In this document: in pieces, positions 1 through 64,000 of the stretch
How the letters are laid out: each line of letters begins with the position of its first letter
Numbering within the stretch: the stretch's first letter is position 1
From: Naegleria gruberi
Taxonomy: Eukaryota
Length of the DNA: 64,000 nt
Strand: one strand, 5' to 3'
Assembly: GCA_000004985.1 (NCBI GenBank)
Contig: GG738854.1
The notes under the pieces: model-generated
Told to the model about the DNA's origin: nothing
What the model saw: only the letters and a program-made list of their open reading frames with translations
Database searches by the model: none
Translations under genes and position numbers: made by a program

Positions 1-451
1 TTTTTCAAAAAATATTATAATTTTAAATAAGTTTTTGTATTAGAAATGCTGGGTAAATGTAGTGAGAGTGTTGATGAGATTCGTCCAATGTAGAATAAGT
101 TAGACGAATGTCAGATAGATCTGGTATTAATATTATGGTTGACTGATTCGTTGCATTGCATTCGAACTGGAAAGTTAGATCAATACAACGTAACCTTGTT
201 TTCACTAAAAAGAGATCTTGTTTTAAAAACAATGTTTCCAGTATACGAAACGTTTCTAATAAGAGATCTTGAACGAATCACTGTAAACAACATGAAAAAA
301 TTAAGGCAAATCTACAGTTTTCATTCTAAAAATCTCTAATCAAAATGCATTCAATCAATTTCTTAAACAATTTATTAATAGTTTACAAATATAACTGGAA
401 CTTTGAACAAAAGGTTTTTGGCGCGAATTTGTCAAGTTCATCCCAAAAAAA

Positions 452-1495
452 ATGTTCAAACATCAAATCGAAGGAATGATGTGGTGTTTGGCTGTTGGTG
501 ATGCCTTGGGCATTCCGTTTGAATGCAAAACTTATTCAGAGATTTTAAAAATGCGGGAAAATGCGGAGGAGAAATTGGAAAATCCATATAGGAAGTGTTG
601 TGGCCATCCGTTCATTCCTGATGATTTTGAACCGGGAATGTATACGGATGATACACAATTGAGTTTGGCCATGTTTCGTGCATTGGAAAGGTATGGACAC
701 AAGTTGAGTGATCAAGTAGAATTTGAGAAATCATTAATGCCCTTAATAGTTGAGGAACATGTCAAGGAATTTGAAAAATCAATTGTTGGTTGGGGAGGCA
801 CACGTGATGCTATCAAGAGGTTACAACAGAAAACACATTCGTATAAGGATTCGGGTAATGTTGGAGCTGTTGGAAATGGAGTGATTATGAAGTTGGCTCC
901 CCTCTTCTTGTTTTATTTCAGAGAATTGAAATTGGATGAATTGACAAGAGAGGAAGCTATAGAAAAGATTGAAAATATTTCAAATGAATGGTTGAATGAC
1001 CAAGTGACTGTAATTACAAAAATGACACATGACACTCAATCATGCATTGTAACCAGTTGCTTAATGATTAGATTTGGAATGTTAATTTTACTATATGGAA
1101 AGGAATTTATCAATTTCAAGAAGGAAATCTTTTCAAATTTATTGAAATATTGTAAAGAATTGGAAATTAATGATATAGCAAAAAGTATTACAACAAGAAT
1201 TCAAACTCTAATTGATAATTTGGATGATTTGAAAGATGACTTGACTCTTGTGAACATTACTAACGGAGGAACGTTTGAAAGTGTGAATAGCTTGATGATG
1301 GTTATTGGAATCGTCATGTCTTTGCAACCAAATCAGAAACCTTTCGAACTGATTGAAAGGGCAGCATATATTGGTGGTGATTGTGATTCTAATGCATCCA
1401 TGGTTGGTGGCTTGATTGGTTCTGTGTTTGGAAAGCAAATTATTCCAGATTCGTATATTAAGCATCTTGTTTTTGATTTTGAAATTTGTGAATAA
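452..1495 (+). CDS. ADP-ribosylglycohydrolase family protein (ARH/DraG-like)
   Basis: Single 347-aa ORF. The ATG at 452 follows an A-run (ccaaaaaaaATG) and the stop is TAA. The N-terminal LAVGDALGIPFE block and the C-terminal GGDCDSNASMVGGLIG block match the two signature regions of the ADP-ribosylglycohydrolase fold. Confidence 0.75.
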   Translation: MFKHQIEGMMWCLAVGDALGIPFECKTYSEILKMRENAEEKLENPYRKCCGHPFIPDDFEPGMYTDDTQLSLAMFRALERYGHKLSDQVEFEKSLMPLIVEEHVKEFEKSIVGWGGTRDAIKRLQQKTHSYKDSGNVGAVGNGVIMKLAPLFLFYFRELKLDELTREEAIEKIENISNEWLNDQVTVITKMTHDTQSCIVTSCLMIRFGMLILLYGKEFINFKKEIFSNLLKYCKELEINDIAKSITTRIQTLIDNLDDLKDDLTLVNITNGGTFESVNSLMMVIGIVMSLQPNQKPFELIERAAYIGGDCDSNASMVGGLIGSVFGKQIIPDSYIKHLVFDFEICE

Positions 1496-1600
1496 ATTAA
1501 ACTTGTCAACAAATTGTAATTCTCATCCACTTCACACATGTCTTCCTAGAATAACAGAAGTACGTTTCGCAAAGTTTAGCTATGCTTATGAAGATTAAAT

Positions 1601-4600
1601 TCAATGTAACGTGCCAGTATCACTGTTGGAATTTTGGTAATTATTAAAATTATGTAATGATTGGAGAGGAATCAATCGGGGGAGATCATCGATTTTTTGA
1701 CATTGTGATTGTAATTCTTCCAATAAATCAATAATTTCAATAAATTCAGGTCTTTGTGAGGAATCCTGAGCCCAACATCTTTCCATGATTTGAACATATG
1801 ATTCTAAAAATCCAATAATTTCACTTTTTCCAAGATTTTCGATATGTTTCTTTGTAAAATTGTGTTCAATCCACTCATCAATTTGTTTTTCACTGAATGA
1901 TTTTGCATGCAACAGTTCTGGCCTGTGTCCTTTTGCAACTCTCATCAATATTTGGAAAACAGTTGTAGAGTTATCAATTTCATTTGAAAATGGTAATATT
2001 TCATATAATAGCTCCCACATTATTACTCCAAATGAATAAACATCCACTTTTGTGCTTTTACCTTTGTGATTATCTGAAAGTAATTCCTATAAAACAAAGT
2101 TCAACAAATCTATTTTCAATAGATACTTACAGGTGCCTATTGTATTTGTTAATGAATTCACAATAAAATACTTCCAAACTTACCATATAGAGTAAAGTTC
2201 CAACATTTGAGGTCATGGTTGCTGAATTGTTTGAAACAATTTTGCTCAATCCAAAATCTCCAACTTTTGCGTTCATAATCTTGTCCAATAAAATGTTCCC
2301 TGGTTTCAAATCTCTGTAATATTTTTGTTTAGGATAGAGTAAAACTCATAACATACCTGTGAATGATTTTGTGAGGTTTGATAGAATGTAAATATATCAA
2401 TCCTTTGGTGATATCAATCAAAATTTTAAGCTTGGTCTCAAATCTCATAATTTCTCTTCCTATTCTTGAGTTATAAATTGCCTTTTCTAGACTTCCATGT
2501 TCCATATATTCAACAACCATATATTTTCCATTGGTTGTGAGCGAAACTCCATAACAACTGACAATACAGGGATGTCTCAATGAGCTCATTAACATTGCTT
2601 CATTCTCAAACTCCTCATCATTTGAATCAGTTTTCAATTGTTTGATGGCAACATCAGTTCGATTCCACTTGGCATGGTAGATCATGCCCATTGCTCCTTC
2701 ACCAACTCTTTTTAGAATATTAATTTCTGATATTGGAATAATGTATTGTTGTCGTTTTTTTTGTGAATTAAGGATTTCCTTAGTATTAGAAGAATCTATT
2801 CCACTGTTAATACTATTTGAAGATATTAGTGGGGTGAATTCACTCTCAAATATAAATTCATTATCTGTAAACTTCCTTTCAATTTCCTTTTCAGCACGTT
2901 CTTGCTTCCTCAATTTCAACAATTTTCTTGTTATGAATATTCCTGCGTATAAAACTGCTCCAAATATAATTAAGAGTGAAATGAAACCTAATATTGCAGA
3001 GGTTAAAATAATTGCTATTGGAGAATATTCACAAATATAACCATTATCAAGCTTGTTTAAAATATAACTGTTTGGGCATGGAAGTATTTTCACTTTGACA
3101 ATTTTCTCAATGTCTGGAGTTACTATGATTGATAGAGAAAATTCTTTGGATATTTGACTTGGAAATATTTGCAAGCTCACTAATATTGTACGATTGTCAA
3201 ATAGATTATTTTGAGAAACAGTTCCATCTTCAATATTCGTTGGTCGAATAATCAACATATTCGGTTCCATCAATGATGAGGCAGTTTGATTGTAAAGATC
3301 TTTCACTAATACATTCATCTTGAATGATTCTCCAGGGTATATTTCAAGTTCATTGCCATTTTCTGTATTTCTTTCAAATTGAACTTCAACAGTTTGCAAA
3401 GGTGTCGCCACATTATTGCCATAGCATAGAGCATTATTTCCAACTATTATTTCGCCATTAACGGTCAACTGAGAGTAAATGCACCCTCCAGCATAAGCTG
3501 CAAGATTATTTTCACAAATTATATTCTTAATATAGGGAGTTACCGTGTTTATCCACATGGCCCCACCATTTTTTGCCGAGTTGTCATTAAAGGTAGAGTC
3601 AGTAAAACGAATTGAGCCAAATAATTTAGTTGTTTCAACATAAATTGCTCCACCTAAATCAGCAGTGTTTTTGGTAAATTGTGAATTTCCAATGTCTAAA
3701 TCTGTTCCATAAAGATAGAGTGTAGATCCTTTGCTTCCACCTGTATTTTCAATAAATTTACAATTTGTAATGGAAAGTGAATAGGACAACATTGTTTGAT
3801 CAAAAAATTCTAATAAAGCAGTGCCTGTTGTGAGTCTATTTTCAATAAACAAGCTATTGCGTATAAGTATTGCGATAATGCTAATAGAAGGATTATCTGT
3901 AAAGGATAAAAACCTTCCCCTATTATTTGAAACTAGACAGTTATTAATTGTTAAGGAGTCAACCATTTGTAATGAAAGCAACGCATTAGAGGCTGTATTA
4001 TTTTTAAAGGAACTGTTTGAAATTAGTATTCCAGAAATGCCAATCATTTGAAAGAGCATGTAATATTCAGTGTTTTCAATAGTTACTCCATTCAATTCAA
4101 TATTATCCAATGATATGAATAAAGCATTTGATAATACAGTAGAATTGATAATTGAAACTCTATTTCCAAGATTGAATTTCGAGATGGTCAGTAAGGAGCT
4201 TAATTTTGAGGTCCAAATAGAATTACCAATAGTAAATGTCTCAAAATTATCCATGTGAAAAACTCCATTAATTCTGCAATTATTAAATAGAACTGTTTTA
4301 GAATTTTTCAAATTAATAATTACTTCCATATTAGTGTTGAAAACGAATAGGTTTAATACTCCCACAATACTGAAATAATAATAAAAATTACAATCAATAA
4401 TCTCCAATTTTCGAATTTCCGAATGCATGACGACTGCATCTCTTGTTGTGCAATTTAACAATTTGAAATGTTCAATTCCATTATATAGTAAGAATTCCCC
4501 ACCAATGAATCCAAACTCTATTGTAAATGCATCAATAATTGCGTATGCCTGTAAATTGCCACGAGTAGTGAACAATTGCTTGTCCTTTCCTTTCCATATC

Positions 4601-5040
4601 ATTTCGAATCGATTTGCGTATTTGGAAAAATCGAAATTTGTTTCATAGCTTCGCATAAGTCCATTAATTACAATCACCATTGTGAAATTATCCAATTTTT
4701 TACCTTGATTAATTATTTCTGCCAATTCATTGTTTGCTGCTTTTACAATTTGACTCGGAGAGGAACATGGTTGATGCTCATCCCTACACGTTGCATTCAA
4801 ATCATCAACATTAGGAAATTCAGAATCTAAATAATAAATAGCTGAATATGATGATGAATTAATTGTATTGTTGGCCATTACATATTGATGATGCTCTTGT
4901 TCTTGTGGTTGGAGTACTACTACTAATTCATTATTAGCTAATATCGACTCGGACTTTGTTATTATCATCATTATCATCATCATAATAATTAAAAGCCTAA
5001 TAAATCTAAGAACCTCCGAAGAGGTGGTTATCTTGTGCAT
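1601..5040 (-). CDS. Receptor-type protein kinase with Pmp-like (GGA[ILV]/FxxN) beta-helix ectodomain, paralog 1
   Basis: Exons (minus strand) are 5040..2357, 2313..2184, 2136..2131 (microexon) and 2086..1601, with introns of 43, 47 and 44 nt (GTATGT..CAG, GTAAGT..TAG, GTAAGT..TAG). The N-terminus has a signal/anchor (LLIIMMMIMMII). The ectodomain carries repeated GGAIY, GGAMW and GGCIY plus FTKN and FNDN motifs. The transmembrane segment is IAIILTSAILGFISLLIIFGAVLYAGIF. Kinase motifs present are GEGAMGMIY, VAIK, HR|DLKPGN (split by intron 1), DFGLSK, LLYM-AP-ELL and DVYSFGVIMWELL. The first ATG is at 5040; the ORF-track 'M' at 5052 is a TTG. Confidence 0.7.
2131..2136 (-). other. Candidate 6-nt microexon (GCACCT, Ala-Pro of the kinase APE motif)
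   Basis: On the minus strand the sequence reads ...CTATATG|GTAAGT...ACAATAG|GCACCT|GTAAGT...TTTTATAG|GAATTA. The six nucleotides are flanked by a perfect acceptor and a perfect GTAAGT donor. Including them gives the canonical GTLLYM-AP-ELL motif. Skipping them is also in frame but leaves the kinase without the AP of APE. Confidence 0.45.
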
Positions 5041-5328
5041 TTTGTTTTTCAATTTTTGAATTTGATTATCCGTCGGAAGCCTTCATATTCTCTTTCTCTC
5101 TCTAGCTGTGTATTAAGATGGATTCAATAGATTGTCTGATAATTTCTTGAAGTTATCTTAAATTGTAATAGAATTTGTGCTTATTGAAATTTTTATTTTT
5201 TAATTTTATTTGATGATTCGGAAAGTTTTTTTAAAAAAAACTTGCTGCTTTAATTATTATTGAATCCTTAATTAGCCTTGAAAACTTTGAAAGTTCTCCT
5301 GTCAGAGCATGTCAACCCATCAAAAAAA

Positions 5329-5802
5329 ATGTCACAAGATAAAGAAGACTCTCTCACTGCATGGTTGAACAATATTGTTGTTGCTCTAGGTGAAGAAGAT
5401 ATAAGCAATATTAATCTTTTGCCTGTCACTGTCAGTGAGACATCAACAAACCAAACAGTTCCTGCAGGTGATAAGAAGGTTAGAAAGCGAAAGGAAACTA
5501 AACAACTACCATTCCCAAATATTCAATCAACAGACATTTCTGATGGACTTGTTTCCACTAACAGGCGAGTTTCGAATAATAACAAGTCGAGCAGCAAGGA
5601 CCAACAACAAATAGATTTGTTAAAGATTGGAAAGGGTTTCGTTCAACACACCACTTGGACTACTTCATCTGTTCTCCATGGGAAGAGAAAAGAAACTCTA
5701 GAAAATATTAGAAACTCAAAGAAGAAGAAGAAAGAAACAGTTGACCCACACGAGACGACCAAGATCTGCAATGCAAATGTGGCTCGCACATTGCATCAGT
5801 AG
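5329..5802 (+). CDS. Hypothetical basic, Ser/Lys-rich protein (possible nuclear protein)
   Basis: 157-aa ORF starting at an A-run ATG (caaaaaaaATG). It contains a KKVRKRKETK basic cluster and low-complexity S/N/K tracts. No recognisable domain. Confidence 0.3.
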   Translation: MSQDKEDSLTAWLNNIVVALGEEDISNINLLPVTVSETSTNQTVPAGDKKVRKRKETKQLPFPNIQSTDISDGLVSTNRRVSNNNKSSSKDQQQIDLLKIGKGFVQHTTWTTSSVLHGKRKETLENIRNSKKKKKETVDPHETTKICNANVARTLHQ

Positions 5803-5914
5803 TTTGACCCACTCGTTAGCGTCTTAACTATTCCAAATTTGTAAAATTAAAGGTTTCTAATAGAAATTTATTTCAAATTTAATTTTAAAAAATATTTTGC
5901 AATTTTAAAAAAAA

Positions 5915-7213
5915 ATGAATAATAATCAAAGATTTGATGTTTTGATTCTCTCCACCATTTTTTCATTTCTTCCCGCCAAAAATTATTTACTGAAAATTTG
6001 TCTTGTTTGTCGAGATTGGAATTTTTCAAATTCTTGTAAAATTAATAATCATGAGAATAATAACGATCAGAATTATCCTCTTCCGATGGTTGCACTTGAT
6101 TTATCCAACCGTAAGATTTTTGATGAAAAATTAGTAAAATTACTTGATGAGCAATTGGATCGGTATGATTGGAGAAATTTGAGAATATTAAATTTGGAGA
6201 AGAATCTTATTGAACGTATTGGTTGTTTGATGGAGACAGGGAGATCGTTGCAATTGAGTAATTTGAGAGTTTTAAATTTGAATGAAAATCAAATTGATGA
6301 GGAGTGTAGTTTGTTGTGTTGTGGTGTGGAAAATTTTATCAATTTGAAGGAATTATATTTGAGAACGAATTTTATTAGAAATATTGTTGTGAGAACGCAA
6401 TTTCCTGCTTTGGAAACGTTGGATTTGAGTGGTAATTGTATTGGAAATCAGGGAGTTGTTTCTTTATTGAAGGATGGTCTTGAAAATTTCCCAAACTTGC
6501 GAAAATTAGTGCTTTCTAATGTGGATATGAAGAGTTTGGATCCATTGCTCATGAATTGCCACAATTGCCCAAAATTGAAATGTTTAGATTTTAGTAATAA
6601 TTTTATTTATAACTCACAAACGATTCATTATAAGCATTTTAATTTTCCATTATTGGATGAGCTATATTGCTCAGCAGTTAATTCTACAGCTCGTTTACAA
6701 GAATTAATTGTGGAAAAATCACTTGATTCCTCCCTCACAACACTTGATTTATCACAATGTTATGTTGGAGAAGTTTTTTTGAAAGCTCTTTCTTTGGGAG
6801 AATTCAAGAAATTGACTAAACTCTTACTATCTAATAATGAAATTGGAAATGAGGAAGTTCTGCTATTGGGAAAACTTGACATGCCGAATCTAGTTCATCT
6901 CAATCTTGATGATAACCTAATTGGATTGGAAGGCGCTAACATCATTTCCAATTTTACTAATTTTCCTCAATTAGAATTTCTTTCCTGTAGAAAATATCCC
7001 GCAACAAAACACAAAACATTTGAAAGTTATTCATTGAATAATTTTCTTGAGGATTGCAGGGAGGAATTGGGAGAGGAATTAGAGGAGGAAGAAGAAGATT
7101 GTGAAGAGGATTATTATGGAGGTTTACGTAATTCGAAAGGAAAGGAAATTAGTTTTGTATCGTCGTTTGTTAGCTTTACTTGGACAAAAAGTGATTATGT
7201 CTATGTCTATTAA
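5915..7213 (+). CDS. F-box-like / leucine-rich-repeat (RNI-like) protein
   Basis: 432-aa ORF starting at ttaaaaaaaaATG. The N-terminus has an F-box-like segment (LILSTIFSFLPAKNYLLKICLVCRDW). It is followed by about ten LRRs of the LxxLxLxxNxI type (LRVLNLNENQI, LETLDLSGNCI, LTKLLLSNNEI, LVHLNLDDNLI). The C-terminal tail is acidic (EEEEEDCEED). Confidence 0.65.
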   Translation: MNNNQRFDVLILSTIFSFLPAKNYLLKICLVCRDWNFSNSCKINNHENNNDQNYPLPMVALDLSNRKIFDEKLVKLLDEQLDRYDWRNLRILNLEKNLIERIGCLMETGRSLQLSNLRVLNLNENQIDEECSLLCCGVENFINLKELYLRTNFIRNIVVRTQFPALETLDLSGNCIGNQGVVSLLKDGLENFPNLRKLVLSNVDMKSLDPLLMNCHNCPKLKCLDFSNNFIYNSQTIHYKHFNFPLLDELYCSAVNSTARLQELIVEKSLDSSLTTLDLSQCYVGEVFLKALSLGEFKKLTKLLLSNNEIGNEEVLLLGKLDMPNLVHLNLDDNLIGLEGANIISNFTNFPQLEFLSCRKYPATKHKTFESYSLNNFLEDCREELGEELEEEEEDCEEDYYGGLRNSKGKEISFVSSFVSFTWTKSDYVYVY

Positions 7214-7289
7214 TGGTTTAGAATAGCAACTGACTGCTATTTTGGTTTGTTTATTCCATCAAATAAACCGACATTTGACTTTAAAAAAA

Positions 7290-7895
7290 ATGAGACAAGA
7301 CAAGATAACATTCAACCCAGATAATTATTGTCTCATCTATGAAGAGGTAATGACATGCCAAGAAACAAGAAATATCTTTAAAGAATTCTTGAAGGAAAAC
7401 ATGGCGGAAGAACCACTTCTTTATTTGGACGAATGTGAAAAGTATAAAGTGGAATATGCCAAGTTGAAAGAGAAATTTAACGGTTTATCTTTGATGGTTA
7501 AAAGAAGTAGTAGTGTAGGAAATGTTTCTGATTTGGGAAACGAGACAAGTGGCAAGGAATGGGATAAAAATCAGTTGACTAAATTATTTGTGAATTTAAA
7601 AGGAATTATTGATGAGTTTATTGTGGAAGAGGCAACTAAGGAGTTGAATTTGTCGGTTAGGAAGTGGACGATAATGGAATGGCAGATAATAGAAGCAATG
7701 ATGAACGGATTCGAACAGGATTCGTCCAATTTTGAACTTTCGAATAATTTGTATAGGAAACTGGATATTAATGTGCTGTTTGAAAAGGTAGATTTAGTGG
7801 TTATGATAGATTTGAAAATGGATCAATTTCCTCGATTTATTCGTTCAAATTTAGCTCGAAAATTTCTATTAGAAAAGGGAGAACATTTCACATGA
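7290..7895 (+). CDS. RGS (regulator of G-protein signalling) domain protein, paralog A, terminating at an in-frame TGA
   Basis: ATG at 7290 (ttaaaaaaaATG). The RGS signature is present: NIFKEFLKENMAEEPLLYLDECEKYK ... KELNLSVRKW ... MIDLKMDQFPRFIRSNL. The reading frame stops at TGA 7893..7895. The aligned position in paralog B is AGA (Arg). Confidence 0.6.
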   Translation: MRQDKITFNPDNYCLIYEEVMTCQETRNIFKEFLKENMAEEPLLYLDECEKYKVEYAKLKEKFNGLSLMVKRSSSVGNVSDLGNETSGKEWDKNQLTKLFVNLKGIIDEFIVEEATKELNLSVRKWTIMEWQIIEAMMNGFEQDSSNFELSNNLYRKLDINVLFEKVDLVVMIDLKMDQFPRFIRSNLARKFLLEKGEHFT

Positions 7896-8296
7896 ACTGT
7901 GGCAATCGATATTTCGAAAGGTTTCAAAGTTGATTTGAGATTTAAACCAAAAGATTTGAAAGATAAGGAAATTAATGACAATCACATTTATTTTGGTATG
8001 TTAAATTGCAAAATTTTCATTGTTAACCATTTTTAGGATTAACCATCGTTAACATTCCAATATTTTCGTCATTCTTTTACAAACAAATGGCGATGAAAAG
8101 GACGAAAAGTATAAGGAAATCAATGATGAAAGAATTGGATCGATTAACAGATTATGGACGAAAGAAAATGGATACTAGTTCATTTGTGGATGAATTGAAT
8201 TTTAGAAAGTGTTTGGAAGAAAATTGTGTGAAATATCCGAATCGATCATGGTATAAGGAGTGGCTGGCTCTAAAACAAAATCCAACTCAATTTTAA
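7896..8296 (+). pseudogene. Post-stop continuation of RGS paralog A, still in frame and homologous to paralog B
   Basis: After the TGA the frame continues as TVAIDISKGFKVDLRFKPKDL. Paralog B has TRSIAIDVSRGFHVDIRFLPKDL at this point. A 41-nt GTATGT..TTTAG intron (7996..8036) joins this to exon 8037..8296. Its end, ...KYPNRSWYKEWLALKQNPTQF, resembles the paralog B C-terminus, KAHPQKSWYRDYLSLFHNKSL. Relative to paralog B there is an internal deletion of about 250 codons. Confidence 0.4.
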
Positions 8297-8339
8297 AGAA
8301 TTCCAATTTACAGAAAACTTAACATTTTGAAGTGTTATT

Positions 8340-11300
8340 TTAATTCATAAGAATGGAAGAACACTTATTGAGCTTGTCACAAATTTCTGCAAATGAAGGT
8401 CTTTCAACGTCCTTGTCCCAACATTTTGTCATTATTTCACACAACTCTTTCACAACAAGGGCAAGCTTCATCTCTGAATTACGAGAAGATCCAAAAATTC
8501 CTCCCTTCTCATTTTCCATCAAAAAGGAATTGACATATTCCTTCAATAAAGGATCCAATTGTTGATATCTTCTTGAAGATGAACTAATGTGATCACTGCC
8601 AGTACCTTGGAAGGAGAAATTCTTCTTGATTCTAAATGGAATTATTGGTCTCAATCCATTCACAATCTCTGTTGTAATTGAAATCATGTTAAAGTTAGGC
8701 AAGGTAATAGAATCAATTTGCTCAATATCAATGTTTGATTTCACGAGAGGAGAGTCATTTCTAAGTGGTTCCTTTTCCAATTCCACATCATCAATATTAC
8801 TATCTTCATCCAAATTAATTGGTTCGTAAGGTTTCACATTAATAAGATTCTTGTGCTTGACCATAAAATTCTTCATGGCTTCAAAACTTTCGGGACTGTA
8901 GGCACGTTCTTCAAAGAGCAATTCCCACATGATAATACCAAATGAGTAACTGTCACACTTTTCTGAATAGTCCTGACCTAAAATGAGCTCTGGAGGCATG
9001 TAAACTGGTGTGCCGATGGCTGATGTGAGTACACTTGCAGAGTCTTGAGTAAATTCTCTTCCTAATCCAAAATCACAAATCTTGGCAACATTATTTTCAG
9101 AGATGAGAATATTTTCAGGTTTGAGATCTCTGTGAATCAATGGTGGATCTAAACTATGCAAATATTTCATACCATACGCAACATCTAACAAGTAATTGAG
9201 CTTTGTTGCCAGGTTGAGTGGGGTCTTTTTCTTTTTCGAGTCGTGAATCTTCTTTCTCAATGTACCTCCACTCAAATATTCAATGACAATGAACCGATCA
9301 CTTGGTGTAATTGCAATTCCATAGAAAGTAACAATATTTGGGAATCTGAGAGTACTGAGAATATAAGCTTCCTTTTCAAAAGTAGAGTTGATTGTGTCTG
9401 TTTCTGCTTGATTGTCTTCATCATATTGAGTAATGTCAATATTAATTCTCTTGACAGCTACAGTGTTATTCATCCATTTAGCTAAAAATATTACTGATTC
9501 ACCACCTTGGCCAATTCTTTCAACAATTTGCAGGTCTTCAGGTTTGATAATCCAACTCTTATCTTGATTGAAGGAGCTATTTCCTGCTGTATCATCGTGC
9601 AAACTGTGTTTGGAAGAAATAAGTTGATATTGGAGTAATCTCTTGTGTAAATCTTCTTCTGCTTGTTCTCTCTTCTTTAATTCTTTGAGTTTCTTTTTGA
9701 AGAAGTACAAACATAATGTGGTTAATAAAATGATAAAGGTCAAACCAAGGGCAACAATAACACCGAGTGAAATGAGTAATGCATTTTGAACTGCTGAATT
9801 GAAAATACATGCCTGATCATCTACACTGTAATCAAAACTGAAAGGACAATTTGGTTCAAGGTTGACTGGGAAGTAAAATTGTTGAATAACATTCTTACAT
9901 TTAAAGTAAAGAATTAAGGTTTGATTGAGTTGTCCTTTCACTTGTACGTTACTGAAAATAGCTGTATCATTTGAGAAGGTTGTAGAAACGTGATTCTTGT
10001 AGTCTTCTGTGTTGTTAATATTAGTTGTGAAAACCAAATCAATATCTGCATTCTTGATGCTTTCCATTCTTTCATTGAACAAGTCAAACGAATCCAAGGT
10101 TATTTTCACAAATTGACCTGCATATAAATTAAAACCAGTGTACTTTTTCAAGAGAAGAGACTTGAATATACTAAGAGGAAAATCGTACGGAGTATCCTTT
10201 GGTTCCCATCCATTACTAGAAAGAGCAAAATACTTTGGATCAGAGGCATAATTGTCTCCATAAAGTTCAGCATAATTATCGTCAAAAAAAGCAGTCTTGA
10301 ATTGGCTGGCAATACGCATACTGGTTGTTCCTACGAGAAATACAGCACCTCCAGAGTTTTCTGCTCTATTGTGAAGGAAATTAATATTGCTAAATTGGAA
10401 TTTTGAATTTGGATAATCAATGTTATACAAGTACATTGCTCCACCATTGTCTGCCTTGTTATAGCTCAGAGTGATATTAGAAACTGTAGTAGAAACAGAT
10501 GAAGGAGTGAAGAGAATTGCACCTCCCATTCCTTCTTTCACTGGATTGTGGACAATTCTATTGTACTGAAATAAGGAATCTTGGATATTCAAATTAGTTA
10601 AACCATAGGCAAATACAGCACCTCCTCCTGGAGCTTGCTCAGAGTAGGCCTCTTCAGGTTTGTAAATAATTACATTTTGACTAAATTTAGAACTTCTCAC
10701 ATCCAATAAATCTCCTCTCGACACGTAAATTGCAGAACCACGAATACTGGCAACATTACCTTCAAAAGAGGAATCCTTCAAAATGAGCGAACTCCTTCTC
10801 TCTCCATAAATACCGCCAGCTCTTCCTTGTCGTGCTAGTCCATAGTTGAAGCTACTTCTCTCCACAAATGAGTATGTACTTGATTTGAGATAGAGAGCAC
10901 CTCCATATCCATCACAGGTACTGTTAAATAGAGTTGAATCGTTCAGGAAAAATTTTCCCTTCTCAATAAAAATAGCTCCTCCATCGTACTTGGAATAACA
11001 TTTAGAGAATGTGGAATAGGTAATACTTGAATAAGGAATATCCAAATACAAACATCCACCAGAATCTTGACTTGTTGCTGTTTCGAATTTTGAAGTTGTA
11101 ATTGATACAGATCCACTCTCAGAAGTGACATAGATAAAACCACCAAATGAAGAGAGGGCAGTATTGTAACCATCAGAAAATGTGGAGCGTACCAATGTGA
11201 AAACTCTATCAGTAACTCGTTCGCTTTGATCTGAAATGTAGATTGATCCTCCATGTCTCAAAGCAGTATTTCCCTTAAAATTACAACGTAAAACACTCAA

Positions 11301-12928
11301 CTTCAATGTGTTTGAATTAATGGCTGCTCCAAACTGGGCACTATTATTAATAAACTGTGAATCAATAACCTTCAAACTGTCTGATGCTATCTCTGAAAAT
11401 TGTTGCAAGTCCAAATAACGAACTGCAGATGCACTGCTCGTTCCCTCAAAAACACATCCAATAATGGATCCATTCCTCACATTTTGTAAGAAGAGAGCTC
11501 CACCATCATTGTCCAAAAATTTTGTACCAACCACAGATGTAGCTTGTGAATCAGCAATAGCAAGAACAGGTAACGTGCCCATATTACTATTTTCCATAAA
11601 GGCAGAGTTTGCAACCAACACAATGTAATAATTTTGAATGGAAACAAAGTGACAGGTTGTGTAACTGAATTGAACATTGGTAATAAAAGCACTAGTACCT
11701 GTCAATGACTCACTACTCTTAACTTGTAAACTTCCAGTAGCATTAAAGTTGGTATCAGAGATTTTAACTTTGGAACACGTTGCACAAGTCATGGCACCAA
11801 CACTGTAACACTGACTTCCAGTGCAATTTGTTGCAAAATTGCTCTTCTCAATTGTGAACTGTCTAGCTGTGTGTCCAAAGATGAAATAGTGTTTTGGTGA
11901 TGTGGATGTGCACTTTTGAGTTGAGGCACCAAGATCTTTACTTTCATCCAAACCAATTGTTACATAACTGGATGCAACATTGAGTGTAAAGGAAACATTT
12001 CTGAATAAAGCTTCACAATTATTATCCAATTCAAAATCAATATATGATTCAGATGGTCCTAAATTCCTCACCACTTGCAAATTTTCATAAAAACAAGTGC
12101 CACCTGAACATTCAACATAAGAATCGACCAGTTTAGAATTTCTAATGACAATATCTGGTTGCCAAGTTGCCGAAAACACATCAAACATTCGATTCAACTT
12201 GTTCATCTCCACCTCTTCAAATATAACTCTTGTTGTGTAAATACTCGAAACATAATCATTCTCTACTGCAATCACAGCATTAACATCCCAATTTACAAAG
12301 GCAATATTGGTGAATGATATTTCCATTTTGAAAGGATTGATTCGTATAAAGGGAGAATAATCAGCACATGAAATGAAAGTCTTTGACAATCCATAAAAGT
12401 TGGCAATAATCTTGCTTTGGATAGCCTCTGAATTGTTATAGTATGGCAAGTCAATTGCACAATTATTACTACCATCACTCACATCTATATTATTCAATAA
12501 ATAAATATTTAATTCTTGTTCTTCCGCTATTATTACATGATAATAATTATAATAGTATTATTAGTATTAATTTACATATGATGATGATTATTATTAATTT
12601 ACATGATGATCATTAATTTACATTGAAAATCAACAAAATTACTATTCGCATATATAAAAACAAACTACCTACCTGTACTAGTCGTATTGAACAGCACACT
12701 CCACCTCTCCAGTACATATTTTAGTGAGTTACATGGCTGAGAAGGGGTAGAACAGGGAAAGAAGTTATTGTTACTGCTGCTACTAGCCTTCGGATCAATG
12801 TAGACACTACTCATTATCTTGGCAATTGTGGTGTTGATGGTCAAAATGTTGAGAAACGATAGCACCACGAGGATAGAAATCAATCGCCACACCTCATGAT
12901 CCCTTCGGGTCATCATTGAATGTCTCAT
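8340..12928 (-). CDS. Receptor-type protein kinase with Pmp-like beta-helix ectodomain, paralog 2
   Basis: Exon 1 is 12928..12673 and begins MRHSMMTRRDHEVWRLISILVVLSFLNILTI (signal anchor). The intron 12485..12672 runs GTAGGT..ATAG; an alternative acceptor would place the exon 2 boundary at 12526. Exon 2 is 12484..8340. The ectodomain (roughly 750 aa) has many GGAVF, GGAIL, GGAMY, GGALY and GGAIF repeats plus FSQN, FQYN and FLHN motifs. The transmembrane segment is ALLISLGVIVALGLTFIILLTTLCLYFF. The kinase domain is in one exon: IGQGGESVIF, VAVK, HRDLKPENIL, DFGLGRE, YMPPE, DSYSFGIIMWELL. There is a long insert between subdomains IX and XI. Stop is TAA. Confidence 0.7.
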
Positions 12929-13126
12929 CCACACAAACTATGGTAATTGTTGGAGTTGGAGGAGGTTTTTTATTCTTCTTGCGTACGATATTATCATTAC
13001 GATGACCAAGTAGTAACATCCACTCAATATTGGAAGTAAACATTGACATGTGAAAATACATTTGATACTTGTCAGCAATATTGAAAATTGCATTGTAATA
13101 GGTATTATGAATATTTACATAATAAT

Positions 13127-14206
13127 TTAATGCTTGTCTGTGATGAGATAGGATAATTGGAGAGCTTCGTTCTCTGTTAAAATTCCATCACCATCCAAAT
13201 CGTAAGGTGAGAGAACTCCCTTGCAAATGTGGTAATGTGTCTCCACTTCAGAGACTTGTATTTTACCTTCCACTTTCAATTGTTCAATTGATTTTCTGAC
13301 TCTCTTTTTCCATTCTTCCAATTCATGCAAATCTTCAATATTAGGAATGCTTAGCATTTGGTATTGATTCATTTTGGAGAAACCAGTTTCTGTTTTCTCA
13401 TGTCTGAACTTTTCCAAATCTGCTAAAAAATCCTTCTTCACCATTGATATGGGTGGAGATTCTACATTATCAATATAATTGCTCAATTTTGGAATTACAT
13501 CCTTCTTCCACTGATCAACTGACTTGTTCATTACTTCTTCGTATAATTGTTTGAAAATCCAAGCTTTGATATTTTGTCGAACAAGGTATTGAGGGTGAAT
13601 TAATAAATCAAAAACAGTTTCCAAATCCAACTTGTTGAGATAAACTGCTGCATAGGCAACACAAGCTCTATTACTCAGAAGTGAGTCCTTTGTTTCTATA
13701 TTTATGAGATTTCTCAAGAGTGGTTTAATTTCCTTATCTATCACAACAGTTTGACATCCTACACAAGCACTTAATTTCAAGGCATAATTTGGTGTATCAA
13801 TTGAACTGTTTGGCAATTTAAGGGCTCTTTTGATCATATCTGCTCTCATTGTTTCCGAAAGAATAACAAACGGATTCATCAGTAAATTACAAAGAGATTG
13901 GAAAGGATAAAATTCATTATCAGAAGATTCTGGCAATTTTCTAGTTCCTCTCAAATCAGCAGATATAAACCCGTGATCTATTATTTGCTTGAAAATATCC
14001 TCATGGTCTTGTAACGTTTCCTTCGTTAATCCTCTCCTCAACTTTTGCATATTATCAACATCTCTTGCCCTCAAAAATCCCATAACACTCTCCTCACAAC
14101 CACTTCCAAGATCCGACAAGTTTGCTCCCGAAGAAAACATTGATAAGGAATCACTCACCGACGATGATGACGTTAAGTGTTCGCTGTTATTGTTATTGTT
14201 GCTCAT
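13127..14206 (-). CDS. Hypothetical protein with a C-terminal EF-hand-like calcium-binding loop
   Basis: 359-aa single ORF from ATG to TAA. The N-terminus is N/S-rich. The C-terminal DLDGDGILTENE sequence fits the DxDxDGxIxxxE EF-hand loop. No other recognisable domain. Confidence 0.5.
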   Translation of the reverse strand: MSNNNNNSEHLTSSSSVSDSLSMFSSGANLSDLGSGCEESVMGFLRARDVDNMQKLRRGLTKETLQDHEDIFKQIIDHGFISADLRGTRKLPESSDNEFYPFQSLCNLLMNPFVILSETMRADMIKRALKLPNSSIDTPNYALKLSACVGCQTVVIDKEIKPLLRNLINIETKDSLLSNRACVAYAAVYLNKLDLETVFDLLIHPQYLVRQNIKAWIFKQLYEEVMNKSVDQWKKDVIPKLSNYIDNVESPPISMVKKDFLADLEKFRHEKTETGFSKMNQYQMLSIPNIEDLHELEEWKKRVRKSIEQLKVEGKIQVSEVETHYHICKGVLSPYDLDGDGILTENEALQLSYLITDKH

Positions 14207-14301
14207 TACTATAGTAAATAGATATCTATTGGTTATAAGGGCGAAGCGTTGGGTTTTTTTTTAAAGTTTTTTTATGATACTTTTTAATTGTACAGAAAAA
14301 A

Positions 14302-14310
14302 GGCGCCAAA
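14302..14310. promoter_or_regulatory. E2F-like GGCGCCAAA motif upstream of the gene at 13127..14206
   Basis: The sequence aaaaaaGGCGCCAAAttt reads TTTGGCGCC on the other strand. It lies about 96 bp upstream of the minus-strand ATG at 14206. It belongs to the recurring GCGC-core motif described in the findings. Confidence 0.25.
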
Positions 14311-14689
14311 TTTCAATGCCAATTTTGTAGGTTGCCATAAATCCAATAAAATTCATGGAATTAAAGAAATTAGTGTGGCCGGAAAGATTTCTGGCTGGGG
14401 TATTCTAGGAAAGAGTTTCTTAAAGAAATCTTTCCTGGAAAATCCAGTAAGCAACATAAAAATGGAAGCAATGCTTCCTTAATAGTTTTGAGTCCGAAGC
14501 TAATTGCACAGTTTTGAGCCTCAAAGACATCAAAAGAATATTCACAGCAAACTCAACAAAGAAGTACCTTGCATTCATAAAAAATATCAATTTTATGAGT
14601 AGCTTATTTTCGGAGTGGTTCTTCATCTTCCCACTCCAAGAATTGAACCTCATCATCTATACATCATCAATATAATAGTAATAATAGTA

Positions 14690-15480
14690 GTTTTATGTGG
14701 AAGTTTATCGTTATGGAATTAGATAGTAATTTTGATATTGGAAAAATTCAAGTTGGTGAATCATCATCAGAACACACACCAACCATCATCATTAATTTTT
14801 ACCATCATTATAACAATAGTATTTGTAGACTTTAATTTGAGAATAGTATTATTTTGACAAAAGTTAATTTTTCACTAAATTGGCCAATATCTTCCGATGT
14901 ACTGGACCATTATCAGAAATTCAAATGTGGGATTATTTGTAATAGTATATAGCAATACATATTCGAGTTTCATAGATTGGAATTTTGTTTTCATCAAGAT
15001 AGGTACATGTATATATTCAAAATAATATTGACCATATTTCAACATGTACTTCATCATCAACCAAACTTTCTTCGAATAGTACCATTCAAATACTTCATCA
15101 ACAACACTCCGAATAATAGTTTTTGGATATTTGGAGTTTTCACCTTGTTGGTGGTGTATTCATCATTCACCATATATTTTCATCATGATGATTGAATTTC
15201 AACAACATAGTATCATTAGTAGGGATGTCTAATATCACCATCAAGAGAGTTGGAATTTTTCCACTTAGTATTCATAGAGTTGTGGAATTTTCACTTCATC
15301 ATATCTTTTATCATCAATATCATCAGCAAGTCCACTTCCGATCATTAAGGTAAATATCTTAATGGTCATCATCATCACACCATCAATAAAATTCACTAAT
15401 GGTGAATTTTCCAACAAGGTAAATTTCAAGGTCGTAAATCTTGCTGATTTTCCACCTTGAATTATTTCAATAATTAAATA
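14690..15480 (+). repeat. Dispersed non-coding repeat, copy A
   Basis: It aligns with 31430..32110 in the same orientation. Shared blocks include ggaaaaattcaagttggtRaaYcatcatcRgaaca...ccaaccatcatcatt...catcattataaYaatagta.tatttgtRg, a second block ttttcactaaat, and a third, aggtWcatgtatat...caacatgtacttcaYcaac...attcaaatac. Identity within aligned blocks is roughly 75 to 85%. No ORF. Confidence 0.5.
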
Positions 15481-15919
15481 AAATTATATTTTTATTATTA
15501 GCATTGTGTTTTCTTGTAGCAACATCTGTTTTATGTATTCTCCACTTGATTTCATCAAATAAAATAGTAAATTAGAACATGATGTCTTTTCCTAATATCA
15601 TTGGTTTGCTGCTTCAGAACAAAAAATTACAAATTAAGGTGGATTCTTCACATACAGTCACTTTTGCCATTATGGTAACAACTCAAATAAGGATGAATCA
15701 ATATTGTTTACTGGAATTTCCAGGAAACTTTTTTCAGCGAAACTCTTTCCTGGAAAGACCAGAGGAAAAATCTTTCCGGCTACAATTAGGAAAGATTACA
15801 ATTTGTGAATTTTGAAAGTGTGAAAAGAGCAACTTAATGGTCAACCAAGAATGAGGAACTGGCTGCCAAGATCGGTCACATGTCAATAACTTGAATCATG
15901 CAAAAAACATTAAAAAAAA

Positions 15920-16561
15920 ATGAGAATTAGACCATCTCACTTTCGTCGTTTATTCCCAGACGAATGTTCTATTCGAATGGTCGCTTTTTTTCTTCTCCTA
16001 ATCATTAGCATTATCCTTTGCATTGCTTGCCTTATCGGAACGATTATTACCTATTCCCTCTATCAAGGAGAGGATCCAAAATATTGGACACTTGACCGTG
16101 ATCCATTTACGATGGTTTTTGCACATACAAATTCATGTTATGTGAAAGACGTTGTTTGTTCGAGGAGATATTGTGATATATATATGGAATTTCCACTTCT
16201 TACTAGTATTGTCTTTTGGAATTATTCGTCATTGGCTAAAGTTTCACCTGGTGTAGTTTATGATATTTCGAATAGTTTTGATTATGCCAAAATATCTCCA
16301 AATATTACACTAGAAAAGAATATATTGTATGGAACAGCAAGAACTTCGGATCAATTTACAAGTATGCTTGGAAAAACTATTACATGTTTTACAGATTATT
16401 CTGAAAAGGTATACATTAGTCCAATAATTCCAGCCAGTAATGTAAATTATGAATTAGGAAATGCTGGGCTAGCTACTGCAATTTGTAGTGGAATATTCTT
16501 TTTGACTTCATTAGGAATGGTGTTTATTTACTTTTTTTGTGGTTGGCTTTATAAAACCTAG
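15920..16561 (+). CDS. Small membrane protein (N-terminal and C-terminal transmembrane segments)
   Basis: 213-aa ORF starting at taaaaaaaaATG and ending in TAG. There is an N-terminal hydrophobic segment (VAFFLLLIISIILCIACLIGTII). There is also a C-terminal hydrophobic segment (GLATAICSGIFFLTSLGMVFIYFFCGWLY). The region between them is Cys-containing. No known domain. Confidence 0.45.
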   Translation: MRIRPSHFRRLFPDECSIRMVAFFLLLIISIILCIACLIGTIITYSLYQGEDPKYWTLDRDPFTMVFAHTNSCYVKDVVCSRRYCDIYMEFPLLTSIVFWNYSSLAKVSPGVVYDISNSFDYAKISPNITLEKNILYGTARTSDQFTSMLGKTITCFTDYSEKVYISPIIPASNVNYELGNAGLATAICSGIFFLTSLGMVFIYFFCGWLYKT

Positions 16562-16678
16562 TTTCATAATTTTCAATTCGGTACCAAGAGCTTGGGATAG
16601 ACAAGCTTATCGAATCATCTCAGAAATACGAGAAGTTCCAAAAAAAGATAATTCGACAGAATAATACCAAGTAGTATT

Positions 16679-18863
16679 TTATTTCTTCTTTGGTATTTCA
16701 CCATTAGATGAGGAAGTTCTCTTTCTCTTCTTTTCATAGGTTGAGTTATTCGTTTCAGTAGTGCTTAGTTTTGATTCATTTTTTTCTGGATTGGAAACAG
16801 TATCACGTATGGAAGGAAAGAAATATGATCTGTAATCTTGTGTATCGACTATATCTGTAATGCCAAGTAATGCCAAGCATTCTCTTGTGGTAGGTCTTTT
16901 CTTTCTTTCTATGGCCACCATTTGTTTAAGCATGTCAAATAGCATACTACCCTTATTGGGCTCTAGCTCGTGGCATTTGATTGAAATTGTTTGCCATATT
17001 TCATCAGCAGTATTTTCCAACCGTTTCTTATCTATATCATTTTCTAATATCAATTCAATAAAAACTAAACCAAGAGAGTAGATATCAGTTTTTGGATGAA
17101 TAAAGTTTTTCCCTGTGGATTCCTTTTCAGGAGCATTGTAAGAAGAGGTTCCAGCAGTTGACTGTATCCACAAGTTTACGAATTTGCAAGTATCTCCATC
17201 TTCAATGTCAAAACGCTTGGCTAGTTCAAAATCAATGAATTTACAAAAAACGTTTGGGCCTTTTTTTTGGTCGACATTTGTTTCCTTAATAACTGTCGAT
17301 TTTAAATGATCCTCTTCTAATATTATAATATTACTAGGTTTAATGTCATTGTGTATTATCTTTCTTGAGTGAATGTGGTCAATTTCAAGCAGCAGTTGAG
17401 AAATAATGTGCAATTTTTCTTGGTGTGATCGTTTGTTAACAGTATTGAGCTCGGTTCCTGCAATTGATATCTCGATATGTTCTTTACAAACTACATCATT
17501 CACAGTTACTCTGTCATGAAGAAGAAATATATTTCCAATATCAATCCATTCTGGTTTTTCCGAAAGGAAAATCTTTACAAACACTGGTTGAGAGGAATGA
17601 TCAAGCACACCATAGAACATGTCTTTGGTAGCAGTACCTCTTCCTTGACCAGTACTTATCTCGAAAAGATACTCCTGAAGTGTGATAGTTGTTGTAAGCA
17701 CTGTGTCTAATGATGTCGTGAGATGAATCACCAACTTATCACCCTGTGAAATATCAGATCCACTTTCAATAGAACTTTCCATTCTCTTTCTTCCCATAGA
17801 CTCTTTGGTAATTGTGTCGATAAGAATGTTCTCTTCAAAATTAGCTTGTCTACTTGCCTCTAGTAAGAATGAAATAAATGTGTCAAGTAATTGTTTCTCC
17901 TCTGTCGTTGAAGGGTCAAGTGGAAACATCCCAACATTAAATAATTGATATTTGTATCTTTTCTTGATACGTGAAGTTTGTGGAACAAAAGCTTTAATTC
18001 CCAGCACACGAATAAACCTCTTCTCTGTCAGTAATCCATAAGTAACCAGTTTGTCGATTTGGATTGCATGTTTTTCAGAGGGCTTTATGTTTTTAAGTAA
18101 GGTGCCATGAACCATTCTTATTAGAGCCACTACCTTCAAGAAATCAGGGTGAGCAGTCTCGAAGTCTACCTTGTCCTCATGCCCAAACTTTAGACGATTG
18201 AAAGGAACGTCTTTCTCATTCTTTAATTCTAATCCGGAAAAATTATCAGGTGAAATAGTGCCCTGCAGTAAGTTTGCTACTTCCTTGCTGAGATATCTCG
18301 AGTTTTTTATCAAATTGCTGATAGAAACATTTCTAAATTGTTCTGAGCTCTATAATGTTTGGTTAAAAAACTTACTCATTAATTTTGAAGCCGTAGAGAG
18401 TAGGTAGTTGTAATAGTTTGTGGTATTTGGTGTTATTGGTATGAAACATTTCCTCTCCCAAAGAATGCATTTTGGTTGGGTGTAAGCAATCGGATAAAAG
18501 TTGAAAAGCTGCACTCAAATCTATCAAGTTGAAAACATCGACAACATGCCCAAATTTTTCAATGACCAAACGATAATGTGTGGAAATGGCTTCATTGTCC
18601 TGTTTGAGATTGTCAATGAGGCAGAACAATTGTTCTATGAAATTTCGAAAGTCGGTTATCACAGATACTTTTTGTATTGCAGCATGGAGGTTGTGATCCA
18701 AATGATGATGACGATCTGAAAGCCAAGTTACTTGCAATAAATCCTCTGCAATACAGAGTTTGTGGTTGAATTCTTCGGAGCCTTCTCTCCAGATATCTTT
18801 GCGAAGATCGAGGTTCTTTTTCTTGTGGAGTTCCTCAAGCTTTTCATCAAAGGATTTTGTCAT
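16679..18863 (-). CDS. Atypical protein-kinase-like protein (possible pseudokinase)
   Basis: Exon 1 is 18863..18376 (MTKSFDEKLEEL...). A 43-nt GTAAGT..TTTAG intron spans 18333..18375. Exon 2 is 18332..16679. The C-terminal kinase-like fold carries HNDIKPSNIII in place of HRD and IDFELAK in place of DFG. It retains GTSSYNAPE and DIYSLGLVFIELI. No glycine-loop GxGxxG was seen. Confidence 0.6.
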
Positions 18864-18879
18864 TTTTTTTATCAGGCAA

Positions 18880-18895
18880 TTTAAGCGCGAAATTT
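18880..18895. promoter_or_regulatory. Palindromic TTTAAGCGCGAAATTT (E2F-like GCGCGAAA) motif about 20 bp upstream of the ATG at 18863
   Basis: An exact GCGCGAAA octamer, the reverse complement of TTTCGCGC, sits inside an AT-rich palindrome in the 5' flank of the minus-strand gene. Confidence 0.3.
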
Positions 18896-19071
18896 AGTCA
18901 AATACATTAAGGCAAGACTTGTACCAATATACAATGTACTTACATTGACTCGTTTCGAACGAAATGAAGAATACTGACATGACGATGGCAGATTACTATA
19001 ATTATGGCTTGTTATGCGTTACAAATCCTTCAGAAAGATATTCCTTACTTTATTTGAATAAATAATTAATT

Positions 19072-20537
19072 TCAATAATCTTGCTGGGCAAGGAGAATGA
19101 TAACTTGAGAGGCAAGGGACATGTCATGAAGTGAAACGAATTCGCTCTGTGAAAATGTAAACTTGAATGAAAAATTCAGTAAAAACTTACAGTTGAGTGG
19201 AAATTGTGGCCACCTGCGAAAATGTTAGCAGTTGGAAGACCCATCCAACTCAATTGAGAACCGTCAGTTCCTCCTCTAATAGAAACTTGCTTAACTTCCT
19301 CAATATTCAATTCCTTATAGGTTTCGATAATGCTCTTTTCCAAGTATGGATACTTGTCAATGATTTGTCTCATATTTCTGTATTGCTTGGTGAAAGTTGT
19401 TTCGATGGTTGCATTTTGATGTTCAGATTGAAGTTTGGCAACAATTTCCTTGATAATTTTTTGATAATTTTCCAAACCTTCATCATCAAAAGCTCTCAAT
19501 AAACATCTAATAGTTGACTTGTCAACATTTCCATTAAAATCCATACAGTGAATGAATCCTTGTCTGTCCTTGCTTACTTCTGGTGTTAAAACTTGATCAT
19601 TTGAAAATATCAAATCCAAAAATTTAGAAGCGACTTTGAGAGAGTTGACCATTCTACCATATGAATATCCTGGGTGAATGTTAAATCCTTTGAAAACCAA
19701 GGTAACAAGATCAGCACTGAAAGATTCAATATTATAGGTTCCAACTTCAGCTCCATCAGCAGTAAAAGCAACATCAGCACCAAACTTGGTTAAATTGAAA
19801 TAGTGTGGTCCTCTTCCAATTTCCTCATCAATAGTAAAAGCAATCTTAATATCACCATGTTTAATACTTGGATTATTCACTAAATATTCAACAGCAACCA
19901 TCATTTCAGCAACTCCTGATTTGTCATCCGATCCCAACAATGTTTCTCCACTGGCAGTCACAATATCATGTCCAATCATTTTAGCAAGCGATTTTCCATC
20001 AATTGCATACTCTACAATTGTTTTTCCATTCACAACCAAATCATTGCCGTCCTTATAATTTCTATGAACAATTGGCTTGACATTTGCTCCACTAAGCTCT
20101 GTAGCAGTGTCCATATGTGCCAAAAATCCAATATTTGTCTTTCTTTCGACATTTCCTGGCAAGACAGCATATACATTTCCATATTGATCCATTTCAGCTT
20201 GCAAATTCAAAGCTTTCAACTCATCAAGTAAAACCCGTGCAAAAATTAATTGTTTTTCAGTGCTCGGAACAGAAGCAGAAAGTGCATCACTCTGTGTATC
20301 AAATGTTACATAGTGCAGGAAACGTTCTTCCAATCGTTTTCTCATCCAATCTTGTTCCGTGATGGAAAATTTGGAATTTTCATAAATTAATTTTTTAATA
20401 TTTGATGGTGATGATTGTTCTCCGTTGAGTCCGATCTGGATGGATTCTTCCTGTGTTGCTGCGATGACGGAATAAGAAGCAAGCAACAAGAGGAGAAGCA
20501 AGGGAATAAATTGTTTCATTTTTTTTGTAATCAACAT
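19072..20537 (-). CDS. Peptidase M20B family tripeptidase (PepT-like) with N-terminal signal peptide
   Basis: Exon 1 is 20537..19191. A 44-nt GTAAGT..CACAG intron spans 19147..19190. Exon 2 is 19146..19072 and ends in TGA. The signal peptide is MKQFIPLLLLLLLASYSVIAA. M20 motifs are present: FLAHMDTA, GSDDKSG, FTIDEEIG and GGTDGSQLSW. The spliced C-terminus, GGHNFHSTSEFVSLHDMSLASQVIILLAQQDY, matches the conserved PepT C-terminal helix. Confidence 0.7.
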
Positions 20538-20712
20538 TTATACCAGTTTACAATATAAACTCAACTCTGATTCTACTCTTGGTGTTGTTCCAATCAATTA
20601 AGAATAAGGGAACAGAGAACATCAGTTGTTTTTTGAGTTTTTGATATTCGAAAGATCAAATACTTTAGATATCTAAAGGAATAGACTTAAATGCAAATGA
20701 TAGAAGACGGAT

Positions 20713-23700
20713 TTACATGAAAAGTGGGCTATCATCACATAATCTGGCAATTTCATACAAATGTTGGATAATTTCCTCAAAGCTTGGTCTTTCATTTGGG
20801 AGCTGATGCCAACACTGTTGCACTAGTTTGATATACTTGGAAACACCTTCAACAAATAGATTGCTGTTCTCATTATTGATTGGTTGAATAAATAATCTTG
20901 TCCATTCCTTCAATTGTTCATCATTTGAGAAGGGAATGTTTGGTCTTTTTCCTCTCACTATCTGGGTAATAACTGTTAGACTGTTACAATCTGACATCTC
21001 TGTAAAATAGTTCATCTTTTTGTGATTGTGAGTCGTATAAGGAACTTCTTCAAAAAAGAGTGACCACATAATAATTCCAAACGAATAGACATCAATCTTG
21101 GATGCATTCTTGATTCTTTCCTCTTTTGATAAGGAAGATCCTCCAAATGTACCTGATCCAATTGATGAATTACTATTCATATTTGAATTGGAATAATGGA
21201 TGGAGTCGGTAGCGTTTGAGAATCCAGAGAACTGTTCATTTTCAAAAAGCTCAGAATTATTAGAAACTCCAGAATCAAAATTCTCTGGAAATATTTGTTT
21301 AACACAGTGAAACTAGAATAAAACTTACCTGGAGGGCAATATAGAAGTGTACCAATGTTCAATGTCATACTAGTTTCAAACATGTTATTTCCAACAATTC
21401 TTGAAAGTCCAAAATCACAAATCTTTACACAATTTTTATCATCAAGAAGTACGTTTGCAATTTGAATGCCAGAATTCAATAAATTGTAATATAAATTACA
21501 TACCTGGTTTCAAATCACGATGACAAATCATATTTGGTTTAAGTGAATGCAAATAGGACATTCCTCTACTCACTCCCATCAAAATATCCAATTTCTGTTT
21601 CATAGTCAACTTTTGGCGACCAACTTTGCATTCACTGATTAGTTTTTCCAAACTACCTCCTTTCATGAATTCAATCACCATATATTTCTGGTTCTTGTTT
21701 GGAACACAAAAACCGTACATTGTAACTATTTCATCTTAAGTTATTTGAAACATAGGGGAATATTACATACCAATATTAGGATGTCTCAAACTAATTAAAA
21801 GTGCTCCTTCTCGTTCAAAAACATCTTCGTCATCTTGGTCCTTGATTGATTTAATTGCTACTTCAATTCCTTTCCATAATCCTTGATAAATCATTGATTG
21901 ACCTCCTTCTCCAATACGTTTCTGAATTGTAATATCCTCGGTTGGAATAATAAATGACGCCTTACTGTTAGGTCTATCCTCAGACTCTTCGAAAATAATC
22001 TTCTTATCAAGTAATACCCTTTCCATTTCAGATTCAGCTCTGGTTCGTTTTCTCAGTAGCTTTGATTTGTATCTAGCAACACAAAGTCCAATTAATCCAA
22101 TACAAGTGGTAATCAATGTCACTGCTGCTAAGCTTGTGACTAGAGGGAGAATGTAAAAAATGTTCACACAACCTGGTGCCTCATATCTATAGAAAGAAGG
22201 GCAAGAATCGAGAATAATATCCACCGTATAAGTTACTCTCTCATAGGTTACTGAAAGCTGCACACTTCTTGCTTCCTTGACTTCAGAATTTGAATACAAG
22301 CTAAAAGGCAGCCTGAAATCAGTATTGTTTGAGGAATCTGTCTTTAAAAACAGACTAGAATCACTAACTTGAAGAGTAATTGGAACCTTAGGTGTTTCAA
22401 TTAATCTTCCAAAAATGTTTCTTGCCTCAATCTCAATAATAAATTTTTGCCCCAAATAGGCTTTTTGAGTACCATTATAAACCGTGTGAGGATTGACATC
22501 AAGCTCAATAACTTTGTACTCAAATTCAAAACAAGGAGAGGAAATAGAGTCGTCATTGTCATAATAGTATTCTTCATTGATATAAATGGACCTATTACTG
22601 AGCACTTCTGAGTATCCAATTTTTCCATATTTTGCAGTGTTTGCATAAAAGACATTACTTGGAGTAATCGTGACCCGTATCTCTTTTGGTGCTTCCCCAA
22701 AGAAAATTACACCTCCCTTCTTTGCTATGTTTCGTTCAAAGTAACTTGTACTTATTTCAGAACTTCCTGTTACATAGAGTGCACCTCCTATGGTGTTTTC
22801 ATTTCCATTTCCAATAAATTTCGAGCCATCCACAGATAACACGTTTATATCGTATTTCGCACGAGACCTATATTCATAAAATATCGCTGAGCCCTTTGGA
22901 GCAACGTTATTGTAAAACTCACAATTCTTGACATGAAAAATAGCACTTGATTCAATATAAATTGATGATGTAGTGCAATTTAAAAATCTGGAATTTTGCA
23001 CAGTAGAAGATTTTTCGAAATAGTCATTGGATGGAATAATAGTATCATACGAAATTACATAATATATTGCTCCATTATAAGCATTTGGTTTCACATTAAT
23101 AAATTCTGAATGATCAACAAGGAAATAATGAATATCTTGCATGTGTAAACAAGTTGCAGAAATGTTGTTACATGACAGGTTTGTAATTTGTAACTCTTTG
23201 CATGTACTGATAAATATCATACTGCCTTGTGTGTTACTGTCATAGACTCTAACATTGTCAATCACTAGTTTGACGATAGAGGATACAAATAGCCAATTGG
23301 TTCCCATTGAAATGTTACTGTTAGTTATGTATGCGTCAATGGAATATCCAATATATAATACAGGATATCCTATTGCAAACGTTCCAATATAATCAATATT
23401 GTCAATAATTATTTCATTAGATTCAATGATTGAAAGTATAGAATCATCTCCAGTATCACACTCAAGTATTTTAACATCATCTACCCTTTCAATGAAGAGT
23501 TTGGCTTTCAGAGCAGAGTTTGTAATTTGCAAAATTCTTGAATTTCCTATAAAAGTATCCCCTCTGATTGTCACATGATCAAGCTCAATAATATCATAGT
23601 TAGCCATTCTCAAGTTTGTATCTGATATATCAACTTGTTGAAATATTGATACAGTTCCTTTTCTTGGTGAAAGAACCATTTGATTATTATATGTAAATTC

Positions 23701-24272
23701 ACCAAATTTCAAAAGTGATGCACTGAATTTACAATTTGTAAATGTTGCTTTGGGTGCACTCGTCAACGACATAGCAACATTGGTAAATCCAATATCTTGT
23801 GCCTCCACTGAAATGATGTTATTTTGATCAGTAAGAAGAGTTTGCCTTCCAACATGACAAACAATTGAGGCCATACCAGAATTCAATCCATTCTCAAATC
23901 TAACTCGATAACTAAAACCAGTTCTCTTATAAAAAGAAGGAACCTGACATTGATTCTCTGCTTGAATCCTAAAAACCACCGAGATAATAGTCTCTCCAAA
24001 CATCATTGTTTTTACCATATTATTCAAATGATTAACAGCACTACTCATATAATTACACAAATACTTTCCAGCACCTCCGGTACATGATGAACTAAATATC
24101 GAACTGATTGTATACTGATAACTCCTTTCCGAAACTCCAAGTACCAAATTATTATTTTCATTAATTATATTAGTACACAATAAAACAACAATGATCATCA
24201 AGTAATAAATTATTCTTGATGAACCCGAAGCGACTCTCCTTCTTGTATTCGTCATCACCATCATCGTGTGTC
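20713..24272 (-). CDS. Receptor-type protein kinase with Pmp-like beta-helix ectodomain, paralog 3
   Basis: Exon 1 is 24272..21771, from MMVMTNTRRR through signal anchor IIYYLMIIVVLLCTNII to ...LRHPNI. A 45-nt GTATGT..ATAG intron spans 21726..21770. Exon 2 is 21725..21504 (VTMYGFCV...HRDLKPG). The next intron starts with GTATGT at 21503 but has no AG acceptor before the IANVLLDDKNCVKICDFGLSR exon (to 21329). A 44-nt GTAAGT..CCAG intron spans 21285..21328. The last exon is 21284..20713. The kinase has LLYCPP|E, DVYSFGIIMWSLF and CWHQLPNERPSF. The ectodomain has GGALYVTG, GGVIFFG, NGAIYYV, FIGNGNEN and FERNIA. Confidence 0.65.
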
Positions 24273-24844
24273 TAGCTTCTTTAAATTTGATGACGGTTGT
24301 GTTGTGGTCAATGAATTGCCGGCATAAAATCTTTGTGAGATTCAAAGACCAAAATTATTTGTGAGATGCAAACACAATTTTTTTCTTCTTGAAAAGAGTG
24401 GAAAATGCGTTGTGAATCTTAATTACGGTTAGACTAATAAGGGGAAATTTTCCGTATTTGGTCCCTTAATAGAATTTATTTTTTGAAAAAGATGGAAGTT
24501 TATTTTAGAAAATGATAAGAAAGGGGTTTTGAAATGTCAATGAAGGGTCATGACAGTATTGAGATAACAGTGGACAGAATCTGTCATCGAATTGACACCT
24601 GGCAGTTTGTTTGAAATGAACAGAGATAAACAAACGGTAAAAAAATGCCTCTCCTTAACAGCTCAACTAAAGATAATGACCTGCAAGCTTCCAGAAATTC
24701 AAAAGCAGTTAAAAACGACGTACCGAAACATCACCAACTATCATTAATCAAGGAATCAATAACAGCAATGGGGAATTAGTTTTCAATAATGGACGAAACA
24801 GACACTTTACTGCCAATAATTACAAAGTTCTCTATGAAGAGTTG

Positions 24845-26302
24845 ATGAACAACCCAAAAGGAAGAGAAATCTTTCAGAAATATCTGAAAAATGAAGCATG
24901 TAGCGAAGAGCCAATTCTTTTCCTTAATGAAATGGATGAATTACGAGTCTAATATAACAAGATTAATAATTCGAATGAAATTTCATTGAAATTATGGAAG
25001 AAATATTTGGAGAAATTGTTTCGTATGGTTGAGAAATTCATCAGAGAGAAGAGTAATACTGAATTAAATCTTCAAGAAGCTCAACAGGAAAAATTATTGA
25101 GGAAAATTGATGAAGAAATTGCACCGCAATTTTCAAGAATATTTCTTTGTAATAATGGAGGAAAGAAAGTTTCGTCTCCTTCCTCGCCCTCTTCGCCAAC
25201 AAGTTCAAAAAGCTCCAAGTCAACCGAAAGCTATGAATCTTTCAGTAACCAATCTGTTGAATCAATAATAGAACAAGAATTGCAGAGCTATCTCAATATT
25301 GTCGATCCAGATGTATTATTTAATGAAATTGTCATATCAGTGAATGTTGATTTAAAGCTGGATCAATTTCCACGATTTTCCAGAAGTAAATTTCTCCTTG
25401 ATTTCCTTAACAAGCAAGGTGAAGCTTTCACCAGATCCATAGCCATCGATGTGTCCAGAGGATTTCACGTGGACATTCGATTTCTCCCAAAAGATTTATC
25501 CAAAAACTTTATCTACGACAAGGACATTTTCTTTGGATTTAGTTTAATTGAAGATTCACCAGATTGGCAAGTCATTCCTTGCTCTGCCATGTCAAACCAA
25601 GCTCAACTCTACCACTCCAACACATCCTACATATTTGGAAATAATGCAACTGGTATGAAACTCTACAAGATGGTCACAATTCTGCCCTACAAACTGGAAG
25701 ATGTCTTTTCAGCATTTTGTTTCATTCAAGGTGAAGACACTGGAGATCGATTGACTGAAAATCGAATCATTGGATCAAATGCTCCCAAACAGGCCATGTC
25801 CATGACTGGAGTGGATGAGAAGACTAATCCACTTGCCATTCGATATGTCACTTCATCATTGAAATTGTTACTTCCTGGACTAAAGGAAAGAGAATTTCCA
25901 AGAAGTTTAACTTGTGTCTATGATTGTGGATTGGATGCTTATATTAATGTTGGACACACGAGTCGTTATTCATTTCATGATGTGTCGAAAGAGAGAGTGG
26001 AGATGGATATGTTCTTTGTAAATATCATGTATCGAATAGGAGATTCGACAAGATTCGTATATGTTATTTACAGTGATGCACATACGCCCAAGGTATTGGA
26101 TTCGATGTTTGCAAAGGCTCATTGGAAACAACGTTGTGTGAGATTGGAACAAACATTCTTTCAATTATTACAAACTCACCAAACAAGTGAACTTTCAGAT
26201 AATTTTAAACTAAAAGAACTAGTTGAAGAAAACCTGAAAGCACATCCTCAAAAATCATGGTACAGAGATTATCTGAGTTTGTTTCATAATAAATCTCTCT
26301 AA
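24845..26302 (+). CDS. RGS domain protein, paralog B (5' structure unresolved)
   Basis: The RGS N-terminal box NNYKVLYEELMNNPKGREIFQKYLKNEACSEEPILFLNEMDELR is followed by an in-frame TAA at 24950..24952. Either a 54-nt in-frame intron (24947..25000, GTCTAA..GGAAG) removes it, or translation restarts inside the ORF-track ORF (24986..26302). The rest of the RGS domain (...KLFRMVEKFIREKSNTELNL...DLKLDQFPRFSRSKFLLDFL) and a roughly 300-aa C-terminal region are intact. Stop is TAA. The candidate upstream ATG at 24789 is in a different frame. Confidence 0.5.
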
Positions 26303-26511
26303 TTTTTAAATAACTCAGCTCCGAAAGACCTTGTTTATATGTATTCGAAAGTTAACAGATGTAAATAAGGAAGTTTTTACTAATTTAACAAAATAAATAG
26401 CCTCTTTGAAAGATTCACCTTACAATCTCCTTCCTTTTGTAAATAGCATTGGACAAATAGTCGGTGATGAAGTATGCTGATGTCAACTGTTAAAACATCA
26501 TAAAAAACAAA

Positions 26512-27633
26512 ATGACTTCTATCATCACCAACCAAACCTATGTCATTACTGCAACAACTGCTGATAGTGTTGCAAACCTTGTTGTTGATAGTGTAACTTT
26601 GATGGCAACAGCTCTCGTGATTATTCCAACACTCATTGTTTATTTCAAGAGAGATTCGTATTTGATTTTTAAAAGTCTAGTAGAAACTTGCAATTCGAAC
26701 ATGCATGCACCAGATCCCAGAACCAAATCAAAAGGTTTCTTCTTTTGCTTGATGAATAGTTTAGTTTTATTTCTGATATATCGAGTACTCATCGAAGGAC
26801 TCACAATCGCTCAGCACACTCAAGAATTACGAAAGAATGTCGAAACCTTTGTATTATTATTGAATATAAGAAGAATTTTAGATTACATTGGCATGTATTG
26901 GTTCTTAACCTTATTCACATTCATCATCCCAATTTGGATGAAAGTTTGCATTACATGGATTTCCACACAACGAAACCGAAAAATCATGAAAATTACAATT
27001 GGAATTCTTCTCATTCTTGTCAATGTGTTGGGATTCTGTGGTTTCTTACCAGTTACTGTCTTGTCAATTATTAGTGCAATTGATACAAATTTTGAGAGTA
27101 ATGATTTATTGAGAAAGATTTTAACTTATGGAATTGGAACACCACTTGTTGGTATTTCAACTGCAATTGTTTTCTTTTTGAGTATTGGAGTGGTGGTAAT
27201 GATTGTTATCATGTTGAGAGATGCTTCAAAGAAACAACCTGATAATAGTGAGCAATATCACATTCAAAGACAAGCTATTGTCAAATTGACTGTTGGAGTT
27301 ATTGTTTTGGCAGCTGCTGTCTTGATTGAAACAATTGGAGTTGCTGTGAATGGAGCTAATGTTCCAAATTATATTGTATTTCCATTGGCTAAGGGAATTC
27401 CATATGTTTTCTTTGCATTGTGTGTGGATTTAATATTTTGGCCATTTCCTCTGCCAATTCTGAGTCAACCAGTGCAATTTGTCATGCAAGAATTGAAGTT
27501 TTCCACCATTGTTAATTTACCATCAATAGAAAAGAAGAAGAAATTGGAGCAACAAGCAACACTCAGTAATCAATCCGCTAATCCTGAGACTAAACATGAG
27601 GAAATTCAATTGGAAGATCAATCAAATGTTTAA
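26512..27633 (+). CDS. Polytopic (about 7 TM) membrane protein, GPCR-like topology
   Basis: 373-aa ORF from ATG to TAA. Seven hydrophobic segments are present (for example VTLMATALVIIPTLIVYF, FFFCLMNSLVLFLIYRVLI, YWFLTLFTFIIPIWMKVCITWI, IGILLILVNVLGFCGFLPVTVLSIISAI, GIGTPLVGISTAIVFFLSIGVVVMIVIML, LTVGVIVLAAAVLIETIGVAV, IPYVFFALCVDLIFWPFPLPI). The N-terminus is short and luminal with an NQT glycosylation site. The cytoplasmic tail is polar. No family-specific motif was recognised. Confidence 0.5.
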   Translation: MTSIITNQTYVITATTADSVANLVVDSVTLMATALVIIPTLIVYFKRDSYLIFKSLVETCNSNMHAPDPRTKSKGFFFCLMNSLVLFLIYRVLIEGLTIAQHTQELRKNVETFVLLLNIRRILDYIGMYWFLTLFTFIIPIWMKVCITWISTQRNRKIMKITIGILLILVNVLGFCGFLPVTVLSIISAIDTNFESNDLLRKILTYGIGTPLVGISTAIVFFLSIGVVVMIVIMLRDASKKQPDNSEQYHIQRQAIVKLTVGVIVLAAAVLIETIGVAVNGANVPNYIVFPLAKGIPYVFFALCVDLIFWPFPLPILSQPVQFVMQELKFSTIVNLPSIEKKKKLEQQATLSNQSANPETKHEEIQLEDQSNV

Positions 27634-27982
27634 TTATTTCTCTGATATTAGAAAGTGTTTTAAATTATTTGAATGAATTCCCTTACTGGGCCATCACTTG
27701 AAACCAACTTTTGTGAACTTGAAGATTTCTTCCCTCCTATCCTCTGATTTCACAGAACATTGTAAATCAAAACAATAAATCATGTTTGTTTGCCAATGTT
27801 AACAAAAATTACTTCCTCTTGTTCGTGTAACCAACTAAAATGCAAACTCTTTAGCATGTAGGATCATCGTCAAAATAATTCTCCTCCCGCATATTTTGTG
27901 AACTTGAAAAAATAATTATTATTTTAAAAAAATTCTCAAAGGCTTCCCTGCAGGGTTTTATTATTTACTCATCATCTCCATA

Positions 27983-29028
27983 ATGTCGCAGAGATATTGT
28001 GTTCAACAAGCCTTGTTGTTGGTGCTGCTTGCTTGTTGTAGTGTTGTACTTGCTCAAAAATCGTACACTATCAATTCTATTAATTCTGTAGTTTATGTAT
28101 CATCGGGAAGTTGTGATGTGTCGGTTGTTGAGACTTATGTTTATGACTTTTTAGGATCTTATTCGACTGTTGCTAGAGCTATTCCATATACTATTGCTGC
28201 ATCATCTGCATTTCAAACTAGCTCATTGAAGGTTGATGTTTTAACTCCTGGATATTCCGTTTCAAAGTATACTAGTGATCAACAAGATGCCAAGTTTATT
28301 GTGGTAAATATTAGTCCTTCTACTCCTTCTGGTACCTCTACTAGAATGAGTATTCGTTATTCTTATTCTCTTACTGGACCTATTCGTCAATCAGGTGTAA
28401 GTATTACTATTATTTCACATTATTTCAACATGTTAATTTGTCATCTTGTGAAATAATTTCATTAAAATTCATCATCATATGGATATTGAACAATAATTGG
28501 AAATATCAATAACAGGGAAATAATCAAGTCACCTACTATTACAAGGAAGGAACTGAAATCAACAACTTGAATGCCACCTTCACCTTTGATTCATCAATTG
28601 ATTTGAAGGGAAGTTTAGTACCATCTGTTGGAGGTGTTGTAGTTGGAAATTCTGTCAACTTCCAAAAGATATCAATCTTCTCAAACACTGCCTTCCAACC
28701 ATCAGTTTCATTCAACACAATTTCTGGTCAGTTCAACAAGTGTAGTGGTCCTTCGTCTTCTGACCTTTTAACTATTATAGTTGTTGTGGTTGTCGTTGCT
28801 GTGTGTATTTGCATTTCCATCGTTTGTAGTATTCTTGGTTTCTTTAGAAGAGCTGTTAGTAATACTTTAGGATTTACAAGATGGGGAGGTTCTTCATCCT
28901 ATGGTTATGTTTCCAATGATTATGGACATCACCATCATCATTACCATTCTGGAGGTCATCATTCATACAGTGGTGGTGGAAGTAGTAGTCGTGGTAGTAT
29001 GACAGGCACCAGTGGTTTTGCTAATTAA
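27983..29028 (+). CDS. Type I membrane glycoprotein with His/Gly-rich cytoplasmic tail
   Basis: Exon 1 is 27983..28396 and carries the signal peptide LLLVLLACCSVVLAQK. A 119-nt GTAAGT..AACAG intron spans 28397..28515. Exon 2 is 28516..29028. A Ser/Thr-rich ectodomain with N-glycosylation sites leads to the transmembrane segment LLTIIVVVVVVAVCICISIVCSILGFF. The tail is ...GHHHHHYHSGGHHSYSGGGSSSRGS. Stop is TAA. Confidence 0.55.
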
Positions 29029-29270
29029 AATTGAAATAATTATCATCCAAACTTTTAGGTGCTCTTTTTTACCGTTACATTCTTTTAAAAAAAAATAGAA
29101 AATGGCATCATGTTGGATGAGTAGGAAGAGTAGTATAGTAGGTTGTGAACAAAATTATTGTTTTATTCATTGTTCAAATACTGTTGTTATTATTATTGGG
29201 AAAGCAAAATTGGGAGAACTCTTCTAGATTACAAGGTATCGGGAATTAGTACTAATTCTATTATAGCAAA

Positions 29271-29951
29271 TTACAATAGATTACTAATCTTGACTCTATC
29301 AAAACGTTTGGCTATTAGCGAAATGTCTTCATTGGAATATTTGGTTATCAGGTTTGGATAATTCAATACAAAATCAACAGCCAAATCGATTGCTCTTGAA
29401 TTTTCCTTATTGGAACTTGACTTTTGGTTTAACAGAGATTGAATTCTTCTATATGGCCAACGTTCAATATTGAGTCTAGTCTTGATTCTTTTGAGTTTGC
29501 TCTTGGAACACCCTAAACGCTTTGCAGCTTCATTCTCTGGAAGGAAAAAGTGCTTTTTAATATCATCATAACAAATGTAACTCTTTTGATTGGAACTAGT
29601 TCTATTGCATCGAATGATTTGAGATTGGTGTGAGGTTGTAAACTTATTCTTCAAGTCTACTGATCTCATTCTTGACTTGCTATTGCATTCTTCTTCATTG
29701 GAACTTGAAGAAGATGTATTATCATCAAGAATGACTGTTTTACGAGTACGTTTGCTACTTCTTTTCAGTATCGAACCATTTTCATCAGAGTTTTGGCTTG
29801 ATGCTGATGTATAGTCTGGAGCAATTGGAATACGAGTGGATGTTTTTACATTGGATAACGAACAATCAGAATATTCCAAATCACTAGTATTGGATCTATC
29901 TCTCTTCATACTGATTGGATGTATTGTCACTACTGAGTTTAAGGTGAGCAT
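29271..29951 (-). CDS. RWP-RK domain protein (putative transcription factor)
   Basis: 226-aa ORF from ATG at 29951 to TAA. The C-terminal KKHFFLPENEAAKRLGCSKSKLKRIKTRLNIERWPYRRIQSL matches the RWP-RK signature (..YF..P...AAK.LGVS.T.LKR.CR..GI.RWP.RK) with the variant RWPYRR. The N-terminal half is Ser-rich. Confidence 0.65.
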   Translation of the reverse strand: MLTLNSVVTIHPISMKRDRSNTSDLEYSDCSLSNVKTSTRIPIAPDYTSASSQNSDENGSILKRSSKRTRKTVILDDNTSSSSSNEEECNSKSRMRSVDLKNKFTTSHQSQIIRCNRTSSNQKSYICYDDIKKHFFLPENEAAKRLGCSKSKLKRIKTRLNIERWPYRRIQSLLNQKSSSNKENSRAIDLAVDFVLNYPNLITKYSNEDISLIAKRFDRVKISNLL

Positions 29952-31429
29952 GTTGTTATAGTTCTTCTTAATAATAGGGATGAAAATGTTTTTCTATTGG
30001 AAAGAGTTTGATCTTGGCAGGACGAATATCGTGGAGGTGGTTAATAATTATTATATTGGACGAGTTCGTGGAATGGTGTTGAGATCAGAGTAATATACAC
30101 AAGAGAGAGAGAGGAGGAATTAAAGTTGTTTTTTTTGAATGTGCTACTTTATCTCAGTAAGGGTGAGTGTTTAAATTGTGAGGAGGATTACACTGAATGA
30201 TTCGCTTAAATGCAACAACAAACTGCTTACTTGTCTCAATTATCAAGAGAGGTACCACCTAAAAGTACGTTCAAGGAATTGGAGTTAACAGGAGCGCGAG
30301 ATTTGAGTGCAAAAATCTAGCGCTACTGTGTTTTACTGTAATTTTGCACCATTTACTTTGTTTTACAGCGCTTAATTTGTGCATTCAAAATGCTAGAAAT
30401 GATTGTGTCATTGAGTAATGAGTCCAAACGGTTTATTTCAACGGTTAGAGTGGTGGTGTCAAACGAAAATATTATGTGGAGAATCTTCAAACGAAAACAT
30501 TACTTGGAAGAATGATGATATGTAGGACAATCATGATAAGTATTAATGAGTTTTGCAAATAATTGAGTAATGGCTCAATTCTTTGCTCAACTAACGCAAC
30601 AATTAATGGCTTGGTTGTTGAACAAACTCAGGAACACAAGGAACAAGATTATTGGAAGGTTAACTTTATACACTGAGATCTTGCGTTGGAGTTTTTGCAC
30701 CAATTTGTTGCCATTACGGTCGCATATTTTCCATTATTTCACTAGGTGAATCTATTAAGCACACAAAAGATTTTTCACACAATGAAAATTTATCAACATA
30801 TCAAATGAATGAGACAAATACCGTGAGTGGAATCATCAGCTTAATAGTTACAGAAGATTGGACAATTTATTTCTTTGGAAACAAGTGGCTTGGTAATGAA
30901 GTTGGGACAAGATGAAGAAAATTCACCTCAAAAACAAATTTTCCTCATCTGACCGATCTGTAAGGATCAAATGTAATAGGACTATTCCACAAGTTCATCA
31001 TTATCTCCCTCAAGAGCTCTTCAACTGGTCCTTCAGGTACTGGTGTTGTTCCTTCTGATCCTTCTGCTACCATTGCAGAGAAGGGTAAGATAATTTCCTA
31101 TTGTTCTGTCTTTGAGCTTTAGATTTCTTGGTGTTGGATTTGCCATTACGTTGTGGTCTCGAACGTTTTTGAATGGAGGTGAAAGTTTGATGAGTTTGAT
31201 GAGTTGTAGTATGAGCGATCATACAGAGGATGAAGAATTTGAATGAACAACAATAACATGCAGATTATCCAGAAGAATATTGCTTTGCGATGAAGCATCT
31301 TGTTCTAGGCTACTTTTTTCGCCTGAAAAACAGGCAAAAAATATTTAGGCCAAAAAAAATAGCCTAAAATGTCTAGGCGCAAAATAGTAGGGTGCTTATT
31401 TGATGGACAAAAGTTCTTGGTGTTGCCTT

Positions 31430-32110
31430 GTATGTATTAATAACACCGAACAAATACACGTTCCATTATTTTCCACCATTAAGAAAAAATATTTCAGCCC
31501 AAACACACATTGGGAACACTTTGGTGATTTTCAGAGTGATTTCACCCCATGAATCCACCAAACTTTCACATCATCATCTCAACATCATCCTAATAGTATT
31601 ACTGGTAGTATTTTTTATTATTGGATTGTGATTATAAATTTGGAATTTAATTTTCACTTGGGAAAAATTCAAGTTGGTAAACCATCATCGGAACAACTTC
31701 CAACCATCATCATTGTTATTTATCATCATTATAATAGTAATATTTGTGGAAATAAATCTGATAATAGTAATATTTTAGTGAAATTCAATATTTTCACTAA
31801 AATCATCATCACTGCCAGATTCATATGGTAATTTGGAAAACTTTCAATCTAGTATTGTTCAGCATGGTCGATTCCATCAGGTAAAATCACTTCCGAACAT
31901 TTTCCTATTGGTTATCATCATGATAGGTTCATGTATATTTTCAACATGTACATGGACCATAACTCAACATGTACTTCACCAACTTGGAAAATGTCTTTCA
32001 TAACTACTATTCAAATACATAATAAACAATATATTTATTATCAGTTTTTCATCATTTTGTTGTTTTACCAACTTCGGAATATTCATGATAACATATCATG
32101 ATTCATGCCA
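31430..32110 (+). repeat. Dispersed non-coding repeat, copy B (paralog of 14690..15480)
   Basis: Same-orientation alignment to copy A, sharing the same three blocks listed there. It sits inside a 3.4-kb gene-free interval. Confidence 0.5.
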
Positions 32111-33405
32111 AAAGTACATAGCCAAACTTCTTGAAACATTAATAAACTGTTATTAGTATTATTGTAGATGTACCATATCAAATATTTCGTTTTATTTCGA
32201 TGAGATCATAAAGATCTTAAATTTCTCTCTAAACATGCAAGTTCTCAGCCTAACCAGATGTTCACCATGTCAAAACATCAAAATAATAAATTTCATTGTA
32301 CTTTTGTATCACACATTAATTTATTGTGTTAAATTCATTGAATTGGAGATTTTAAATTTTTAAAAACTAATCTGTGATTATTTACCAATTAAATATACTT
32401 CTTTAATACTTGATAATTCATAAAATCCTAGTAGATATTGAATAGGTTCATAAAACAAGATATTACACATAATGGCTCTAAATTCATGCTAATAGAGCTT
32501 GTTTAATGAGACTTATCATATTAATGATATGTTGTCTAATTGGATTCTATTTGTGCAAGGCCTAATTCCATCCCTAATATAGCAGACTTTTAGGGATGGA
32601 TAATTTTAATGGAATCTATCCTAGAAGTATTTTTCGCCTGGAAGGTTCATACCAACGAATTTAACTGCCTGGGTCTTCATGCGAGTTTTTATCGCCTATA
32701 ACACATCTTCATGGTGATTATGAAGGGTCATGTTTTCTAATTCGGTTGTTGTGGTTTTGTCAATACTGAGATAGTCGGGTTGGACCTTAATTGGAAAATT
32801 TGTAAATGCGGAAGAACCTGATTTACAATTGGAAGGATGAGCAAGCGTACTTTGTGGGTTCATACCAGTAATGAAATTGGAGTGGGCATTTGGTGAATCT
32901 GTAACTGTAACTTGGGAATAGGGGCTGACCGGATGAGTTGAGAAGGTTGAATGGAGTTGGGAGGAGTTGGAACGGGGAAGGGAGACGAAATTGTCTATTG
33001 GATTGAGTATTGACACATGTTCTATTTGTCTCAATTGAAGAAGCTATTAAATCGTGATGGAATTGATTTGTGAACATTAAGGAAGGTGAAAGACAGATTA
33101 TCGTTTTTGAGGGTTTGACTATGGCGTTTTGGAGTTGTATTACAACAACTATAATCAACATTTCATTCCTTTGAAAACATGTGTAGAGGAGAGGGAGGAT
33201 ACATGTGTAGAGGCAGTTCGATGGGAGTTTAGGAAAATGTTGGATGTGGAAAGGAGAATGGTTGAAAATTTAGGAAAATTGTGAATTGTGATTGGAAATG
33301 TTGTTGATTGTAATGTGACAGGTGTCATTTCGGATGCTTTCCTTACATTCATAATTGGCAAGGTATTGAATTGATTCACCTACTAGAAAAATCAACACGA
33401 AAAAA

Positions 33406-35390
33406 ATGTTTCGAAACAGCCATCAAGAGACGTCAAATTTTGCATCAGACGAAAGTGAAGAGAAAGTTGAAGATACAAACGATGAATCATTAGTGAAAAG
33501 ATATGAAAATGAATTGGTACATATAACAGGAACAGAAAATGTTTACGGGTTTAGTTCTTCAACAAGTGCAGAAAGAGTTTCGAATAGTGAATTGATGGTT
33601 TTAGGAAAGGCTGTCACCGAAGGCATTCAACGTTTGAATATTCAAGAAGAAACAGAAGATGGTCCTTCTTCCGTCATTAGTGACAATCGAATAGTTTCAG
33701 AGCCATCATTATCACTCGAAACATTAGTCGAAACTATGCAACAACTCGAAGATTCTCAGAGAACAAACTCGCAACCAAATCAAACTCAACCTCTCACTTC
33801 AAAATTCATTCCCAAAGTAGATCACATACCACATAATGATCCTCAAGATTTGAATTTACTTTCGGATGCTTTCGGATACAGCAGTGCTTATTATTGTTTC
33901 GGTTCTAATGAAGAGAATTTCCTTTCACTGGACTATTCTGCACTTGCTACAAGTGGAGATTCGTATAATGGTGAAGTGATTTCAAAAGTTATGAGAAAAT
34001 CCTTTACAAATCAATCAGTTGTTTTAAACGAAAGTCAACAAGCAAGGAGTGGCTTGGGATTGGTAGATACTAATCAAAATGTTGACACTTCTCCATTCAA
34101 GGTTAGATGTTTGGGTGGAAATGAAGTAGTGGAACATATTAGAATTGGTGCCTACAACTTGGGAGTTATTACACGAAACCTTTCTAATAACTTTTCTAAT
34201 GGAAACTCTAAAACTAACTGCTATATTTCTGGATCTAACGAAAGAGGTCAATTCGGCAGACCAAAATCATTTAAGGGATCGAATGGTCTCATTAAAATTG
34301 ACCATTTCGACAAGAATAATCTAACTTTGAAAGATATTGCCTTTGGCTCTTATTTCACCTTATTTCTAACTGAATGTGGAAAGGTTTTCTCCTGTGGAGA
34401 GAATGAAAATGGTCAACTGGGAACCAATTCTATTTCCAACCAATACGAAATCAAACAAATGCGTGTCATTCATCCAGAAACTAAACTAGAAGAATTTGTT
34501 ACTGACATTGAAACTGGCGCCTTTCACACACTTGCCAAAACTTTGAGTGGAAACATTTATTCATGTGGATATAACTGTTGGGGGCAGTGTGCCATCTCTG
34601 AAATTGATGGAGATGTCATGGTTCCAACACTAATTGATAAATTTGGAAAGGACAAGATTGAGATTGAAAGAGTTATTTGTATTGAACATAATACTTTCTT
34701 TATTACAAAAGCAAATCCATATTCTGAAATTTATGGTAAGTTTTTGTTGTGTTATCAAATAATTATTAAAAGATTTGTTGGAAATTAGGTTGTGGATTCT
34801 CAAAGAAAGGTCAATTGGGAAAGGATTTTGGAGAGGCAGTTAGAAATCCAGTGAAACTGGATTTTTTCACAGGGAAGGATTTGAGTGTTAAGAGTGTGAA
34901 TGGTGGTTGGGGTCATGTCTGTATTGTAACTAATGGAGGTCAAGTATTCTCACAAGGATTGAATGATTATGGTCAATTGGGATTGGGTGATTTAGAATCA
35001 AGAAAATCGCCAACTTTGGTTCCATTCTTTGATCATCTTTACAAAAATTGTAAACTTGATAAGATAGAACAAGTCAGATGTGGAAGTTATCATTCTCTAT
35101 TCCTCACTCGTTCAGGAAAACTCTTTGGATGTGGATACAATGAGATGGGATCCATTGCCTTAGGAAATGAACATTCATGGATTTCCACACCAACCCTAAT
35201 TGTCCAATTCCCAAATTGCCTAATTGGAGAACCATTCTATGAATTGGAGGTTAAAACGTGGTGCTACACAACTTGCATTCTTGTAAAGAAGAGATTTAAG
35301 AGAATTGAGAATATGTTTGGCAGGTTGAGGAATTTATTGGCAAATGAAGAATTTAATTTTGGAGATGTTAAGATTATTTCATTGAATTAG
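33406..35390 (+). CDS. RCC1-repeat (regulator of chromosome condensation-like) protein
   Basis: Exon 1 is 33406..34735. A 53-nt GTAAGT..ATTAG intron spans 34736..34788. Exon 2 is 34789..35390. The N-terminus (about 270 aa) is acidic and Ser-rich. It is followed by at least six RCC1 blades with the GxNxxGQLG motif: GSNERGQFGRP, GENENGQLGTNS, CGYNCWGQCA, GCGFSKKGQLGKD, GLNDYGQLGLGD, GCGYNEMGSIALGN. The start is cgaaaaaaATG. Confidence 0.65.
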
Positions 35391-35507
35391 GAATAAAAGA
35401 TACTTAATCTTAGAATCAGACTTGGAGATTTAACTTTTCACATACTCCATATTTTTGTAATGTTAATTATTTTACCAAAATGGACATGTGTGTCGATTTT
35501 AATATGA

Positions 35508-37033
35508 ATGATTAACATGTCAATGAAATCAATTTCACGTGAAATTAAAAAAATGTCTCATTGGTTTAAAAACAATAATGTAGAGAGTGAAGATGATTCA
35601 GAGGAGGAAGCAGATGGAGAATATGTCGATGAAGAGAATGATGTTGCTGTTCAGGCACAAGCTTCCAATTCTGAACAGCTCTTGGTCAGCGTTTTGAGAT
35701 ACCTAGGAATAGATGATGAGACACTGAACAAGTTAGCTGATGAAAACTACATTTCTTCATTACAAAGCAACTTGATTGACATTCCTTCGTATTTACAAAC
35801 CAAGTTGGACAGCATTTTCTCAACATCTTTGAATAATTTTGAGTATGACAGCTGTCTTGGTGGAGGTGGTTGTGGAGTTGTGTTGAAATGTAGACACAAA
35901 ATGGATGGTAAAATGTACGCTCTAAAGTTTATTCCCTTTGCTGATGAAGACGATGATTCGAATGGTCAAATATCCATCAATGAAGCATTGAAAGAAGTCA
36001 AAATTTTGTCTTCACTGCATCACGAGCATACAGTACGATATTACAATAGCTTTATTGAAAAGGAAATTCCAGAATCATTTAAAAAAGACATTATCCATGT
36101 TTGTAAAGAAAATGCAATAGAGATTTCTGATAAGTTTCTCGTCATTCAGATGGAATGTTGCTTCACTAACTTGGGTTCATTCCTCGACAAATATAAAATT
36201 GGAAAAGGAGAAAGAAACCAACTCAGATCTTTTCTTAGACAAACACTTACTGGACTCTCCTATCTCCATAGAGAGGGAATTGTGCACTACGATATCAAAC
36301 CTCATAACATTCTAATCAGTGAAGAAAACAAAATCAAGATTACTGATTTTGGATTGAGTGCTACAGCAGGAAGATCCTCTGTTGGAGAGTGTGCTGATGA
36401 TTGTGGAACATCTCTTTATTTTACTGACAAATTTCAAAAAGAAGAAAGGGATTTGTTTGCTTTGGGAATTACTTATTTCCTAATGTAAGTAAGGGTACTT
36501 AGTTGAATAGTAATTCAATATAAATAATCGATAGGATTAACAATGATAATCGTGAGGCCAGTAAATTGAAACAAGACCCAAATAATTATGAATTCTCAAT
36601 TGATTTTACAGATATGGACAAGATGTTGATTAAGAAAATGCTTACTAATCCAACTAGTGCAGATGAGTTGATTAAAATAATTGACAAGAGCAAATATTTT
36701 TGCTGCAATTGCAATTTAGAACGTATTGGAATGGTACAGTTCATTGAGCATGAGAAATCTGAAGCGCATGTCAAAAAAATTGACCTCAACAAACAGCTTT
36801 CCAATATTACCGACGCAACCAATGCTCTAATTCGTATTTCTCAATCATGCAACATTCCTGAACCAATCTATAGCCATCCTTTAAATACAAGTTTCACTTG
36901 TAAGATAGATTTCAAAGCTAAAAGTCTGACTTCAAATGTTCATTCTACGAAAAAAGCTGCCAAAAACGAAGCTTCTCAATTAATGTTGGATCTTATTAAG
37001 GGAGAATGTTGTCAATTATTGAAAGACTCATAA
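35508..37033 (+). CDS. Protein kinase with C-terminal U1/JAZ-type C2H2 zinc finger and dsRNA-binding motif
   Basis: Exon 1 is 35508..36484. A second ATG at 35552 follows an A-run. A 50-nt GTAAGT..GATAG intron spans 36485..36534. Exon 2 is 36535..37033. The kinase domain has LGGGGCGVVLKCRH, YALKFI, HYDIKPHNILI (a non-RD kinase), ITDFGLS and DLFALGITYFLM. The next element is YFCCNCNLERIGMVQFIEHEKSEAHVKK (C-x2-C-x12-H-x5-H, a U1/matrin/JAZ-like finger). The last is a dsRBM-like segment, NALIRISQSCNIPEPIY...FTCKIDF...STKKAAKNEASQLMLDLI. Confidence 0.6.
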
Positions 37034-37352
37034 GAATATACAATTACTCCACCGTACGATTAGAAATAACAGAATGAGATTTATTAGAAACAAGGATGTG
37101 AAGATTTCTTAATTCTAGAACGAATAAAAGTAATTAACATATTCAATGAATTCTGTAGATGTGTGAAATTGTTGCAAATTGTTTCAAAATTTGTTGGAAC
37201 CTTGTGTATCATGCACCAATTTAGTAGTTGACCATCATTCCAACTCTTAAATCATCATTTTAAAATAACCAATAAGGAAAGTAGCAAGATAATCGAAAGA
37301 TTCTCCACACCTTCATCATTTTAAACACAATTCAAAAAAACAAGTCAACCAA

Positions 37353-38046
37353 ATGTCAAGCAATTACCAAACAGAAATTGTTGAAAAGTGGAACCAAGCT
37401 TTGACTCTTGCTCAATCCTACGAAAATGCCCCAGAAAAGTTTACTTCACACAGCAAGGGAGAAGTGACCATTACTGCATGTCAACATTCGGATGGGACTG
37501 TCATCAAGGGAGAGGTAAGTAAATTGGTTGGCCTTTTTATGTGAAAATTATATTCGAAAGTGCATTATTTCTAATTGTAAAGCTGCAGAATTAGTTAATA
37601 TTCTGGAAGTGACAGACGTCCAAACTAGACAAAAATTCGATAACAAGACCAAAACCCTTAAAGTTCTCGAAGATTTCACTCATCAAAATGAAAAATTCAG
37701 TGTCAGACATTATGTCACCTTGTCGCCAACTGTCATTATTTCAGAACGCGATTTTCTCTATGTAGAACATTGCCAAGTTTCTGAAAATTCCACAATTTAT
37801 CTTACAACATCTGTAGATGGAATCTTCCCTTCTGACAAATGTATAGCTGTCGGTGTCAGAGCAACGAACGTTTTTAATTATTTGAAAATGATTCAAGAAG
37901 GTGATGATTTGAGAGTTGTATTCATTGGACAATATTTACCAGGTGGATGGATTCCAACAGCAGTTGCTAATCAGGCTGTGTACGAAAGACCTTTGGGTGT
38001 TGTCAATGCTGCAAAATGCATTGGAAAATCAACTAGAGGGGTTTAA
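37353..38046 (+). CDS. START / Bet v1-like (SRPBCC) lipid-binding domain protein
   Basis: Exon 1 is 37353..37514. A 46-nt GTAAGT..GAAAG intron spans 37515..37560. Exon 2 is 37561..38046. The C-terminal ...QYLPGGWIPTAVANQAVYERPLGVVNAAKCI resembles the START-domain C-terminal helix region. The length is about 215 aa. Confidence 0.55.
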
Positions 38047-38825
38047 TTAGTTCAATAATAAAATAGACGAAAGTTTTTTGTTCGAAAGATTTTAACTTCA
38101 CCACCACTGAAGATTTCTTACTCATTTACATATCAGAAGATACCAACACTCAGTTTTCGATATTTTACAAGAGGAACTTTCATAGTTTTGATAACTGAAG
38201 CAATTGTGAATACCACCAATATTAGACAAGAACCCAGAAGAACACCACTAACATCTTCTACAAACAACCACAAATTCCATGCCAATTTCTGTTCGGCCGA
38301 ATCGTCTAGATTTGTACAGATGATAACAGAATGAAATAGAACTTACAGTATCATGACTTTCAGCGTAGTCCATTCTTAAATTTTCCTATTGCCATAATAA
38401 TCCAATGATATTGGAAGGTAAGGATCACTTGGAATCAATAAGGATCTTGTTCTCAGTGCCATACTACTCAATTATTAAGAGTTCATTGTGAATTGGAAGC
38501 GCAATATTATCACACACAAGATTATGTCGGACATTTAAGGTATTATACTCTGTGTGAGAGGGAGAAATATTAAGCCACTGTACAGATCGGTCACCTACCC
38601 AACCACTATCAAACTCCACTTAATCAATGTCCAACGAATGGAGAATTAGTTTTGTGTGTGGTCATGAGAAGAGACATCAGTTTTAATGGAGGAAATGTTT
38701 GGCGGGAATGTTGTGGACTTGTTAATTTGTGCTTGCGAGATGATTCAACACCAATCGATTTAAAGATGTGTGTTGAATTGTTTGTGGAATCATCAAAAAA
38801 AAACAAGCTTAACACACAACTCAAT

Positions 38826-40226
38826 ATGACTGAGGAGAATATCAAGAAATTCTCTTGGGAAGAAATTGAGAAACACAACCATGAGGAAAGTGCTTGGTTG
38901 GTTATTGATGGAAAGGTTTATGATGTAACCAAGTTTATTCCTCATCATCCTGGTGGTGATTACTTGTTATTGGGAGCTGGCAGACATTCGACTGAATTGT
39001 TTCTCAGTAATCATCCAGCCAAAATCCTAAACAATTCGAAAGCTCTATTAGAAAAGTATTACATTGGAGAGGTTGAACAAGAAACAATCGTCACTAAAGA
39101 AATGGTTCAAAAGCAACATGTCAAGTATTCTTACAATCCACCAGATCAAACCAATTTCTATCTTGAATGTAGAGCTCAAGTTGACCAATATTTGAAAGAC
39201 AACAATCTCACTGCTAGAGATGTTCCTCAAATGTATCTCAAGATGATTCTTTCCCTGTGTATTTGGTTTATTCTATACTTGGGAACTTTCTATTATTTCG
39301 AATCAAAATTGCTCAGTTTCGTCGTTGCCATTGTTTGGGGTTGGTCCAATGCAAATATTGGTGTTAACATGATGCATGATGCTAATCATAGCTCCTTTTC
39401 CAATCATCCAACTATCAACAGAGTTGTGGCAGTTGTTTGTTTTGACATTTTAGGTGGTTCTTCCTATGTTTGGAAAATGATTCACTCAGTTGGCCATCAC
39501 GTAAACACAAATATTGAAGAACGTGATCCTGACATTCACACAGGAGAACCTCACTTTAGAAAAATCAAATCAGCTCAGAAACATCATTGGTGGTATGCCT
39601 ATCAACATTATTACTTGCCAGTTCTATATTGTTCCTTATTATTTGAGTTGGCATTTCGTGATTTCTTTGCCATGATGATTGGATCATGGGGAGGTGTCAA
39701 ATTTCAACCACCTCCAAAAGGAGAATATTTGCTCTTCTTTTCTACAAAGATTTGGTGGTTGACCTATTCATTGGCTTTCCCAATTTGGTTTTCTAATCAT
39801 TCAGTTGGAACTATTTTCATGTTGTGGTGTACTGCTTATATGGTTGCTTCATTCTTGTTGGTTTTAATTTTCCAAGTCAACCATGTCACAAATATTGCTG
39901 ATTCTTTCCATGTCAATCAACAAGATGGAATGGTTCATGCTGATTGGGCAGCAACTCAAGTAAGTGGATCGAGTAACTTTGCCTGTGGATCATGGTTATG
40001 GAATCACTTGTCAGGTGGCTTGTGTCATCAAGTAGAACATCATCTTTTCCCATCCATTAGTCATATCCATTATCCAAAGATTCAACCCATTGTTGAGAAG
40101 TGTGCTAAAAAGTATGGAATCAAGTATAATAGTTATGGAACTTTTTGGGAGGCCATTATTGGTCATTTCACATTATTAAGGGATATGGGTCAGAAGGGAA
40201 TTCAATCAAATTGGAAATCCATGTAA
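38826..40226 (+). CDS. Cytochrome b5-fused front-end fatty acid desaturase
   Basis: An N-terminal cytochrome b5 domain contains the HPGG heme-binding motif (VYDVTKFIPHHPGGDYLL). Three histidine boxes are present, HDANH, HSVGHH and QVEHH; the Gln in box 3 is typical of front-end (delta-4/5/6/8) desaturases. Four transmembrane segments are present. An alternative upstream ATG exists at 38664. Stop is TAA. Confidence 0.8.
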   Translation: MTEENIKKFSWEEIEKHNHEESAWLVIDGKVYDVTKFIPHHPGGDYLLLGAGRHSTELFLSNHPAKILNNSKALLEKYYIGEVEQETIVTKEMVQKQHVKYSYNPPDQTNFYLECRAQVDQYLKDNNLTARDVPQMYLKMILSLCIWFILYLGTFYYFESKLLSFVVAIVWGWSNANIGVNMMHDANHSSFSNHPTINRVVAVVCFDILGGSSYVWKMIHSVGHHVNTNIEERDPDIHTGEPHFRKIKSAQKHHWWYAYQHYYLPVLYCSLLFELAFRDFFAMMIGSWGGVKFQPPPKGEYLLFFSTKIWWLTYSLAFPIWFSNHSVGTIFMLWCTAYMVASFLLVLIFQVNHVTNIADSFHVNQQDGMVHADWAATQVSGSSNFACGSWLWNHLSGGLCHQVEHHLFPSISHIHYPKIQPIVEKCAKKYGIKYNSYGTFWEAIIGHFTLLRDMGQKGIQSNWKSM

Positions 40227-40321
40227 ATAATAAATTGTTAACAACAAAAGAAATGAATTGTTTGGATTTATGAGTTTCTAATTGTTTCTAATTTTAATTC
40301 CATTCAAAAAAAGTTGAGGAT

Positions 40322-40975
40322 TTAATATTCAATTTCTTCAAAATCAATTTCATCCTCTTGAACACATGCGCCCATTACAACCATAGGTGGTACCAAGATT
40401 GAGTATTGGGTTGTGAATGCAACACAATTTCCTTTTTGTGTATTCGAAAGGAAAGATTCCATCGAATCAACTTTGTAAACATTCTTATTGCAAACATTAC
40501 AATATCTAATTGATGAGCTTTCAGGAGTACAAGTTAATTGATCATAATTGAGTGGACATTTGTAAATCCATTCACAATTTTCAATCATTTTTTCATCATT
40601 TCCTGATGTTACAAAATTAGGAATGTCCAATTTAAACAAATCAGAGTTGACTGAATTGTTATTGCCATGTAACTTGACATGTTGTAATCTTCTTCTCAAG
40701 AGATGCATCCAATTCTTAATATTCAACTGCTTTTCAAATTTTGGATAATAAGCAAAAACGAGCGGTTTCCAAATCAATTGCTGAACTCGTTCAAAATCCA
40801 AGGTTTCATCTTCACTTTCCTTTTTCTTCTCACCAATTTTCTCCCTTTTCACATTAAAAAACAACATTAATAATCGACTATTACACAACGACAAACCATT
40901 CAATTGTCTCACATCCATAAATTGTGCAATATTGATCATCAATTCCATCGGCAAATCAACCTTCATCTTTTCCAT
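40322..40975 (-). CDS. Hypothetical F-box-like protein
   Basis: 217-aa ORF from ATG at 40975 to TAA. The N-terminal LPMELMINIAQFMDVRQLNGLSLCNSRL is F-box-like. A short upstream ORF (41132..40963, MPLFRNFFKQ...) overlaps in another frame and may be a uORF or a missed exon. Confidence 0.4.
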   Translation of the reverse strand: MEKMKVDLPMELMINIAQFMDVRQLNGLSLCNSRLLMLFFNVKREKIGEKKKESEDETLDFERVQQLIWKPLVFAYYPKFEKQLNIKNWMHLLRRRLQHVKLHGNNNSVNSDLFKLDIPNFVTSGNDEKMIENCEWIYKCPLNYDQLTCTPESSSIRYCNVCNKNVYKVDSMESFLSNTQKGNCVAFTTQYSILVPPMVVMGACVQEDEIDFEEIEY

Positions 40976-41264
40976 ATAAATTCCGACATGATTTTTGCAG
41001 AATTTTGTTCAACAATTCGTTGATCATTCTTGGCAAGTGGTGCTTGTGTACGAATCTCCACTTGTGAAATATCATCACTCGCATCAGCAATGTTACTTTT
41101 TGATGGCTGCTTGAAGAAATTTCTGAATAACGGCATTTTTTTGTGTGTGAAATTCAAGTTGTGAGTTCATGGAAGTTCAGCTGACTAGTAAGTACGCGAT
41201 GGGATGAATAAGAAGGAATAGGCATTGTAAAAGGAGTAAATTTAGTTTGTATAGGTGTGGATTT

Positions 41265-42587
41265 TTAGTTTTGATAAGGTTTCATTTCATAATCGGTGAA
41301 AGAAGGATACATGGATGATGATGGAGTGGAAATATTTTGAGAACTTTCCTGATAGTTGAATGTTGGATTGATTTGATTTTCAATTATTGGAGGAAGAGTA
41401 TATTTGTTGATTGCTTCAATGTACACTTGTGGATTGTTGGTTTTTTCGAGTAGAACTAATGTTGAGGGAGGATTAGTTTCATGTTTCAATTCAATGCATA
41501 ATTTAGAATGGGATGCTGTTAGGAAATGACTTTCGTTGTGATGTTCATCCTCAAAATCATTCCAAGCTCTGGAAATTGACGAGAGTTCAATTGAGATTAA
41601 TTCAACTTTCCAACCATTTGCCTTCATAATCATAATTTTCATATTTGTTAACAATACATTAACACTAAATTTGTTAAAAGTATGTTTGTAAAATGCAATG
41701 AATATAACTAAACAGAGCCAAGCAGCACCAACGCTCAAAATGGAAGCAATTGTTAAAAAGGAAATTACTGTAAATAATATAAGTGGAATAATTGCAATGA
41801 GAATGTAAAATATTTTCATACGCCAAGAAATTCCACCCTCTTGATAAAATTCATGATATTGCAATTCCTCATCTGAAATTAATTGGGATGCTGCAATATT
41901 TCTTTGATTAACATTACCAAATATGGATTTGGCATCTTTCAGTCCATTCCATTTTGAAAAAACTGATTCTCCTTGGACACTCTTCTCAAAATGTCCACAA
42001 AATAGAAAAACATCCTTTTCCCTTCCCTTATAACTCTTGAACATTACAATAAATATGGTCACACACTTGGCCACAGCAAGAGTCGCACCAATTGTAATAC
42101 AGAAATAGATTAGCAAATTTCGTCCCCCAAAACTCTCAAATTCTGGATTGCTCATGAGTGAAATATCTTGATTTTTAACTTTTTCATGATTTCTCATCAT
42201 TTGAAAAACATTTCCACGACAAGGAAACTGACCACCATAATATTTCTTACAAGTTTCTGCCTTGTTGGCCGAATCTGATCGACAAAATTCATTCCATTCC
42301 ACTTGAGTTGGATAGCCCATCATGGAAACATTGGCATTATAAAAGTACACCAAGCCATCAGAGCTCGTTTTCATATTGGACAAGCTCTCCACTTGACATG
42401 TAAAACCTCTATAGTGCAACAATTGTGTCATGTCCAGAAATATACAGGACATGAAAAGAAACACTGCAGACACTAGCGGAATCACGAGTCTCGCAGCAAT
42501 ATTTCCACAATTGATATAGACCAGCTTTTTTGTGTGGTTAGATTCGGAAAGTGATGAAAAATTGGTGTGCTGCCGATTTATAGACAT
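41265..42587 (-). CDS. Hypothetical multi-pass membrane protein with Cys-rich luminal region
   Basis: 440-aa ORF from ATG to TAA with four hydrophobic segments (for example IPLVSAVFLFMSCIFL, LLIYFCITIGATLAVAKCVTIFIVMF, IFYILIAIIPLILFTVISFLTIASILSVGAAWLCLVIFIAF). A Cys-containing loop lies between TM1 and TM2. Confidence 0.45.
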   Translation of the reverse strand: MSINRQHTNFSSLSESNHTKKLVYINCGNIAARLVIPLVSAVFLFMSCIFLDMTQLLHYRGFTCQVESLSNMKTSSDGLVYFYNANVSMMGYPTQVEWNEFCRSDSANKAETCKKYYGGQFPCRGNVFQMMRNHEKVKNQDISLMSNPEFESFGGRNLLIYFCITIGATLAVAKCVTIFIVMFKSYKGREKDVFLFCGHFEKSVQGESVFSKWNGLKDAKSIFGNVNQRNIAASQLISDEELQYHEFYQEGGISWRMKIFYILIAIIPLILFTVISFLTIASILSVGAAWLCLVIFIAFYKHTFNKFSVNVLLTNMKIMIMKANGWKVELISIELSSISRAWNDFEDEHHNESHFLTASHSKLCIELKHETNPPSTLVLLEKTNNPQVYIEAINKYTLPPIIENQINPTFNYQESSQNISTPSSSMYPSFTDYEMKPYQN

Positions 42588-42728
42588 TTTTTTTGAAGTT
42601 TAATTTTATTGATGAGTTGGAATCAGGTTAGAATCGTAGAAGAAGAACTCTTAATCCATTACGGAGTTTGGTTATTAATCAAAATTGTTTTTTATGTTTT
42701 TTCTCAGGAATGCAAATTGTTGGCATAA

Positions 42729-44018
42729 TTAGTTGTGGATGGCGTTGGCCAAACCAATTCTCATATTTTGCTTATCATAAACAGTGTAGAAGAGAGATTG
42801 GAAGAGAGAACCAAAGATCCATTGACCAGCTTTGAGTTGATCGGCCTTATTGATACCACCTTGACAGACAGAAGGTCCAAAGATTGGTGGCTTGTTTTCA
42901 ATGACAAAGTTATGTGGTTCAATAGAATATTCATTGCCACCAATGACAAAAGTAAAGGTTGGAATTCTAGAGAATTGAATTTGAGAACAATCAGCTGGAA
43001 GACTGACATTGGCAAAAAGTTGCATAGCAGAGAAGGTGATTGGATCAGTAAACATGGCATAAGCACTTGTATCAAAAGTAGCAAGACACTTGACTCCAGT
43101 ACCAGGACCACATGTTAAATAATTGACCAAATTACCATTAACCTTAAGACCATCGAATTCAATCATCCAATTCTTTGAACCAGTTGGAATTGGATAGAAA
43201 TTCATTGGACCCTTATAGTAATCAGTTGAGTAACCACCCAAAACCAAAGCTCCTTTACCCTTTTGCTTTTGTTGATTTGGATTCTTGAGTTCACTCAAAT
43301 AAATAGAAAAGACATAGCTGCTAACTAGTTTTTGTTGCACAACATAATCCATAATGGATGGGAATGAATAGACATAGTTTGCACTTGGTTCTGGACTCAA
43401 ATTCAAACCAAGGAATCCATCAAATTGCAAAAAGCTTTCCTCAAAAGAATCATCACTCTTAACCAATTCAGCAAAAGTAACATTCTTAATTGTCAAATCA
43501 GCTCCATTATCCAAAATAAGTCCCATTTGATCATTGGCAAGTGTTCCAAAGAATTCAAATTCTCCCAAATACCAATCAACTTGTCTTCCATCTTTCTTGT
43601 AAGTGCTTGACTTGGAAGAATCATACTTTGGATGTCTGAAACATTGCATTCCACACAATGTAGAAGTAACAGTCAATAATCCTCCATTAGTATTAACCAT
43701 AAGCTTGAAAGTATTACTCTTATCTGAACCAAAATGTACATTGGCATAATAATAGAACTGTTTTCATTGACAATTCATCAAAATCATAATAAATTCATCA
43801 AGTAACAATAAGTGTCATCATCATTAATATTAATATAAAAATTTAAATATTTAGCAACGTACATTGTTATAATCCTGAAGAGGAACAACCATCAATGATT
43901 CACCACTCACTCCCTTCATCTTCTCCTTTGAAAAGTTTCTCATTGGAATGGCTCCCGACACACAGACAGCCAAAGCCAACACGATGGCTACAGAAATTAT
44001 GGCAGTAAATTGACGCAT
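42729..44018 (-). CDS. Pepsin-like (A1 family) aspartic peptidase homolog, predicted catalytically inactive
   Basis: Exon 1 is 44018..43863 and carries the signal peptide MRQFTAIISVAIVLALAVCVSGA. A 105-nt GTACGT..AACAG intron spans 43758..43862. Exon 2 is 43757..42729. The N-terminal lobe aligns with pepsins: QDYNNFYYYANVHFG...FKLMVNTNGGLLTVTS against QYYGEI.IGTP.Q.F.VIFDTGSSNLWV. DTG is replaced by NTN in the first catalytic motif. In the second, the sequence reads ATFDTSAYAMF, with DTS in place of DTG. Confidence 0.6.
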
Positions 44019-44322
44019 TTTTTTTTGTGTTTGTTTTCTTCTCTCGGAGGGAATTTCGGCGACAACCTTAATAAGGTGAAAATAAAGTTTTGAGAATTTG
44101 AGCGAAAAAATTGTTCATTTTGATTGAAGATTTTTTAAAGGTTCGTTTTTGGGTATGCAATATTCTGGAACTACTGACCTTTCGTTTATTTACAATGAAT
44201 GTGAAAAGAAAGTGAACTAATTCTAATACATAAATATTATTGTAAAGAATAAATATTATCATTTTACAATAAATATTTAAGAGAGTTTCACTTCCTTTCT
44301 GTGAGGTTCTTTTATGGAAAAT

Positions 44323-44336
44323 TGGCGCGAAAAGGA
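44323..44336. promoter_or_regulatory. TTGGCGCGAAAAGG (E2F-like GCGCGAAA) motif about 30 bp upstream of the ATG at 44366
   Basis: An exact GCGCGAAA octamer in the 5' flank of the acyltransferase gene. Confidence 0.3.
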
Positions 44337-44365
44337 TCAAAAAAAATTCAAAAAAAAATACAAAA

Positions 44366-46123
44366 ATGATTCTCTATCTCTTGCTCTTTCTCACGGTTGC
44401 TCTGATGGTAGCAGCCTCATTGTTGCTCCCCTTCGTAACGAGTATACAATATCCGAAGAGGAATCGTTTTCAATTAAAACAAGCACAACATTTTCCGATA
44501 TGGTTGGTTGTATTGGTAGAGTTTAGGAGGAGAGTTGTGTTTTTATTGGATTTTATTGTTCATTATATTCATGTAAATTATACAATGAAGCCACAAGAGT
44601 TGAGTCCGAAAGTTGGAGAGTATGGAAAATTGGATGTTGAAATTGTCAAACCAATTAAAGATGACACTCCACAACAACATTTTGGAATGTTATCACCTAC
44701 AGATGCTCCTTTTCCACCTTCACATTATTGTTTTCAATTTGAAGGATTTTTGGATAGAAAATTGTTTGTAGAATCCCTTTCGGAAGTTTTAAAGCACATT
44801 CCTAGATTGGGTTCTAAATTGGTCGAGTTCAAATCTTTGGATGAATTGAAGAGAGGAACTGCTGGATGGTTTGATGAGTTGGGTAATATGGAGAGAAGAA
44901 TTGTTGAAGGCAGACTTTTGAATGCTAAAAAGCCAATAACACTTTTTGATTTGAGAGATGCCCAATTGGAAGTTTGTTTTGCTGAAGATGACACTATTAA
45001 AACAAATGATGAAACTGGATTATTGACAGCCACTGATTTGGCAAAGAATATGCACATTCTTTCTGTGTTCGGTGTTAGAGGACCAATCAAGGTTATCCAC
45101 TCCGAACCAACAGATCCACTCACAAGACTTCAAGTTACTTATTTACGTAAAGCAAACAAGACTGCTCTCACCATTTATATGGATCATGCTGTTGGAGATG
45201 CTTCTTCCATCTCAATGTTCATGCAATTGTTGGGTGATATTTTGAGTGCAAAGCAAACTGGAAAGGAATTCAAACCACGTAATCTTCCAGTTTGCAATCC
45301 TGTTCCTATCTTTAAATTTGGATACAATAAGGAAGCAGAAAAGTTAGATGATTTCCTATTCACTTATTATGATCCTACTGCATGCTATTCCTTCTTCAGA
45401 GCTGAAGTATTCAAATATCTAGATCAAAACTCTAAAAATCCAGCAAAAATTATTGCCAAAGAAATTACTGTCAATAAGAAACAATTGGATCAATTGAAAA
45501 AGAAGATTTTGAACGAAACTCCTGAACTGAATGATGTTGCCTTCAGCACCAATGACATGTTAAATGTTTTACTTTTGAGATCTGTTGCTTTTGGAGACAA
45601 GATTAATAGAATTGGCAGCGAAAAGTTATTGACATTGAGATATGTTGCTTCATTTAGAGAACGTTGTGATTATATTACTAGTAATTATTTTGGAAATGCT
45701 TTTGGAATTATCTTTGATAGTGTATCCAAGAAGGAATTGTTGGAAATGACTACTGGTGAATTAATCCTCTTAGCAAAGAAGAATACTGAAAAGACTGTTA
45801 ACAATCAAGGTTATTGGGAAACTAAATTGGAAGAAATGAATCAAAGATATTTCGACCCTCTCCAAGTTGACTTTGGTTTCCCTGCCTTTGAAGGAAGTGA
45901 AAACTTTATGGGAGTCACAAATTGGGTCAAACCAATGTTAGAAATTGGTTCTCACTTCCAAGATAAATCCTATCTGGGTATCAGTACTCTTTGCATGCCA
46001 TTCCCTCATGTAAATAAGATTCTACCAACCTCAACAACTGATCCAGATGGTGGTGTTAGATTGGTGCTTTCCTTGTATGAGCCTGAATACTTGTATTTCG
46101 TTGGAGAAATTCCAAAAGTTTAA
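44366..46123 (+). CDS. HxxxD-motif acyltransferase (CoA-dependent acyltransferase superfamily; WS/DGAT-, BAHD- or condensation-like)
   Basis: 585-aa ORF from an A-run ATG (caaaaATG) to TAA. The N-terminus is a signal-anchor-like MILYLLLFLTVALMVAASLLLPF. The catalytic-type motif is YMDHAVGDASS (HxxxD). An alternative internal start sits at 44585 (MKPQELSPK). Confidence 0.55.
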   Translation: MILYLLLFLTVALMVAASLLLPFVTSIQYPKRNRFQLKQAQHFPIWLVVLVEFRRRVVFLLDFIVHYIHVNYTMKPQELSPKVGEYGKLDVEIVKPIKDDTPQQHFGMLSPTDAPFPPSHYCFQFEGFLDRKLFVESLSEVLKHIPRLGSKLVEFKSLDELKRGTAGWFDELGNMERRIVEGRLLNAKKPITLFDLRDAQLEVCFAEDDTIKTNDETGLLTATDLAKNMHILSVFGVRGPIKVIHSEPTDPLTRLQVTYLRKANKTALTIYMDHAVGDASSISMFMQLLGDILSAKQTGKEFKPRNLPVCNPVPIFKFGYNKEAEKLDDFLFTYYDPTACYSFFRAEVFKYLDQNSKNPAKIIAKEITVNKKQLDQLKKKILNETPELNDVAFSTNDMLNVLLLRSVAFGDKINRIGSEKLLTLRYVASFRERCDYITSNYFGNAFGIIFDSVSKKELLEMTTGELILLAKKNTEKTVNNQGYWETKLEEMNQRYFDPLQVDFGFPAFEGSENFMGVTNWVKPMLEIGSHFQDKSYLGISTLCMPFPHVNKILPTSTTDPDGGVRLVLSLYEPEYLYFVGEIPKV

Positions 46124-46171
46124 TTTTATTAAGACTCGATCAATGTAAATAAAAAGAGCATACCTCAAAGA

Positions 46172-47479
46172 CTAGTGTTCATATTGCTGCTCTTCATTAT
46201 GTTGCGTTTCATATTCATCCTCATCATCCTCATTCTCGTAATAGTAGTATTCATCAACATTTGAATCACTCACTGCTAATACTCGTCCAATTTTGTCTCC
46301 AAAATTTTTGTTCTTTGGTTTGAAGAATCGTTGCACATCCTTCAAAGGATTGAAAATCGAGACAATGAAAATAACAAAGATAAAGATTGCCAAATTATAC
46401 ACCATATGGAATATGTACATGCTAAACTCCCACAACACACTGAGGGGAATACAAACAAAACCAAGGCATTGTGTAATTAAGGCAATACTTAGTCCAACTT
46501 GAAGAGTGAGGGCCTTCCTCAGAGCTGATTGTTTCACTGAGAACGAGGCACTGTTGGTTGACTTGAGCTCATTATTCATTGATGATAATAATAATCGTCC
46601 AATTATTGTCAGCATGACAGTAATACAAATTGAACTGCCTAGAAAGATGAGACCTCCACATAAGAATAATGCCAATAACAAATATCTCAATACTGCTGAA
46701 CTGGCTCCAAAAGGAGAGGACATTAACCCAGCAAACACGAATACAATAATGGACAAGATGATAAATATTCCAGCAATTCCAATCAGTAAGAAAACTAAAA
46801 ATCTCCTATATCTCTTATAGTTTTGCATTGATAACTTTTCAATTACTCTGGTGGTATCCAAACTATAATTGTTAAAATTGATGAATTAATTTAAATAAAC
46901 CTACAATATACTGCAAATATGGGACAGTATTAAAATTTCAATATAAATGACAAAAATTACTGCCACTCGATCAATTCCCTTCACTATTTGATTTGCCATT
47001 TTAGAAATTTCCTTATTGGTAATTAGCAGTGTCAGTTCTGAACCCATCCTCGATAGCATATTGAAAATCATACCAGCACATAATGCAAACAGTAAACCGT
47101 AGAGAATTTTGTGATTCCTCCTCATATTCTTCAATTGAATGAAAAAGCTAACAATAGAAAATGCCAATAGCGAGATGAAAAGTGCTGTGAATGGAATATT
47201 CGAAAAGACAACCATCTGTTGGTACAACCCATAAGTCATTCCAGGAGCAGTTCCATTCTGCACTCCAGCTGCCAATTCGATTATCAAATCTTCTCCACTC
47301 AACAAATTATTCACAATTGTCAATCCACCATCAATTCCAATACTATTAATACCAGTATTCCACTGTTCAATCCAAACACTCGCTATAATTAAAAATCCCA
47401 TCATGATCATTATTAATCCAATCAACCGGAATTTCCCATCAAACAATGATCGATCCAATCGATCTTGAATTTTCCACAT
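46172..47479 (-). CDS. Hypothetical polytopic membrane protein
   Basis: Exon 1 is 47479..46905 (MWKIQDRLD...). A 42-nt GTAGGT..TTATAG intron spans 46863..46904 and removes the in-frame TAG. Exon 2 is 46862..46172. About eight or nine hydrophobic segments span both exons. The C-terminal tail is acidic (DEYYYYENEDDEDEYE). Stop is TAG. Confidence 0.5.
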
Positions 47480-47697
47480 CTTATTTAATAAATTATATAG
47501 TAAATTAATATAAATTTCTATTCCACTGTTGCCTCTCAGCACAAAAACACTCGAATGGTCTATTTTCCGAGTCTTGTGTGTGTTGCAGAGTTTCAGAAAG
47601 GCTTGTTTTTCTGAATGATGCTTGAATACGACGCGAAGAAGTAAAACAATTTTTTTTACAAGTGTTCTACTAATTACAGTTCCTGATTTGTGAAAAG

Positions 47698-47719
47698 GCG
47701 CGAAAACAGTTTTTGGCGG
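47698..47719. promoter_or_regulatory. GCGCGAAAAC plus TTTTGGCGG pair (E2F-like) in a divergent promoter region
   Basis: An exact GCGCGAAA (47698..47705) and a nearby TTTGGCGG (47712..47719) lie between the minus-strand start at 47479 and the plus-strand start at 48038. Confidence 0.25.
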
Positions 47720-48037
47720 TAATTAGTTATTAGTGAAAGATTTTTCAGAATTGTTCGAGTTGTTGGAGTTGATGAAGTGATGTGGAATATCAAGGCAACT
47801 TGTGGAGGAACTGTGTTGAGATATTTTTTTATGTTGGGTTATTAATTGAAATGTCAGTTTGACATGCGATAGAGGACTTGAGAGGATTACAACCATGACT
47901 TGATTATCGTGAAAGATATTTTACATTGTATCCATGAAGAAATCTTTAAACAACATAATGGTGTTTGTAAAGAATGTTAAATAGTATTGAATATTAATCA
48001 ATTAATATTTAAATGCATTTTTAAATATTTAAAAAAA

Positions 48038-48814
48038 ATGCGAATAAGTCAGGTGCTGCGGAATCACAAATCCTCACCATCAAAAACCCTTTTAGATGAA
48101 TGCATCACCAATTTTCTCTCCACTCTCCGAAATCATCGAGAATTTATTCTGGAAAATCCACAACTCAACCGTTTGAAATTAAATCATGATGGATTAAATA
48201 AGGATAGTCAGCCGAGAGTAATTGATACGAGTGTTGTAGCATTGAGACGGGAATATATTGAGAATTTAATTCCAAAACCAACACCTTCGGAATTTTTTCA
48301 AACCATGTTAAGGGAATCTAAATATTATTCGGAATTGATAGATTTGAATGTAATTGATCAATTTTGTGTATTTTGCAATAGAGAAATTGTTTCTGAGGGA
48401 TTGATTGAGGAAAGTGAGAATTTTATGGCACTTTATAATATTAGACCTGTTTTTCCTGGTCATTCTCTGATTATTCCAAAGAAACATGTGACTAGATTTT
48501 CATCTCTTCCATTGGAGCATGCTAAGGAATTTGTGGAATTTTCACAATTGGTAATTCGAGCATTAAAACAGATTCACAATACTGATTCGATAGAGTTACT
48601 GATACAGGAAGGACCTTTGAGTGGACAATCTATTTGTCATCTTCATTTACATTTAATGCCGAGAATACCTAATGATATGCCAAATCCAGAAGATGATTGG
48701 ATGGAATTCTTTTCAAGAAATGAACATTCGGCAAGATTACTCACGAAAGAAGAACGACAGGAATATGCTAAACATGTTAGACAAGTCATGAAGAGTTTAC
48801 GTTCCAATTCATAA
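48038..48814 (+). CDS. HIT (histidine triad) family protein with N-terminal extension
   Basis: The ATG at 48038 follows aaaaaaaATG. The HIT core is ALYNIRPVFPGHSLIIPKKHV ... with the histidine triad HLHLHLMP. The total length is 258 aa. Stop is TAA. Confidence 0.7.
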   Translation: MRISQVLRNHKSSPSKTLLDECITNFLSTLRNHREFILENPQLNRLKLNHDGLNKDSQPRVIDTSVVALRREYIENLIPKPTPSEFFQTMLRESKYYSELIDLNVIDQFCVFCNREIVSEGLIEESENFMALYNIRPVFPGHSLIIPKKHVTRFSSLPLEHAKEFVEFSQLVIRALKQIHNTDSIELLIQEGPLSGQSICHLHLHLMPRIPNDMPNPEDDWMEFFSRNEHSARLLTKEERQEYAKHVRQVMKSLRSNS

Positions 48815-48906
48815 TCCATTTTAACTTTTGTATTTAACTGAATGGGAATACAATTTTGTAAACTATTTACATTTTCATAATCCAAATTATTTTAAATTTA
48901 AAAAAA

Positions 48907-49794
48907 ATGAGCAAACACAATACTTGGGGAGGATCATCACCTTCATTATCGTCGACCACTAAATTAATTGTCGGATTATTTGTCCTCCTATTGATTGTAC
49001 AAACAACAATCGGATCAACATTAAATTTATCGAGTACAAGAATTGATACCACTCTCAATACAACACAAATAGAATTTCGACCTCTTGATCCATCAGCACC
49101 ATCGTCTATTCCTAATTATAATGTTGGAACACAAGTATCGCTGAGTTTTTCCTTCTTTTCTATTGAACATTGTTCTTTTGATATTGTAGTAGTATCAAAA
49201 CACTCTAAAAAGGAATATTCGACAAATGGTGGAATTTATCAATACAATACTAATGGAACTATTGAAGAAAAGGAATTAAAAATTACAATTCCTACTGAAA
49301 TTGATACTGCTGAAGGAGCTTATGTTTTCAGATTAAAAAAGAAGGTTGAAAAGGTATCTCAAGAATTGAATTTTGACTCTCCAGAATTTACTGTCACTGT
49401 CAATGTTGACAATACATCATTATCATGGCCAACTATTGTTTTAATTCTCTTCTTCCCACCAGCTCTGCTCCTAGTTGCAGTTGTAGGTGGTTGTGTCATG
49501 TGTAAACGACAACGTCGAGTCCAACAACAAGAATTGGAACAACACGATTATGAACAACAATTGGATGATGATGTTGATATCAATTTCGATCACGATGATG
49601 AAGAGGAGAATCATCACCGTCACCACCACACCTCCAAGCACCATCAAACAAATAAGAAGAAGGAAGAACCCAAGATGGCCTTTGTCTTGGAAGATGACGA
49701 TGATGATGAGCCAATGTCTAGTAGTCATATTCACATTGATGATGATGATGAAAATGAACGTCGTGGCAATTTCTACTATACCAAGAATATTTAA
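48907..49794 (+). CDS. Type I membrane protein with acidic, His-rich cytoplasmic tail
   Basis: 295-aa ORF from aaaaaaaATG to TAA. It has a signal anchor (LIVGLFVLLLIVQTTIGS) and a roughly 150-aa ectodomain. The transmembrane segment is WPTIVLILFFPPALLLVAVVGGCVMC. The tail contains ENHHRHHHTSKHHQTNKKKEE and DDDDDEPMSSSHIHIDDDDENE. Confidence 0.5.
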   Translation: MSKHNTWGGSSPSLSSTTKLIVGLFVLLLIVQTTIGSTLNLSSTRIDTTLNTTQIEFRPLDPSAPSSIPNYNVGTQVSLSFSFFSIEHCSFDIVVVSKHSKKEYSTNGGIYQYNTNGTIEEKELKITIPTEIDTAEGAYVFRLKKKVEKVSQELNFDSPEFTVTVNVDNTSLSWPTIVLILFFPPALLLVAVVGGCVMCKRQRRVQQQELEQHDYEQQLDDDVDINFDHDDEEENHHRHHHTSKHHQTNKKKEEPKMAFVLEDDDDDEPMSSSHIHIDDDDENERRGNFYYTKNI

Positions 49795-50344
49795 ACATGC
49801 TCTTCATTAATTGTTATTATGGAACAGTGTGTTAACATATTAGTTTACAATTTTAAGAATATTATTTAATCGAATAATGTAATAAAGGAAGGTAATTGGC
49901 TATGCCTATTTTGAAACAATCAGTGATGCGTACTTTGGTGTCCCTATTTGCCTTTCCTATCTTCCTCCTCACCTGTCTTTTAATAAGGAAGCTGCTAATG
50001 AACATACGAAAAAAACAGGACAAATCACTGTAATATCTCTTTCGAATAATATTTGTTTAATTGAATTATTATTTAATTCTTCACCATCATCAACAAGGAA
50101 GTTTATTTACCAATCGTGGCCTAAAATATTACAAAATCTTTATCCTAATGATTAAAGAAAGTATTTCGAGAATAGTTTAGTTTCAAACAAAGTCTTTTGA
50201 ATAGAAATCCTTTCAACTATTCATTCCTTATCTGTATTATCAACAGCAAACATAACAAGTACCACCAAATCGTGCTCTTTTCATACAATTCTCTATTAGG
50301 CCATATCCAGCTCAATTTGTAGTTTCGTCTAATTCTTCAAGAAC

Positions 50345-53077
50345 ATGCAAACTACATCTCTTCAAGAAAATTCAAACATTAGAAAAGAATTGTTCAACAA
50401 AAACAACTCCTCATCATTAAATTGTCAAAGCTCACATCATCAACATACAACTTTCTCAACTATCATGTGTTCCTCCTCAACAATGGAATCAAATTTTAAT
50501 TTACCTCCAAGCAACAAGAAGGAAGAGAAAAATCAACAAGAAAACAAAGAAGAAAAATACAGCAGTGCTGGTGGCGACAATGGAAAACATTATCAAGAAC
50601 AACAACGGATAGATGTTGCTGTAACATCATCATCAGCATCAGCATTGGAAGGAAAAGAGGATGGTATTACTCGGACAGTGTCTAGTTTAAATCCTTCTCC
50701 ATGTACAAATAATTATAATAATAATACAACAACAATAATAATAACCGATAATAATCAAAACGAGAGAGGAAAATTAGAAATGTATATTGATACTAATAAT
50801 TTACGTTTACCACTTTCTCCTTCTGCATTGTCTGTCTCCTCATCAACATCAGATGGCACACCAACTAAAATTCCAACCTCCACTAATTGCTCACCATCAC
50901 GACCTTTATCTACTATTTTGCATAATAATAATAATAATAACAATACTAATAGTGCCTTGCTCTCATCGAGTACATGGTGGAGAGAAAGATTATTCCCTAA
51001 GGAATTACTACCAAATTCTACTCTCACATCAGCACGAGCTTCATCATCAGCACTGAATTTCAACATAAGTCTCATCGATGAATCAACATTTGATACACTT
51101 GCTCCTTCATCATTGTCCTCTTCTCGTTTGGATGCTATTCATACATCTTCAGAGGGTGAGTTTTCAGAGGAAACACTCCTAGAACATATAAGCAAGGAGT
51201 TGTGTTCGAATATGCGTGAGGAAGAGCTTGAACAAGTTTCCACACCAGCTGTGGTTGACCATATATTACGAGAGATGAAGTTTTCAAAACAGAAATGTTC
51301 ACTAGTACACTTGGCAGCAAAACATAATCGTGTAGAACTCTTGCAGTGGTTTAAAAGATGCTGTTGCGATAAAAAGTGTTCCTACAAGCACATACCCATC
51401 TCTAAACTACTCAACTCTGACAAATCTTCATCAATAACGGATTCATCATTTTCTATTTTGGAAAGTAAGAGATTTAGCAGGAATTTTGGAAAAAACTTTA
51501 ATGTTGCCATAAGGCACTTCGACTCATTGGATGATGACAGTTCTTCCCAACATTCCAAACAGTGTCTACTTAAACAACAATCCTTGTGGTTTGCTTTGGA
51601 CCATTATTCTGCAACACCTCTCTTTTATTCTTGCAAGCATGCACAAGCCATGGAGGCAAGTGCTTTTCTGTTATCTCAACCAAGTGTCTCACAGAAACAG
51701 CTCAACCATCACCATGATCAATTTGGAAACCTTCCAATAACTATTGGATTTAGAAATGGAAATTTCAGACTATGTGACTTGTTGGTTTTGTTTGGAGCCA
51801 AAATTGATGTTACTTCAGGAATTCTTGCTGAAAGTCTACTTCACAAAGTTTGCAGAGATGGTGCAGATTTGGAGGTTGTTAAATATTTGGCTAGGTTTGT
51901 TTTATTCATATTTATTTTCAATATATCATCATTTATTCAATTCAGGAATGCACCAAAAGTCTTACTCAAAAGAAATCAAAGAGATGAAAGTGCACTGTTT
52001 GCCTGCATTAGGGATTTGAGAATGGTTCTCATTCCATCAAGTGGAGGCTCCTTCAGCAGTGATATAAGTCTTTTCCACAATAGAAAGAGTTCTAATGGAG
52101 TTAGTGATACATCATTCACTCTCCTTCATAATATTCTTTCCTATGGATCGGAATTGTTTGGAAGGGAAACATTTGAGAAGGCTGTTCTCATGAAAAACTC
52201 ATTCGGAATGAATATTTTAATGACGAGTATATTGTACAATGATATGGACGCAATGAAAGTGATTTGTCTTGGACTTTCCAACTATTGCAAACCTGGAGGC
52301 GCTAGAAAAGTTGATCTCAATACTTCACAAATGAGTGGAGATTCGACTGGAAGTGGTAGTAGTTCAGAGGGTATTGCTGCTGTGGATGATCAGATACCTT
52401 CTCCAAGAAAGAGAAATTCTCTCCGATTACGACTTCACCAGAGAATTTTATCGATGGATAAAAGGGATTCAAACAAAAGCATTCTGAAAACAATTGTATT
52501 CGATAAAGATAAGCAAGGAAAGACAATACTCCATCTCATAATTGAGACAGCTATTCAATTAGAAGATAATGGAGCATCATGGGACGATTTGATTGACTGG
52601 TTTGATGGATTCCAATGGCTTTGTTTGTGGCTAACTGAAGTTTTTTCACAAACGTTGAATGTTAGAACAAATGGTGAGTGGACTGCAGATTGTGGGCTGT
52701 GCCACTTTTTTGAAGCTAGAGACTTGCAAGGTTACTCACCATATGGAATGGTGGTATCCAAACAACCAAATGAGGAAATGAACTTTTTGGAAAAGGAGAG
52801 CACCGATGATAGAGTACTCTTCTGGCCAAGAGTTTTGGAGTTCATTCAAACAACGATAAAGAAGTGGGCAGTCTCTGAAAAGGTCAAGAATACATCTGAG
52901 AATAACCTGAATGGTTCTCGTAACAATTTCAGATATGCTGAAGTGACAGGAAGCAGGGGATTTTTAAATTCTGAATCAGATTCACTCGATTCCCTCTATG
53001 CAGATCAAGGTGAGGGAATTTTAGGCAAAATGAAAAGAAGATTCAAGAGAACTCAAAGTGTCGATTTGGACAAATAA
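50345..53077 (+). CDS. Ankyrin-repeat-containing protein with long low-complexity N-terminus
   Basis: 910-aa ORF. The N-terminal 300 aa are rich in N, S and T. Ankyrin-like units are present (SLVHLAAKHNRVELLQW, TPLFYSCKHAQAMEASAFLL, GNLPITIGFRNGNFRLCDLLVLFGAKID, SLLHKVCRDGADLEVVKYL). A probable 51-nt in-frame intron spans 51895..51945 (GTTTGT..TTCAG); it reads through as a hydrophobic junk segment if retained. Confidence 0.5.
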   Translation: MQTTSLQENSNIRKELFNKNNSSSLNCQSSHHQHTTFSTIMCSSSTMESNFNLPPSNKKEEKNQQENKEEKYSSAGGDNGKHYQEQQRIDVAVTSSSASALEGKEDGITRTVSSLNPSPCTNNYNNNTTTIIITDNNQNERGKLEMYIDTNNLRLPLSPSALSVSSSTSDGTPTKIPTSTNCSPSRPLSTILHNNNNNNNTNSALLSSSTWWRERLFPKELLPNSTLTSARASSSALNFNISLIDESTFDTLAPSSLSSSRLDAIHTSSEGEFSEETLLEHISKELCSNMREEELEQVSTPAVVDHILREMKFSKQKCSLVHLAAKHNRVELLQWFKRCCCDKKCSYKHIPISKLLNSDKSSSITDSSFSILESKRFSRNFGKNFNVAIRHFDSLDDDSSSQHSKQCLLKQQSLWFALDHYSATPLFYSCKHAQAMEASAFLLSQPSVSQKQLNHHHDQFGNLPITIGFRNGNFRLCDLLVLFGAKIDVTSGILAESLLHKVCRDGADLEVVKYLARFVLFIFIFNISSFIQFRNAPKVLLKRNQRDESALFACIRDLRMVLIPSSGGSFSSDISLFHNRKSSNGVSDTSFTLLHNILSYGSELFGRETFEKAVLMKNSFGMNILMTSILYNDMDAMKVICLGLSNYCKPGGARKVDLNTSQMSGDSTGSGSSSEGIAAVDDQIPSPRKRNSLRLRLHQRILSMDKRDSNKSILKTIVFDKDKQGKTILHLIIETAIQLEDNGASWDDLIDWFDGFQWLCLWLTEVFSQTLNVRTNGEWTADCGLCHFFEARDLQGYSPYGMVVSKQPNEEMNFLEKESTDDRVLFWPRVLEFIQTTIKKWAVSEKVKNTSENNLNGSRNNFRYAEVTGSRGFLNSESDSLDSLYADQGEGILGKMKRRFKRTQSVDLDK

Positions 53078-53288
53078 ACCTCGGCACGATCCCTTGTAAC
53101 ATTAATGCTTCTTTGGAGGATCTTTGTTATGAACTCGTTGTACTTGAGAGATTCTCATCTCTATATGCCCATATATATATATCTTTAAGCGAAAACAAGA
53201 AATCCCAATATGTACTTTGATCTGCTGGTTACCTTAATGAAAAAAATAAGACAAGTTAATATCAAGGGTCCAAAGCCATAACGTTACC

Positions 53289-56200
53289 ATGTCTGTTGCA
53301 GAAGCTTCTAATAATGGTGCAGCTGCAACTACATTTATTGAAAGGAGTATTAATTTTAATGAATCATCAACCATACAACAATCATCATCACAACAACGAG
53401 AAAATCAACATGTGTCGGGAAGTTTTATAGGAAGCAATACGAGTAGTTCATCTAGCTCGACCAATTTTTCAGCAACAATGATGAAAAGTATTAAGGAAGC
53501 TATTGTGTCCTATATAATTTCAATGCAATACAAGCCACTGAGGCAGGGCAAAAAGTTTATGCTTCTCTCTGTTTTGTATCATTTGTATATAATGTGGATT
53601 TCCATCTTTTTACCAACACTAGGCGATTATAATTGGGGAGAATATGCAAATTGGATATTCAAGGCAGTAAATTATCCAGTAACCCTTTCACTAGATTTAA
53701 TTCCCTATGGTGGCATTGAGGCTTTGGGAGCAATTGTGTTTGCAATCAGTGCCCTATCTGTTCTTGTTGTTATAATGGCAGTTGCGAGTGTTCATAGGAC
53801 GAGTAAACACATTGAGAGGGTGAGATTAATAGTAATGGTGACTGGACTTGTTCTCTCTCTGTTGGGACCACTCTTTGCATTTATTCTGACGGGCTTTACA
53901 GATTGTGAATACAAGCAAAAGGTGTACTTTGAGAGTATAGATGATAAGGCATATGCTCTTTCTAGATATCCAGAAGCAGAGTGCTTTGGGGATAATATGT
54001 ACCTTTACATTATTTCAATTATTGCAGTATTCGGAATTTGTCTATCCATATTATGCACCTTAATTTCCTTCTCATCAAGTTGGAAGAGTGACATGGTATT
54101 CAAAACAGTTGTCCATTATCCATTATCATACTTGGTTATTAGTAATATTCTTCAAATGTTCATCATGTATTTTATTCATGATGAGTTCATGTATGGAAGA
54201 GCAATCCTTCACTTGATTATTTCAGCAAGTTGGATTCCTATACTATTCTATGAACTGCCCTTCCAATACAGATATGAAAATTCAATTTATTCTGGAGTGG
54301 GTTTTGCAAGAATAGGAGCATCAATTGGTTCTCTGATATCTTCCCTTGCCAACTCAGCTGACAATTCAGGTTTTGGTTTGGGAATGTTTGGCTTAACGTT
54401 CGCTCTTATTATCATTTCATTCATTGGTGGAGTAATAGGAATGGAATTATACATTAGATTATCTACTCACAAGATTAGAAGTTACATGTTGTCTATTGTT
54501 GAGAAAACTCTATCTGTTAGTGGATCATTGCCTTCGAAATTCAAAGAAAGAGCCAAATACATTCTGGAAAAAGAGGCCACTTCAATTTACTCCCATTTCA
54601 TTGAAACACAACAGGCAGGATATTTAAGAATATTTATTCGATTCAGCATTGATCAAAACTCTAAAAACAGCTCAGAAGCCATCCTCACAAACACTGATTT
54701 ATCTCTGTATTTCATTAAGGGTGCGTCAACTCAAAGATCATTCAACGATAGCAAAACTCTTCTCTATTCATCCATGTTAATTTATTTCAACTATGGAGAT
54801 GGTAATTTAGGATCAATGTATGCAAAAGGGTTGTTGAAAATCTTGGCAAAGCAAAAATTGAATATACCAGAAGTAATTATGTTAACAGAGTTTTCTAAGG
54901 AAATTAAGGATGAGAATAGTGTAAATTCATCTGATCTCGAACAATTATTGAATAAGGTAGAGAGTAATATAGCTGAATTGAAGTCCCTCCATAAGGCCTT
55001 CTGGAAAGAATATTTGCAAGATGTAATTGAAGTGGGAACTTTGGAATCGATTAATAACAAGTGTTCACAACTGATGAGCCAATGCGAAACTATTTTCAAT
55101 AATAGGCTTTCCAGATACAAACACAATAAGAATTTCCTCAGAGCGTATGCACAATTTTTAAACGAAATCAAATTTGACAAGGAAACTGCCTTTGAAATAT
55201 TCCAAGACGCAGCCATTGTTGACGAAGATGAGCCATCTAAAAAACGTGTTCTTGCTAAGAGTAATTTATTCACAGAATATGGTAAACAGCATTCTGAAAC
55301 CAATTTGGGGTTTTCTCTAGATGGCTTAAAGGCTAGCAACCAAAAGAGTATGGACATTGAAACAATTCATGAAGATCAAATGTTGGATGGAGTTGAGAAT
55401 GATCCACTTGCAAAACGGGAGTTCATTTTCAAAAGTGCTCTCTCCCAACCACAACAAGGAGGATATCATATGGGATCTGTTATCCTGTTCTGCTTTATAT
55501 CCTTCTCTTTTGTGCTCCTTGCCTTAGTTTTGAATGTTTATTATTCAGTGGAAGTTCTTTCAAATGTCAAGTTTGTTCAGCAAGTTTGTGAGCCAACTGT
55601 TTCTTCATATGCCATTTTGAAACAAATCAGAAATAATCAAATACTCCTTCAAGCTAAAAATCAGGGTCTAGATGTTGATGAAACAGATATTATGGGTATT
55701 CTTAAGGACGAGACAAACGAAAATATTACTTCCATACAATCTGTTTGGAAGGAGAGACTTAATTTCTATGTTGAACATATTGAACATGTTAAAAAGATGT
55801 CACAAGGTAAAATTGTTGGAAAATTCACACCTGAAATGTATGAAGATTACAATAGTGAAACAAATGAAATATTTGTTCCTGTGATTCAAACAAAGAATCA
55901 AAATTCATTCATTGAGGTCATTAAGAAGAATGTTTCACTCTCTGAAATATCATCACTCTTGATTGATATTGTTGAAAATTATCCATCAGGAGGATACAAT
56001 GAAACATTGAAAGAATATGATTTCATGTTGGTATTCTTGAATAGGGAAACTTTCACAAATGCCTTTGTGAAAACATGTTTCAGTTTCTTGGAAAGATGTG
56101 AACTTGACTCCAAAAATTTCAACAATTACTACCTATACTTTTATGTTTCTGTATTGTCATTTTACATTCTTTACACAGCCATCTATATTCTCTATGTAAG

Positions 56201-58316
56201 AATTGAATTCTCATTTATCACTAGAACCATTAGATTAATGGAACGCAGTATTTCAAAGGATATTGTAGGTAAAATCTATCAAGATTTGGCAAAGAAAGTA
56301 GAAGAAAATGCTTCTTTGGGATTTCTCAAATCAATAATCAGCCAACCAAAAGTGTTTTCTGTTTTTTGTATTGCTTGTTTGGCTTTTCTTACAATACTTG
56401 CATCTTCAATGATGTTCGTAGAGTTGAGAATTAATTCTGATCTAGGATATTCAACAATGTTGAGTGTGCATAAGACCGCCGAAAATCTTGTTTTGGTTCA
56501 GTCAATTGGATACAAACTAAATGAGATTTTCTTTTCCACTCTATCACCCTCTTTATATAATGACCCTATCTTAATCAATGGAACCCTCTTAGATTATTAC
56601 AGGGTGGAGGTGAGATACAATGTAACAGATTTGAGAAGAAGTTTTAACGAATTGATTTATGGTAAGCTTGGAGGAAATTCAGCAATTTTAGGAATGATAC
56701 CAAGAATTGATCAGATTATTACAGGAACTGATTGTTCTTCTGGCAATTGTACAAGTTTGGAAAACTCTTTGGACGAATTTACAATTGGATCTAGCAAGTT
56801 CAACGAAGATTTGCTTAAAGGAACTTTTACAGAGGAAGAGTTGGTTTTAAAGAATGCTGTTGTGGATGAATTGAGCCACCACCTAAGTGTAGACTTTCTT
56901 GAATTTTTGGCCTTGTTTACCATTGCAAGATCAATACCTTCTACTGCTATTGCACTAATTTTCAGTATTCTTGGATTTCTCACAATAGTTATTTTCTATT
57001 GGTTACTGGTTCGAGTGTTTCAAATTCATTGGAATGATGTATTCCATTTAAGAAGCATGTTGAACTATGTAGATTATGACTACTTGGATTCTTATGACTC
57101 TTTAAGAAACTTTATTCTATACCATCAACTGCCTTCTAGAAACCTGTTCAAAAAGAAGAATAAGATTGCCTCAGCAGAGGGTGACGAATCGAAGGTGAAG
57201 AATATTCTCAATGCAGCAGTTGACGGAGCTATTCTTTGTAATAGTACATGTGATATTGAAATATTCAATCCAGCAGCTCAAAGAATGTTTGGATGCAAAC
57301 AATCAGATACTTTGGGAACTCCAATTTTCACTCTCTTTGATAAAGAATCGAGGACAGAGTTGGAGAGAGTCATTTCTGAATTGATTAAGAATGCCAAATC
57401 GACAACATCTTCTGAAAGTCTTGGTGAAACTGTTGAATTGGATTGTGTGAGAAAGAACTTGACAAAATTCCCTGCGAAAATCAATTTGTTCTCAACACTG
57501 TTTGATGGAAAACCAGTTGTGACATGTTTCATTAAGGATGCAACTTCTGAAAAGAAACAAAATGCATTGTTGGCTGAAGAAAAGAAAAAATCTGAAAATC
57601 TATTGAGATCTATTTTGCCAGAAAGTGTTGCCAATAGATTGAAATCTGGTGAAACATTCATTGCTGAGAAATTTGCAGATATTACTTGTTTCTTTTCTGA
57701 CATGGTTGGATTCACTCAAATGTCTTCAACTCTCAATCCAACTCAATTGGTTGGAATGTTAAATAATATTGTGAATGGATTTGATGCCTTAACAGACAAA
57801 TATAGTTTGGAAAAGATCAAGACAATTGGAGATGCCTATTTCTGTGTTGGAGGAATTGGAAATACACAATCTGATCACCCAGAAAGAATACTTCGTTTCT
57901 CAATGGACATATTCTTAGTAGTACGTAACTATAACGAGGAGAATGGGAAAGAATTTGGACATCAAATCAATATTCGAGTTGGAGTGAATACAGGAAGTGC
58001 AGTTGCAGGTGTGATTGGTACAAAGAAATTTGCCTATGATTTGTGGGGTGATACCATCAACACTGCTTCTCGAATGGAATCAACATCAATTGCTGGAAGA
58101 ATTCAAATTTCCAGATCAACTTATGAAAGAGTTTATGATATGGGTCTTGAATTTGAAGAAAGAAGTGTTGAAGCAAAAGGAAAGGGTTTGTGTCTCACTT
58201 ATTTAGTCAAATCTCATCACCATGCACAGGCCATAGTTTCTGATAACGAAATCATTGATTCTGACCTCGAGGTTTCCCTAACTACAAAACCAGAGGATGC
58301 AAAGGCAGAGATATAA
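53289..58316 (+). CDS. Polytopic membrane protein with PAS domain and class III adenylyl cyclase catalytic domain, paralog 1
   Basis: Single 1675-aa ORF from ATG to TAA. The N-terminal cluster has about ten transmembrane segments, and there are more downstream (about aa 745, 950, 1020 and 1220). A PAS-like fold is present (NILNAAVDGAILCNSTCDIEIFNPAAQRMFGC...PVVTCFIKDATSEKK). The cyclase core has FADITCFFSDMVGFT, KIKTIGDAYFCVGG, RVGVNTGSAVAGVIG and FAYDLWGDTINTASRMES. The metal-binding Asp residues, the transition-state Asn/Arg and the Lys...Asp specificity pair are all present, indicating ATP specificity. Confidence 0.85.
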   Translation: MSVAEASNNGAAATTFIERSINFNESSTIQQSSSQQRENQHVSGSFIGSNTSSSSSSTNFSATMMKSIKEAIVSYIISMQYKPLRQGKKFMLLSVLYHLYIMWISIFLPTLGDYNWGEYANWIFKAVNYPVTLSLDLIPYGGIEALGAIVFAISALSVLVVIMAVASVHRTSKHIERVRLIVMVTGLVLSLLGPLFAFILTGFTDCEYKQKVYFESIDDKAYALSRYPEAECFGDNMYLYIISIIAVFGICLSILCTLISFSSSWKSDMVFKTVVHYPLSYLVISNILQMFIMYFIHDEFMYGRAILHLIISASWIPILFYELPFQYRYENSIYSGVGFARIGASIGSLISSLANSADNSGFGLGMFGLTFALIIISFIGGVIGMELYIRLSTHKIRSYMLSIVEKTLSVSGSLPSKFKERAKYILEKEATSIYSHFIETQQAGYLRIFIRFSIDQNSKNSSEAILTNTDLSLYFIKGASTQRSFNDSKTLLYSSMLIYFNYGDGNLGSMYAKGLLKILAKQKLNIPEVIMLTEFSKEIKDENSVNSSDLEQLLNKVESNIAELKSLHKAFWKEYLQDVIEVGTLESINNKCSQLMSQCETIFNNRLSRYKHNKNFLRAYAQFLNEIKFDKETAFEIFQDAAIVDEDEPSKKRVLAKSNLFTEYGKQHSETNLGFSLDGLKASNQKSMDIETIHEDQMLDGVENDPLAKREFIFKSALSQPQQGGYHMGSVILFCFISFSFVLLALVLNVYYSVEVLSNVKFVQQVCEPTVSSYAILKQIRNNQILLQAKNQGLDVDETDIMGILKDETNENITSIQSVWKERLNFYVEHIEHVKKMSQGKIVGKFTPEMYEDYNSETNEIFVPVIQTKNQNSFIEVIKKNVSLSEISSLLIDIVENYPSGGYNETLKEYDFMLVFLNRETFTNAFVKTCFSFLERCELDSKNFNNYYLYFYVSVLSFYILYTAIYILYVRIEFSFITRTIRLMERSISKDIVGKIYQDLAKKVEENASLGFLKSIISQPKVFSVFCIACLAFLTILASSMMFVELRINSDLGYSTMLSVHKTAENLVLVQSIGYKLNEIFFSTLSPSLYNDPILINGTLLDYYRVEVRYNVTDLRRSFNELIYGKLGGNSAILGMIPRIDQIITGTDCSSGNCTSLENSLDEFTIGSSKFNEDLLKGTFTEEELVLKNAVVDELSHHLSVDFLEFLALFTIARSIPSTAIALIFSILGFLTIVIFYWLLVRVFQIHWNDVFHLRSMLNYVDYDYLDSYDSLRNFILYHQLPSRNLFKKKNKIASAEGDESKVKNILNAAVDGAILCNSTCDIEIFNPAAQRMFGCKQSDTLGTPIFTLFDKESRTELERVISELIKNAKSTTSSESLGETVELDCVRKNLTKFPAKINLFSTLFDGKPVVTCFIKDATSEKKQNALLAEEKKKSENLLRSILPESVANRLKSGETFIAEKFADITCFFSDMVGFTQMSSTLNPTQLVGMLNNIVNGFDALTDKYSLEKIKTIGDAYFCVGGIGNTQSDHPERILRFSMDIFLVVRNYNEENGKEFGHQINIRVGVNTGSAVAGVIGTKKFAYDLWGDTINTASRMESTSIAGRIQISRSTYERVYDMGLEFEERSVEAKGKGLCLTYLVKSHHHAQAIVSDNEIIDSDLEVSLTTKPEDAKAEI

Positions 58317-58515
58317 TGAATCCATTTTGGTAATATAGAATCATTTTATTTGCCAATATATTTTCCTTTTTTGTCACTTAACGATTCTGACAACCAATGA
58401 TGGCGATGTTAGTGAGTTACAGAAATGGCGGGTAAAACATGAAATCTCAATTCTTATTAAAAAAAACATCATTAACCCTTCTTGAATACAAAAAGATATT
58501 GGTTTGCTTTTTAAA

Positions 58516-61500
58516 ATGTCCGGGAGTGATGAGTTGGAGGCCTCTGCTATAGAAGACGACCAAAGATCTAATTATTTCGAATCGAGGACTCATATGAAAG
58601 GAAATGGAGAAGGCTCAAGTATTGTTGGAAGTGCACTAAGTGTTCAATCGAATAATAGTACAATAGCCTCGACAACTATGAGAACAGTGCAAACTGGAAT
58701 ATTGACTTTTATTTTGGCTCTACAGGATAAATCATACAAGAAATCAAAGAGGTTTATTTTTATTTCAATACTGTATCATTTGTATATCATTTGGACTTCA
58801 ATCTTCTTACCAACACTAGGCGAATACAATTGGGGAGAGTATGGAAGTTGGATTTTCAAAGCACTTAATTATCCAATCACATTTTCATTAGATTTGGTGC
58901 CCTATGAAGAGAGTGCTGCAATTGCAGGTGTCATTATGGCTGTCATCTTGTTGGGTTTGTTTTTTGTGTCATTTTCTGCTTGGACTGTTTATAGAAATAG
59001 CAAGTTGGTTGAAAAGATGAAAGTGGTAATGGCTGTGTCGAGTTTGGTGTTTTCAGTGCTGAGCAAACCATTTGCTTTTGTTTTGGCTGGTTTTATTGAT
59101 TGTGACTTTTCAAAGACAGTTTACTTTGAAGATATTGATGATAATACTAATGCACTTTCTCGATTCCAAACAGTTGCTTGTTTTGGAGGTAACACGTACT
59201 TGTATGCACTTTCGATTATTTCAATGCTTGCATTTTCTCTAGTGATACTTTCAACTCATTTTGCCTATTCTCCTAGTTGGAGGAGTAAGGTTGTGTTTCA
59301 TACAGTTGTTGGTTGGCCCATTACCTATTTGGTTATTTCAAACATGCTTGAGATTTATCTAATATTCTTTATTCCAAAATCTGAAATTTGGGCAAGAGCT
59401 ACTTTACATTTGGTAGCAGCCCTGACATTTGTTCCAATGATTCTAATTACACTTCCCTTTCAGAGACGTATTGAAAATTCCTTCTATCTTGCTGTAGCTT
59501 TTGCAAAGGTTGGATCTTCAATTGGTTCACTCATTTCTTCCTTGGTCAATTCTAATAATAAGTGGGATTTAGGTCTTGGAATGTCAGGTTTAACAATTGG
59601 TCTCATTATTTTAGGTTTCTGTGTTGGATTCATTGTGATGGAGTTGTATATACTAAGAACAATGGCTTTCATTAGACACAAGATGATTAAGGCCATCGAG
59701 AGAGGAGTTTCCATTTCAGATACTGCTCAAACTCAACTTTCAGAGTCTGCAAAAATGGGCCTTGAAAGAGAAGCTACAAATATCTATTCCTCACTTCATG
59801 AATCACAAAGTTTGAACAAGCTCAAAATATTTATTAGGTTTAACATAATCCGAAGAAGCAAGCAAACAAAGGCAATACTAGACGATACGGATATGTGTCT
59901 CGCATTTATTAAGGGTGTTTCTCATCAGAAAACATTCAATGATCCTTCTCTAATATTGTTCTCCAGTTTACTTATCTATGTCAACCATCCAGATGAATCG
60001 AATAGCTCAATTTTTGCCAATAGTTTGTTGAAAAAAACTACGCGAGTCAAGTTATCATTCTTTGAGAAAGTTACCCTTGGTGAGGTTACCAAAGAATTGA
60101 ACATCTCTAAAAATGGTAAAGTTGCAAGAAACACAACAGACTTGGAATCATTGCTAGTTAGAGTTGATTCAAATTTTTCGCAACTCAAATCTCTTCACAA
60201 ATCCTTCTGGAAAGAATTTTTACAAGATGTTGTTGACACTACTAACTTGGAAGTTATCAATAGTAAATGTGCTCAATTGATGGCTGACTCTGAAAATATT
60301 TTCCACAATAGAATTTCAAGATATAAGAATAACAAAACCTTCTTGAGATCATATGCTCGCTTTCTAGATGAAATCAAGTTTGACAAGGATCAAGCTGCTG
60401 AACTCTTCCAAGAAGCAGCAACTATGGAAGAGGAAGAGCTTGCCACAAAGAGAAGGAGGCAGAGAAAGTTTAGTCGTGTTGTGCCCTATGATGGACCTGT
60501 AGTAAGCGTTGAACCTCCTGCATTCTCTCTCGATGGGTTGAGAAAGGGAACAAATGAACCAATTACAAACCTAATGGATGATGATTTTGATGATCATATG
60601 TTGGATGGTGTTGAGAATGAACCTGCAACTAAGAGAGAGTATGTTTTCAAAGCGGCTCTAGCACAAAAGACCAACGGAGAGTTGCACGTGGCCTCTGTAG
60701 TAATGTTCTGCCTTCTTTCATTTGCAATAATACTTGTTTCCCTTGTGTTGAATGTGTATTATTCAGAGGAAGTTCTTTCAAATGTCAAGTTTGTCCAACA
60801 AGTTTGTGAACCAACTGTTTCTTCATATGCAATCTTGAAACAAATCAGAAATAATCAAATACTAATCCAAGCAAAGAATCAGGGTATTGGTGTTCAGGAA
60901 GCTGAACTAATTGACGTCTTGGAAATAGAAACAGATAGCAACATTACTGTAACAAGTTTAAATGAGATTTGGAAGGAGAGACTTAATTTCTATGTTGAAC
61001 ATATTGAACATGTTAAAAAGATGTCACAAGGTAAAATTGTTGGAAAATTCACACCTGAAATGTATGAAGATTACAATAGTGAAACAAATGAAGTATTTGT
61101 TCCTGTGATTCAAACAAAGAATCAAAATTCATTCATTGAGGTCATTAAGAAGAATGTTTCACTCTCTGAAATTTCATCACTCTTGATTGATATTGTTGAA
61201 AATTATCCATCAGGAGGATACAATGAAACATTGAAAGAATATGATTTCATGTTGGTATTCTTGAACAGGGAAACTTTCACAAATGCCTTTGTGAAAACAT
61301 GTTTCAGTTTCTTGGAAAGATGTGAACTTGACTCTGTGCAATTTGATAACACTTTCCTCTATTTCTTTGTTGGTTCTGCCTGTTTTTATATTCTGTCCTC
61401 CCTAATTTACATTATTTACATCAGGATTCAATTCACTCTAGTTGCCAACACACTGGCATTATACGAAAGACATTTAACAAAAGACTTGGTTGGTAAGATC

Positions 61501-63558
61501 TACCAAGAATTAGGAAAGAATGTTGATGAGAATTCTACCACTAGCTTCCTTAAATCTTTCATTACCAAACCAAAGGTATTTTCTTTTGTTTGTATCCTTT
61601 CTTTGGCTTTTCTTACAATTCTTGCATCATCAATGATGTTTTTGGAGTTGAGATTGAACTCTGACTTGGGATTTTCAACCATGTTGAGTGTGCGCAAGAC
61701 TGCAGAATCATTAGTGTTGGCCCAATCAATTGGGCACAAGTTGAATGAGCAGTTCATATCAACACTTTCTTCATCTATTTACAATGATCCCTTGCTTGTA
61801 AACAACTCAACAATGAATCTATTCAGATATGAAGTGAGATATAATGTTACTGATTTTAGAAGAACATATAATGAGCTGATTTACGGAAAAATAGGAGTTT
61901 CACCAACCATTCTTGGCGCCATTCCAAAGATTGATGAAATTATTACAGGAACAGACTGTACTGCTGGAAACTGCACAAGTTTGGAAAACACAGTCGATGA
62001 GTTCACTATTAAATCAAGCAAGTACAATGAGGATTTGATGAAAGGTGTTTTCTCTCCAGAGGAGCTAATTTTGAAAAACACAGTAGTTGATGGTTTGGTA
62101 CATCATTTGTGTGTTGATTTGTTAGAGTTTTTGGCCTTGTTTACCATTGCTAGATCAACACCATCAACAATTATTGCACTTCTATTCGGTATATTTGGAT
62201 TTTCTGCCGTAGTGTTATTTTTTGGCTTGTTGAACAAGGTGTTCCACAATCATTGGAATGATATTTTCCATTTAAGAAACATGTTGAATTATGTTGGATA
62301 TGATCACTTGGATTCCAGTGATCCTTTGAGAAACTATGCTTTGTACAATCAGTTACCAGGTAAGAATATATTCAAAAAGAAGAATAAGATTGCCTCAGCA
62401 GAGGGTGATGAATCCAAAGTAAGAAATATTCTCAATGCAGCAGTTGATGGAGCAGTGTTGTGTAACAGTGCATGCGATATTGAAATATTCAATCCAGCAG
62501 CTCAAAGAATGTTTGGATGCAAACAATCAGATACTTTGGGAACTCCAATTTTCACTCTCTTTGATAAAGAATCGAGGACAGAGTTGGAGAGAGTCATTTC
62601 TGACTTGATTAAGAATGCCAAATCGACAACATCTTCTGAAAGTCTTGGTGAAACTGTTGAATTGGATTGTGTGAGAAAGAACTTGACAAAATTCCCTGCA
62701 AAAATCAATTTGTTTTCAACACTGTTTGATGGAAAACCAGTTGTGACATGTTTCATTAAGGATGCAACTTCTGAAAAGAAACAAAATGCATTGTTGGCTG
62801 AAGAAAAGAAAAAGTCTGAAAATCTATTGAGATCTATTTTGCCAGAAAGTGTTGCCAACAGATTGAAATCTGGTGAAACATTCATTGCTGAGAAATTTGC
62901 AGATATTACCTGTTTCTTTTCTGACATGGTTGGATTCACTCAAATGTCTTCAACCCTCAATCCAACTCAATTGGTTGGAATGTTAAATAATATTGTGAAT
63001 GGATTTGATGCCTTAACAGACAAATATAGTTTGGAAAAGATCAAGACAATTGGAGATGCCTATTTTTGTGTTGGAGGAATTGGAAATACACAATCTGATC
63101 ACCCAGAAAGAATGCTTCGTTTCTCAATGGATATTTTCCAAATATTGAGAACCTACAATGAACAGAATAGAAAGGAATTTGGACATCAAATCAATATTCG
63201 AGTTGGAGTGAATACAGGAAGTGCAGTTGCAGGTGTGATTGGTACAAAGAAATTTGCCTATGATTTGTGGGGTGATACCATCAACACTGCTTCTCGAATG
63301 GAATCGACATCAATTGCTGGAAGAATTCAAATTTCCAGATCAACTTATGAAAGAGTTTATGATATGGGTCTTGAATTTGAAGAAAGAAGTGTTGAAGCAA
63401 AAGGAAAGGGTTTGTGTCTCACTTATTTAGTCAAATCTCATCACCATGCTCAAGCAATCATTACGGATGATGTTGTTGATTTTGTTCCAGAAGAAGAAAA
63501 GGATGAGCAAGACTTGGAAGTAAGCTATCCTGTTAGGTCCAGTAAAGATGAAGAATAA
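58516..63558 (+). CDS. Polytopic membrane protein with PAS domain and class III adenylyl cyclase catalytic domain, paralog 2 (tandem duplicate)
   Basis: The ATG at 58516 (MSGSDELEAS...) opens a 1667-aa protein in the frame of ORF 58504..63558 (1684 aa as tracked from TTG 58504). The stop is TAA. The architecture is co-linear with paralog 1. The N-terminal membrane domain is about 60 to 70% identical to paralog 1 at the protein level. The 3' half contains long stretches about 99% identical at the nucleotide level. The cyclase core is identical except for one patch (ILRFSMDIFLVVRNYNEENGKEF versus MLRFSMDIFQILRTYNEQNRKEF). Confidence 0.85.
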   Translation: MSGSDELEASAIEDDQRSNYFESRTHMKGNGEGSSIVGSALSVQSNNSTIASTTMRTVQTGILTFILALQDKSYKKSKRFIFISILYHLYIIWTSIFLPTLGEYNWGEYGSWIFKALNYPITFSLDLVPYEESAAIAGVIMAVILLGLFFVSFSAWTVYRNSKLVEKMKVVMAVSSLVFSVLSKPFAFVLAGFIDCDFSKTVYFEDIDDNTNALSRFQTVACFGGNTYLYALSIISMLAFSLVILSTHFAYSPSWRSKVVFHTVVGWPITYLVISNMLEIYLIFFIPKSEIWARATLHLVAALTFVPMILITLPFQRRIENSFYLAVAFAKVGSSIGSLISSLVNSNNKWDLGLGMSGLTIGLIILGFCVGFIVMELYILRTMAFIRHKMIKAIERGVSISDTAQTQLSESAKMGLEREATNIYSSLHESQSLNKLKIFIRFNIIRRSKQTKAILDDTDMCLAFIKGVSHQKTFNDPSLILFSSLLIYVNHPDESNSSIFANSLLKKTTRVKLSFFEKVTLGEVTKELNISKNGKVARNTTDLESLLVRVDSNFSQLKSLHKSFWKEFLQDVVDTTNLEVINSKCAQLMADSENIFHNRISRYKNNKTFLRSYARFLDEIKFDKDQAAELFQEAATMEEEELATKRRRQRKFSRVVPYDGPVVSVEPPAFSLDGLRKGTNEPITNLMDDDFDDHMLDGVENEPATKREYVFKAALAQKTNGELHVASVVMFCLLSFAIILVSLVLNVYYSEEVLSNVKFVQQVCEPTVSSYAILKQIRNNQILIQAKNQGIGVQEAELIDVLEIETDSNITVTSLNEIWKERLNFYVEHIEHVKKMSQGKIVGKFTPEMYEDYNSETNEVFVPVIQTKNQNSFIEVIKKNVSLSEISSLLIDIVENYPSGGYNETLKEYDFMLVFLNRETFTNAFVKTCFSFLERCELDSVQFDNTFLYFFVGSACFYILSSLIYIIYIRIQFTLVANTLALYERHLTKDLVGKIYQELGKNVDENSTTSFLKSFITKPKVFSFVCILSLAFLTILASSMMFLELRLNSDLGFSTMLSVRKTAESLVLAQSIGHKLNEQFISTLSSSIYNDPLLVNNSTMNLFRYEVRYNVTDFRRTYNELIYGKIGVSPTILGAIPKIDEIITGTDCTAGNCTSLENTVDEFTIKSSKYNEDLMKGVFSPEELILKNTVVDGLVHHLCVDLLEFLALFTIARSTPSTIIALLFGIFGFSAVVLFFGLLNKVFHNHWNDIFHLRNMLNYVGYDHLDSSDPLRNYALYNQLPGKNIFKKKNKIASAEGDESKVRNILNAAVDGAVLCNSACDIEIFNPAAQRMFGCKQSDTLGTPIFTLFDKESRTELERVISDLIKNAKSTTSSESLGETVELDCVRKNLTKFPAKINLFSTLFDGKPVVTCFIKDATSEKKQNALLAEEKKKSENLLRSILPESVANRLKSGETFIAEKFADITCFFSDMVGFTQMSSTLNPTQLVGMLNNIVNGFDALTDKYSLEKIKTIGDAYFCVGGIGNTQSDHPERMLRFSMDIFQILRTYNEQNRKEFGHQINIRVGVNTGSAVAGVIGTKKFAYDLWGDTINTASRMESTSIAGRIQISRSTYERVYDMGLEFEERSVEAKGKGLCLTYLVKSHHHAQAIITDDVVDFVPEEEKDEQDLEVSYPVRSSKDEE

Positions 63559-64000
63559 AATTCAATTAATACTCCTGTTGTGTCCATTCCGCAAGTGAAG
63601 GTTGAAAAAATTATCTGTTTAAAATGAAGATGAATCATGGAGAATTTTTGTTTTAATTAATTTATTTTTATTTTATAAATTTAAGCGCCAACGAGAACCG
63701 TTACGAATCATCCTTCAAAAATATCATTTTTTCATCACAACAATAAAAAAATCTTTCTAGATTATCAGGCAATCCGATCTCACAAATTATTCTCACTTCA
63801 ATCCCAAACCAGATGCAAAATTCTTCTTCTCACAATACTAATATCATCACATGATCCATCGAAAATATCTTTGCCAAAGGAATTACCCAGCCGATAGGGT
63901 TGCTCATCATTCTCCTCACCATCACAAACTCTCTTCAATTCATCAAAACTAACGCTCCATGACCATTTAGAAGGTGTATCTATTATACAATGATTCGTAA

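What the first reader, a model, noticed from the sequence alone, without database searches (positions are those of the whole stretch)
42729..44018. Secreted pepsin-fold protein with both catalytic DTG motifs destroyed
The protein aligns along its length with A1 aspartic peptidases (signal peptide, YYG-like start, flap region, two lobes). The first catalytic triad FDTGSS is MVNTNGG, and the second, VDTGTS, is ATFDTSA. Loss of the nucleophile-activating Asp in lobe 1 and of the Gly in lobe 2 predicts no peptidase activity. Inactive pepsin homologs have been recruited elsewhere as binding proteins or inhibitors. Examples are mammalian pregnancy-associated glycoproteins and plant xylanase-inhibitor TAXI proteins. 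This may be an independent example in a protist.
Basis: partly seen in the sequence, partly recalled or inferred. Interest (0 to 1): 0.5.

Follow-up and report, generated by a model that had tools for sequence, protein, structure and literature searches.

The report
Dead pepsin-like protein in Naegleria
This Naegleria gruberi gene encodes a secreted-type protein with the pepsin fold whose catalytic machinery is broken yet which selection still preserves; such inactive pepsin relatives are already known in animals and plants, so this is a sound but fairly ordinary new example.

Summary
Window 44018..42729 (minus strand, one 105-nt intron) encodes a 394-aa protein identical to the N. gruberi "predicted protein" NAEGRDRAFT_82503. 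It matches Pfam Asp (PF00026) end to end at E=5.6e-40. AlphaFold2 gives a confident pepsin fold (pLDDT 87), closest to cathepsin D, chymosin, renin and pepsin.

At the pepsin catalytic positions it reads N74-T-N (for D32-T-G) and D281-T-S (for D215-T-G). It also lacks flap Tyr75, Trp39, Gly78, Tyr189, Thr218 and Asp303. All six disulfide cysteines, the signal peptide and an N-V-T sequon are kept.

Orthologs exist only in N. fowleri, N. lovaniensis, a metagenomic Naegleria and Willaertia magna. All share Gly34→Asn/Asp and the flap changes, but different lineages lost different catalytic Asp residues. This suggests activity was lost before the Naegleria/Willaertia split.

dN/dS between N. fowleri and N. 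lovaniensis is 0.12-0.16, about the same as two intact cathepsin D paralogs (0.08-0.14). The gene is therefore functional. It is a lineage-specific A1 pseudo-peptidase, probably a non-enzymatic luminal or secreted binding protein. Its partner is unknown. About 14% of nearby A1 domains are similarly degenerate.

The parts
43863..44018 (-). Exon 1 (codons 1-52): start ATG, signal peptide and a shortened pro-region, ending ...PLQDYNN
   Evidence: Sequence read and spliced. The product is identical to the NCBI model. The intron falls at the same point (after NN/KN, before F/V-[YF]-Y) in all five orthologs.
43953..44018 (-). Predicted signal peptide, residues 1-22 (MRQ + hydrophobic FTAIISVAIVLALAVCV + VSG|A)
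   Evidence: Read from the sequence (n-region Arg, 17-residue hydrophobic core, small residues at -3/-1). No signal-peptide predictor was available. AF2 gives a low-confidence helix at 5-17. All orthologs have an equivalent hydrophobic N-terminus.
43758..43862 (-). Intron, 105 nt, GTACGT...ACAG, phase 0
   Evidence: There are in-frame stops if it is left unspliced. Ortholog introns at the same position are 59, 70, 40 and 49 nt.
42729..43757 (-). Exon 2 (codons 53-394 plus stop): the whole pepsin-fold domain
   Evidence: AF2 pLDDT 87, pTM 0.86. Foldseek target-normalised TM 0.85-0.90 to cathepsin D, chymosin, renin and pepsin.
43686..43694 (-). Degenerate catalytic motif 1: N74-T75-N76 in place of D32-T33-G34 (codons aat act aat)
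   Evidence: The same NTN is in N. fowleri and N. lovaniensis. The metagenomic Naegleria has DTD and Willaertia has DSD.
43557..43568 (-). Remodelled flap tip: L116-G117-E118-F119 in place of Y75-G76-T/S77-G78
   Evidence: Anchored by invariant G123 (=G82) and D128 (=D87). AF2 places a hairpin turn at 117-118. F119 and W114 are invariant in the clade.
43065..43073 (-). Degenerate catalytic motif 2: D281-T282-S283 in place of D215-T216-G217 (codons gat aca agt)
   Evidence: The register is fixed by the Cys276(+5) spacing and by Willaertia DTG. The metagenomic Naegleria has SSG here.

Best explanation
The gene encodes a lineage-specific pseudo-peptidase of peptidase family A1 (pepsin/cathepsin D). 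It enters the secretory pathway through a signal peptide. It folds into the normal two-lobed, three-disulfide pepsin scaffold. It cannot carry out aspartic-peptidase catalysis: the lobe-1 Asp is Asn, both psi-loop glycines carry side chains (Asn76, Ser283), and the flap Tyr75/Trp39 pair is gone. The residues that hydrogen-bond the catalytic aspartates (Ser35, Thr218) and Asp303 are also replaced. Activity was most likely lost once, before Naegleria and Willaertia diverged, through Gly34->Asp/Asn and the flap remodelling. After that the two catalytic Asp positions drifted independently. The protein has nevertheless been kept under purifying selection as strong as on the active paralogs. It therefore has a non-catalytic job, most plausibly as a soluble binding or scaffold protein in the endolysosomal/phagosomal lumen or the medium. 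That job probably uses conserved surfaces other than the old substrate cleft. Shown here: homology, fold, motif states, phyletic distribution and selection. Inferred: inactivity (from established A1 enzymology), secretory location (from sequence features) and the binding role (by elimination and analogy).
For: Homology and fold: PF00026 at E=5.6e-40 over the full length. PDB cathepsin D at E=2.5e-33. AF2 pLDDT 87, pTM 0.86. Foldseek target-normalised TM 0.85-0.90 to tick and rat cathepsin D, chymosin, renin and pepsin. Active-site table in pepsin numbering: D32->N, G34->N, S35->G, W39->T, Y75->L, T77->E, G78->F, Y189->N, G217->S, T218->A, S219->Y, D303->S. C45/C50, C206/C210, C249/C282, Y14, G82, D87, G122, W299, I300 and G302 are kept. 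Orthologs: N. fowleri (64% identity), N. lovaniensis, a metagenomic Naegleria (66%) and Willaertia magna (45%). They are confirmed by the shared intron position and by synteny: a PF02458 transferase lies divergently upstream in N. gruberi, N. lovaniensis and N. fowleri, and an RCC1 gene lies downstream in three of them. Motif states across the clade are NTN/DTS (three species), DTD/SSG (one) and DSD/DTG (Willaertia). Selection: N. fowleri versus N. lovaniensis dN/dS is 0.118-0.155 for this gene, 0.103-0.143 for intact paralog 1 and 0.083-0.122 for intact paralog 2. The more distant ortholog pairs give dN/dS 0.07-0.57, and 0.07-0.23 among the Naegleria pairs, with dS mostly at or above 1 (saturated), so those ratios are unreliable, especially for the Willaertia pairs. 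Clade restriction: in an exhaustive HMM search of 1.84 billion representatives the clade representative scores 749 bits, the next hit scores 243 bits from two summed A1 domains, and the best single-domain hit (a canonical Anaeramoeba A1) scores 175 bits. Secretory features: hydrophobic N-terminus, six conserved Cys, and an N-V-T sequon invariant in all five orthologs.
Against: No biochemical or expression data exist for this gene or its orthologs in the library searched. Inactivity is inferred from residues. The histo-aspartic protease (HAP) of Plasmodium shows that an A1 protein lacking Asp32 can still cleave peptides. Willaertia keeps both Asp residues, so ancestral loss of activity rests on the Gly34->Asp change and the flap changes rather than on loss of a nucleophile-activating residue. 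I could not inspect model coordinates, so the active-site geometry was not examined. The binding-protein role has no direct support. The 28 cleft positions (chosen from my recollection of pepsin subsites) are less conserved than the rest (4/28 versus 116/322 invariant, Fisher p=0.02). This leaves the functional surface unidentified.
Confidence: 0.77

Rival explanations
1. It is still a peptidase that uses a non-canonical mechanism built around the retained Asp281, as the Plasmodium histo-aspartic protease does with His32 and Asp215.
For: Asp281-Thr282 is retained in four of five orthologs. Willaertia keeps both Asp residues. Selection is as strong as on the active paralogs. PDB HAP entries are detectable homologs at E about 1e-13.
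Against: Position 32 is Asn, which cannot act as a general acid or base, not His. The metagenomic Naegleria ortholog has lost Asp215 instead (SSG), so no single catalytic residue is conserved across the clade. The flap Tyr, Trp39, Thr218 and Ser35 are all lost. Cleft positions are the least conserved part of the protein, the reverse of what is expected for an enzyme.
Confidence: 0.07
2. It is a pseudoenzyme partner of the canonical Naegleria cathepsin D enzymes. It could act, for example, as a decoy for inhibitors, a chaperone or sorting partner, or an allosteric regulator.
For: N. fowleri, N. lovaniensis and W. magna each carry canonical DTG/DTG cathepsin D paralogs alongside this gene. One of them (A0A6A5CFU9) is found in N. 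fowleri extracellular vesicles (PMC9312180). Regulation of an active paralog is a common fate of pseudoenzymes (general knowledge).
Against: A1 peptidases are monomers with no known paralog heterodimers. No N. gruberi canonical cathepsin D appeared among the 120 best relatives of a heterolobosean-type cathepsin D, although those of N. fowleri, N. lovaniensis and Willaertia did. A pangenome paper places cathepsin D in the accessory genome (PMC9928731). If N. gruberi truly lacks the enzyme yet keeps this gene, a partner role is unlikely. That absence was not verified.
Confidence: 0.1
3. It is a proteinaceous inhibitor of glycoside hydrolases, in the manner of the plant TAXI-I and EDGP proteins.
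For: These are the best-characterised case of a pepsin fold reused as an inhibitor. There is a weak TAXi_N match at E=0.0015.
Against: The TAXi_N score of 19.2 bits is below the 30-bit cutoff, and there is no TAXi_C match. The nearest structures and sequences are classical cathepsin D/pepsin-type enzymes, not plant nepenthesin-like proteins. Nothing in the sequence points to a glycosidase target.
Confidence: 0.04
4. It is a decaying pseudogene or an annotation or assembly artefact.
For: The catalytic residues are lost, and the gene is annotated only as 'predicted protein'.
Against: The reading frame is intact, with a conserved intron, signal peptide and six Cys, in five species from two genera. 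dN/dS is 0.12-0.16, equal to the active paralogs. The NTN motif is reproduced in three independent genome assemblies.
Confidence: 0.02

Closest known systems
Cathepsin D / pepsin-type A1 aspartic peptidases (subfamily A1A), including the canonical Naegleria and Willaertia cathepsin D paralogs FDP41_007356, FDP41_003687 and ABK040_009568
   Same: Full-length homology, about 27-32% identity. The same bilobal fold. The same three disulfides and structural glycines. A signal peptide. Like the heterolobosean enzymes, the C-lobe segment before Cys249 is short compared with metazoan cathepsin D.
   Different: Both D-T/S-G motifs are degenerate. The flap Tyr75, Trp39, Tyr189, Thr218 and Asp303 are lost. 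The pro-segment is cut to about 20 residues in N. gruberi, N. fowleri and N. lovaniensis. The Cys206-Cys210 loop is longer, with 7 intervening residues against 3. There is a clade-specific basic insert, NxNQQxQKGKG. The clade sits on a very long stem branch.
Bla g 2 / Per a 2 / Lma-p54, inactive aspartic-protease homologs of cockroaches
   Same: They are secreted pepsin-fold proteins described as inactive aspartic proteases of unknown function, possibly binding proteins (PMC9541408). From memory, not tested here: Bla g 2 also carries Ser/Thr in place of the DTG glycines and lacks the flap Tyr.
   Different: They are insect proteins of independent origin. From memory, Bla g 2 keeps both Asp residues, whereas N. 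gruberi has Asn at position 32. No orthology: the Naegleria clade is monophyletic and separate.
Pregnancy-associated glycoproteins (PAGs) of ruminants
   Same: They are A1A-type paralogs, many with substitutions in or next to the catalytic motifs, glycosylated and secreted, and thought to act as peptide binders rather than enzymes (established knowledge; mentioned in PMC9541408).
   Different: PAGs are a recent, large, placenta-specific expansion that keeps a recognisable peptide-binding cleft. Here there is a single-copy gene per genome, of old origin (before the Naegleria/Willaertia split), and the cleft positions are the least conserved part.
TAXI-I / EDGP / basic 7S globulin, plant pepsin-fold inhibitors and binding proteins
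   Same: The pepsin fold with catalytic residues lost is reused for non-catalytic binding.
   Different: These belong to the plant nepenthesin-like branch with Pfam TAXi_N and TAXi_C. This protein fails both models (19.2 bits against a 30-bit cutoff; no TAXi_C hit).
Histo-aspartic protease (HAP, plasmepsin family)
   Same: It is an A1 homolog with Asp32 replaced, the psi-loop glycines replaced and the flap Tyr75 replaced. It is a detectable PDB homolog at E about 1e-13.
   Different: HAP has His at position 32 and remains active. Here position 32 is Asn, and no catalytic residue is conserved across the orthologs.

Membership tests
Peptidase family A1 (pepsin family), as a homolog | Significant full-length match to the Pfam Asp (PF00026) profile | tested here: met
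   E=5.6e-40, 138.1 bits against a 19.9-bit cutoff, residues 55-390 against profile positions 2-314 of 315.
Peptidase family A1 (pepsin family), as a homolog | Bilobal pepsin fold | tested here: met
   AF2 pLDDT 87, pTM 0.86. Foldseek E about 1e-30 and target-normalised TM 0.85-0.90 to cathepsin D, chymosin, renin and pepsin.
Peptidase family A1 (pepsin family), as a homolog | Three conserved disulfides (pepsin C45-C50, C206-C210, C249-C282) | tested here: met
   C87/C91, C268/C276 and C309/C350 align to them and are invariant in all orthologs. Disulfide formation itself is inferred.
Active A1 aspartic peptidase | N-lobe catalytic motif D32-T/S-G34 | tested here: not met
   N74-T75-N76. The register is the same in every alignment and is fixed by the +13 spacing to Cys87.
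Active A1 aspartic peptidase | C-lobe catalytic motif D215-T/S-G217 | tested here: not met
   D281-T282-S283. The Asp is kept and the Gly is lost. The two alternative automatic registers give T-F-D or G-T-G, also non-canonical.
Active A1 aspartic peptidase | Flap Tyr75 (with Trp39) over the active site | tested here: not met
   L116 at position 75 and T81 at position 39. Orthologs have I/L and T/Y. In 126 of about 147 neighbouring A1 domains, position 75 is Y or F together with canonical motifs.
Active A1 aspartic peptidase | Pepstatin-sensitive acid endopeptidase activity | not testable with these tools
   This needs recombinant protein and an enzyme assay.
TAXI-type xylanase inhibitors (Pfam TAXi_N PF14543 and TAXi_C PF14541) | Matches to both TAXi profiles above their gathering scores | tested here: not met
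   TAXi_N scores 19.2 bits against a 30-bit cutoff, and there is no TAXi_C hit.
Histo-aspartic protease type | His at position 32 paired with a conserved Asp215 | tested here: not met
   Position 32 is Asn (or Asp in two orthologs). Asp215 is Ser in the metagenomic Naegleria ortholog.
Pregnancy-associated glycoproteins / cockroach inactive A1 proteins | Common descent with those clades | tested here: not met
   The clade is restricted to Naegleria and Willaertia, is 100% monophyletic, and is not nested in metazoan sequences. The resemblance is functional analogy only.

The most novel reading that the evidence does not exclude
The old substrate cleft was not simply abandoned but rebuilt into a new ligand site. 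It would be lined by clade-specific residues: invariant Trp114 and Phe119 on the flap, aromatic Phe53/Tyr54, and His at position 189 in most orthologs. On this reading the protein is a heterolobosean-specific secreted or phagosomal receptor or inhibitor directed at prey or host molecules. The between-species variation in the cleft would then reflect an arms race rather than relaxed constraint. Because the brain-eating amoeba N. fowleri has the ortholog, it could be a previously unrecognised non-enzymatic virulence or feeding factor.
Probability: 0.1. Interest if true: 0.55.

Novelty: new member of a known kind. Interest (0 to 1): 0.3.

Why it matters
Catalytically dead enzyme homologs are a recognised and common class. 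About one in seven of the A1 domains nearest to this one is degenerate. Within the pepsin family they are documented in mammals, insects and plants. This finding adds a protist case with a clear history. The gene is single-copy and syntenic. It is older than the Naegleria/Willaertia split. Different descendant lineages lost different catalytic aspartates, while the scaffold stayed under selection as tight as on the working enzymes. That makes it a tidy natural experiment for the order of events in pseudoenzyme evolution. It also has practical uses. Protease inventories of N. fowleri that count 'Peptidase A1 domain' proteins should not count FDP41_007154 as a protease or drug target. The A1 protein seen in N. 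fowleri vesicles is the canonical paralog, not this one. None of this overturns current understanding, and the function remains unknown.

Tried and rejected
1. Automatic alignment of the N. gruberi sequence alone around motif 2 gave three registers: phmmer to PDB, my 38-sequence active-A1 profile, and MAFFT/BLASTP. I rejected the first two because of the Cys276-to-Asp281 spacing and the ungapped ortholog alignment to Willaertia 'DTG'.

2. The first splice attempt used 44017 as the start and was out of frame. It was corrected to 44018.

3. dN/dS between N. gruberi and the other orthologs is unreliable because dS is mostly at or above 1 and YN00 failed. I replaced it with the closer N. fowleri/N. 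lovaniensis pair.

4. The neighbour-joining tree (the first attempt timed out; redone) did not resolve where the clade attaches. The grouping with Tritrichomonas is probably long-branch attraction, so I make no claim about the parent lineage.

5. The near-coincident intron of canonical cathepsin D 1 lies after the codon for pepsin position 13, whereas this gene's intron lies after position 11. It is two codons off, so I did not use it as evidence of common descent.

6. The metagenomic Naegleria ortholog contains 'DSG' at 84-86, but this is 2 residues out of register with D32, so I rejected it as a catalytic motif.

7. A tblastn of the protein against the window found no paralog.

8. Literature searches by gene and protein identifiers, and for Naegleria plus aspartic, cathepsin D or pseudoprotease, found nothing on this gene. 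The supplements of the Naegleria pangenome paper had no relevant term.

9. The AlphaFold-database Foldseek library was unavailable, and model coordinates are not exposed. I therefore could not inspect the active-site geometry or the N. gruberi paralog content.

10. The PAG-like 'retained peptide cleft' idea is weakened by the low conservation of the cleft.
Full report
WHAT IS THERE. The window has about 34% G+C. The 394-aa product is identical to Naegleria gruberi XP_002680393.1 / D2V6X9 / NAEGRDRAFT_82503, annotated 'predicted protein', which identifies the window as N. gruberi DNA. The gene lies on the minus strand. Exon 1 is 44018..43863, a 105-nt GT..AG intron is 43862..43758, and exon 2 is 43757..42729 including the stop. 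A mechanical ORF list shows only the exon-2 ORF starting at Met72.

HOMOLOGY AND FOLD. Pfam Asp (PF00026) matches residues 55-390 against profile positions 2-314 of 315, at E=5.6e-40. TAXi_N is sub-threshold at 19.2 bits against a 30-bit cutoff. The best solved-structure relatives by sequence are cathepsins D and E, renin, pepsin, chymosin and plasmepsins. AlphaFold2, run with a 51-sequence alignment, gives pLDDT 87 and pTM 0.86. Only the signal peptide, the stretch just after it (residues 19-30) and the loop 211-218 are low-confidence. Foldseek against the PDB returns tick and rat cathepsin D, chymosin, renin and pepsin at E about 1e-30, with target-normalised TM 0.85-0.90.

ACTIVE-SITE STATES. 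I aligned porcine pepsin with this protein, its orthologs and canonical enzymes. It is self-consistent: 326 aa, with D32, Y75, D215 and the six Cys at the right indices. The alignment gives the following substitutions for N. gruberi:
- D32->N74
- G34->N76
- S35->G77
- W39->T81
- Y75->L116
- T77->E118
- G78->F119
- Y189->N248
- D215 = D281 (retained)
- G217->S283
- T218->A284
- S219->Y285
- D303->S369

The structural landmarks are retained: C45/C50, C206/C210, C249/C282, Y14, G82, D87, G122, W299, I300 and G302.

Motif 1 has the same register in every alignment. Motif 2 is harder. phmmer shifted it by two residues, and a profile built from 38 intact A1 sequences aligned 'GTG' 271-273 to DTG with low posterior probability. 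Three things settle the register as D281=D215. Cys276-to-Asp281 is +5, as Cys210-to-Asp215 is in pepsin. The five orthologs align here without gaps. Willaertia carries a canonical LDTG at that column. Whichever register is used, there is no D-T/S-G, and none occurs anywhere else in the protein. Established A1 enzymology says mutation of either catalytic Asp abolishes activity, and the psi-loop glycines and the flap Tyr are near-universal. On that basis the protein is predicted to be inactive as an aspartic peptidase. This is an inference, not a measurement.

ORTHOLOGS AND HISTORY. Two word-indexed searches and one exhaustive HMM search of 1.84 billion representatives find close relatives only in four places:
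- N. fowleri FDP41_007154
- N. lovaniensis C9374_008071
- a metagenomic Naegleria contig
- Willaertia magna ABK040_003125

In the exhaustive search the clade representative scores 749 bits. The next hit scores 243 bits, but that is the sum of two A1 domains in one protein. The best single-domain hit scores 175 bits and is a canonical DTG/DTG enzyme of Anaeramoeba.

Orthology is supported by the identical intron position. It is also supported by synteny. A PF02458 acyltransferase lies divergently upstream in N. gruberi (44366..46123), N. lovaniensis and N. fowleri. An RCC1-repeat gene lies downstream in N. fowleri, N. lovaniensis and the metagenomic contig.

The motif states (positions 32-34 / 215-217) are:
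- NTN / DTS in N. gruberi, N. fowleri and N. lovaniensis
- DTD / SSG in the metagenomic Naegleria
- DSD / DTG in Willaertia

All five lack Gly34, Trp39, Tyr75, Gly78, Tyr189, Thr218 and Asp303. The parsimonious reading is a single ancestral inactivation through Gly34->Asp and the flap remodelling, followed by independent loss of one or the other now-unconstrained Asp. A neighbour-joining tree gives the clade 100% bootstrap support and a very long stem. Its attachment among protist cathepsin D-like sequences is unresolved.

IS IT STILL A FUNCTIONAL GENE? For the N. fowleri/N. lovaniensis pair, where dS is usable (0.6-0.8), dN/dS is 0.118-0.155. The two catalytically intact A1 paralogs of the same two species give 0.103-0.143 and 0.083-0.122. 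All five orthologs keep a hydrophobic signal sequence, six cysteines and an N-V-T sequon. No ortholog has a C-terminal extension. The pro-segment is reduced to about 20 residues in N. gruberi, N. fowleri and N. lovaniensis, but is about 26 residues longer in the other two. That fits a protein that no longer needs zymogen control.

WHERE MIGHT THE FUNCTION RESIDE? I took 28 positions as lining the pepsin subsites; the list comes from memory of pepsin-inhibitor structures and is approximate. Only 4 of them (W114, F119, A357, I366) are invariant across the five orthologs, against 116 of the remaining 322 mature-domain positions (Fisher p=0.02). In working A1 enzymes the cleft is the best-conserved region. 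So the old cleft is either relaxed or evolving fast, and the conserved function probably uses other surfaces. Strongly conserved clade-specific segments include HP[KR]YDxxKSxTYKxDGRxVxW, KNVTFAELxK and the basic insert NxNQQxQKGKG, which is disordered in the model. I could not map these onto coordinates.

CONTEXT. N. fowleri has at least two canonical A1 enzymes. FDP41_007356 (= A0A6A5CFU9) is the 'Peptidase A1 domain-containing protein' reported in N. fowleri extracellular vesicles (PMC9312180). It is not the ortholog of this gene. No paper in the held library mentions this gene or its orthologs by identifier. No N. gruberi canonical cathepsin D appeared among the 120 best relatives of a heterolobosean-type enzyme, and a pangenome study puts cathepsin D in the accessory genome (PMC9928731). 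Whether N. gruberi lacks an active A1 enzyme was not verified.

HOW UNUSUAL IS IT? Among about 147 A1 domains from the 149 nearest cluster representatives, 126 have canonical motifs with Tyr or Phe at position 75. About 14% are degenerate in one or both motifs. Inactive pepsin homologs are documented in cockroaches (Bla g 2, Per a 2, Lma-p54), in ruminants (PAGs) and in plants (TAXI-I and relatives), mostly with unknown or binding functions (PMC9541408; the rest is general knowledge). This is therefore a new, independently derived member of a known kind.

VERDICT. The best explanation is a lineage-specific A1 pseudo-peptidase kept for a non-catalytic role in the secretory or endolysosomal pathway. 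I put the probability that it is inactive yet functional at about 0.75-0.8. The specific partner and mechanism are unknown. Interest is modest (0.3).

Noticed in passing
window 44366..46123 (+): A 585-aa intronless ORF matches Pfam Transferase PF02458 (BAHD-type acyltransferase, E=8e-10). It lies divergently upstream of the pseudo-pepsin gene. The same neighbour is present in N. lovaniensis (L006 1001-2755) and N. fowleri (L001 1059-2618), so the pair is a conserved syntenic block.
   Followed up: partly
L001 3268..5717 (N. fowleri): Two reverse-transcriptase (RVT_1) ORFs sit between the transferase and the pseudo-pepsin gene in N. fowleri. They are absent from N. gruberi and N. lovaniensis, which suggests a lineage-specific retroelement insertion into the intergenic region.
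   Followed up: no
window 41265..42587 (-): A 440-aa ORF immediately downstream has several hydrophobic segments and no Pfam match. In N. fowleri, N. lovaniensis and the metagenomic Naegleria an RCC1-repeat gene occupies this position instead, so synteny breaks here in N. gruberi.
   Followed up: partly
window 38652..40226 (+): ORF with an N-terminal cytochrome b5 domain fused to a fatty-acid desaturase domain (PF00173 and PF00487), a front-end desaturase-type architecture.
   Followed up: no
window 53289..58316 (+): A 1675-aa ORF with TPR repeats, a PAS domain and a C-terminal adenylate/guanylate cyclase catalytic domain (E=2e-51). Upstream of it, at 50345..53077, is a 910-aa ankyrin-repeat ORF.
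   Followed up: no
window 33406..34788 (+), 35508..36488 (+), 47987..48814 (+): An RCC1-repeat ORF, a protein-kinase ORF and a HIT-domain ORF. They are ordinary eukaryotic genes and were noted only for the gene map.
   Followed up: no
L007 / L008 (canonical cathepsin D 1 of N. fowleri and N. lovaniensis): This intact paralog has three introns. Its first intron lies two codons away from the single intron of the pseudo-pepsin gene. Its dS between the two species (about 0.3) is less than half that of the other two A1 genes (about 0.8), which may reflect codon-usage constraint in a highly expressed gene.
   Followed up: partly
one search hit list (not in the window): No N. gruberi canonical cathepsin D appeared among the best 120 relatives of a heterolobosean-type cathepsin D, although N. 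fowleri, N. lovaniensis, Willaertia and Acrasis did. N. gruberi may lack an intact A1 peptidase, which would make this pseudo-peptidase its only family member.
   Followed up: no
L003 (metagenomic Naegleria contig, ENA ERZ27315067): The prokaryote-style gene call on this contig, and on the N. fowleri contigs L004 and L005, truncated the protein at the intron. The database entries P0003 and P0004 therefore lack exon 1. The full protein was reconstructed here.
   Followed up: yes

Follow-up and report, generated by a model that had tools for sequence, protein, structure and literature searches.

Mosaic similarity between tandem PAS-adenylyl cyclase genes of Naegleria gruberi is best explained by repeated interlocus gene conversion

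Introduction

In a 64,000-nucleotide stretch of the Naegleria gruberi NEG-M genome (contig GG738854.1; hereafter the window), two large genes for putative receptor-type PAS-adenylyl cyclases follow each other in the same orientation. Their similarity is a patchwork, in which near-identical blocks adjoin segments that are saturated at synonymous sites. The locus therefore raises the question of how two genes can be so alike in some parts and so unlike in others. Selection on the proteins or on the nucleotide sequence, errors of assembly, a recent duplication followed by replacement and exchange between the copies all have to be considered, and they are weighed below against the position of the blocks, their synonymous sites and a third paralog.

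The gene pair and its domain architecture

The coordinates of the genes and their features are summarized in Table 1. The initial annotation had described proteins of 1675 and 1667 amino acids, encoded about 200 bp apart and sharing one architecture. This description holds, except that gene 2 encodes 1680 residues and that the gap is exactly 199 bp. The gene 2 protein is 100% identical to its database record; for gene 1, a protein database search found no identical or near-identical record, and exact-protein look-ups aimed at the DNA of the third paralog P0002 and at an independent copy of the locus returned nothing for P0001 or P0002. Comparison of the spacer with the regions 5' of gene 1 and 3' of gene 2 gave only chance-level matches (blastn, word size 7), and no residual similarity that could trace the duplication unit was found in the flanks and the spacer.

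Table 1. Features of the tandem cyclase genes (positions in the window)
Feature	Position	Strand	Remarks
Gene 1	53289..58316	+	intact ORF, 1675 codons
TPR_TmcB, gene 1	54906-55229	+	profile match
Older homogenised stretch	55515..55667	+	partner 60733-60885; 88% nucleotide identity; dS 0.52
Diverged island between older stretch and tract A	55668..55743	+	2-codon indel; low-confidence loop in model
Tract A, gene 1	55744..56110	+	aa 819-941; 3 mismatches in 367 bp, 99.2%; dS 0.044
Older homogenised stretch adjoining B1	57147..57251	+	partner 62371-62475; 86% nucleotide identity; dS 0.75
PAS_9, gene 1	57222-57545	+	profile match
Tract B1, gene 1	57252..57907	+	PAS core, coiled-coil linker, first half of cyclase; 9 mismatches in 656 bp; dS 0.060
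Class III cyclase domain, gene 1	57663-58211	+	profile match
Unconverted island, gene 1	57908..57950	+	aa 1540-1554; 18 mismatches in 43 bp
Tract B2, gene 1	57951..58225	+	second half of cyclase; 1 mismatch in 275 bp; dS 0.033
Intergenic spacer	58317..58515	.	199 bp
Gene 2	58516..63558	+	1680 aa from annotated ATG; NAEGRDRAFT_47156 / XP_002680274.1
Tract A, gene 2	60968..61334	+	partner of 55744..56110
PAS_9, gene 2	62446-62769	+	profile match
Tract B1, gene 2	62476..63131	+	partner of 57252..57907
Cyclase domain, gene 2	62887-63435	+	profile match
Unconverted island, gene 2	63132..63174	+	partner of 57908..57950
Tract B2, gene 2	63175..63449	+	partner of 57951..58225

Profile matches to TPR_TmcB (PF25474; 48.3 and 49.6 bits, cut-off 27), PAS_9 (49.3 and 48.3 bits, cut-off 27) and Guanylate_cyc are common to both genes. 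Hydropathy analysis indicates about 10-11 hydrophobic segments per protein, 6 or 7 of which are N-terminal to the TPR_TmcB match. In gene 1, a multi-pass membrane bundle is followed by TPR_TmcB, four more membrane segments with two outer loops, PAS_9 and the cyclase domain. A literature search on the function of TmcB turned up nothing useful. In the structural model, the PAS fold consists of a five-stranded sheet and helices (residues 25-130, pLDDT >90).

The cyclase homology domain scores 174.6 and 178 bits in the two genes (PF00211, cut-off 21.9), and both contain the motifs FFSDMVGFT, KIKTIGDAYF, YDLWGD and NTASRMES. In an alignment of 36 sequences, D184, K224 and D228 are invariant, and D297, N304 and R308 nearly so. 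From adenylyl cyclase structures, we take the residues of such a set to be two metal-binding aspartates, an ATP-specifying lysine and aspartate, and a transition-state asparagine and arginine. Judged from sequence, the full catalytic set is present on one chain, and the protein is predicted to be an adenylyl-specific class III nucleotidyl cyclase. The C-terminal module of PAS, coiled-coil and cyclase was modelled with a pLDDT of 86. In structure, it is matched best by Cya (TM-score 0.88-0.91 on target, 39-40% identity) and by chains of soluble guanylate cyclase; in sequence, it matches AC9, AC8, AC5 and Cya in the PDB with E-values of 1e-47 to 1e-66.

Near-identical tracts and diverged islands

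Tracts were delimited with a codon alignment and a three-state hidden Markov model with emitted identities of 0.51, 0.80 and 0.99. The similarity had been noted as strongly non-uniform, and discrete states indeed describe it far better than uniform divergence (BIC 5070 versus 6024); the same tract boundaries were recovered. Identities within the tracts are 98.6-99.6%, compared with a background of 51-80%, and the edges are sharp to within a few bases. The gene 2 partner of each tract lies 5224 bp downstream, and the interval 55730-58245 is free of indels. Tract B as a whole, comprising B1, an island and B2, pairs 57252-58225 with 62476-63449. These results bear out the two blocks of about 99% identity in the initial annotation, the coordinates of which were off by 1-2 nucleotides at most, and its divergent patch at about 57895..57950 is recovered as the 43-bp island. 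Its estimate of 60 to 70% protein identity for the 5' halves was too high, the measured value being 48.5% (58% at the nucleotide level). Between tracts A and B (56111-57251), protein identity is 68%.

With respect to the protein, tract B and its older 5' extension coincide almost exactly with the cytoplasmic module of PAS, coiled-coil and cyclase (aa 1287-1645). The extension encodes the cap helix at the N-terminus of the PAS domain together with the first PAS strand, and tract B2 ends four codons past the Pfam cyclase domain. The island within tract B corresponds to the long helix that follows the KIKTIGDAYF hairpin and precedes the next strand of the cyclase fold, which is the most variable part of the cyclase domain across the family. 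Tract A sits in a loop bounded by the hydrophobic segments 730-748 and 952-970, which is predicted to be extracytoplasmic by hydropathy and the positive-inside rule and models as a helical bundle. The older stretch upstream of it encodes the last part of membrane segment 730-748 together with the first helix of outer loop 1. Thus, part of a putative sensory loop appears to have been homogenised as well. The proposal that the tracts cover the PAS and cyclase domains while the sensory N-terminal membrane domains diverge freely is therefore correct for tract B and for the N-terminal bundle, but not for tract A and the part of the outer loop that it encodes. The diverged parts comprise the N-terminal membrane bundle, the TPR region, outer loop 2 and the membrane segments on either side of it, and the C-terminal tail.

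Synonymous sites and the nature of the two copies

Within the tracts dS is 0.03-0.06, whereas synonymous sites are saturated over the remainder of the genes (pS 0.70-0.83), and the contrast between adjoining segments exceeds 40-fold. At conserved residues, the two genes use the same codon with a frequency of 0.97 in the tracts, 0.50 outside them and 0.68 in other locally conserved stretches. When only codons for conserved amino acids were permuted, the longest run of identical codons reached at most 41 in 5000 permutations, compared with 72 observed. The presence of synonymous positions in the identical stretches, already pointed out in the initial annotation, is thereby confirmed. Because the near-identity extends to synonymous sites, the dS contrast is not explicable by constraint on the protein.

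Constraint acting directly on the nucleotides, through an RNA element, an antisense gene or extreme codon selection, could in principle preserve synonymous sites without any exchange, and tract B does contain antisense ORFs of 145 amino acids (57278..57715 and 62502..62939). We consider this explanation extremely improbable, since no Rfam family matched in the region, other equally conserved stretches show 68% codon identity versus 97% in the tracts, and such constraint does not produce step-like boundaries. As genes, the antisense ORFs were rejected: they mirror the conserved sense frame, and the N. fowleri gene shows a match in this antisense frame as well.

The copies differ at 13 sites within the tracts. 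Twelve of these are third codon positions (P = 1.7e-5 under random placement), ten are synonymous and eleven are transitions. This spectrum indicates real substitutions under purifying selection and not sequencing or consensus errors, which argues that the tracts are two real, selected copies and not an artefact of assembly. An artefact could have arisen if reads of one copy had entered both consensuses, or if a repeat had partially collapsed, in a draft Sanger assembly. The N. gruberi reference is a draft whole-genome shotgun assembly, and the tracts (367-974 bp) are about as long as one Sanger read. Apart from the 13 differences, such an origin is made very unlikely by the intactness of both ORFs, which lack frameshifts, by the in-frame position of each tract within unique diverged flanks at the exact 5224-bp offset, and by the stretches of intermediate identity beside the tracts, which misplaced reads are not expected to generate.

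Purifying selection is still acting on both genes. dN/dS is 0.06-0.08 in tracts A and B1, and tract B2 contains no nonsynonymous difference. In the unconverted islands there is no evidence for positive selection, as dN lies below the saturated dS. The tracts show no sign of GC-biased conversion (GC3 0.20-0.29, versus 0.31-0.36 elsewhere), raised GC3 not being a required feature of conversion. Ranking the tracts by age was also rejected: Fisher tests (P = 0.30 and 1.0) give no significant difference in divergence between them, and one recent episode may account for them as well as several.

A third paralog and an outgroup

Scaled by the distance to P0002, the distance that separates the two genes falls from 0.98 in the N-terminal bundle through 0.72 (TPR region) and 0.51 (middle, outside the tracts) to 0.03 in the tracts, and the bootstrap intervals of these ratios do not overlap. 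In the N-terminal bundle, the three paralogs are about equidistant from the N. fowleri outgroup. Together with the unequal ratios, this equidistance indicates that the segments differ in coalescence time. The sequence encoded by the tracts aligns with both P0002 and the N. fowleri homolog. Because it aligns with the paralogs in frame, the tracts are not inserted elements, and an embedded RNA or mobile element was rejected for this reason and for the lack of an Rfam match.

The stepwise 5'-to-3' decrease in relative divergence resembles what hybrid genes would leave behind, and unequal crossing-over, which is known to occur between direct tandem repeats, might have created such hybrids in a once larger array, giving a mosaic without non-crossover conversion. 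We regard this as very unlikely. Tracts A and B1/B2 are internal and have saturated sequence on both sides, so that two exchanges would be required for each, an outcome formally equivalent to conversion; moreover, among the homologs found, only two copies lie on this scaffold.

A history in the opposite direction would begin with a recent duplication of the whole gene (dS about 0.05), after which the N-terminal part, the middle, the patch and the tail of one copy were replaced through conversion by distant paralogs at other genomic loci. Donors are conceivable, as the Naegleria cyclase family is very large, with at least 81 genes (PMC9928731), and at least 20 representative proteins with the full architecture occur in public data. 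In the N-terminal bundle, moreover, the two genes are as distant from each other as from P0002. Against this reading, no other N. gruberi protein in the database searched exceeds 49% full-length identity to gene 1, the spacer and the flanking DNA lack the similarity expected after a recent duplication, and at least five separate imports, each with saturated dS, would be needed, compared with two or three conversions under the preferred model. A reversed order of events is therefore improbable to a high degree.

The best other paralogs of N. gruberi share 49% identity overall and 57-62% in the PAS-cyclase region, and a closer donor was not found in the protein database. This database is evidently incomplete for the N. 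gruberi genome, because gene 1 itself is absent from it, and a hidden third donor is thus conceivable. The N. fowleri homolog is 32% identical and single-copy at its own locus, with no flanking genes in common with the window. A metagenome scan yielded one match (46%), and a word-based protein search with the middle region yielded none.

A model of repeated interlocus gene conversion

In our judgement, these data are best explained, with high probability, by old tandem duplicates that have undergone repeated interlocus gene conversion, in recent as well as older events. The initial annotation had preferred recent, repeated conversion to uniform purifying selection, and the more than 40-fold dS contrast, the sharp boundaries and the older stretches support that view. 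The mechanism, and the number and order of events, are inferred from the mosaic as follows. An old tandem duplication would have produced the two receptor-type genes, the synonymous sites of which are now saturated and the flanks unalignable. The direct copies, which lie 5.2 kb apart, would then have undergone non-reciprocal homologous recombination, by which parts of one gene were repeatedly overwritten by the other, most simply as the non-crossover outcome of double-strand-break repair. Recombination and mismatch-repair genes needed for conversion are encoded by Naegleria genomes (PMC9928731).

The latest events would account for the tracts of 367, 656 and 275 bp, which differ by about 1% and cover the greater part of outer loop 1 and almost all of the cytoplasmic module. 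Earlier events are suggested by the intermediate age of 55515-55667 and 57147-57251 (dS 0.5-0.75) and by the stepwise 5'-to-3' drop in divergence relative to P0002; they may also be the reason why similarity within the pair is generally higher over the 3' two-thirds than over the 5' third. Tracts would stop where local divergence or an indel removes homology. In this way, short hypervariable islands could survive within homogenised modules, namely the patch of 43 bp that falls in the cyclase helix and, 5' of tract A, the loop with the indel. To our knowledge, a sexual cycle has never been observed in this heterolobosean amoeba, and the exchange may thus be mitotic.

It is also conceivable, but unlikely, that selection maintains the homogenisation so that heterodimers of the paralogs form as readily as homodimers, and that the 43-bp island, which falls in a surface helix of the cyclase domain, is shielded from conversion as a paralog-specific docking surface for a regulator. 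The active sites of class III cyclases form across the dimer interface, and the equivalent helix in mammalian adenylyl cyclase contributes to the G-protein binding groove. If true, a single enzyme would integrate two sensor inputs, which derive from the diverged N-terminal bundle and outer loop 2.

Implications

The locus provides a clean example of mosaic concerted evolution, with layers of several ages, in a cyclase family that is very large in this free-living heterolobosean. It indicates that paralogs on Naegleria chromosomes exchange sequence by homologous recombination, and is relevant to the question of whether the genus reproduces sexually and recombines. Trees of Naegleria cyclases built from PAS or cyclase domains will misdate duplications. 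In addition, the near-identical tracts will confuse short-read mapping, expression estimates and primer design, and no protein record seems to exist for one gene of the pair.

Comparison with known systems

The fold of the C-terminal cyclase module resembles that of the homodimeric mycobacterial class III cyclase Cya/Rv1625c (5o5k/5o5l), while the succession of PAS, coiled-coil and cyclase is that of soluble guanylate cyclase. Different from both, the Naegleria module is joined to a membrane and TPR region of about 1290 residues that has no solved relative. For the outer loop, there is no more than a resemblance to bacterial four-helix-bundle or NIT-type extracytoplasmic sensors (Tar/Tsr, NarX/NarQ, PcaY, NasR): the model is of only moderate confidence (pLDDT 71, four-sequence alignment), sequence identity is 6-13%, and helical bundles match each other readily.

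Receptor cyclases of trypanosomatids cross the membrane once and carry a large extracellular domain. In contrast, those of Naegleria are multi-pass, contain TPR_TmcB and PAS domains and two helical outer loops, and one of their homogenised regions falls in a predicted outer loop. Membership in the ESAG4/GRESAG4 type, which is defined by a single span and a large N-terminal ligand-binding domain outside the cell, is ruled out by the 10-11 or so hydrophobic segments, the cytoplasmic TPR region and the PAS domain, so that only the evolutionary behaviour is analogous. In this respect, the tandem putative receptor adenylate cyclases on Leishmania chromosome 9 are a close parallel, since recurrent gene conversion has been invoked to explain two regions of high similarity among them (Rogozin et al. 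2020, PMC7400496; also cited in PMC7719234). Both cases concern tandem paralogs of a discobid protist in which discrete regions of high similarity are embedded in low-similarity sequence.

Classical interlocus conversion and concerted evolution of tandem duplicates are represented by the primate globin and opsin genes and by RHD/RHCE. There, sharp tracts between a few hundred bp and about 1 kb in length, identical even at synonymous sites, occur between old direct paralogs a few kb apart, and divergent regions escape. Compared with these systems, the Naegleria pair appears to be the same in principle and differs in its host, a heterolobosean amoeba. It represents a fresh instance of a known process, clean but ordinary, and reveals no new mechanism.

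Gene pair and genomic context

ORFs in the window (GC content 33-35%) match records of Naegleria gruberi strain NEG-M exactly, and the two cyclase genes considered here are arranged head to tail with 199 bp between them (Table). In both, Pfam recognises TPR_TmcB, PAS_9 and a class III cyclase domain. Gene 2 encodes 1680 aa, whereas the initial annotation had given 1667. The exact sequence of gene 1 was not found in the protein collection searched, the best match to its full-length protein being gene 2 (66%), and gene 1 appears to lack a protein record. Between EFC47528 and EFC47530 there is a single accession slot, EFC47529, which would have to serve both gene 1 and an ankyrin gene.

Table. 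Features of the window, with divergence between gene 1 and gene 2 from a codon alignment
Feature	Position	Gene 1 versus gene 2	dS	Remark
Gene 1	53289..58316 (+)			intact ORF, 1675 codons
Gene 2	58516..63558 (+)			100% identical to EFC47530.1 / XP_002680274.1 (NAEGRDRAFT_47156)
Older stretch	55515-55667	88% nt identity	0.52	
Tract A	55744-56110	3 mismatches/367 bp	0.044	
Older stretch	57147-57251	86% nt identity	0.75	
Tract B1	57252-57907	9 mismatches/656 bp	0.060	
Patch	57908-57950	18 mismatches/43 bp	saturated	
Tract B2	57951-58225	1 mismatch/275 bp	0.033	
Remaining segments		pS 0.70-0.83	saturated	outside tracts and older stretches
Neighbour ORF	44366			EFC47526
Neighbour ORF	48907..49794			EFC47528
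Ankyrin gene	50345..53077			
Kinase ORF	2329..5052 (-)			
Kinase ORF	8340..12497 (-)			
Kinase ORF	16679..18313 (-)			
28-bp-period array	30459..30513			~2 copies
28-bp-period array	31326..31384			~2 copies
ORF-poor stretch	29951-33406			contains both arrays
Antisense ORF	57278..57715 (-)			145 aa
Antisense ORF	62502..62939 (-)			145 aa

The hypothetical protein EFC47528 shares a 90%-identity cluster and its length (295 aa) with P0226, a protein from a 4.5 kb ENA metagenome contig. Some public environmental assembly therefore includes a very close Naegleria relative, a possible source of the orthologous cyclase locus. Three large protein-kinase ORFs occupy the first 18 kb. The second carries a weak match to Chlamydia-PMP-type repeats in its N-terminal part; in the first, the ORF ends in a kinase domain of which just the first half is contained, suggesting either an intron or a gene model that was split.

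Protein architecture

Hydropathy analysis suggested six or seven membrane segments at the N-terminus, then ~340 aa of soluble sequence that includes the TPR, and then four later membrane segments (~730-748, 952-970, 1025-1043 and 1223-1241). Since the PAS-cyclase module has to lie in the cytoplasm, and since the basic residues beside the membrane segments fit the positive-inside rule, the inferred topology would make loops 749-951 and 1044-1222 extracytoplasmic. Within one chain the cyclase domain has a complete catalytic set, and the positions that specify ATP are occupied by Lys and Asp, with residue roles assigned from AC structures. The PAS-linker-cyclase module was modelled with a pLDDT of 86, and its closest matches are the homodimeric mycobacterial Cya and soluble guanylate cyclase. 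At least 20 of 95 representative proteins, in a set retrieved with the middle region, have the full architecture.

A mosaic of identity

The alternation of near-identical and diverged segments described in the initial annotation was confirmed by the codon alignment, by a hidden Markov model and by permutation, although protein identity of the 5' halves is 48.5% and not the 60-70% first stated. The same picture came from an independent repeat finder and from blastn. All tracts lie exactly 5224 bp upstream of their gene 2 partners, and all alignment indels fall outside 55730-58245. Run on the match/mismatch string, a three-state HMM (identities 0.51, 0.80 and 0.99) outperformed uniform divergence (BIC 5070 versus 6024) and its boundaries differ by no more than two bases from those drawn by eye. 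Among codons with a conserved amino acid, the longest identical run was 72, compared with a maximum of 41 in 5000 permutations; codon identity reached 0.97 inside the tracts, against 0.50 outside them and 0.68 in further stretches of local conservation.

An assembly artefact is an unlikely source of these tracts. Of their 13 differences, 12 are at third positions (P = 1.7e-5 under random placement), 10 are synonymous and 11 are transitions; no frameshift occurs, tracts A and B1 have a dN/dS of 0.06-0.08, and tract B2 lacks nonsynonymous differences. Such a third-position, synonymous spectrum is left by substitutions that accumulate after homogenisation in two distinct genes under selection, not by errors in the consensus or by reads placed twice.

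Position of the tracts in the protein

Together with its older 5' extension, tract B (B1, patch and B2) covers aa 1287-1645, from the PAS N-cap helix to four residues beyond the cyclase domain. The patch, which in a 36-sequence alignment is the cyclase domain's most variable part, corresponds to model residues 253-267; these sit within a long helix (243-269) that follows the metal-binding hairpin and precedes the next strand. Tract A (aa 819-941) lies inside predicted outer loop 1, at the start of which the upstream older stretch is located; the diverged 76 bp between them contain a two-codon indel and are modelled as a low-confidence loop. Thus, the proposed division between homogenised PAS and cyclase domains and freely diverging sensors is too simple, since one putative sensory loop is homogenised along with the output module.

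The tracts align in frame with P0002, a paralog on a different scaffold (49% identical), and with P0003, the N. fowleri homolog (32% identical), and are integral parts of the coding sequence. No RNA family was found in the region. Paired antisense ORFs inside tract B were rejected as genes: the same antisense frame matches the N. fowleri gene too, so that they simply mirror the conserved sense frame.

Probable interlocus gene conversion in layers of different age

No similarity was found between flanks and spacer, and the duplication is therefore old. Besides gene 2, the nearest N. gruberi proteins found reach 49% overall and 57-62% in the PAS-cyclase region; the diverged segments are therefore no recent import from a known third gene. 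For direct repeats at a distance of 5.2 kb, with a dS contrast of >40-fold and step-like boundaries, the best explanation is interlocus gene conversion, as initially proposed, in which non-reciprocal homologous exchange would have occurred between the two genes. In a simple mechanistic reading, tracts would end where an indel or very high local divergence interrupts homology. GC3 is not elevated in the tracts.

Dividing the gene 1-gene 2 distance by the mean distance of both to P0002 gave ratios (95% bootstrap intervals) of 0.98 (0.86-1.12) for the N-terminal bundle, 0.72 (0.62-0.86) for the TPR region, 0.51 (0.43-0.61) for the middle region outside the tracts and 0.03 (0.01-0.06) for the tracts. 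Relative divergence thus drops stepwise from 5' to 3', and in the N-terminal bundle the pair is as diverged as either gene is from P0002. There, all three proteins are approximately equidistant from the N. fowleri outgroup; the segment differences therefore reflect history rather than evolutionary rate. The stepped ratios and the two older stretches support repeated homogenisation, which is younger and more confined the nearer it comes to the outer-loop-1 and PAS-cyclase modules. No time order emerges for the three youngest tracts, whose divergences are indistinguishable (Fisher P = 0.30 and 1.0).

Comparison with known systems

The closest N. fowleri homolog (10001..15612 of locus L001, VFQX01000016.1; 1779 aa, 32% identity) stands as a single copy, without another cyclase within 10 kb, and its flanking genes are not those of the window. 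The tandem arrangement, or its place in the genome, is therefore peculiar to the N. gruberi lineage.

Conversion between tandemly duplicated loci is a textbook process, and the Naegleria pair is a new instance of it, of moderate-to-low general interest and useful for annotation and gene-family phylogenies. Our literature search found no paper describing such conversion for Naegleria, which has at least 81 cyclases and carries the genes involved in such recombination and in mismatch repair (PMC9928731). The closest specific precedent comes from tandem putative adenylate cyclase paralogs of Leishmania, where two high-similarity regions lie amid low-similarity sequence and paralogs cluster by species, a pattern attributed to recurrent gene conversion (PMC7400496; work cited in PMC7719234). 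The membrane architecture of the Naegleria proteins differs from that of the trypanosomatid receptor cyclases, and thus places them outside that family.

What the first reader, a model, noticed from the sequence alone, without database searches (positions are those of the whole stretch)
53289..58316. Cyclase architecture: large two-cluster polytopic membrane region, then PAS, then a fully competent ATP-specific class III catalytic domain
The catalytic domain keeps both metal-binding aspartates (FFSDMVGFT and TIGDAY), the transition-state Asn/Arg (NTASRME) and the Lys/Asp specificity pair (KIKTIG ... YDLWGDT). By established class III cyclase rules this predicts a homodimeric adenylyl cyclase rather than a guanylyl cyclase. 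It is preceded by a PAS fold and by a membrane region of roughly 1250 aa. That region has two hydrophobic clusters (about 10 TM at the N-terminus and 4 to 5 more at about aa 745 to 1250) separated by large soluble regions. This is not the 6+6 topology of metazoan transmembrane adenylyl cyclases. It is also unlike the single-pass receptor cyclases of kinetoplastids. It may be a distinct sensory membrane-module family feeding a PAS-gated cyclase.
Basis: partly seen in the sequence, partly recalled or inferred. Interest (0 to 1): 0.55.

Follow-up and report, generated by a model that had tools for sequence, protein, structure and literature searches.

The report
Naegleria 12-TM PAS adenylyl cyclase
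This is an intact gene of the amoeba Naegleria gruberi for a large membrane-bound enzyme predicted to make cAMP; it is one ordinary member of a big, already catalogued but experimentally unstudied family found across Naegleria and its relatives.

Summary
The ORF 53289..58316 (+) is real, uninterrupted and 1675 aa long. The window is Naegleria gruberi, because the next ORF downstream is identical to an N. gruberi predicted protein.

- **Catalytic end.** Pfam finds a class III cyclase domain (2e-51), a PAS domain and a TmcB-type TPR domain. All six canonical catalytic residues are present and align correctly to solved cyclases: D1471, D1515, K1511, D1584, N1591, R1595. This predicts a homodimeric, ATP-specific cyclase.
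- **Topology.** I find 8 TM helices (six strongly hydrophobic, two weaker), then a cytosolic helical/TPR region of about 330 aa, then 4 TM helices. The last four bracket two large, Cys- and sequon-bearing extracellular loops, which AlphaFold2 folds into a helical ectodomain (pLDDT 80).
- **Not a new family.** An exhaustive profile search found 491 representative proteins. About 50 of the 156 sequences inspected locally carry the module plus PAS and cyclase. Named members come from N. gruberi (at least 11 with this gene), N. fowleri, N. lovaniensis, Willaertia, Acrasis and Pharyngomonas.
- **PAS.** It lacks the FixL-type heme histidine.
- **Tandem copy.** The neighbouring paralog shares ~99% identical gene-conversion tracts with this gene.

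Verdict: a new member of a known, uncharacterised kind, of moderate to low interest.

The parts
53289..58316 (+). Complete coding sequence, 1675 aa plus stop, with no intron needed
   Evidence: ORF list. It aligns end to end with full-length paralogs of 1560-1810 aa.
53289..53546 (+). N-terminal Ser/Asn-rich low-complexity tail (aa 1-86), predicted cytosolic and poorly conserved
   Evidence: Translation. It does not align among paralogs. The side of the membrane follows from the even TM count (inference).
53547..54464 (+). First membrane cluster of 8 predicted TM helices (about aa 87-111, 140-169, 175-201, 237-260, 277-295, 298-322, 328-353, 361-392). It carries the family signature LPFxxRxENSxYxGxxxAKxGxSIGSLISSLxN at TM6-TM7 and a Cys pair (C206/C232) in the TM3-TM4 loop that is invariant in the four-sequence Naegleria alignment.
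   Evidence: Hydropathy scan, AF2 helices, conservation. No Pfam family matches.
54465..55460 (+). Cytosolic helical region (aa 393-724). It contains the TmcB-type TPR repeats (Pfam PF25474, aa 540-647 = 54906-55229), followed by a disordered acidic linker.
   Evidence: Pfam E 1.2e-12 to 1.3e-13, above the curated cut-off. AF2 gives helices, then pLDDT below 50 for model residues 561-640.
55461..57032 (+). Second membrane module: TM9 (aa 725-756), extracellular loop A (757-948), TM10 (949-970), short cytosolic hairpin (971-1014), TM11 (1015-1048), extracellular loop B (1049-1214), TM12 (1215-1248). The two loops form one mostly helical ectodomain with a single beta-hairpin.
57033..57185 (+). 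Juxtamembrane linker (aa 1249-1299) between TM12 and PAS, with the conserved motif LRxMLNY
   Evidence: Alignment consensus.
57186..57563 (+). PAS domain (aa ~1300-1425)
   Evidence: Pfam PAS_9 E 6.5e-13. NCBIfam sensory_box 28.5 bits against 22.9. The closest solved relatives are the FixL/DosP heme PAS domains (E 1e-07), but the proximal His position is Leu and the domain has no His.
57555..57662 (+). Helical connector before the catalytic domain (aa ~1423-1458: KKQNALLAEEKKKSENLLRSILPESVANRLKSGE). It corresponds to the coiled-coil 'signalling helix' / cyclase-transducer element.
   Evidence: Sub-threshold match to the C-terminal end of Pfam HNOBA (E 0.005). It aligns with the pre-catalytic helix of AC9 C2. 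The functional label is inference from established knowledge.
57663..58211 (+). Class III nucleotidyl cyclase catalytic domain (aa 1459-1641) with D1471, K1511, D1515, D1584, N1591, R1595
   Evidence: Pfam E 2e-51. PDB hits are AC9 at 1.9e-66 and chains labelled only 'Adenylate cyclase' (e.g. 5o5k_A) at 7.8e-47, which I take from memory to be mycobacterial Rv1625c-type cyclases. Residue positions and conservation in all 8 full-length paralogs checked.
58516..63558 (+). Tandem paralog (1680 aa), identical to an N. gruberi 'predicted protein'. It is 66% identical overall to the target but about 99% identical in two tracts.
55744..56110 (+). Gene-conversion tract 1 (ectodomain loop A): 364 of 367 nt identical to the paralog at 60968-61334
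   Evidence: The flanking DNA is 57% and 68.5% identical.
57252..58225 (+). Gene-conversion tract 2 (PAS plus cyclase): 98.7% and 99.6% identical to 62476-63449, interrupted by a 95-nt patch at 81%

Best explanation
The gene encodes a receptor-type, homodimeric class III (IIIa-like) adenylyl cyclase of Naegleria gruberi.

Each chain has 12 predicted TM helices with both ends in the cytosol:
- An 8-TM bundle of unknown function.
- A cytosolic TmcB-type TPR/helical domain.
- A 4-TM unit whose helices extend outward into a ~350-aa, disulfide- and glycan-bearing helical ectodomain built from two loops.

The last TM helix leads through a conserved linker into a PAS domain. A helical transducer element follows, then a single catalytic domain.

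Because one domain carries both the metal-binding and the substrate/transition-state residues, two chains must pair head to tail. That gives two symmetric ATP sites.

The most likely mode of action is that a signal received by the membrane/ectodomain module changes the register of TM12. The signal could be an extracellular ligand or a membrane property. The change would pass through the PAS dimer and the transducer helix and alter the catalytic dimer interface, and so cAMP output.

Shown: the ORF, the domains, the catalytic residues, family membership and distribution. Inferred: topology, dimerisation, the direction of signalling, and that the membrane module is sensory at all.
For: - Intact ORF.
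- Pfam cyclase, PAS and TPR_TmcB all score above their curated cut-offs.
- All six catalytic residues align to AC9 C1/C2. They are invariant in all 8 full-length paralogs examined.
- Only one catalytic domain per chain.
- The 8+4 TM layout comes from hydropathy and AF2.
- Conserved Cys residues and sequons sit only in loops predicted to be outside, and the charge bias fits the model.
- The same architecture is conserved across Heterolobosea. It includes a single transcript from Pharyngomonas marked 'ORF type: complete'.
- The Dictyostelium family namesake tmcB is cited as a regulator of the cAMP pathway (PMC8516963; PMC12750705, citing Muramoto et al. 2005).
Against: - There is no biochemical or expression evidence.
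- The 8-TM bundle and both loops match no Pfam, NCBIfam or PDB sequence family.
- Foldseek finds nothing significant for either model.
- The PAS domain has no recognisable cofactor residues.
- The AF2 alignments held only 7 sequences. The N-terminal bundle is modelled with low to moderate confidence.
- Two of the eight N-terminal helices are only weakly hydrophobic, so the parity and the side of the N-terminus are uncertain.
Confidence: 0.7

Rival explanations
1. The membrane module is a transporter or channel rather than a sensor. The protein would then be bifunctional, like the ion-channel or P-type-ATPase cyclase fusions of ciliates and apicomplexans, with transport activity coupled to cAMP synthesis.
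For: - The 8-TM bundle has a strongly conserved polar motif (ENS...AK.G.SIGSLISS) at TM6-TM7, conserved from Naegleria to Acrasis and Pharyngomonas.
- The weak Foldseek hits are all membrane transporters or channel-like proteins: TTYH, EAAT/ASCT2 and Otop1.
Against: - None of these hits is significant (E >= 0.046, TM-scores about 0.1).
- No Pfam, NCBIfam or PDB transporter family is matched.
- No internal repeat typical of transporters was noticed. This was not formally tested.
Confidence: 0.12
2. The membrane module mainly anchors, scaffolds or targets the enzyme, for example to the flagellar or another specialised membrane, with partners bound by the TPR domain. The cytosolic PAS domain would be the real sensor.
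For: - TPR repeats are protein-interaction modules.
- One paralog carries the name FM180, which I take from memory to denote the flagellar-motility-associated gene set of the N. gruberi genome paper.
- The PAS domain sits directly upstream of the transducer helix.
Against: - The ectodomain is large and conserved in its Cys framework but divergent in sequence between paralogs. Identity falls to 19-26% among paralogs over this module. That pattern suits ligand diversification.
- The PAS domain lacks known cofactor residues and is among the most conserved parts of the protein.
Confidence: 0.15
3. The enzyme is a guanylyl cyclase, a dual-specificity cyclase, or an inactive pseudo-cyclase.
For: Public automatic names for paralogs read 'Guanylate cyclase domain-containing protein'. 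This only reflects the name of the Pfam family.
Against: - The Lys/Asp pair at the substrate-specifying positions, both metal Asp residues and the Asn/Arg are all present and correctly aligned.
- By established knowledge, guanylyl cyclases carry Glu/Cys or Glu/Ser-type residues at those positions.
Confidence: 0.04
4. The long ORF is an artefactual or recent fusion of two genes: a TmcB-like membrane protein and a PAS-cyclase.
For: Some N. fowleri annotations list the two halves as separate neighbouring genes, FDP41_006142 and FDP41_006143.
Against: - Here the frame is open throughout.
- The split N. fowleri pair exists as one 1651-aa product in another annotation.
- Full-length fusions occur in six genera, including one transcriptome-derived complete ORF.
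Confidence: 0.02

Closest known systems
Heterolobosean 'TmcB-like module + PAS + class III cyclase' paralog family (e.g. N. gruberi XP_002682792.1, XP_002670998.1, XP_002672713.1; N. fowleri XP_044562704.1; Acrasis kona KAL0483827.1 'adenylate cyclase'; Willaertia magna KAL9658602.1; Pharyngomonas kirbyi EP00761_P000870)
   Same: They align end to end at 27-66% identity. Domain order, catalytic residues and the TM6-TM7 signature motif are the same.
   Different: Nothing categorical; this is simply another paralog. Its exact product is not on record in the protein collection queried. Parts of it have been homogenised with its tandem neighbour.
Dictyostelium TmcB/TmcC ('tiny macrocysts') proteins, the source of Pfam PF25474
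   Same: The cytosolic TPR region matches PF25474 over 108 of 125 profile positions, above threshold. tmcB is cited as a regulator of the cAMP signalling pathway in sexual development (PMC8516963, PMC12750705).
   Different: As far as I know, TmcB has no cyclase domain (memory, not tested). Whether its TM regions are homologous to the 8+4 TM module here could not be tested, because no TmcB sequence was retrievable.
Mycobacterial Rv1625c and mammalian membrane adenylyl cyclases (class IIIa)
   Same: They are the best-scoring solved relatives of the catalytic domain. The catalytic residue set is identical, and a helical transducer element precedes the domain.
   Different: Rv1625c has a 6-TM anchor and no PAS. 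Mammalian enzymes have 6+6 TM and two complementary half-domains (C1, C2) in one chain. Here there are 12 TM arranged 8+4, large ecto-loops, a TPR domain, a PAS domain and a single catalytic domain.
Bacterial NIT (NasR) and four-helix-bundle chemoreceptor/histidine-kinase sensor domains
   Different: There is no sequence-level match and Foldseek does not reproduce the hits. Here the domain is assembled from two separate loops of a 4-TM unit. Designed helical bundles score similarly, so the resemblance may be generic.
FixL / DosP heme-PAS oxygen sensors
   Same: They are the closest solved and NCBIfam relatives of the PAS domain (E 1e-07 to 2e-07).
   Different: The heme-ligating histidine is replaced by Leu, and the domain contains no His.

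Membership tests
Class III nucleotidyl cyclase, homodimeric ATP-specific type | Catalytic domain matching PF00211 above the curated threshold | tested here: met
   174.6 bits against 21.9, aa 1459-1641.
Class III nucleotidyl cyclase, homodimeric ATP-specific type | Two metal-binding aspartates | tested here: met
   D1471 and D1515 align with the AC9 C1 'faDivgf' and 'lgDcyy' aspartates.
Class III nucleotidyl cyclase, homodimeric ATP-specific type | Lys/Asp adenine-specifying pair | tested here: met
   K1511 (K-T-I-G-D) and D1584 (Y-D-L-W-G) align with the AC9 C2 Lys and Asp.
Class III nucleotidyl cyclase, homodimeric ATP-specific type | Transition-state Asn and Arg | tested here: met
   N1591 and R1595 align with AC9 C2 'vNiasRm'.
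Class III nucleotidyl cyclase, homodimeric ATP-specific type | cAMP formation and dimerisation | not testable with these tools
   Requires an enzyme assay and a structure.
Heterolobosean TmcB-like-PAS-cyclase family | Full-length collinear alignment with members, including the 8+4 TM module | tested here: met
   BLASTP over 1420-1770 aligned columns to more than 25 members. The profile search matched positions 1-1192 in many proteins.
TmcB/TmcC family (Dictyostelium) | PF25474 TPR_TmcB domain | tested here: met
   48.3-51.4 bits against a cut-off of 27, profile positions 14-121 of 125.
TmcB/TmcC family (Dictyostelium) | Homology of the polytopic membrane regions to TmcB itself | not testable with these tools
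   No Dictyostelium TmcB sequence could be retrieved. The word-indexed searches returned only Naegleria proteins, and only the top 150 of 491 exhaustive hits are listed.
Metazoan transmembrane adenylyl cyclase | 6+6 TM with two catalytic half-domains, C1 and C2 | tested here: not met
   One catalytic domain and an 8+4 TM layout.
Kinetoplastid receptor adenylyl cyclase | Single-pass topology with a periplasmic-binding-protein-like ectodomain | tested here: not met
   12 predicted TM helices and no such domain in Pfam.
Heme-binding PAS (FixL/DosP type) | Proximal histidine ligand on the F-helix | tested here: not met
   The aligned position is Leu and there is no His in aa 1300-1430.
NIT / 4HB_MCP extracellular sensor domains | Sequence-profile match, or robust structural match by two methods | tested here: inconclusive

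The most novel reading that the evidence does not exclude
The TmcB-type polytopic module is a dedicated upstream sensor or regulator of class III adenylyl cyclases, and it is older than the split between Discoba and Amoebozoa. In Heterolobosea it is fused to PAS-cyclase. In Dictyostelium it is a separate protein. The fusion would then act as a 'Rosetta stone': it would explain why tmcB mutants disturb cAMP signalling, and it predicts that TmcB controls a Dictyostelium cyclase by direct contact. The two-loop helical ectodomain would be a eukaryotic counterpart of bacterial NIT/four-helix-bundle ligand sensors, diversified into dozens of paralogs to read different environmental cues.
Probability: 0.25. 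Interest if true: 0.6.

Novelty: new member of a known kind. Interest (0 to 1): 0.35.

Why it matters
Naegleria species are reported to carry about a hundred nucleotidyl cyclases; PMC9928731 counts at least 81. Almost nothing is known about what they sense.

This analysis gives a corrected domain and topology map for one large subfamily: 8 TM, a TPR region, 4 TM with a helical ectodomain, PAS, and a homodimeric adenylyl cyclase. The architecture is conserved across Heterolobosea.

It also points to a testable functional link between the TmcB module and cAMP synthesis. For the pathogen N. fowleri, which has many members, such surface-exposed cyclases could be of practical interest.

For the window itself the result is mostly ordinary. 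It is a well-formed paralog in a tandem pair that is undergoing gene conversion.

Tried and rejected
- **Word-indexed homolog searches** with the membrane region returned only 3, 5 and 1 proteins. Hydrophobic and low-complexity words swamp the candidate list. The third search, aimed at named non-heterolobosean relatives such as Dictyostelium TmcB, was wasted.
- **First exhaustive-search submission** failed because the profile exceeded 1200 positions. It was repeated after trimming.
- **Exact-product look-ups** for the target and for its paralog found nothing.
- **The afdb50 fold library** was unavailable, so the taxonomic spread of structural relatives could not be obtained that way.
- **Foldseek against PDB** with the 1170-aa model and with the 535-aa model gave no significant match. 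The recurring TTYH hits (E 0.13-1.3, TM about 0.1) were rejected as evidence.
- **Profile search of the module against PDB sequences** gave nothing.
- **Relaxed Pfam and NCBIfam scans.** The relaxed Pfam scan of each sub-region found nothing beyond TPR_TmcB. An NCBIfam scan of the whole protein found nothing beyond PAS matches.
- **HAMP in the TM10-TM11 cytosolic hairpin.** I considered it and rejected it. AF2 shows one helical extension plus a low-confidence loop, and Pfam finds no HAMP.
- **Heme or LOV-type PAS.** Rejected: there is no His and no NCRFLQ-type motif.
- **Literature.** Neither the Muramoto 2005 tmcB paper nor the N. gruberi genome paper is held. Searches found no paper describing this architecture.
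Full report
**What is there.** The stated coordinates hold one uninterrupted ORF, 53289..58316 on the + strand, of 1675 aa beginning with ATG. A second ORF of 1684 aa follows 187 bp downstream (58504..63558). From its first Met at 58516 it is identical to a 1680-aa 'predicted protein' of Naegleria gruberi (P0001). The window is therefore N. gruberi DNA. This fits the 31-38% G+C and the Asn/Ser-rich proteins. Neighbouring ORFs are ordinary eukaryotic genes: an ankyrin protein, receptor-like kinases, an RCC1 protein and a cytochrome-b5/desaturase fusion.

**The catalytic end.** Pfam places a class III cyclase domain at aa 1459-1641 (E 2e-51) and a PAS domain at aa 1312-1419 (E 6.5e-13).
- Against solved structures, the best relatives of the catalytic region are both halves of mammalian AC9. 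Next come AC8, AC5 and chains labelled only 'Adenylate cyclase', which I take from memory to be mycobacterial Rv1625c-type enzymes. These are class IIIa enzymes.
- In the printed alignments the query's FFSD and TIGD aspartates align with the two C1 metal aspartates. Its KTIG lysine, YDLWG aspartate, and the Asn and Arg of NTASRM align with the C2 substrate-specifying and transition-state residues.
- The positions are D1471, K1511, D1515, D1584, N1591 and R1595. The same residues occur in all eight full-length paralogs I inspected.
- There is one catalytic domain per chain and it holds both halves of the active site. By the established rules for class III cyclases, this predicts a head-to-tail homodimer with two ATP sites.
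- The segment just before the domain (aa ~1423-1458) gives a sub-threshold match to the end of the HNOBA model (E 0.005). It aligns with the pre-catalytic helix of AC9 C2. I take it to be the usual helical transducer element; this is inference.

**The PAS domain.** Its nearest solved and NCBIfam relatives are the heme-PAS domains of FixL and DosP (E about 1e-07). However, the position of the heme-ligating histidine is Leu, and the whole domain has no histidine. No LOV-type cysteine motif is present either. What it binds, if anything, is unknown, so 'PAS-gated' is a hypothesis.

**The membrane region.** A hydropathy scan and two AlphaFold2 models agree on the layout.
- The first cluster holds eight helices between aa 87 and 392. 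Six are strongly hydrophobic and two weaker.
- A soluble, largely helical region follows (aa 393-724).
- Four further TM helices follow at aa 725-756, 949-970, 1015-1048 and 1215-1248.
- The cyclase must be cytosolic. The four-helix unit therefore places aa 393-724 and the short 971-1014 hairpin inside, and the two long loops (757-948 and 1049-1214) outside.
- This is consistent with the conserved cysteines in those loops (C767, C930, C1149, C1154), three N-x-S/T sequons in each, and a net negative charge. The hairpin carries net positive charge.
- A Cys pair in the TM3-TM4 loop (C206/C232), invariant in the four-sequence Naegleria alignment, fits an N-in, 8-TM arrangement.
- The topology is therefore 8+4, not roughly 10 plus 4-5.

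**What the module resembles.**
- The cytosolic region matches Pfam PF25474, 'TmcB, TPR repeats', over nearly the whole model and above the curated threshold. Nothing else in the first 1290 aa matches Pfam, NCBIfam or any PDB sequence.
- The 1170-aa AF2 model is only moderately confident (pLDDT 68), and Foldseek found no significant PDB match.
- The 535-aa model of the 4-TM unit is good (pLDDT 80.4, pTM 0.77). It shows TM helices continuing as long extracellular helices, plus one beta-hairpin.
- Designed helical bundles score in the same range, and Foldseek does not reproduce these hits. I therefore treat this as a plausible analogy (a helical-bundle ectodomain sensor), not as membership.

**How common it is.** An exhaustive HMMER search with a 7-sequence profile of the membrane module found 491 representative proteins (50%-identity clusters) at E <= 0.001, and 105 at E <= 1e-30.
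- Local domain mapping covered the 156 sequences held locally (the best hits plus the seven found earlier). About fifty carry the module together with PAS and cyclase.
- Many of the short 'module-only' hits that I could check are split gene models or contig fragments. For example, N. fowleri FDP41_006142 plus 006143 equals the 1651-aa CAG4713405.1.
- Named members come from N. gruberi (ten besides the target), N. fowleri, N. lovaniensis, Willaertia magna, Acrasis kona and Pharyngomonas kirbyi.
- The Pharyngomonas member comes from a transcriptome and is marked a complete ORF, which argues against an annotation fusion.
- The architecture is thus old within Heterolobosea. It is already in public databases with automatic names such as 'Guanylate cyclase domain-containing protein' and 'TmcB/TmcC TPR repeats domain-containing protein'.
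- I found no paper describing it. Genome papers only count Naegleria cyclases, for example at least 81 in PMC9928731.

[quoted passage not shown] The source is Muramoto et al. 2005, cited in PMC8516963 and PMC12750705. A TmcB-type module covalently fused to an adenylyl cyclase in another supergroup would fit a direct functional coupling. I could not obtain a TmcB sequence, so only the TPR-level relationship is tested.

**Tandem pair.** The two copies are 66% identical in protein but mosaic in DNA.
- 55744-56110 is 99.2% identical, 57252-57855 is 98.7% and 57951-58225 is 99.6%.
- The rest is 57% and 68.5% identical.
- Near-identity at all codon positions in sharply bounded tracts indicates recent gene conversion. 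The tracts cover part of ectodomain loop A and the PAS-cyclase core.

**Verdict.** The inference of a homodimeric, ATP-specific cyclase is well supported. The suggestion of a distinct new module family is not: this is one more paralog of a large, catalogued but uncharacterised heterolobosean family. The sensory role of the membrane module and the role of the PAS domain remain inferences.

Noticed in passing
window 58516-63558 (+), versus 53289-58316: The tandem paralog is 66% identical overall. It contains sharply bounded tracts of ~99% DNA identity (55744-56110, 57252-57855, 57951-58225) amid 57-68% identity elsewhere. This indicates recent gene conversion over part of the ectodomain and the PAS-cyclase core.
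   Followed up: yes
window 53289-58316: The exact product of the target ORF is not on record in the assembly/protein collection. The 90%-identity cluster searches return only its paralog as best hit (58-59% identity). The gene may lack a model in the public N. gruberi protein set.
   Followed up: partly
P0007 (N. gruberi NAEGRDRAFT_68774): One paralog of the family is named 'Uncharacterized protein FM180'. I take this, from memory, to be the label of the genome paper's flagellar-motility-associated gene set. It hints that at least one member is linked to the flagellate stage.
   Followed up: no
N. fowleri FDP41_006142 / FDP41_006143; FDP41_000410 / FDP41_000411: Several N. fowleri family members are annotated as two adjacent genes in one annotation and as a single product of about 1650-1700 aa in another (CAG4713405.1, CAG4711552.1). 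The split models are probably errors.
   Followed up: partly
window 50345-53077 (+): A 910-aa Asn/Ser-rich protein with weak ankyrin repeats lies immediately upstream, 211 bp from the cyclase start. No link to the cyclase is evident.
   Followed up: partly
window 8340-12497 (-), 2329-5052 (-), 16679-18313 (-): Three ORFs with protein-kinase domains. The largest (1385 aa) has a long N-terminal region with a Chlamydia-PMP-type repeat match, like a receptor kinase. Two of the ORFs contain only part of the kinase domain, which suggests introns or truncated ORFs.
   Followed up: no
window 38652-40226 (+): A cytochrome b5 / fatty-acid desaturase fusion protein (front-end desaturase type).
   Followed up: no
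P0147 (871 aa, source unknown): The Pfam TPR_TmcB model also hits a generic SIR2-like/TPR protein in seven partial stretches. Short matches to PF25474 are therefore not specific to TmcB relatives. The near-full-length match in the target is more meaningful.
   Followed up: partly
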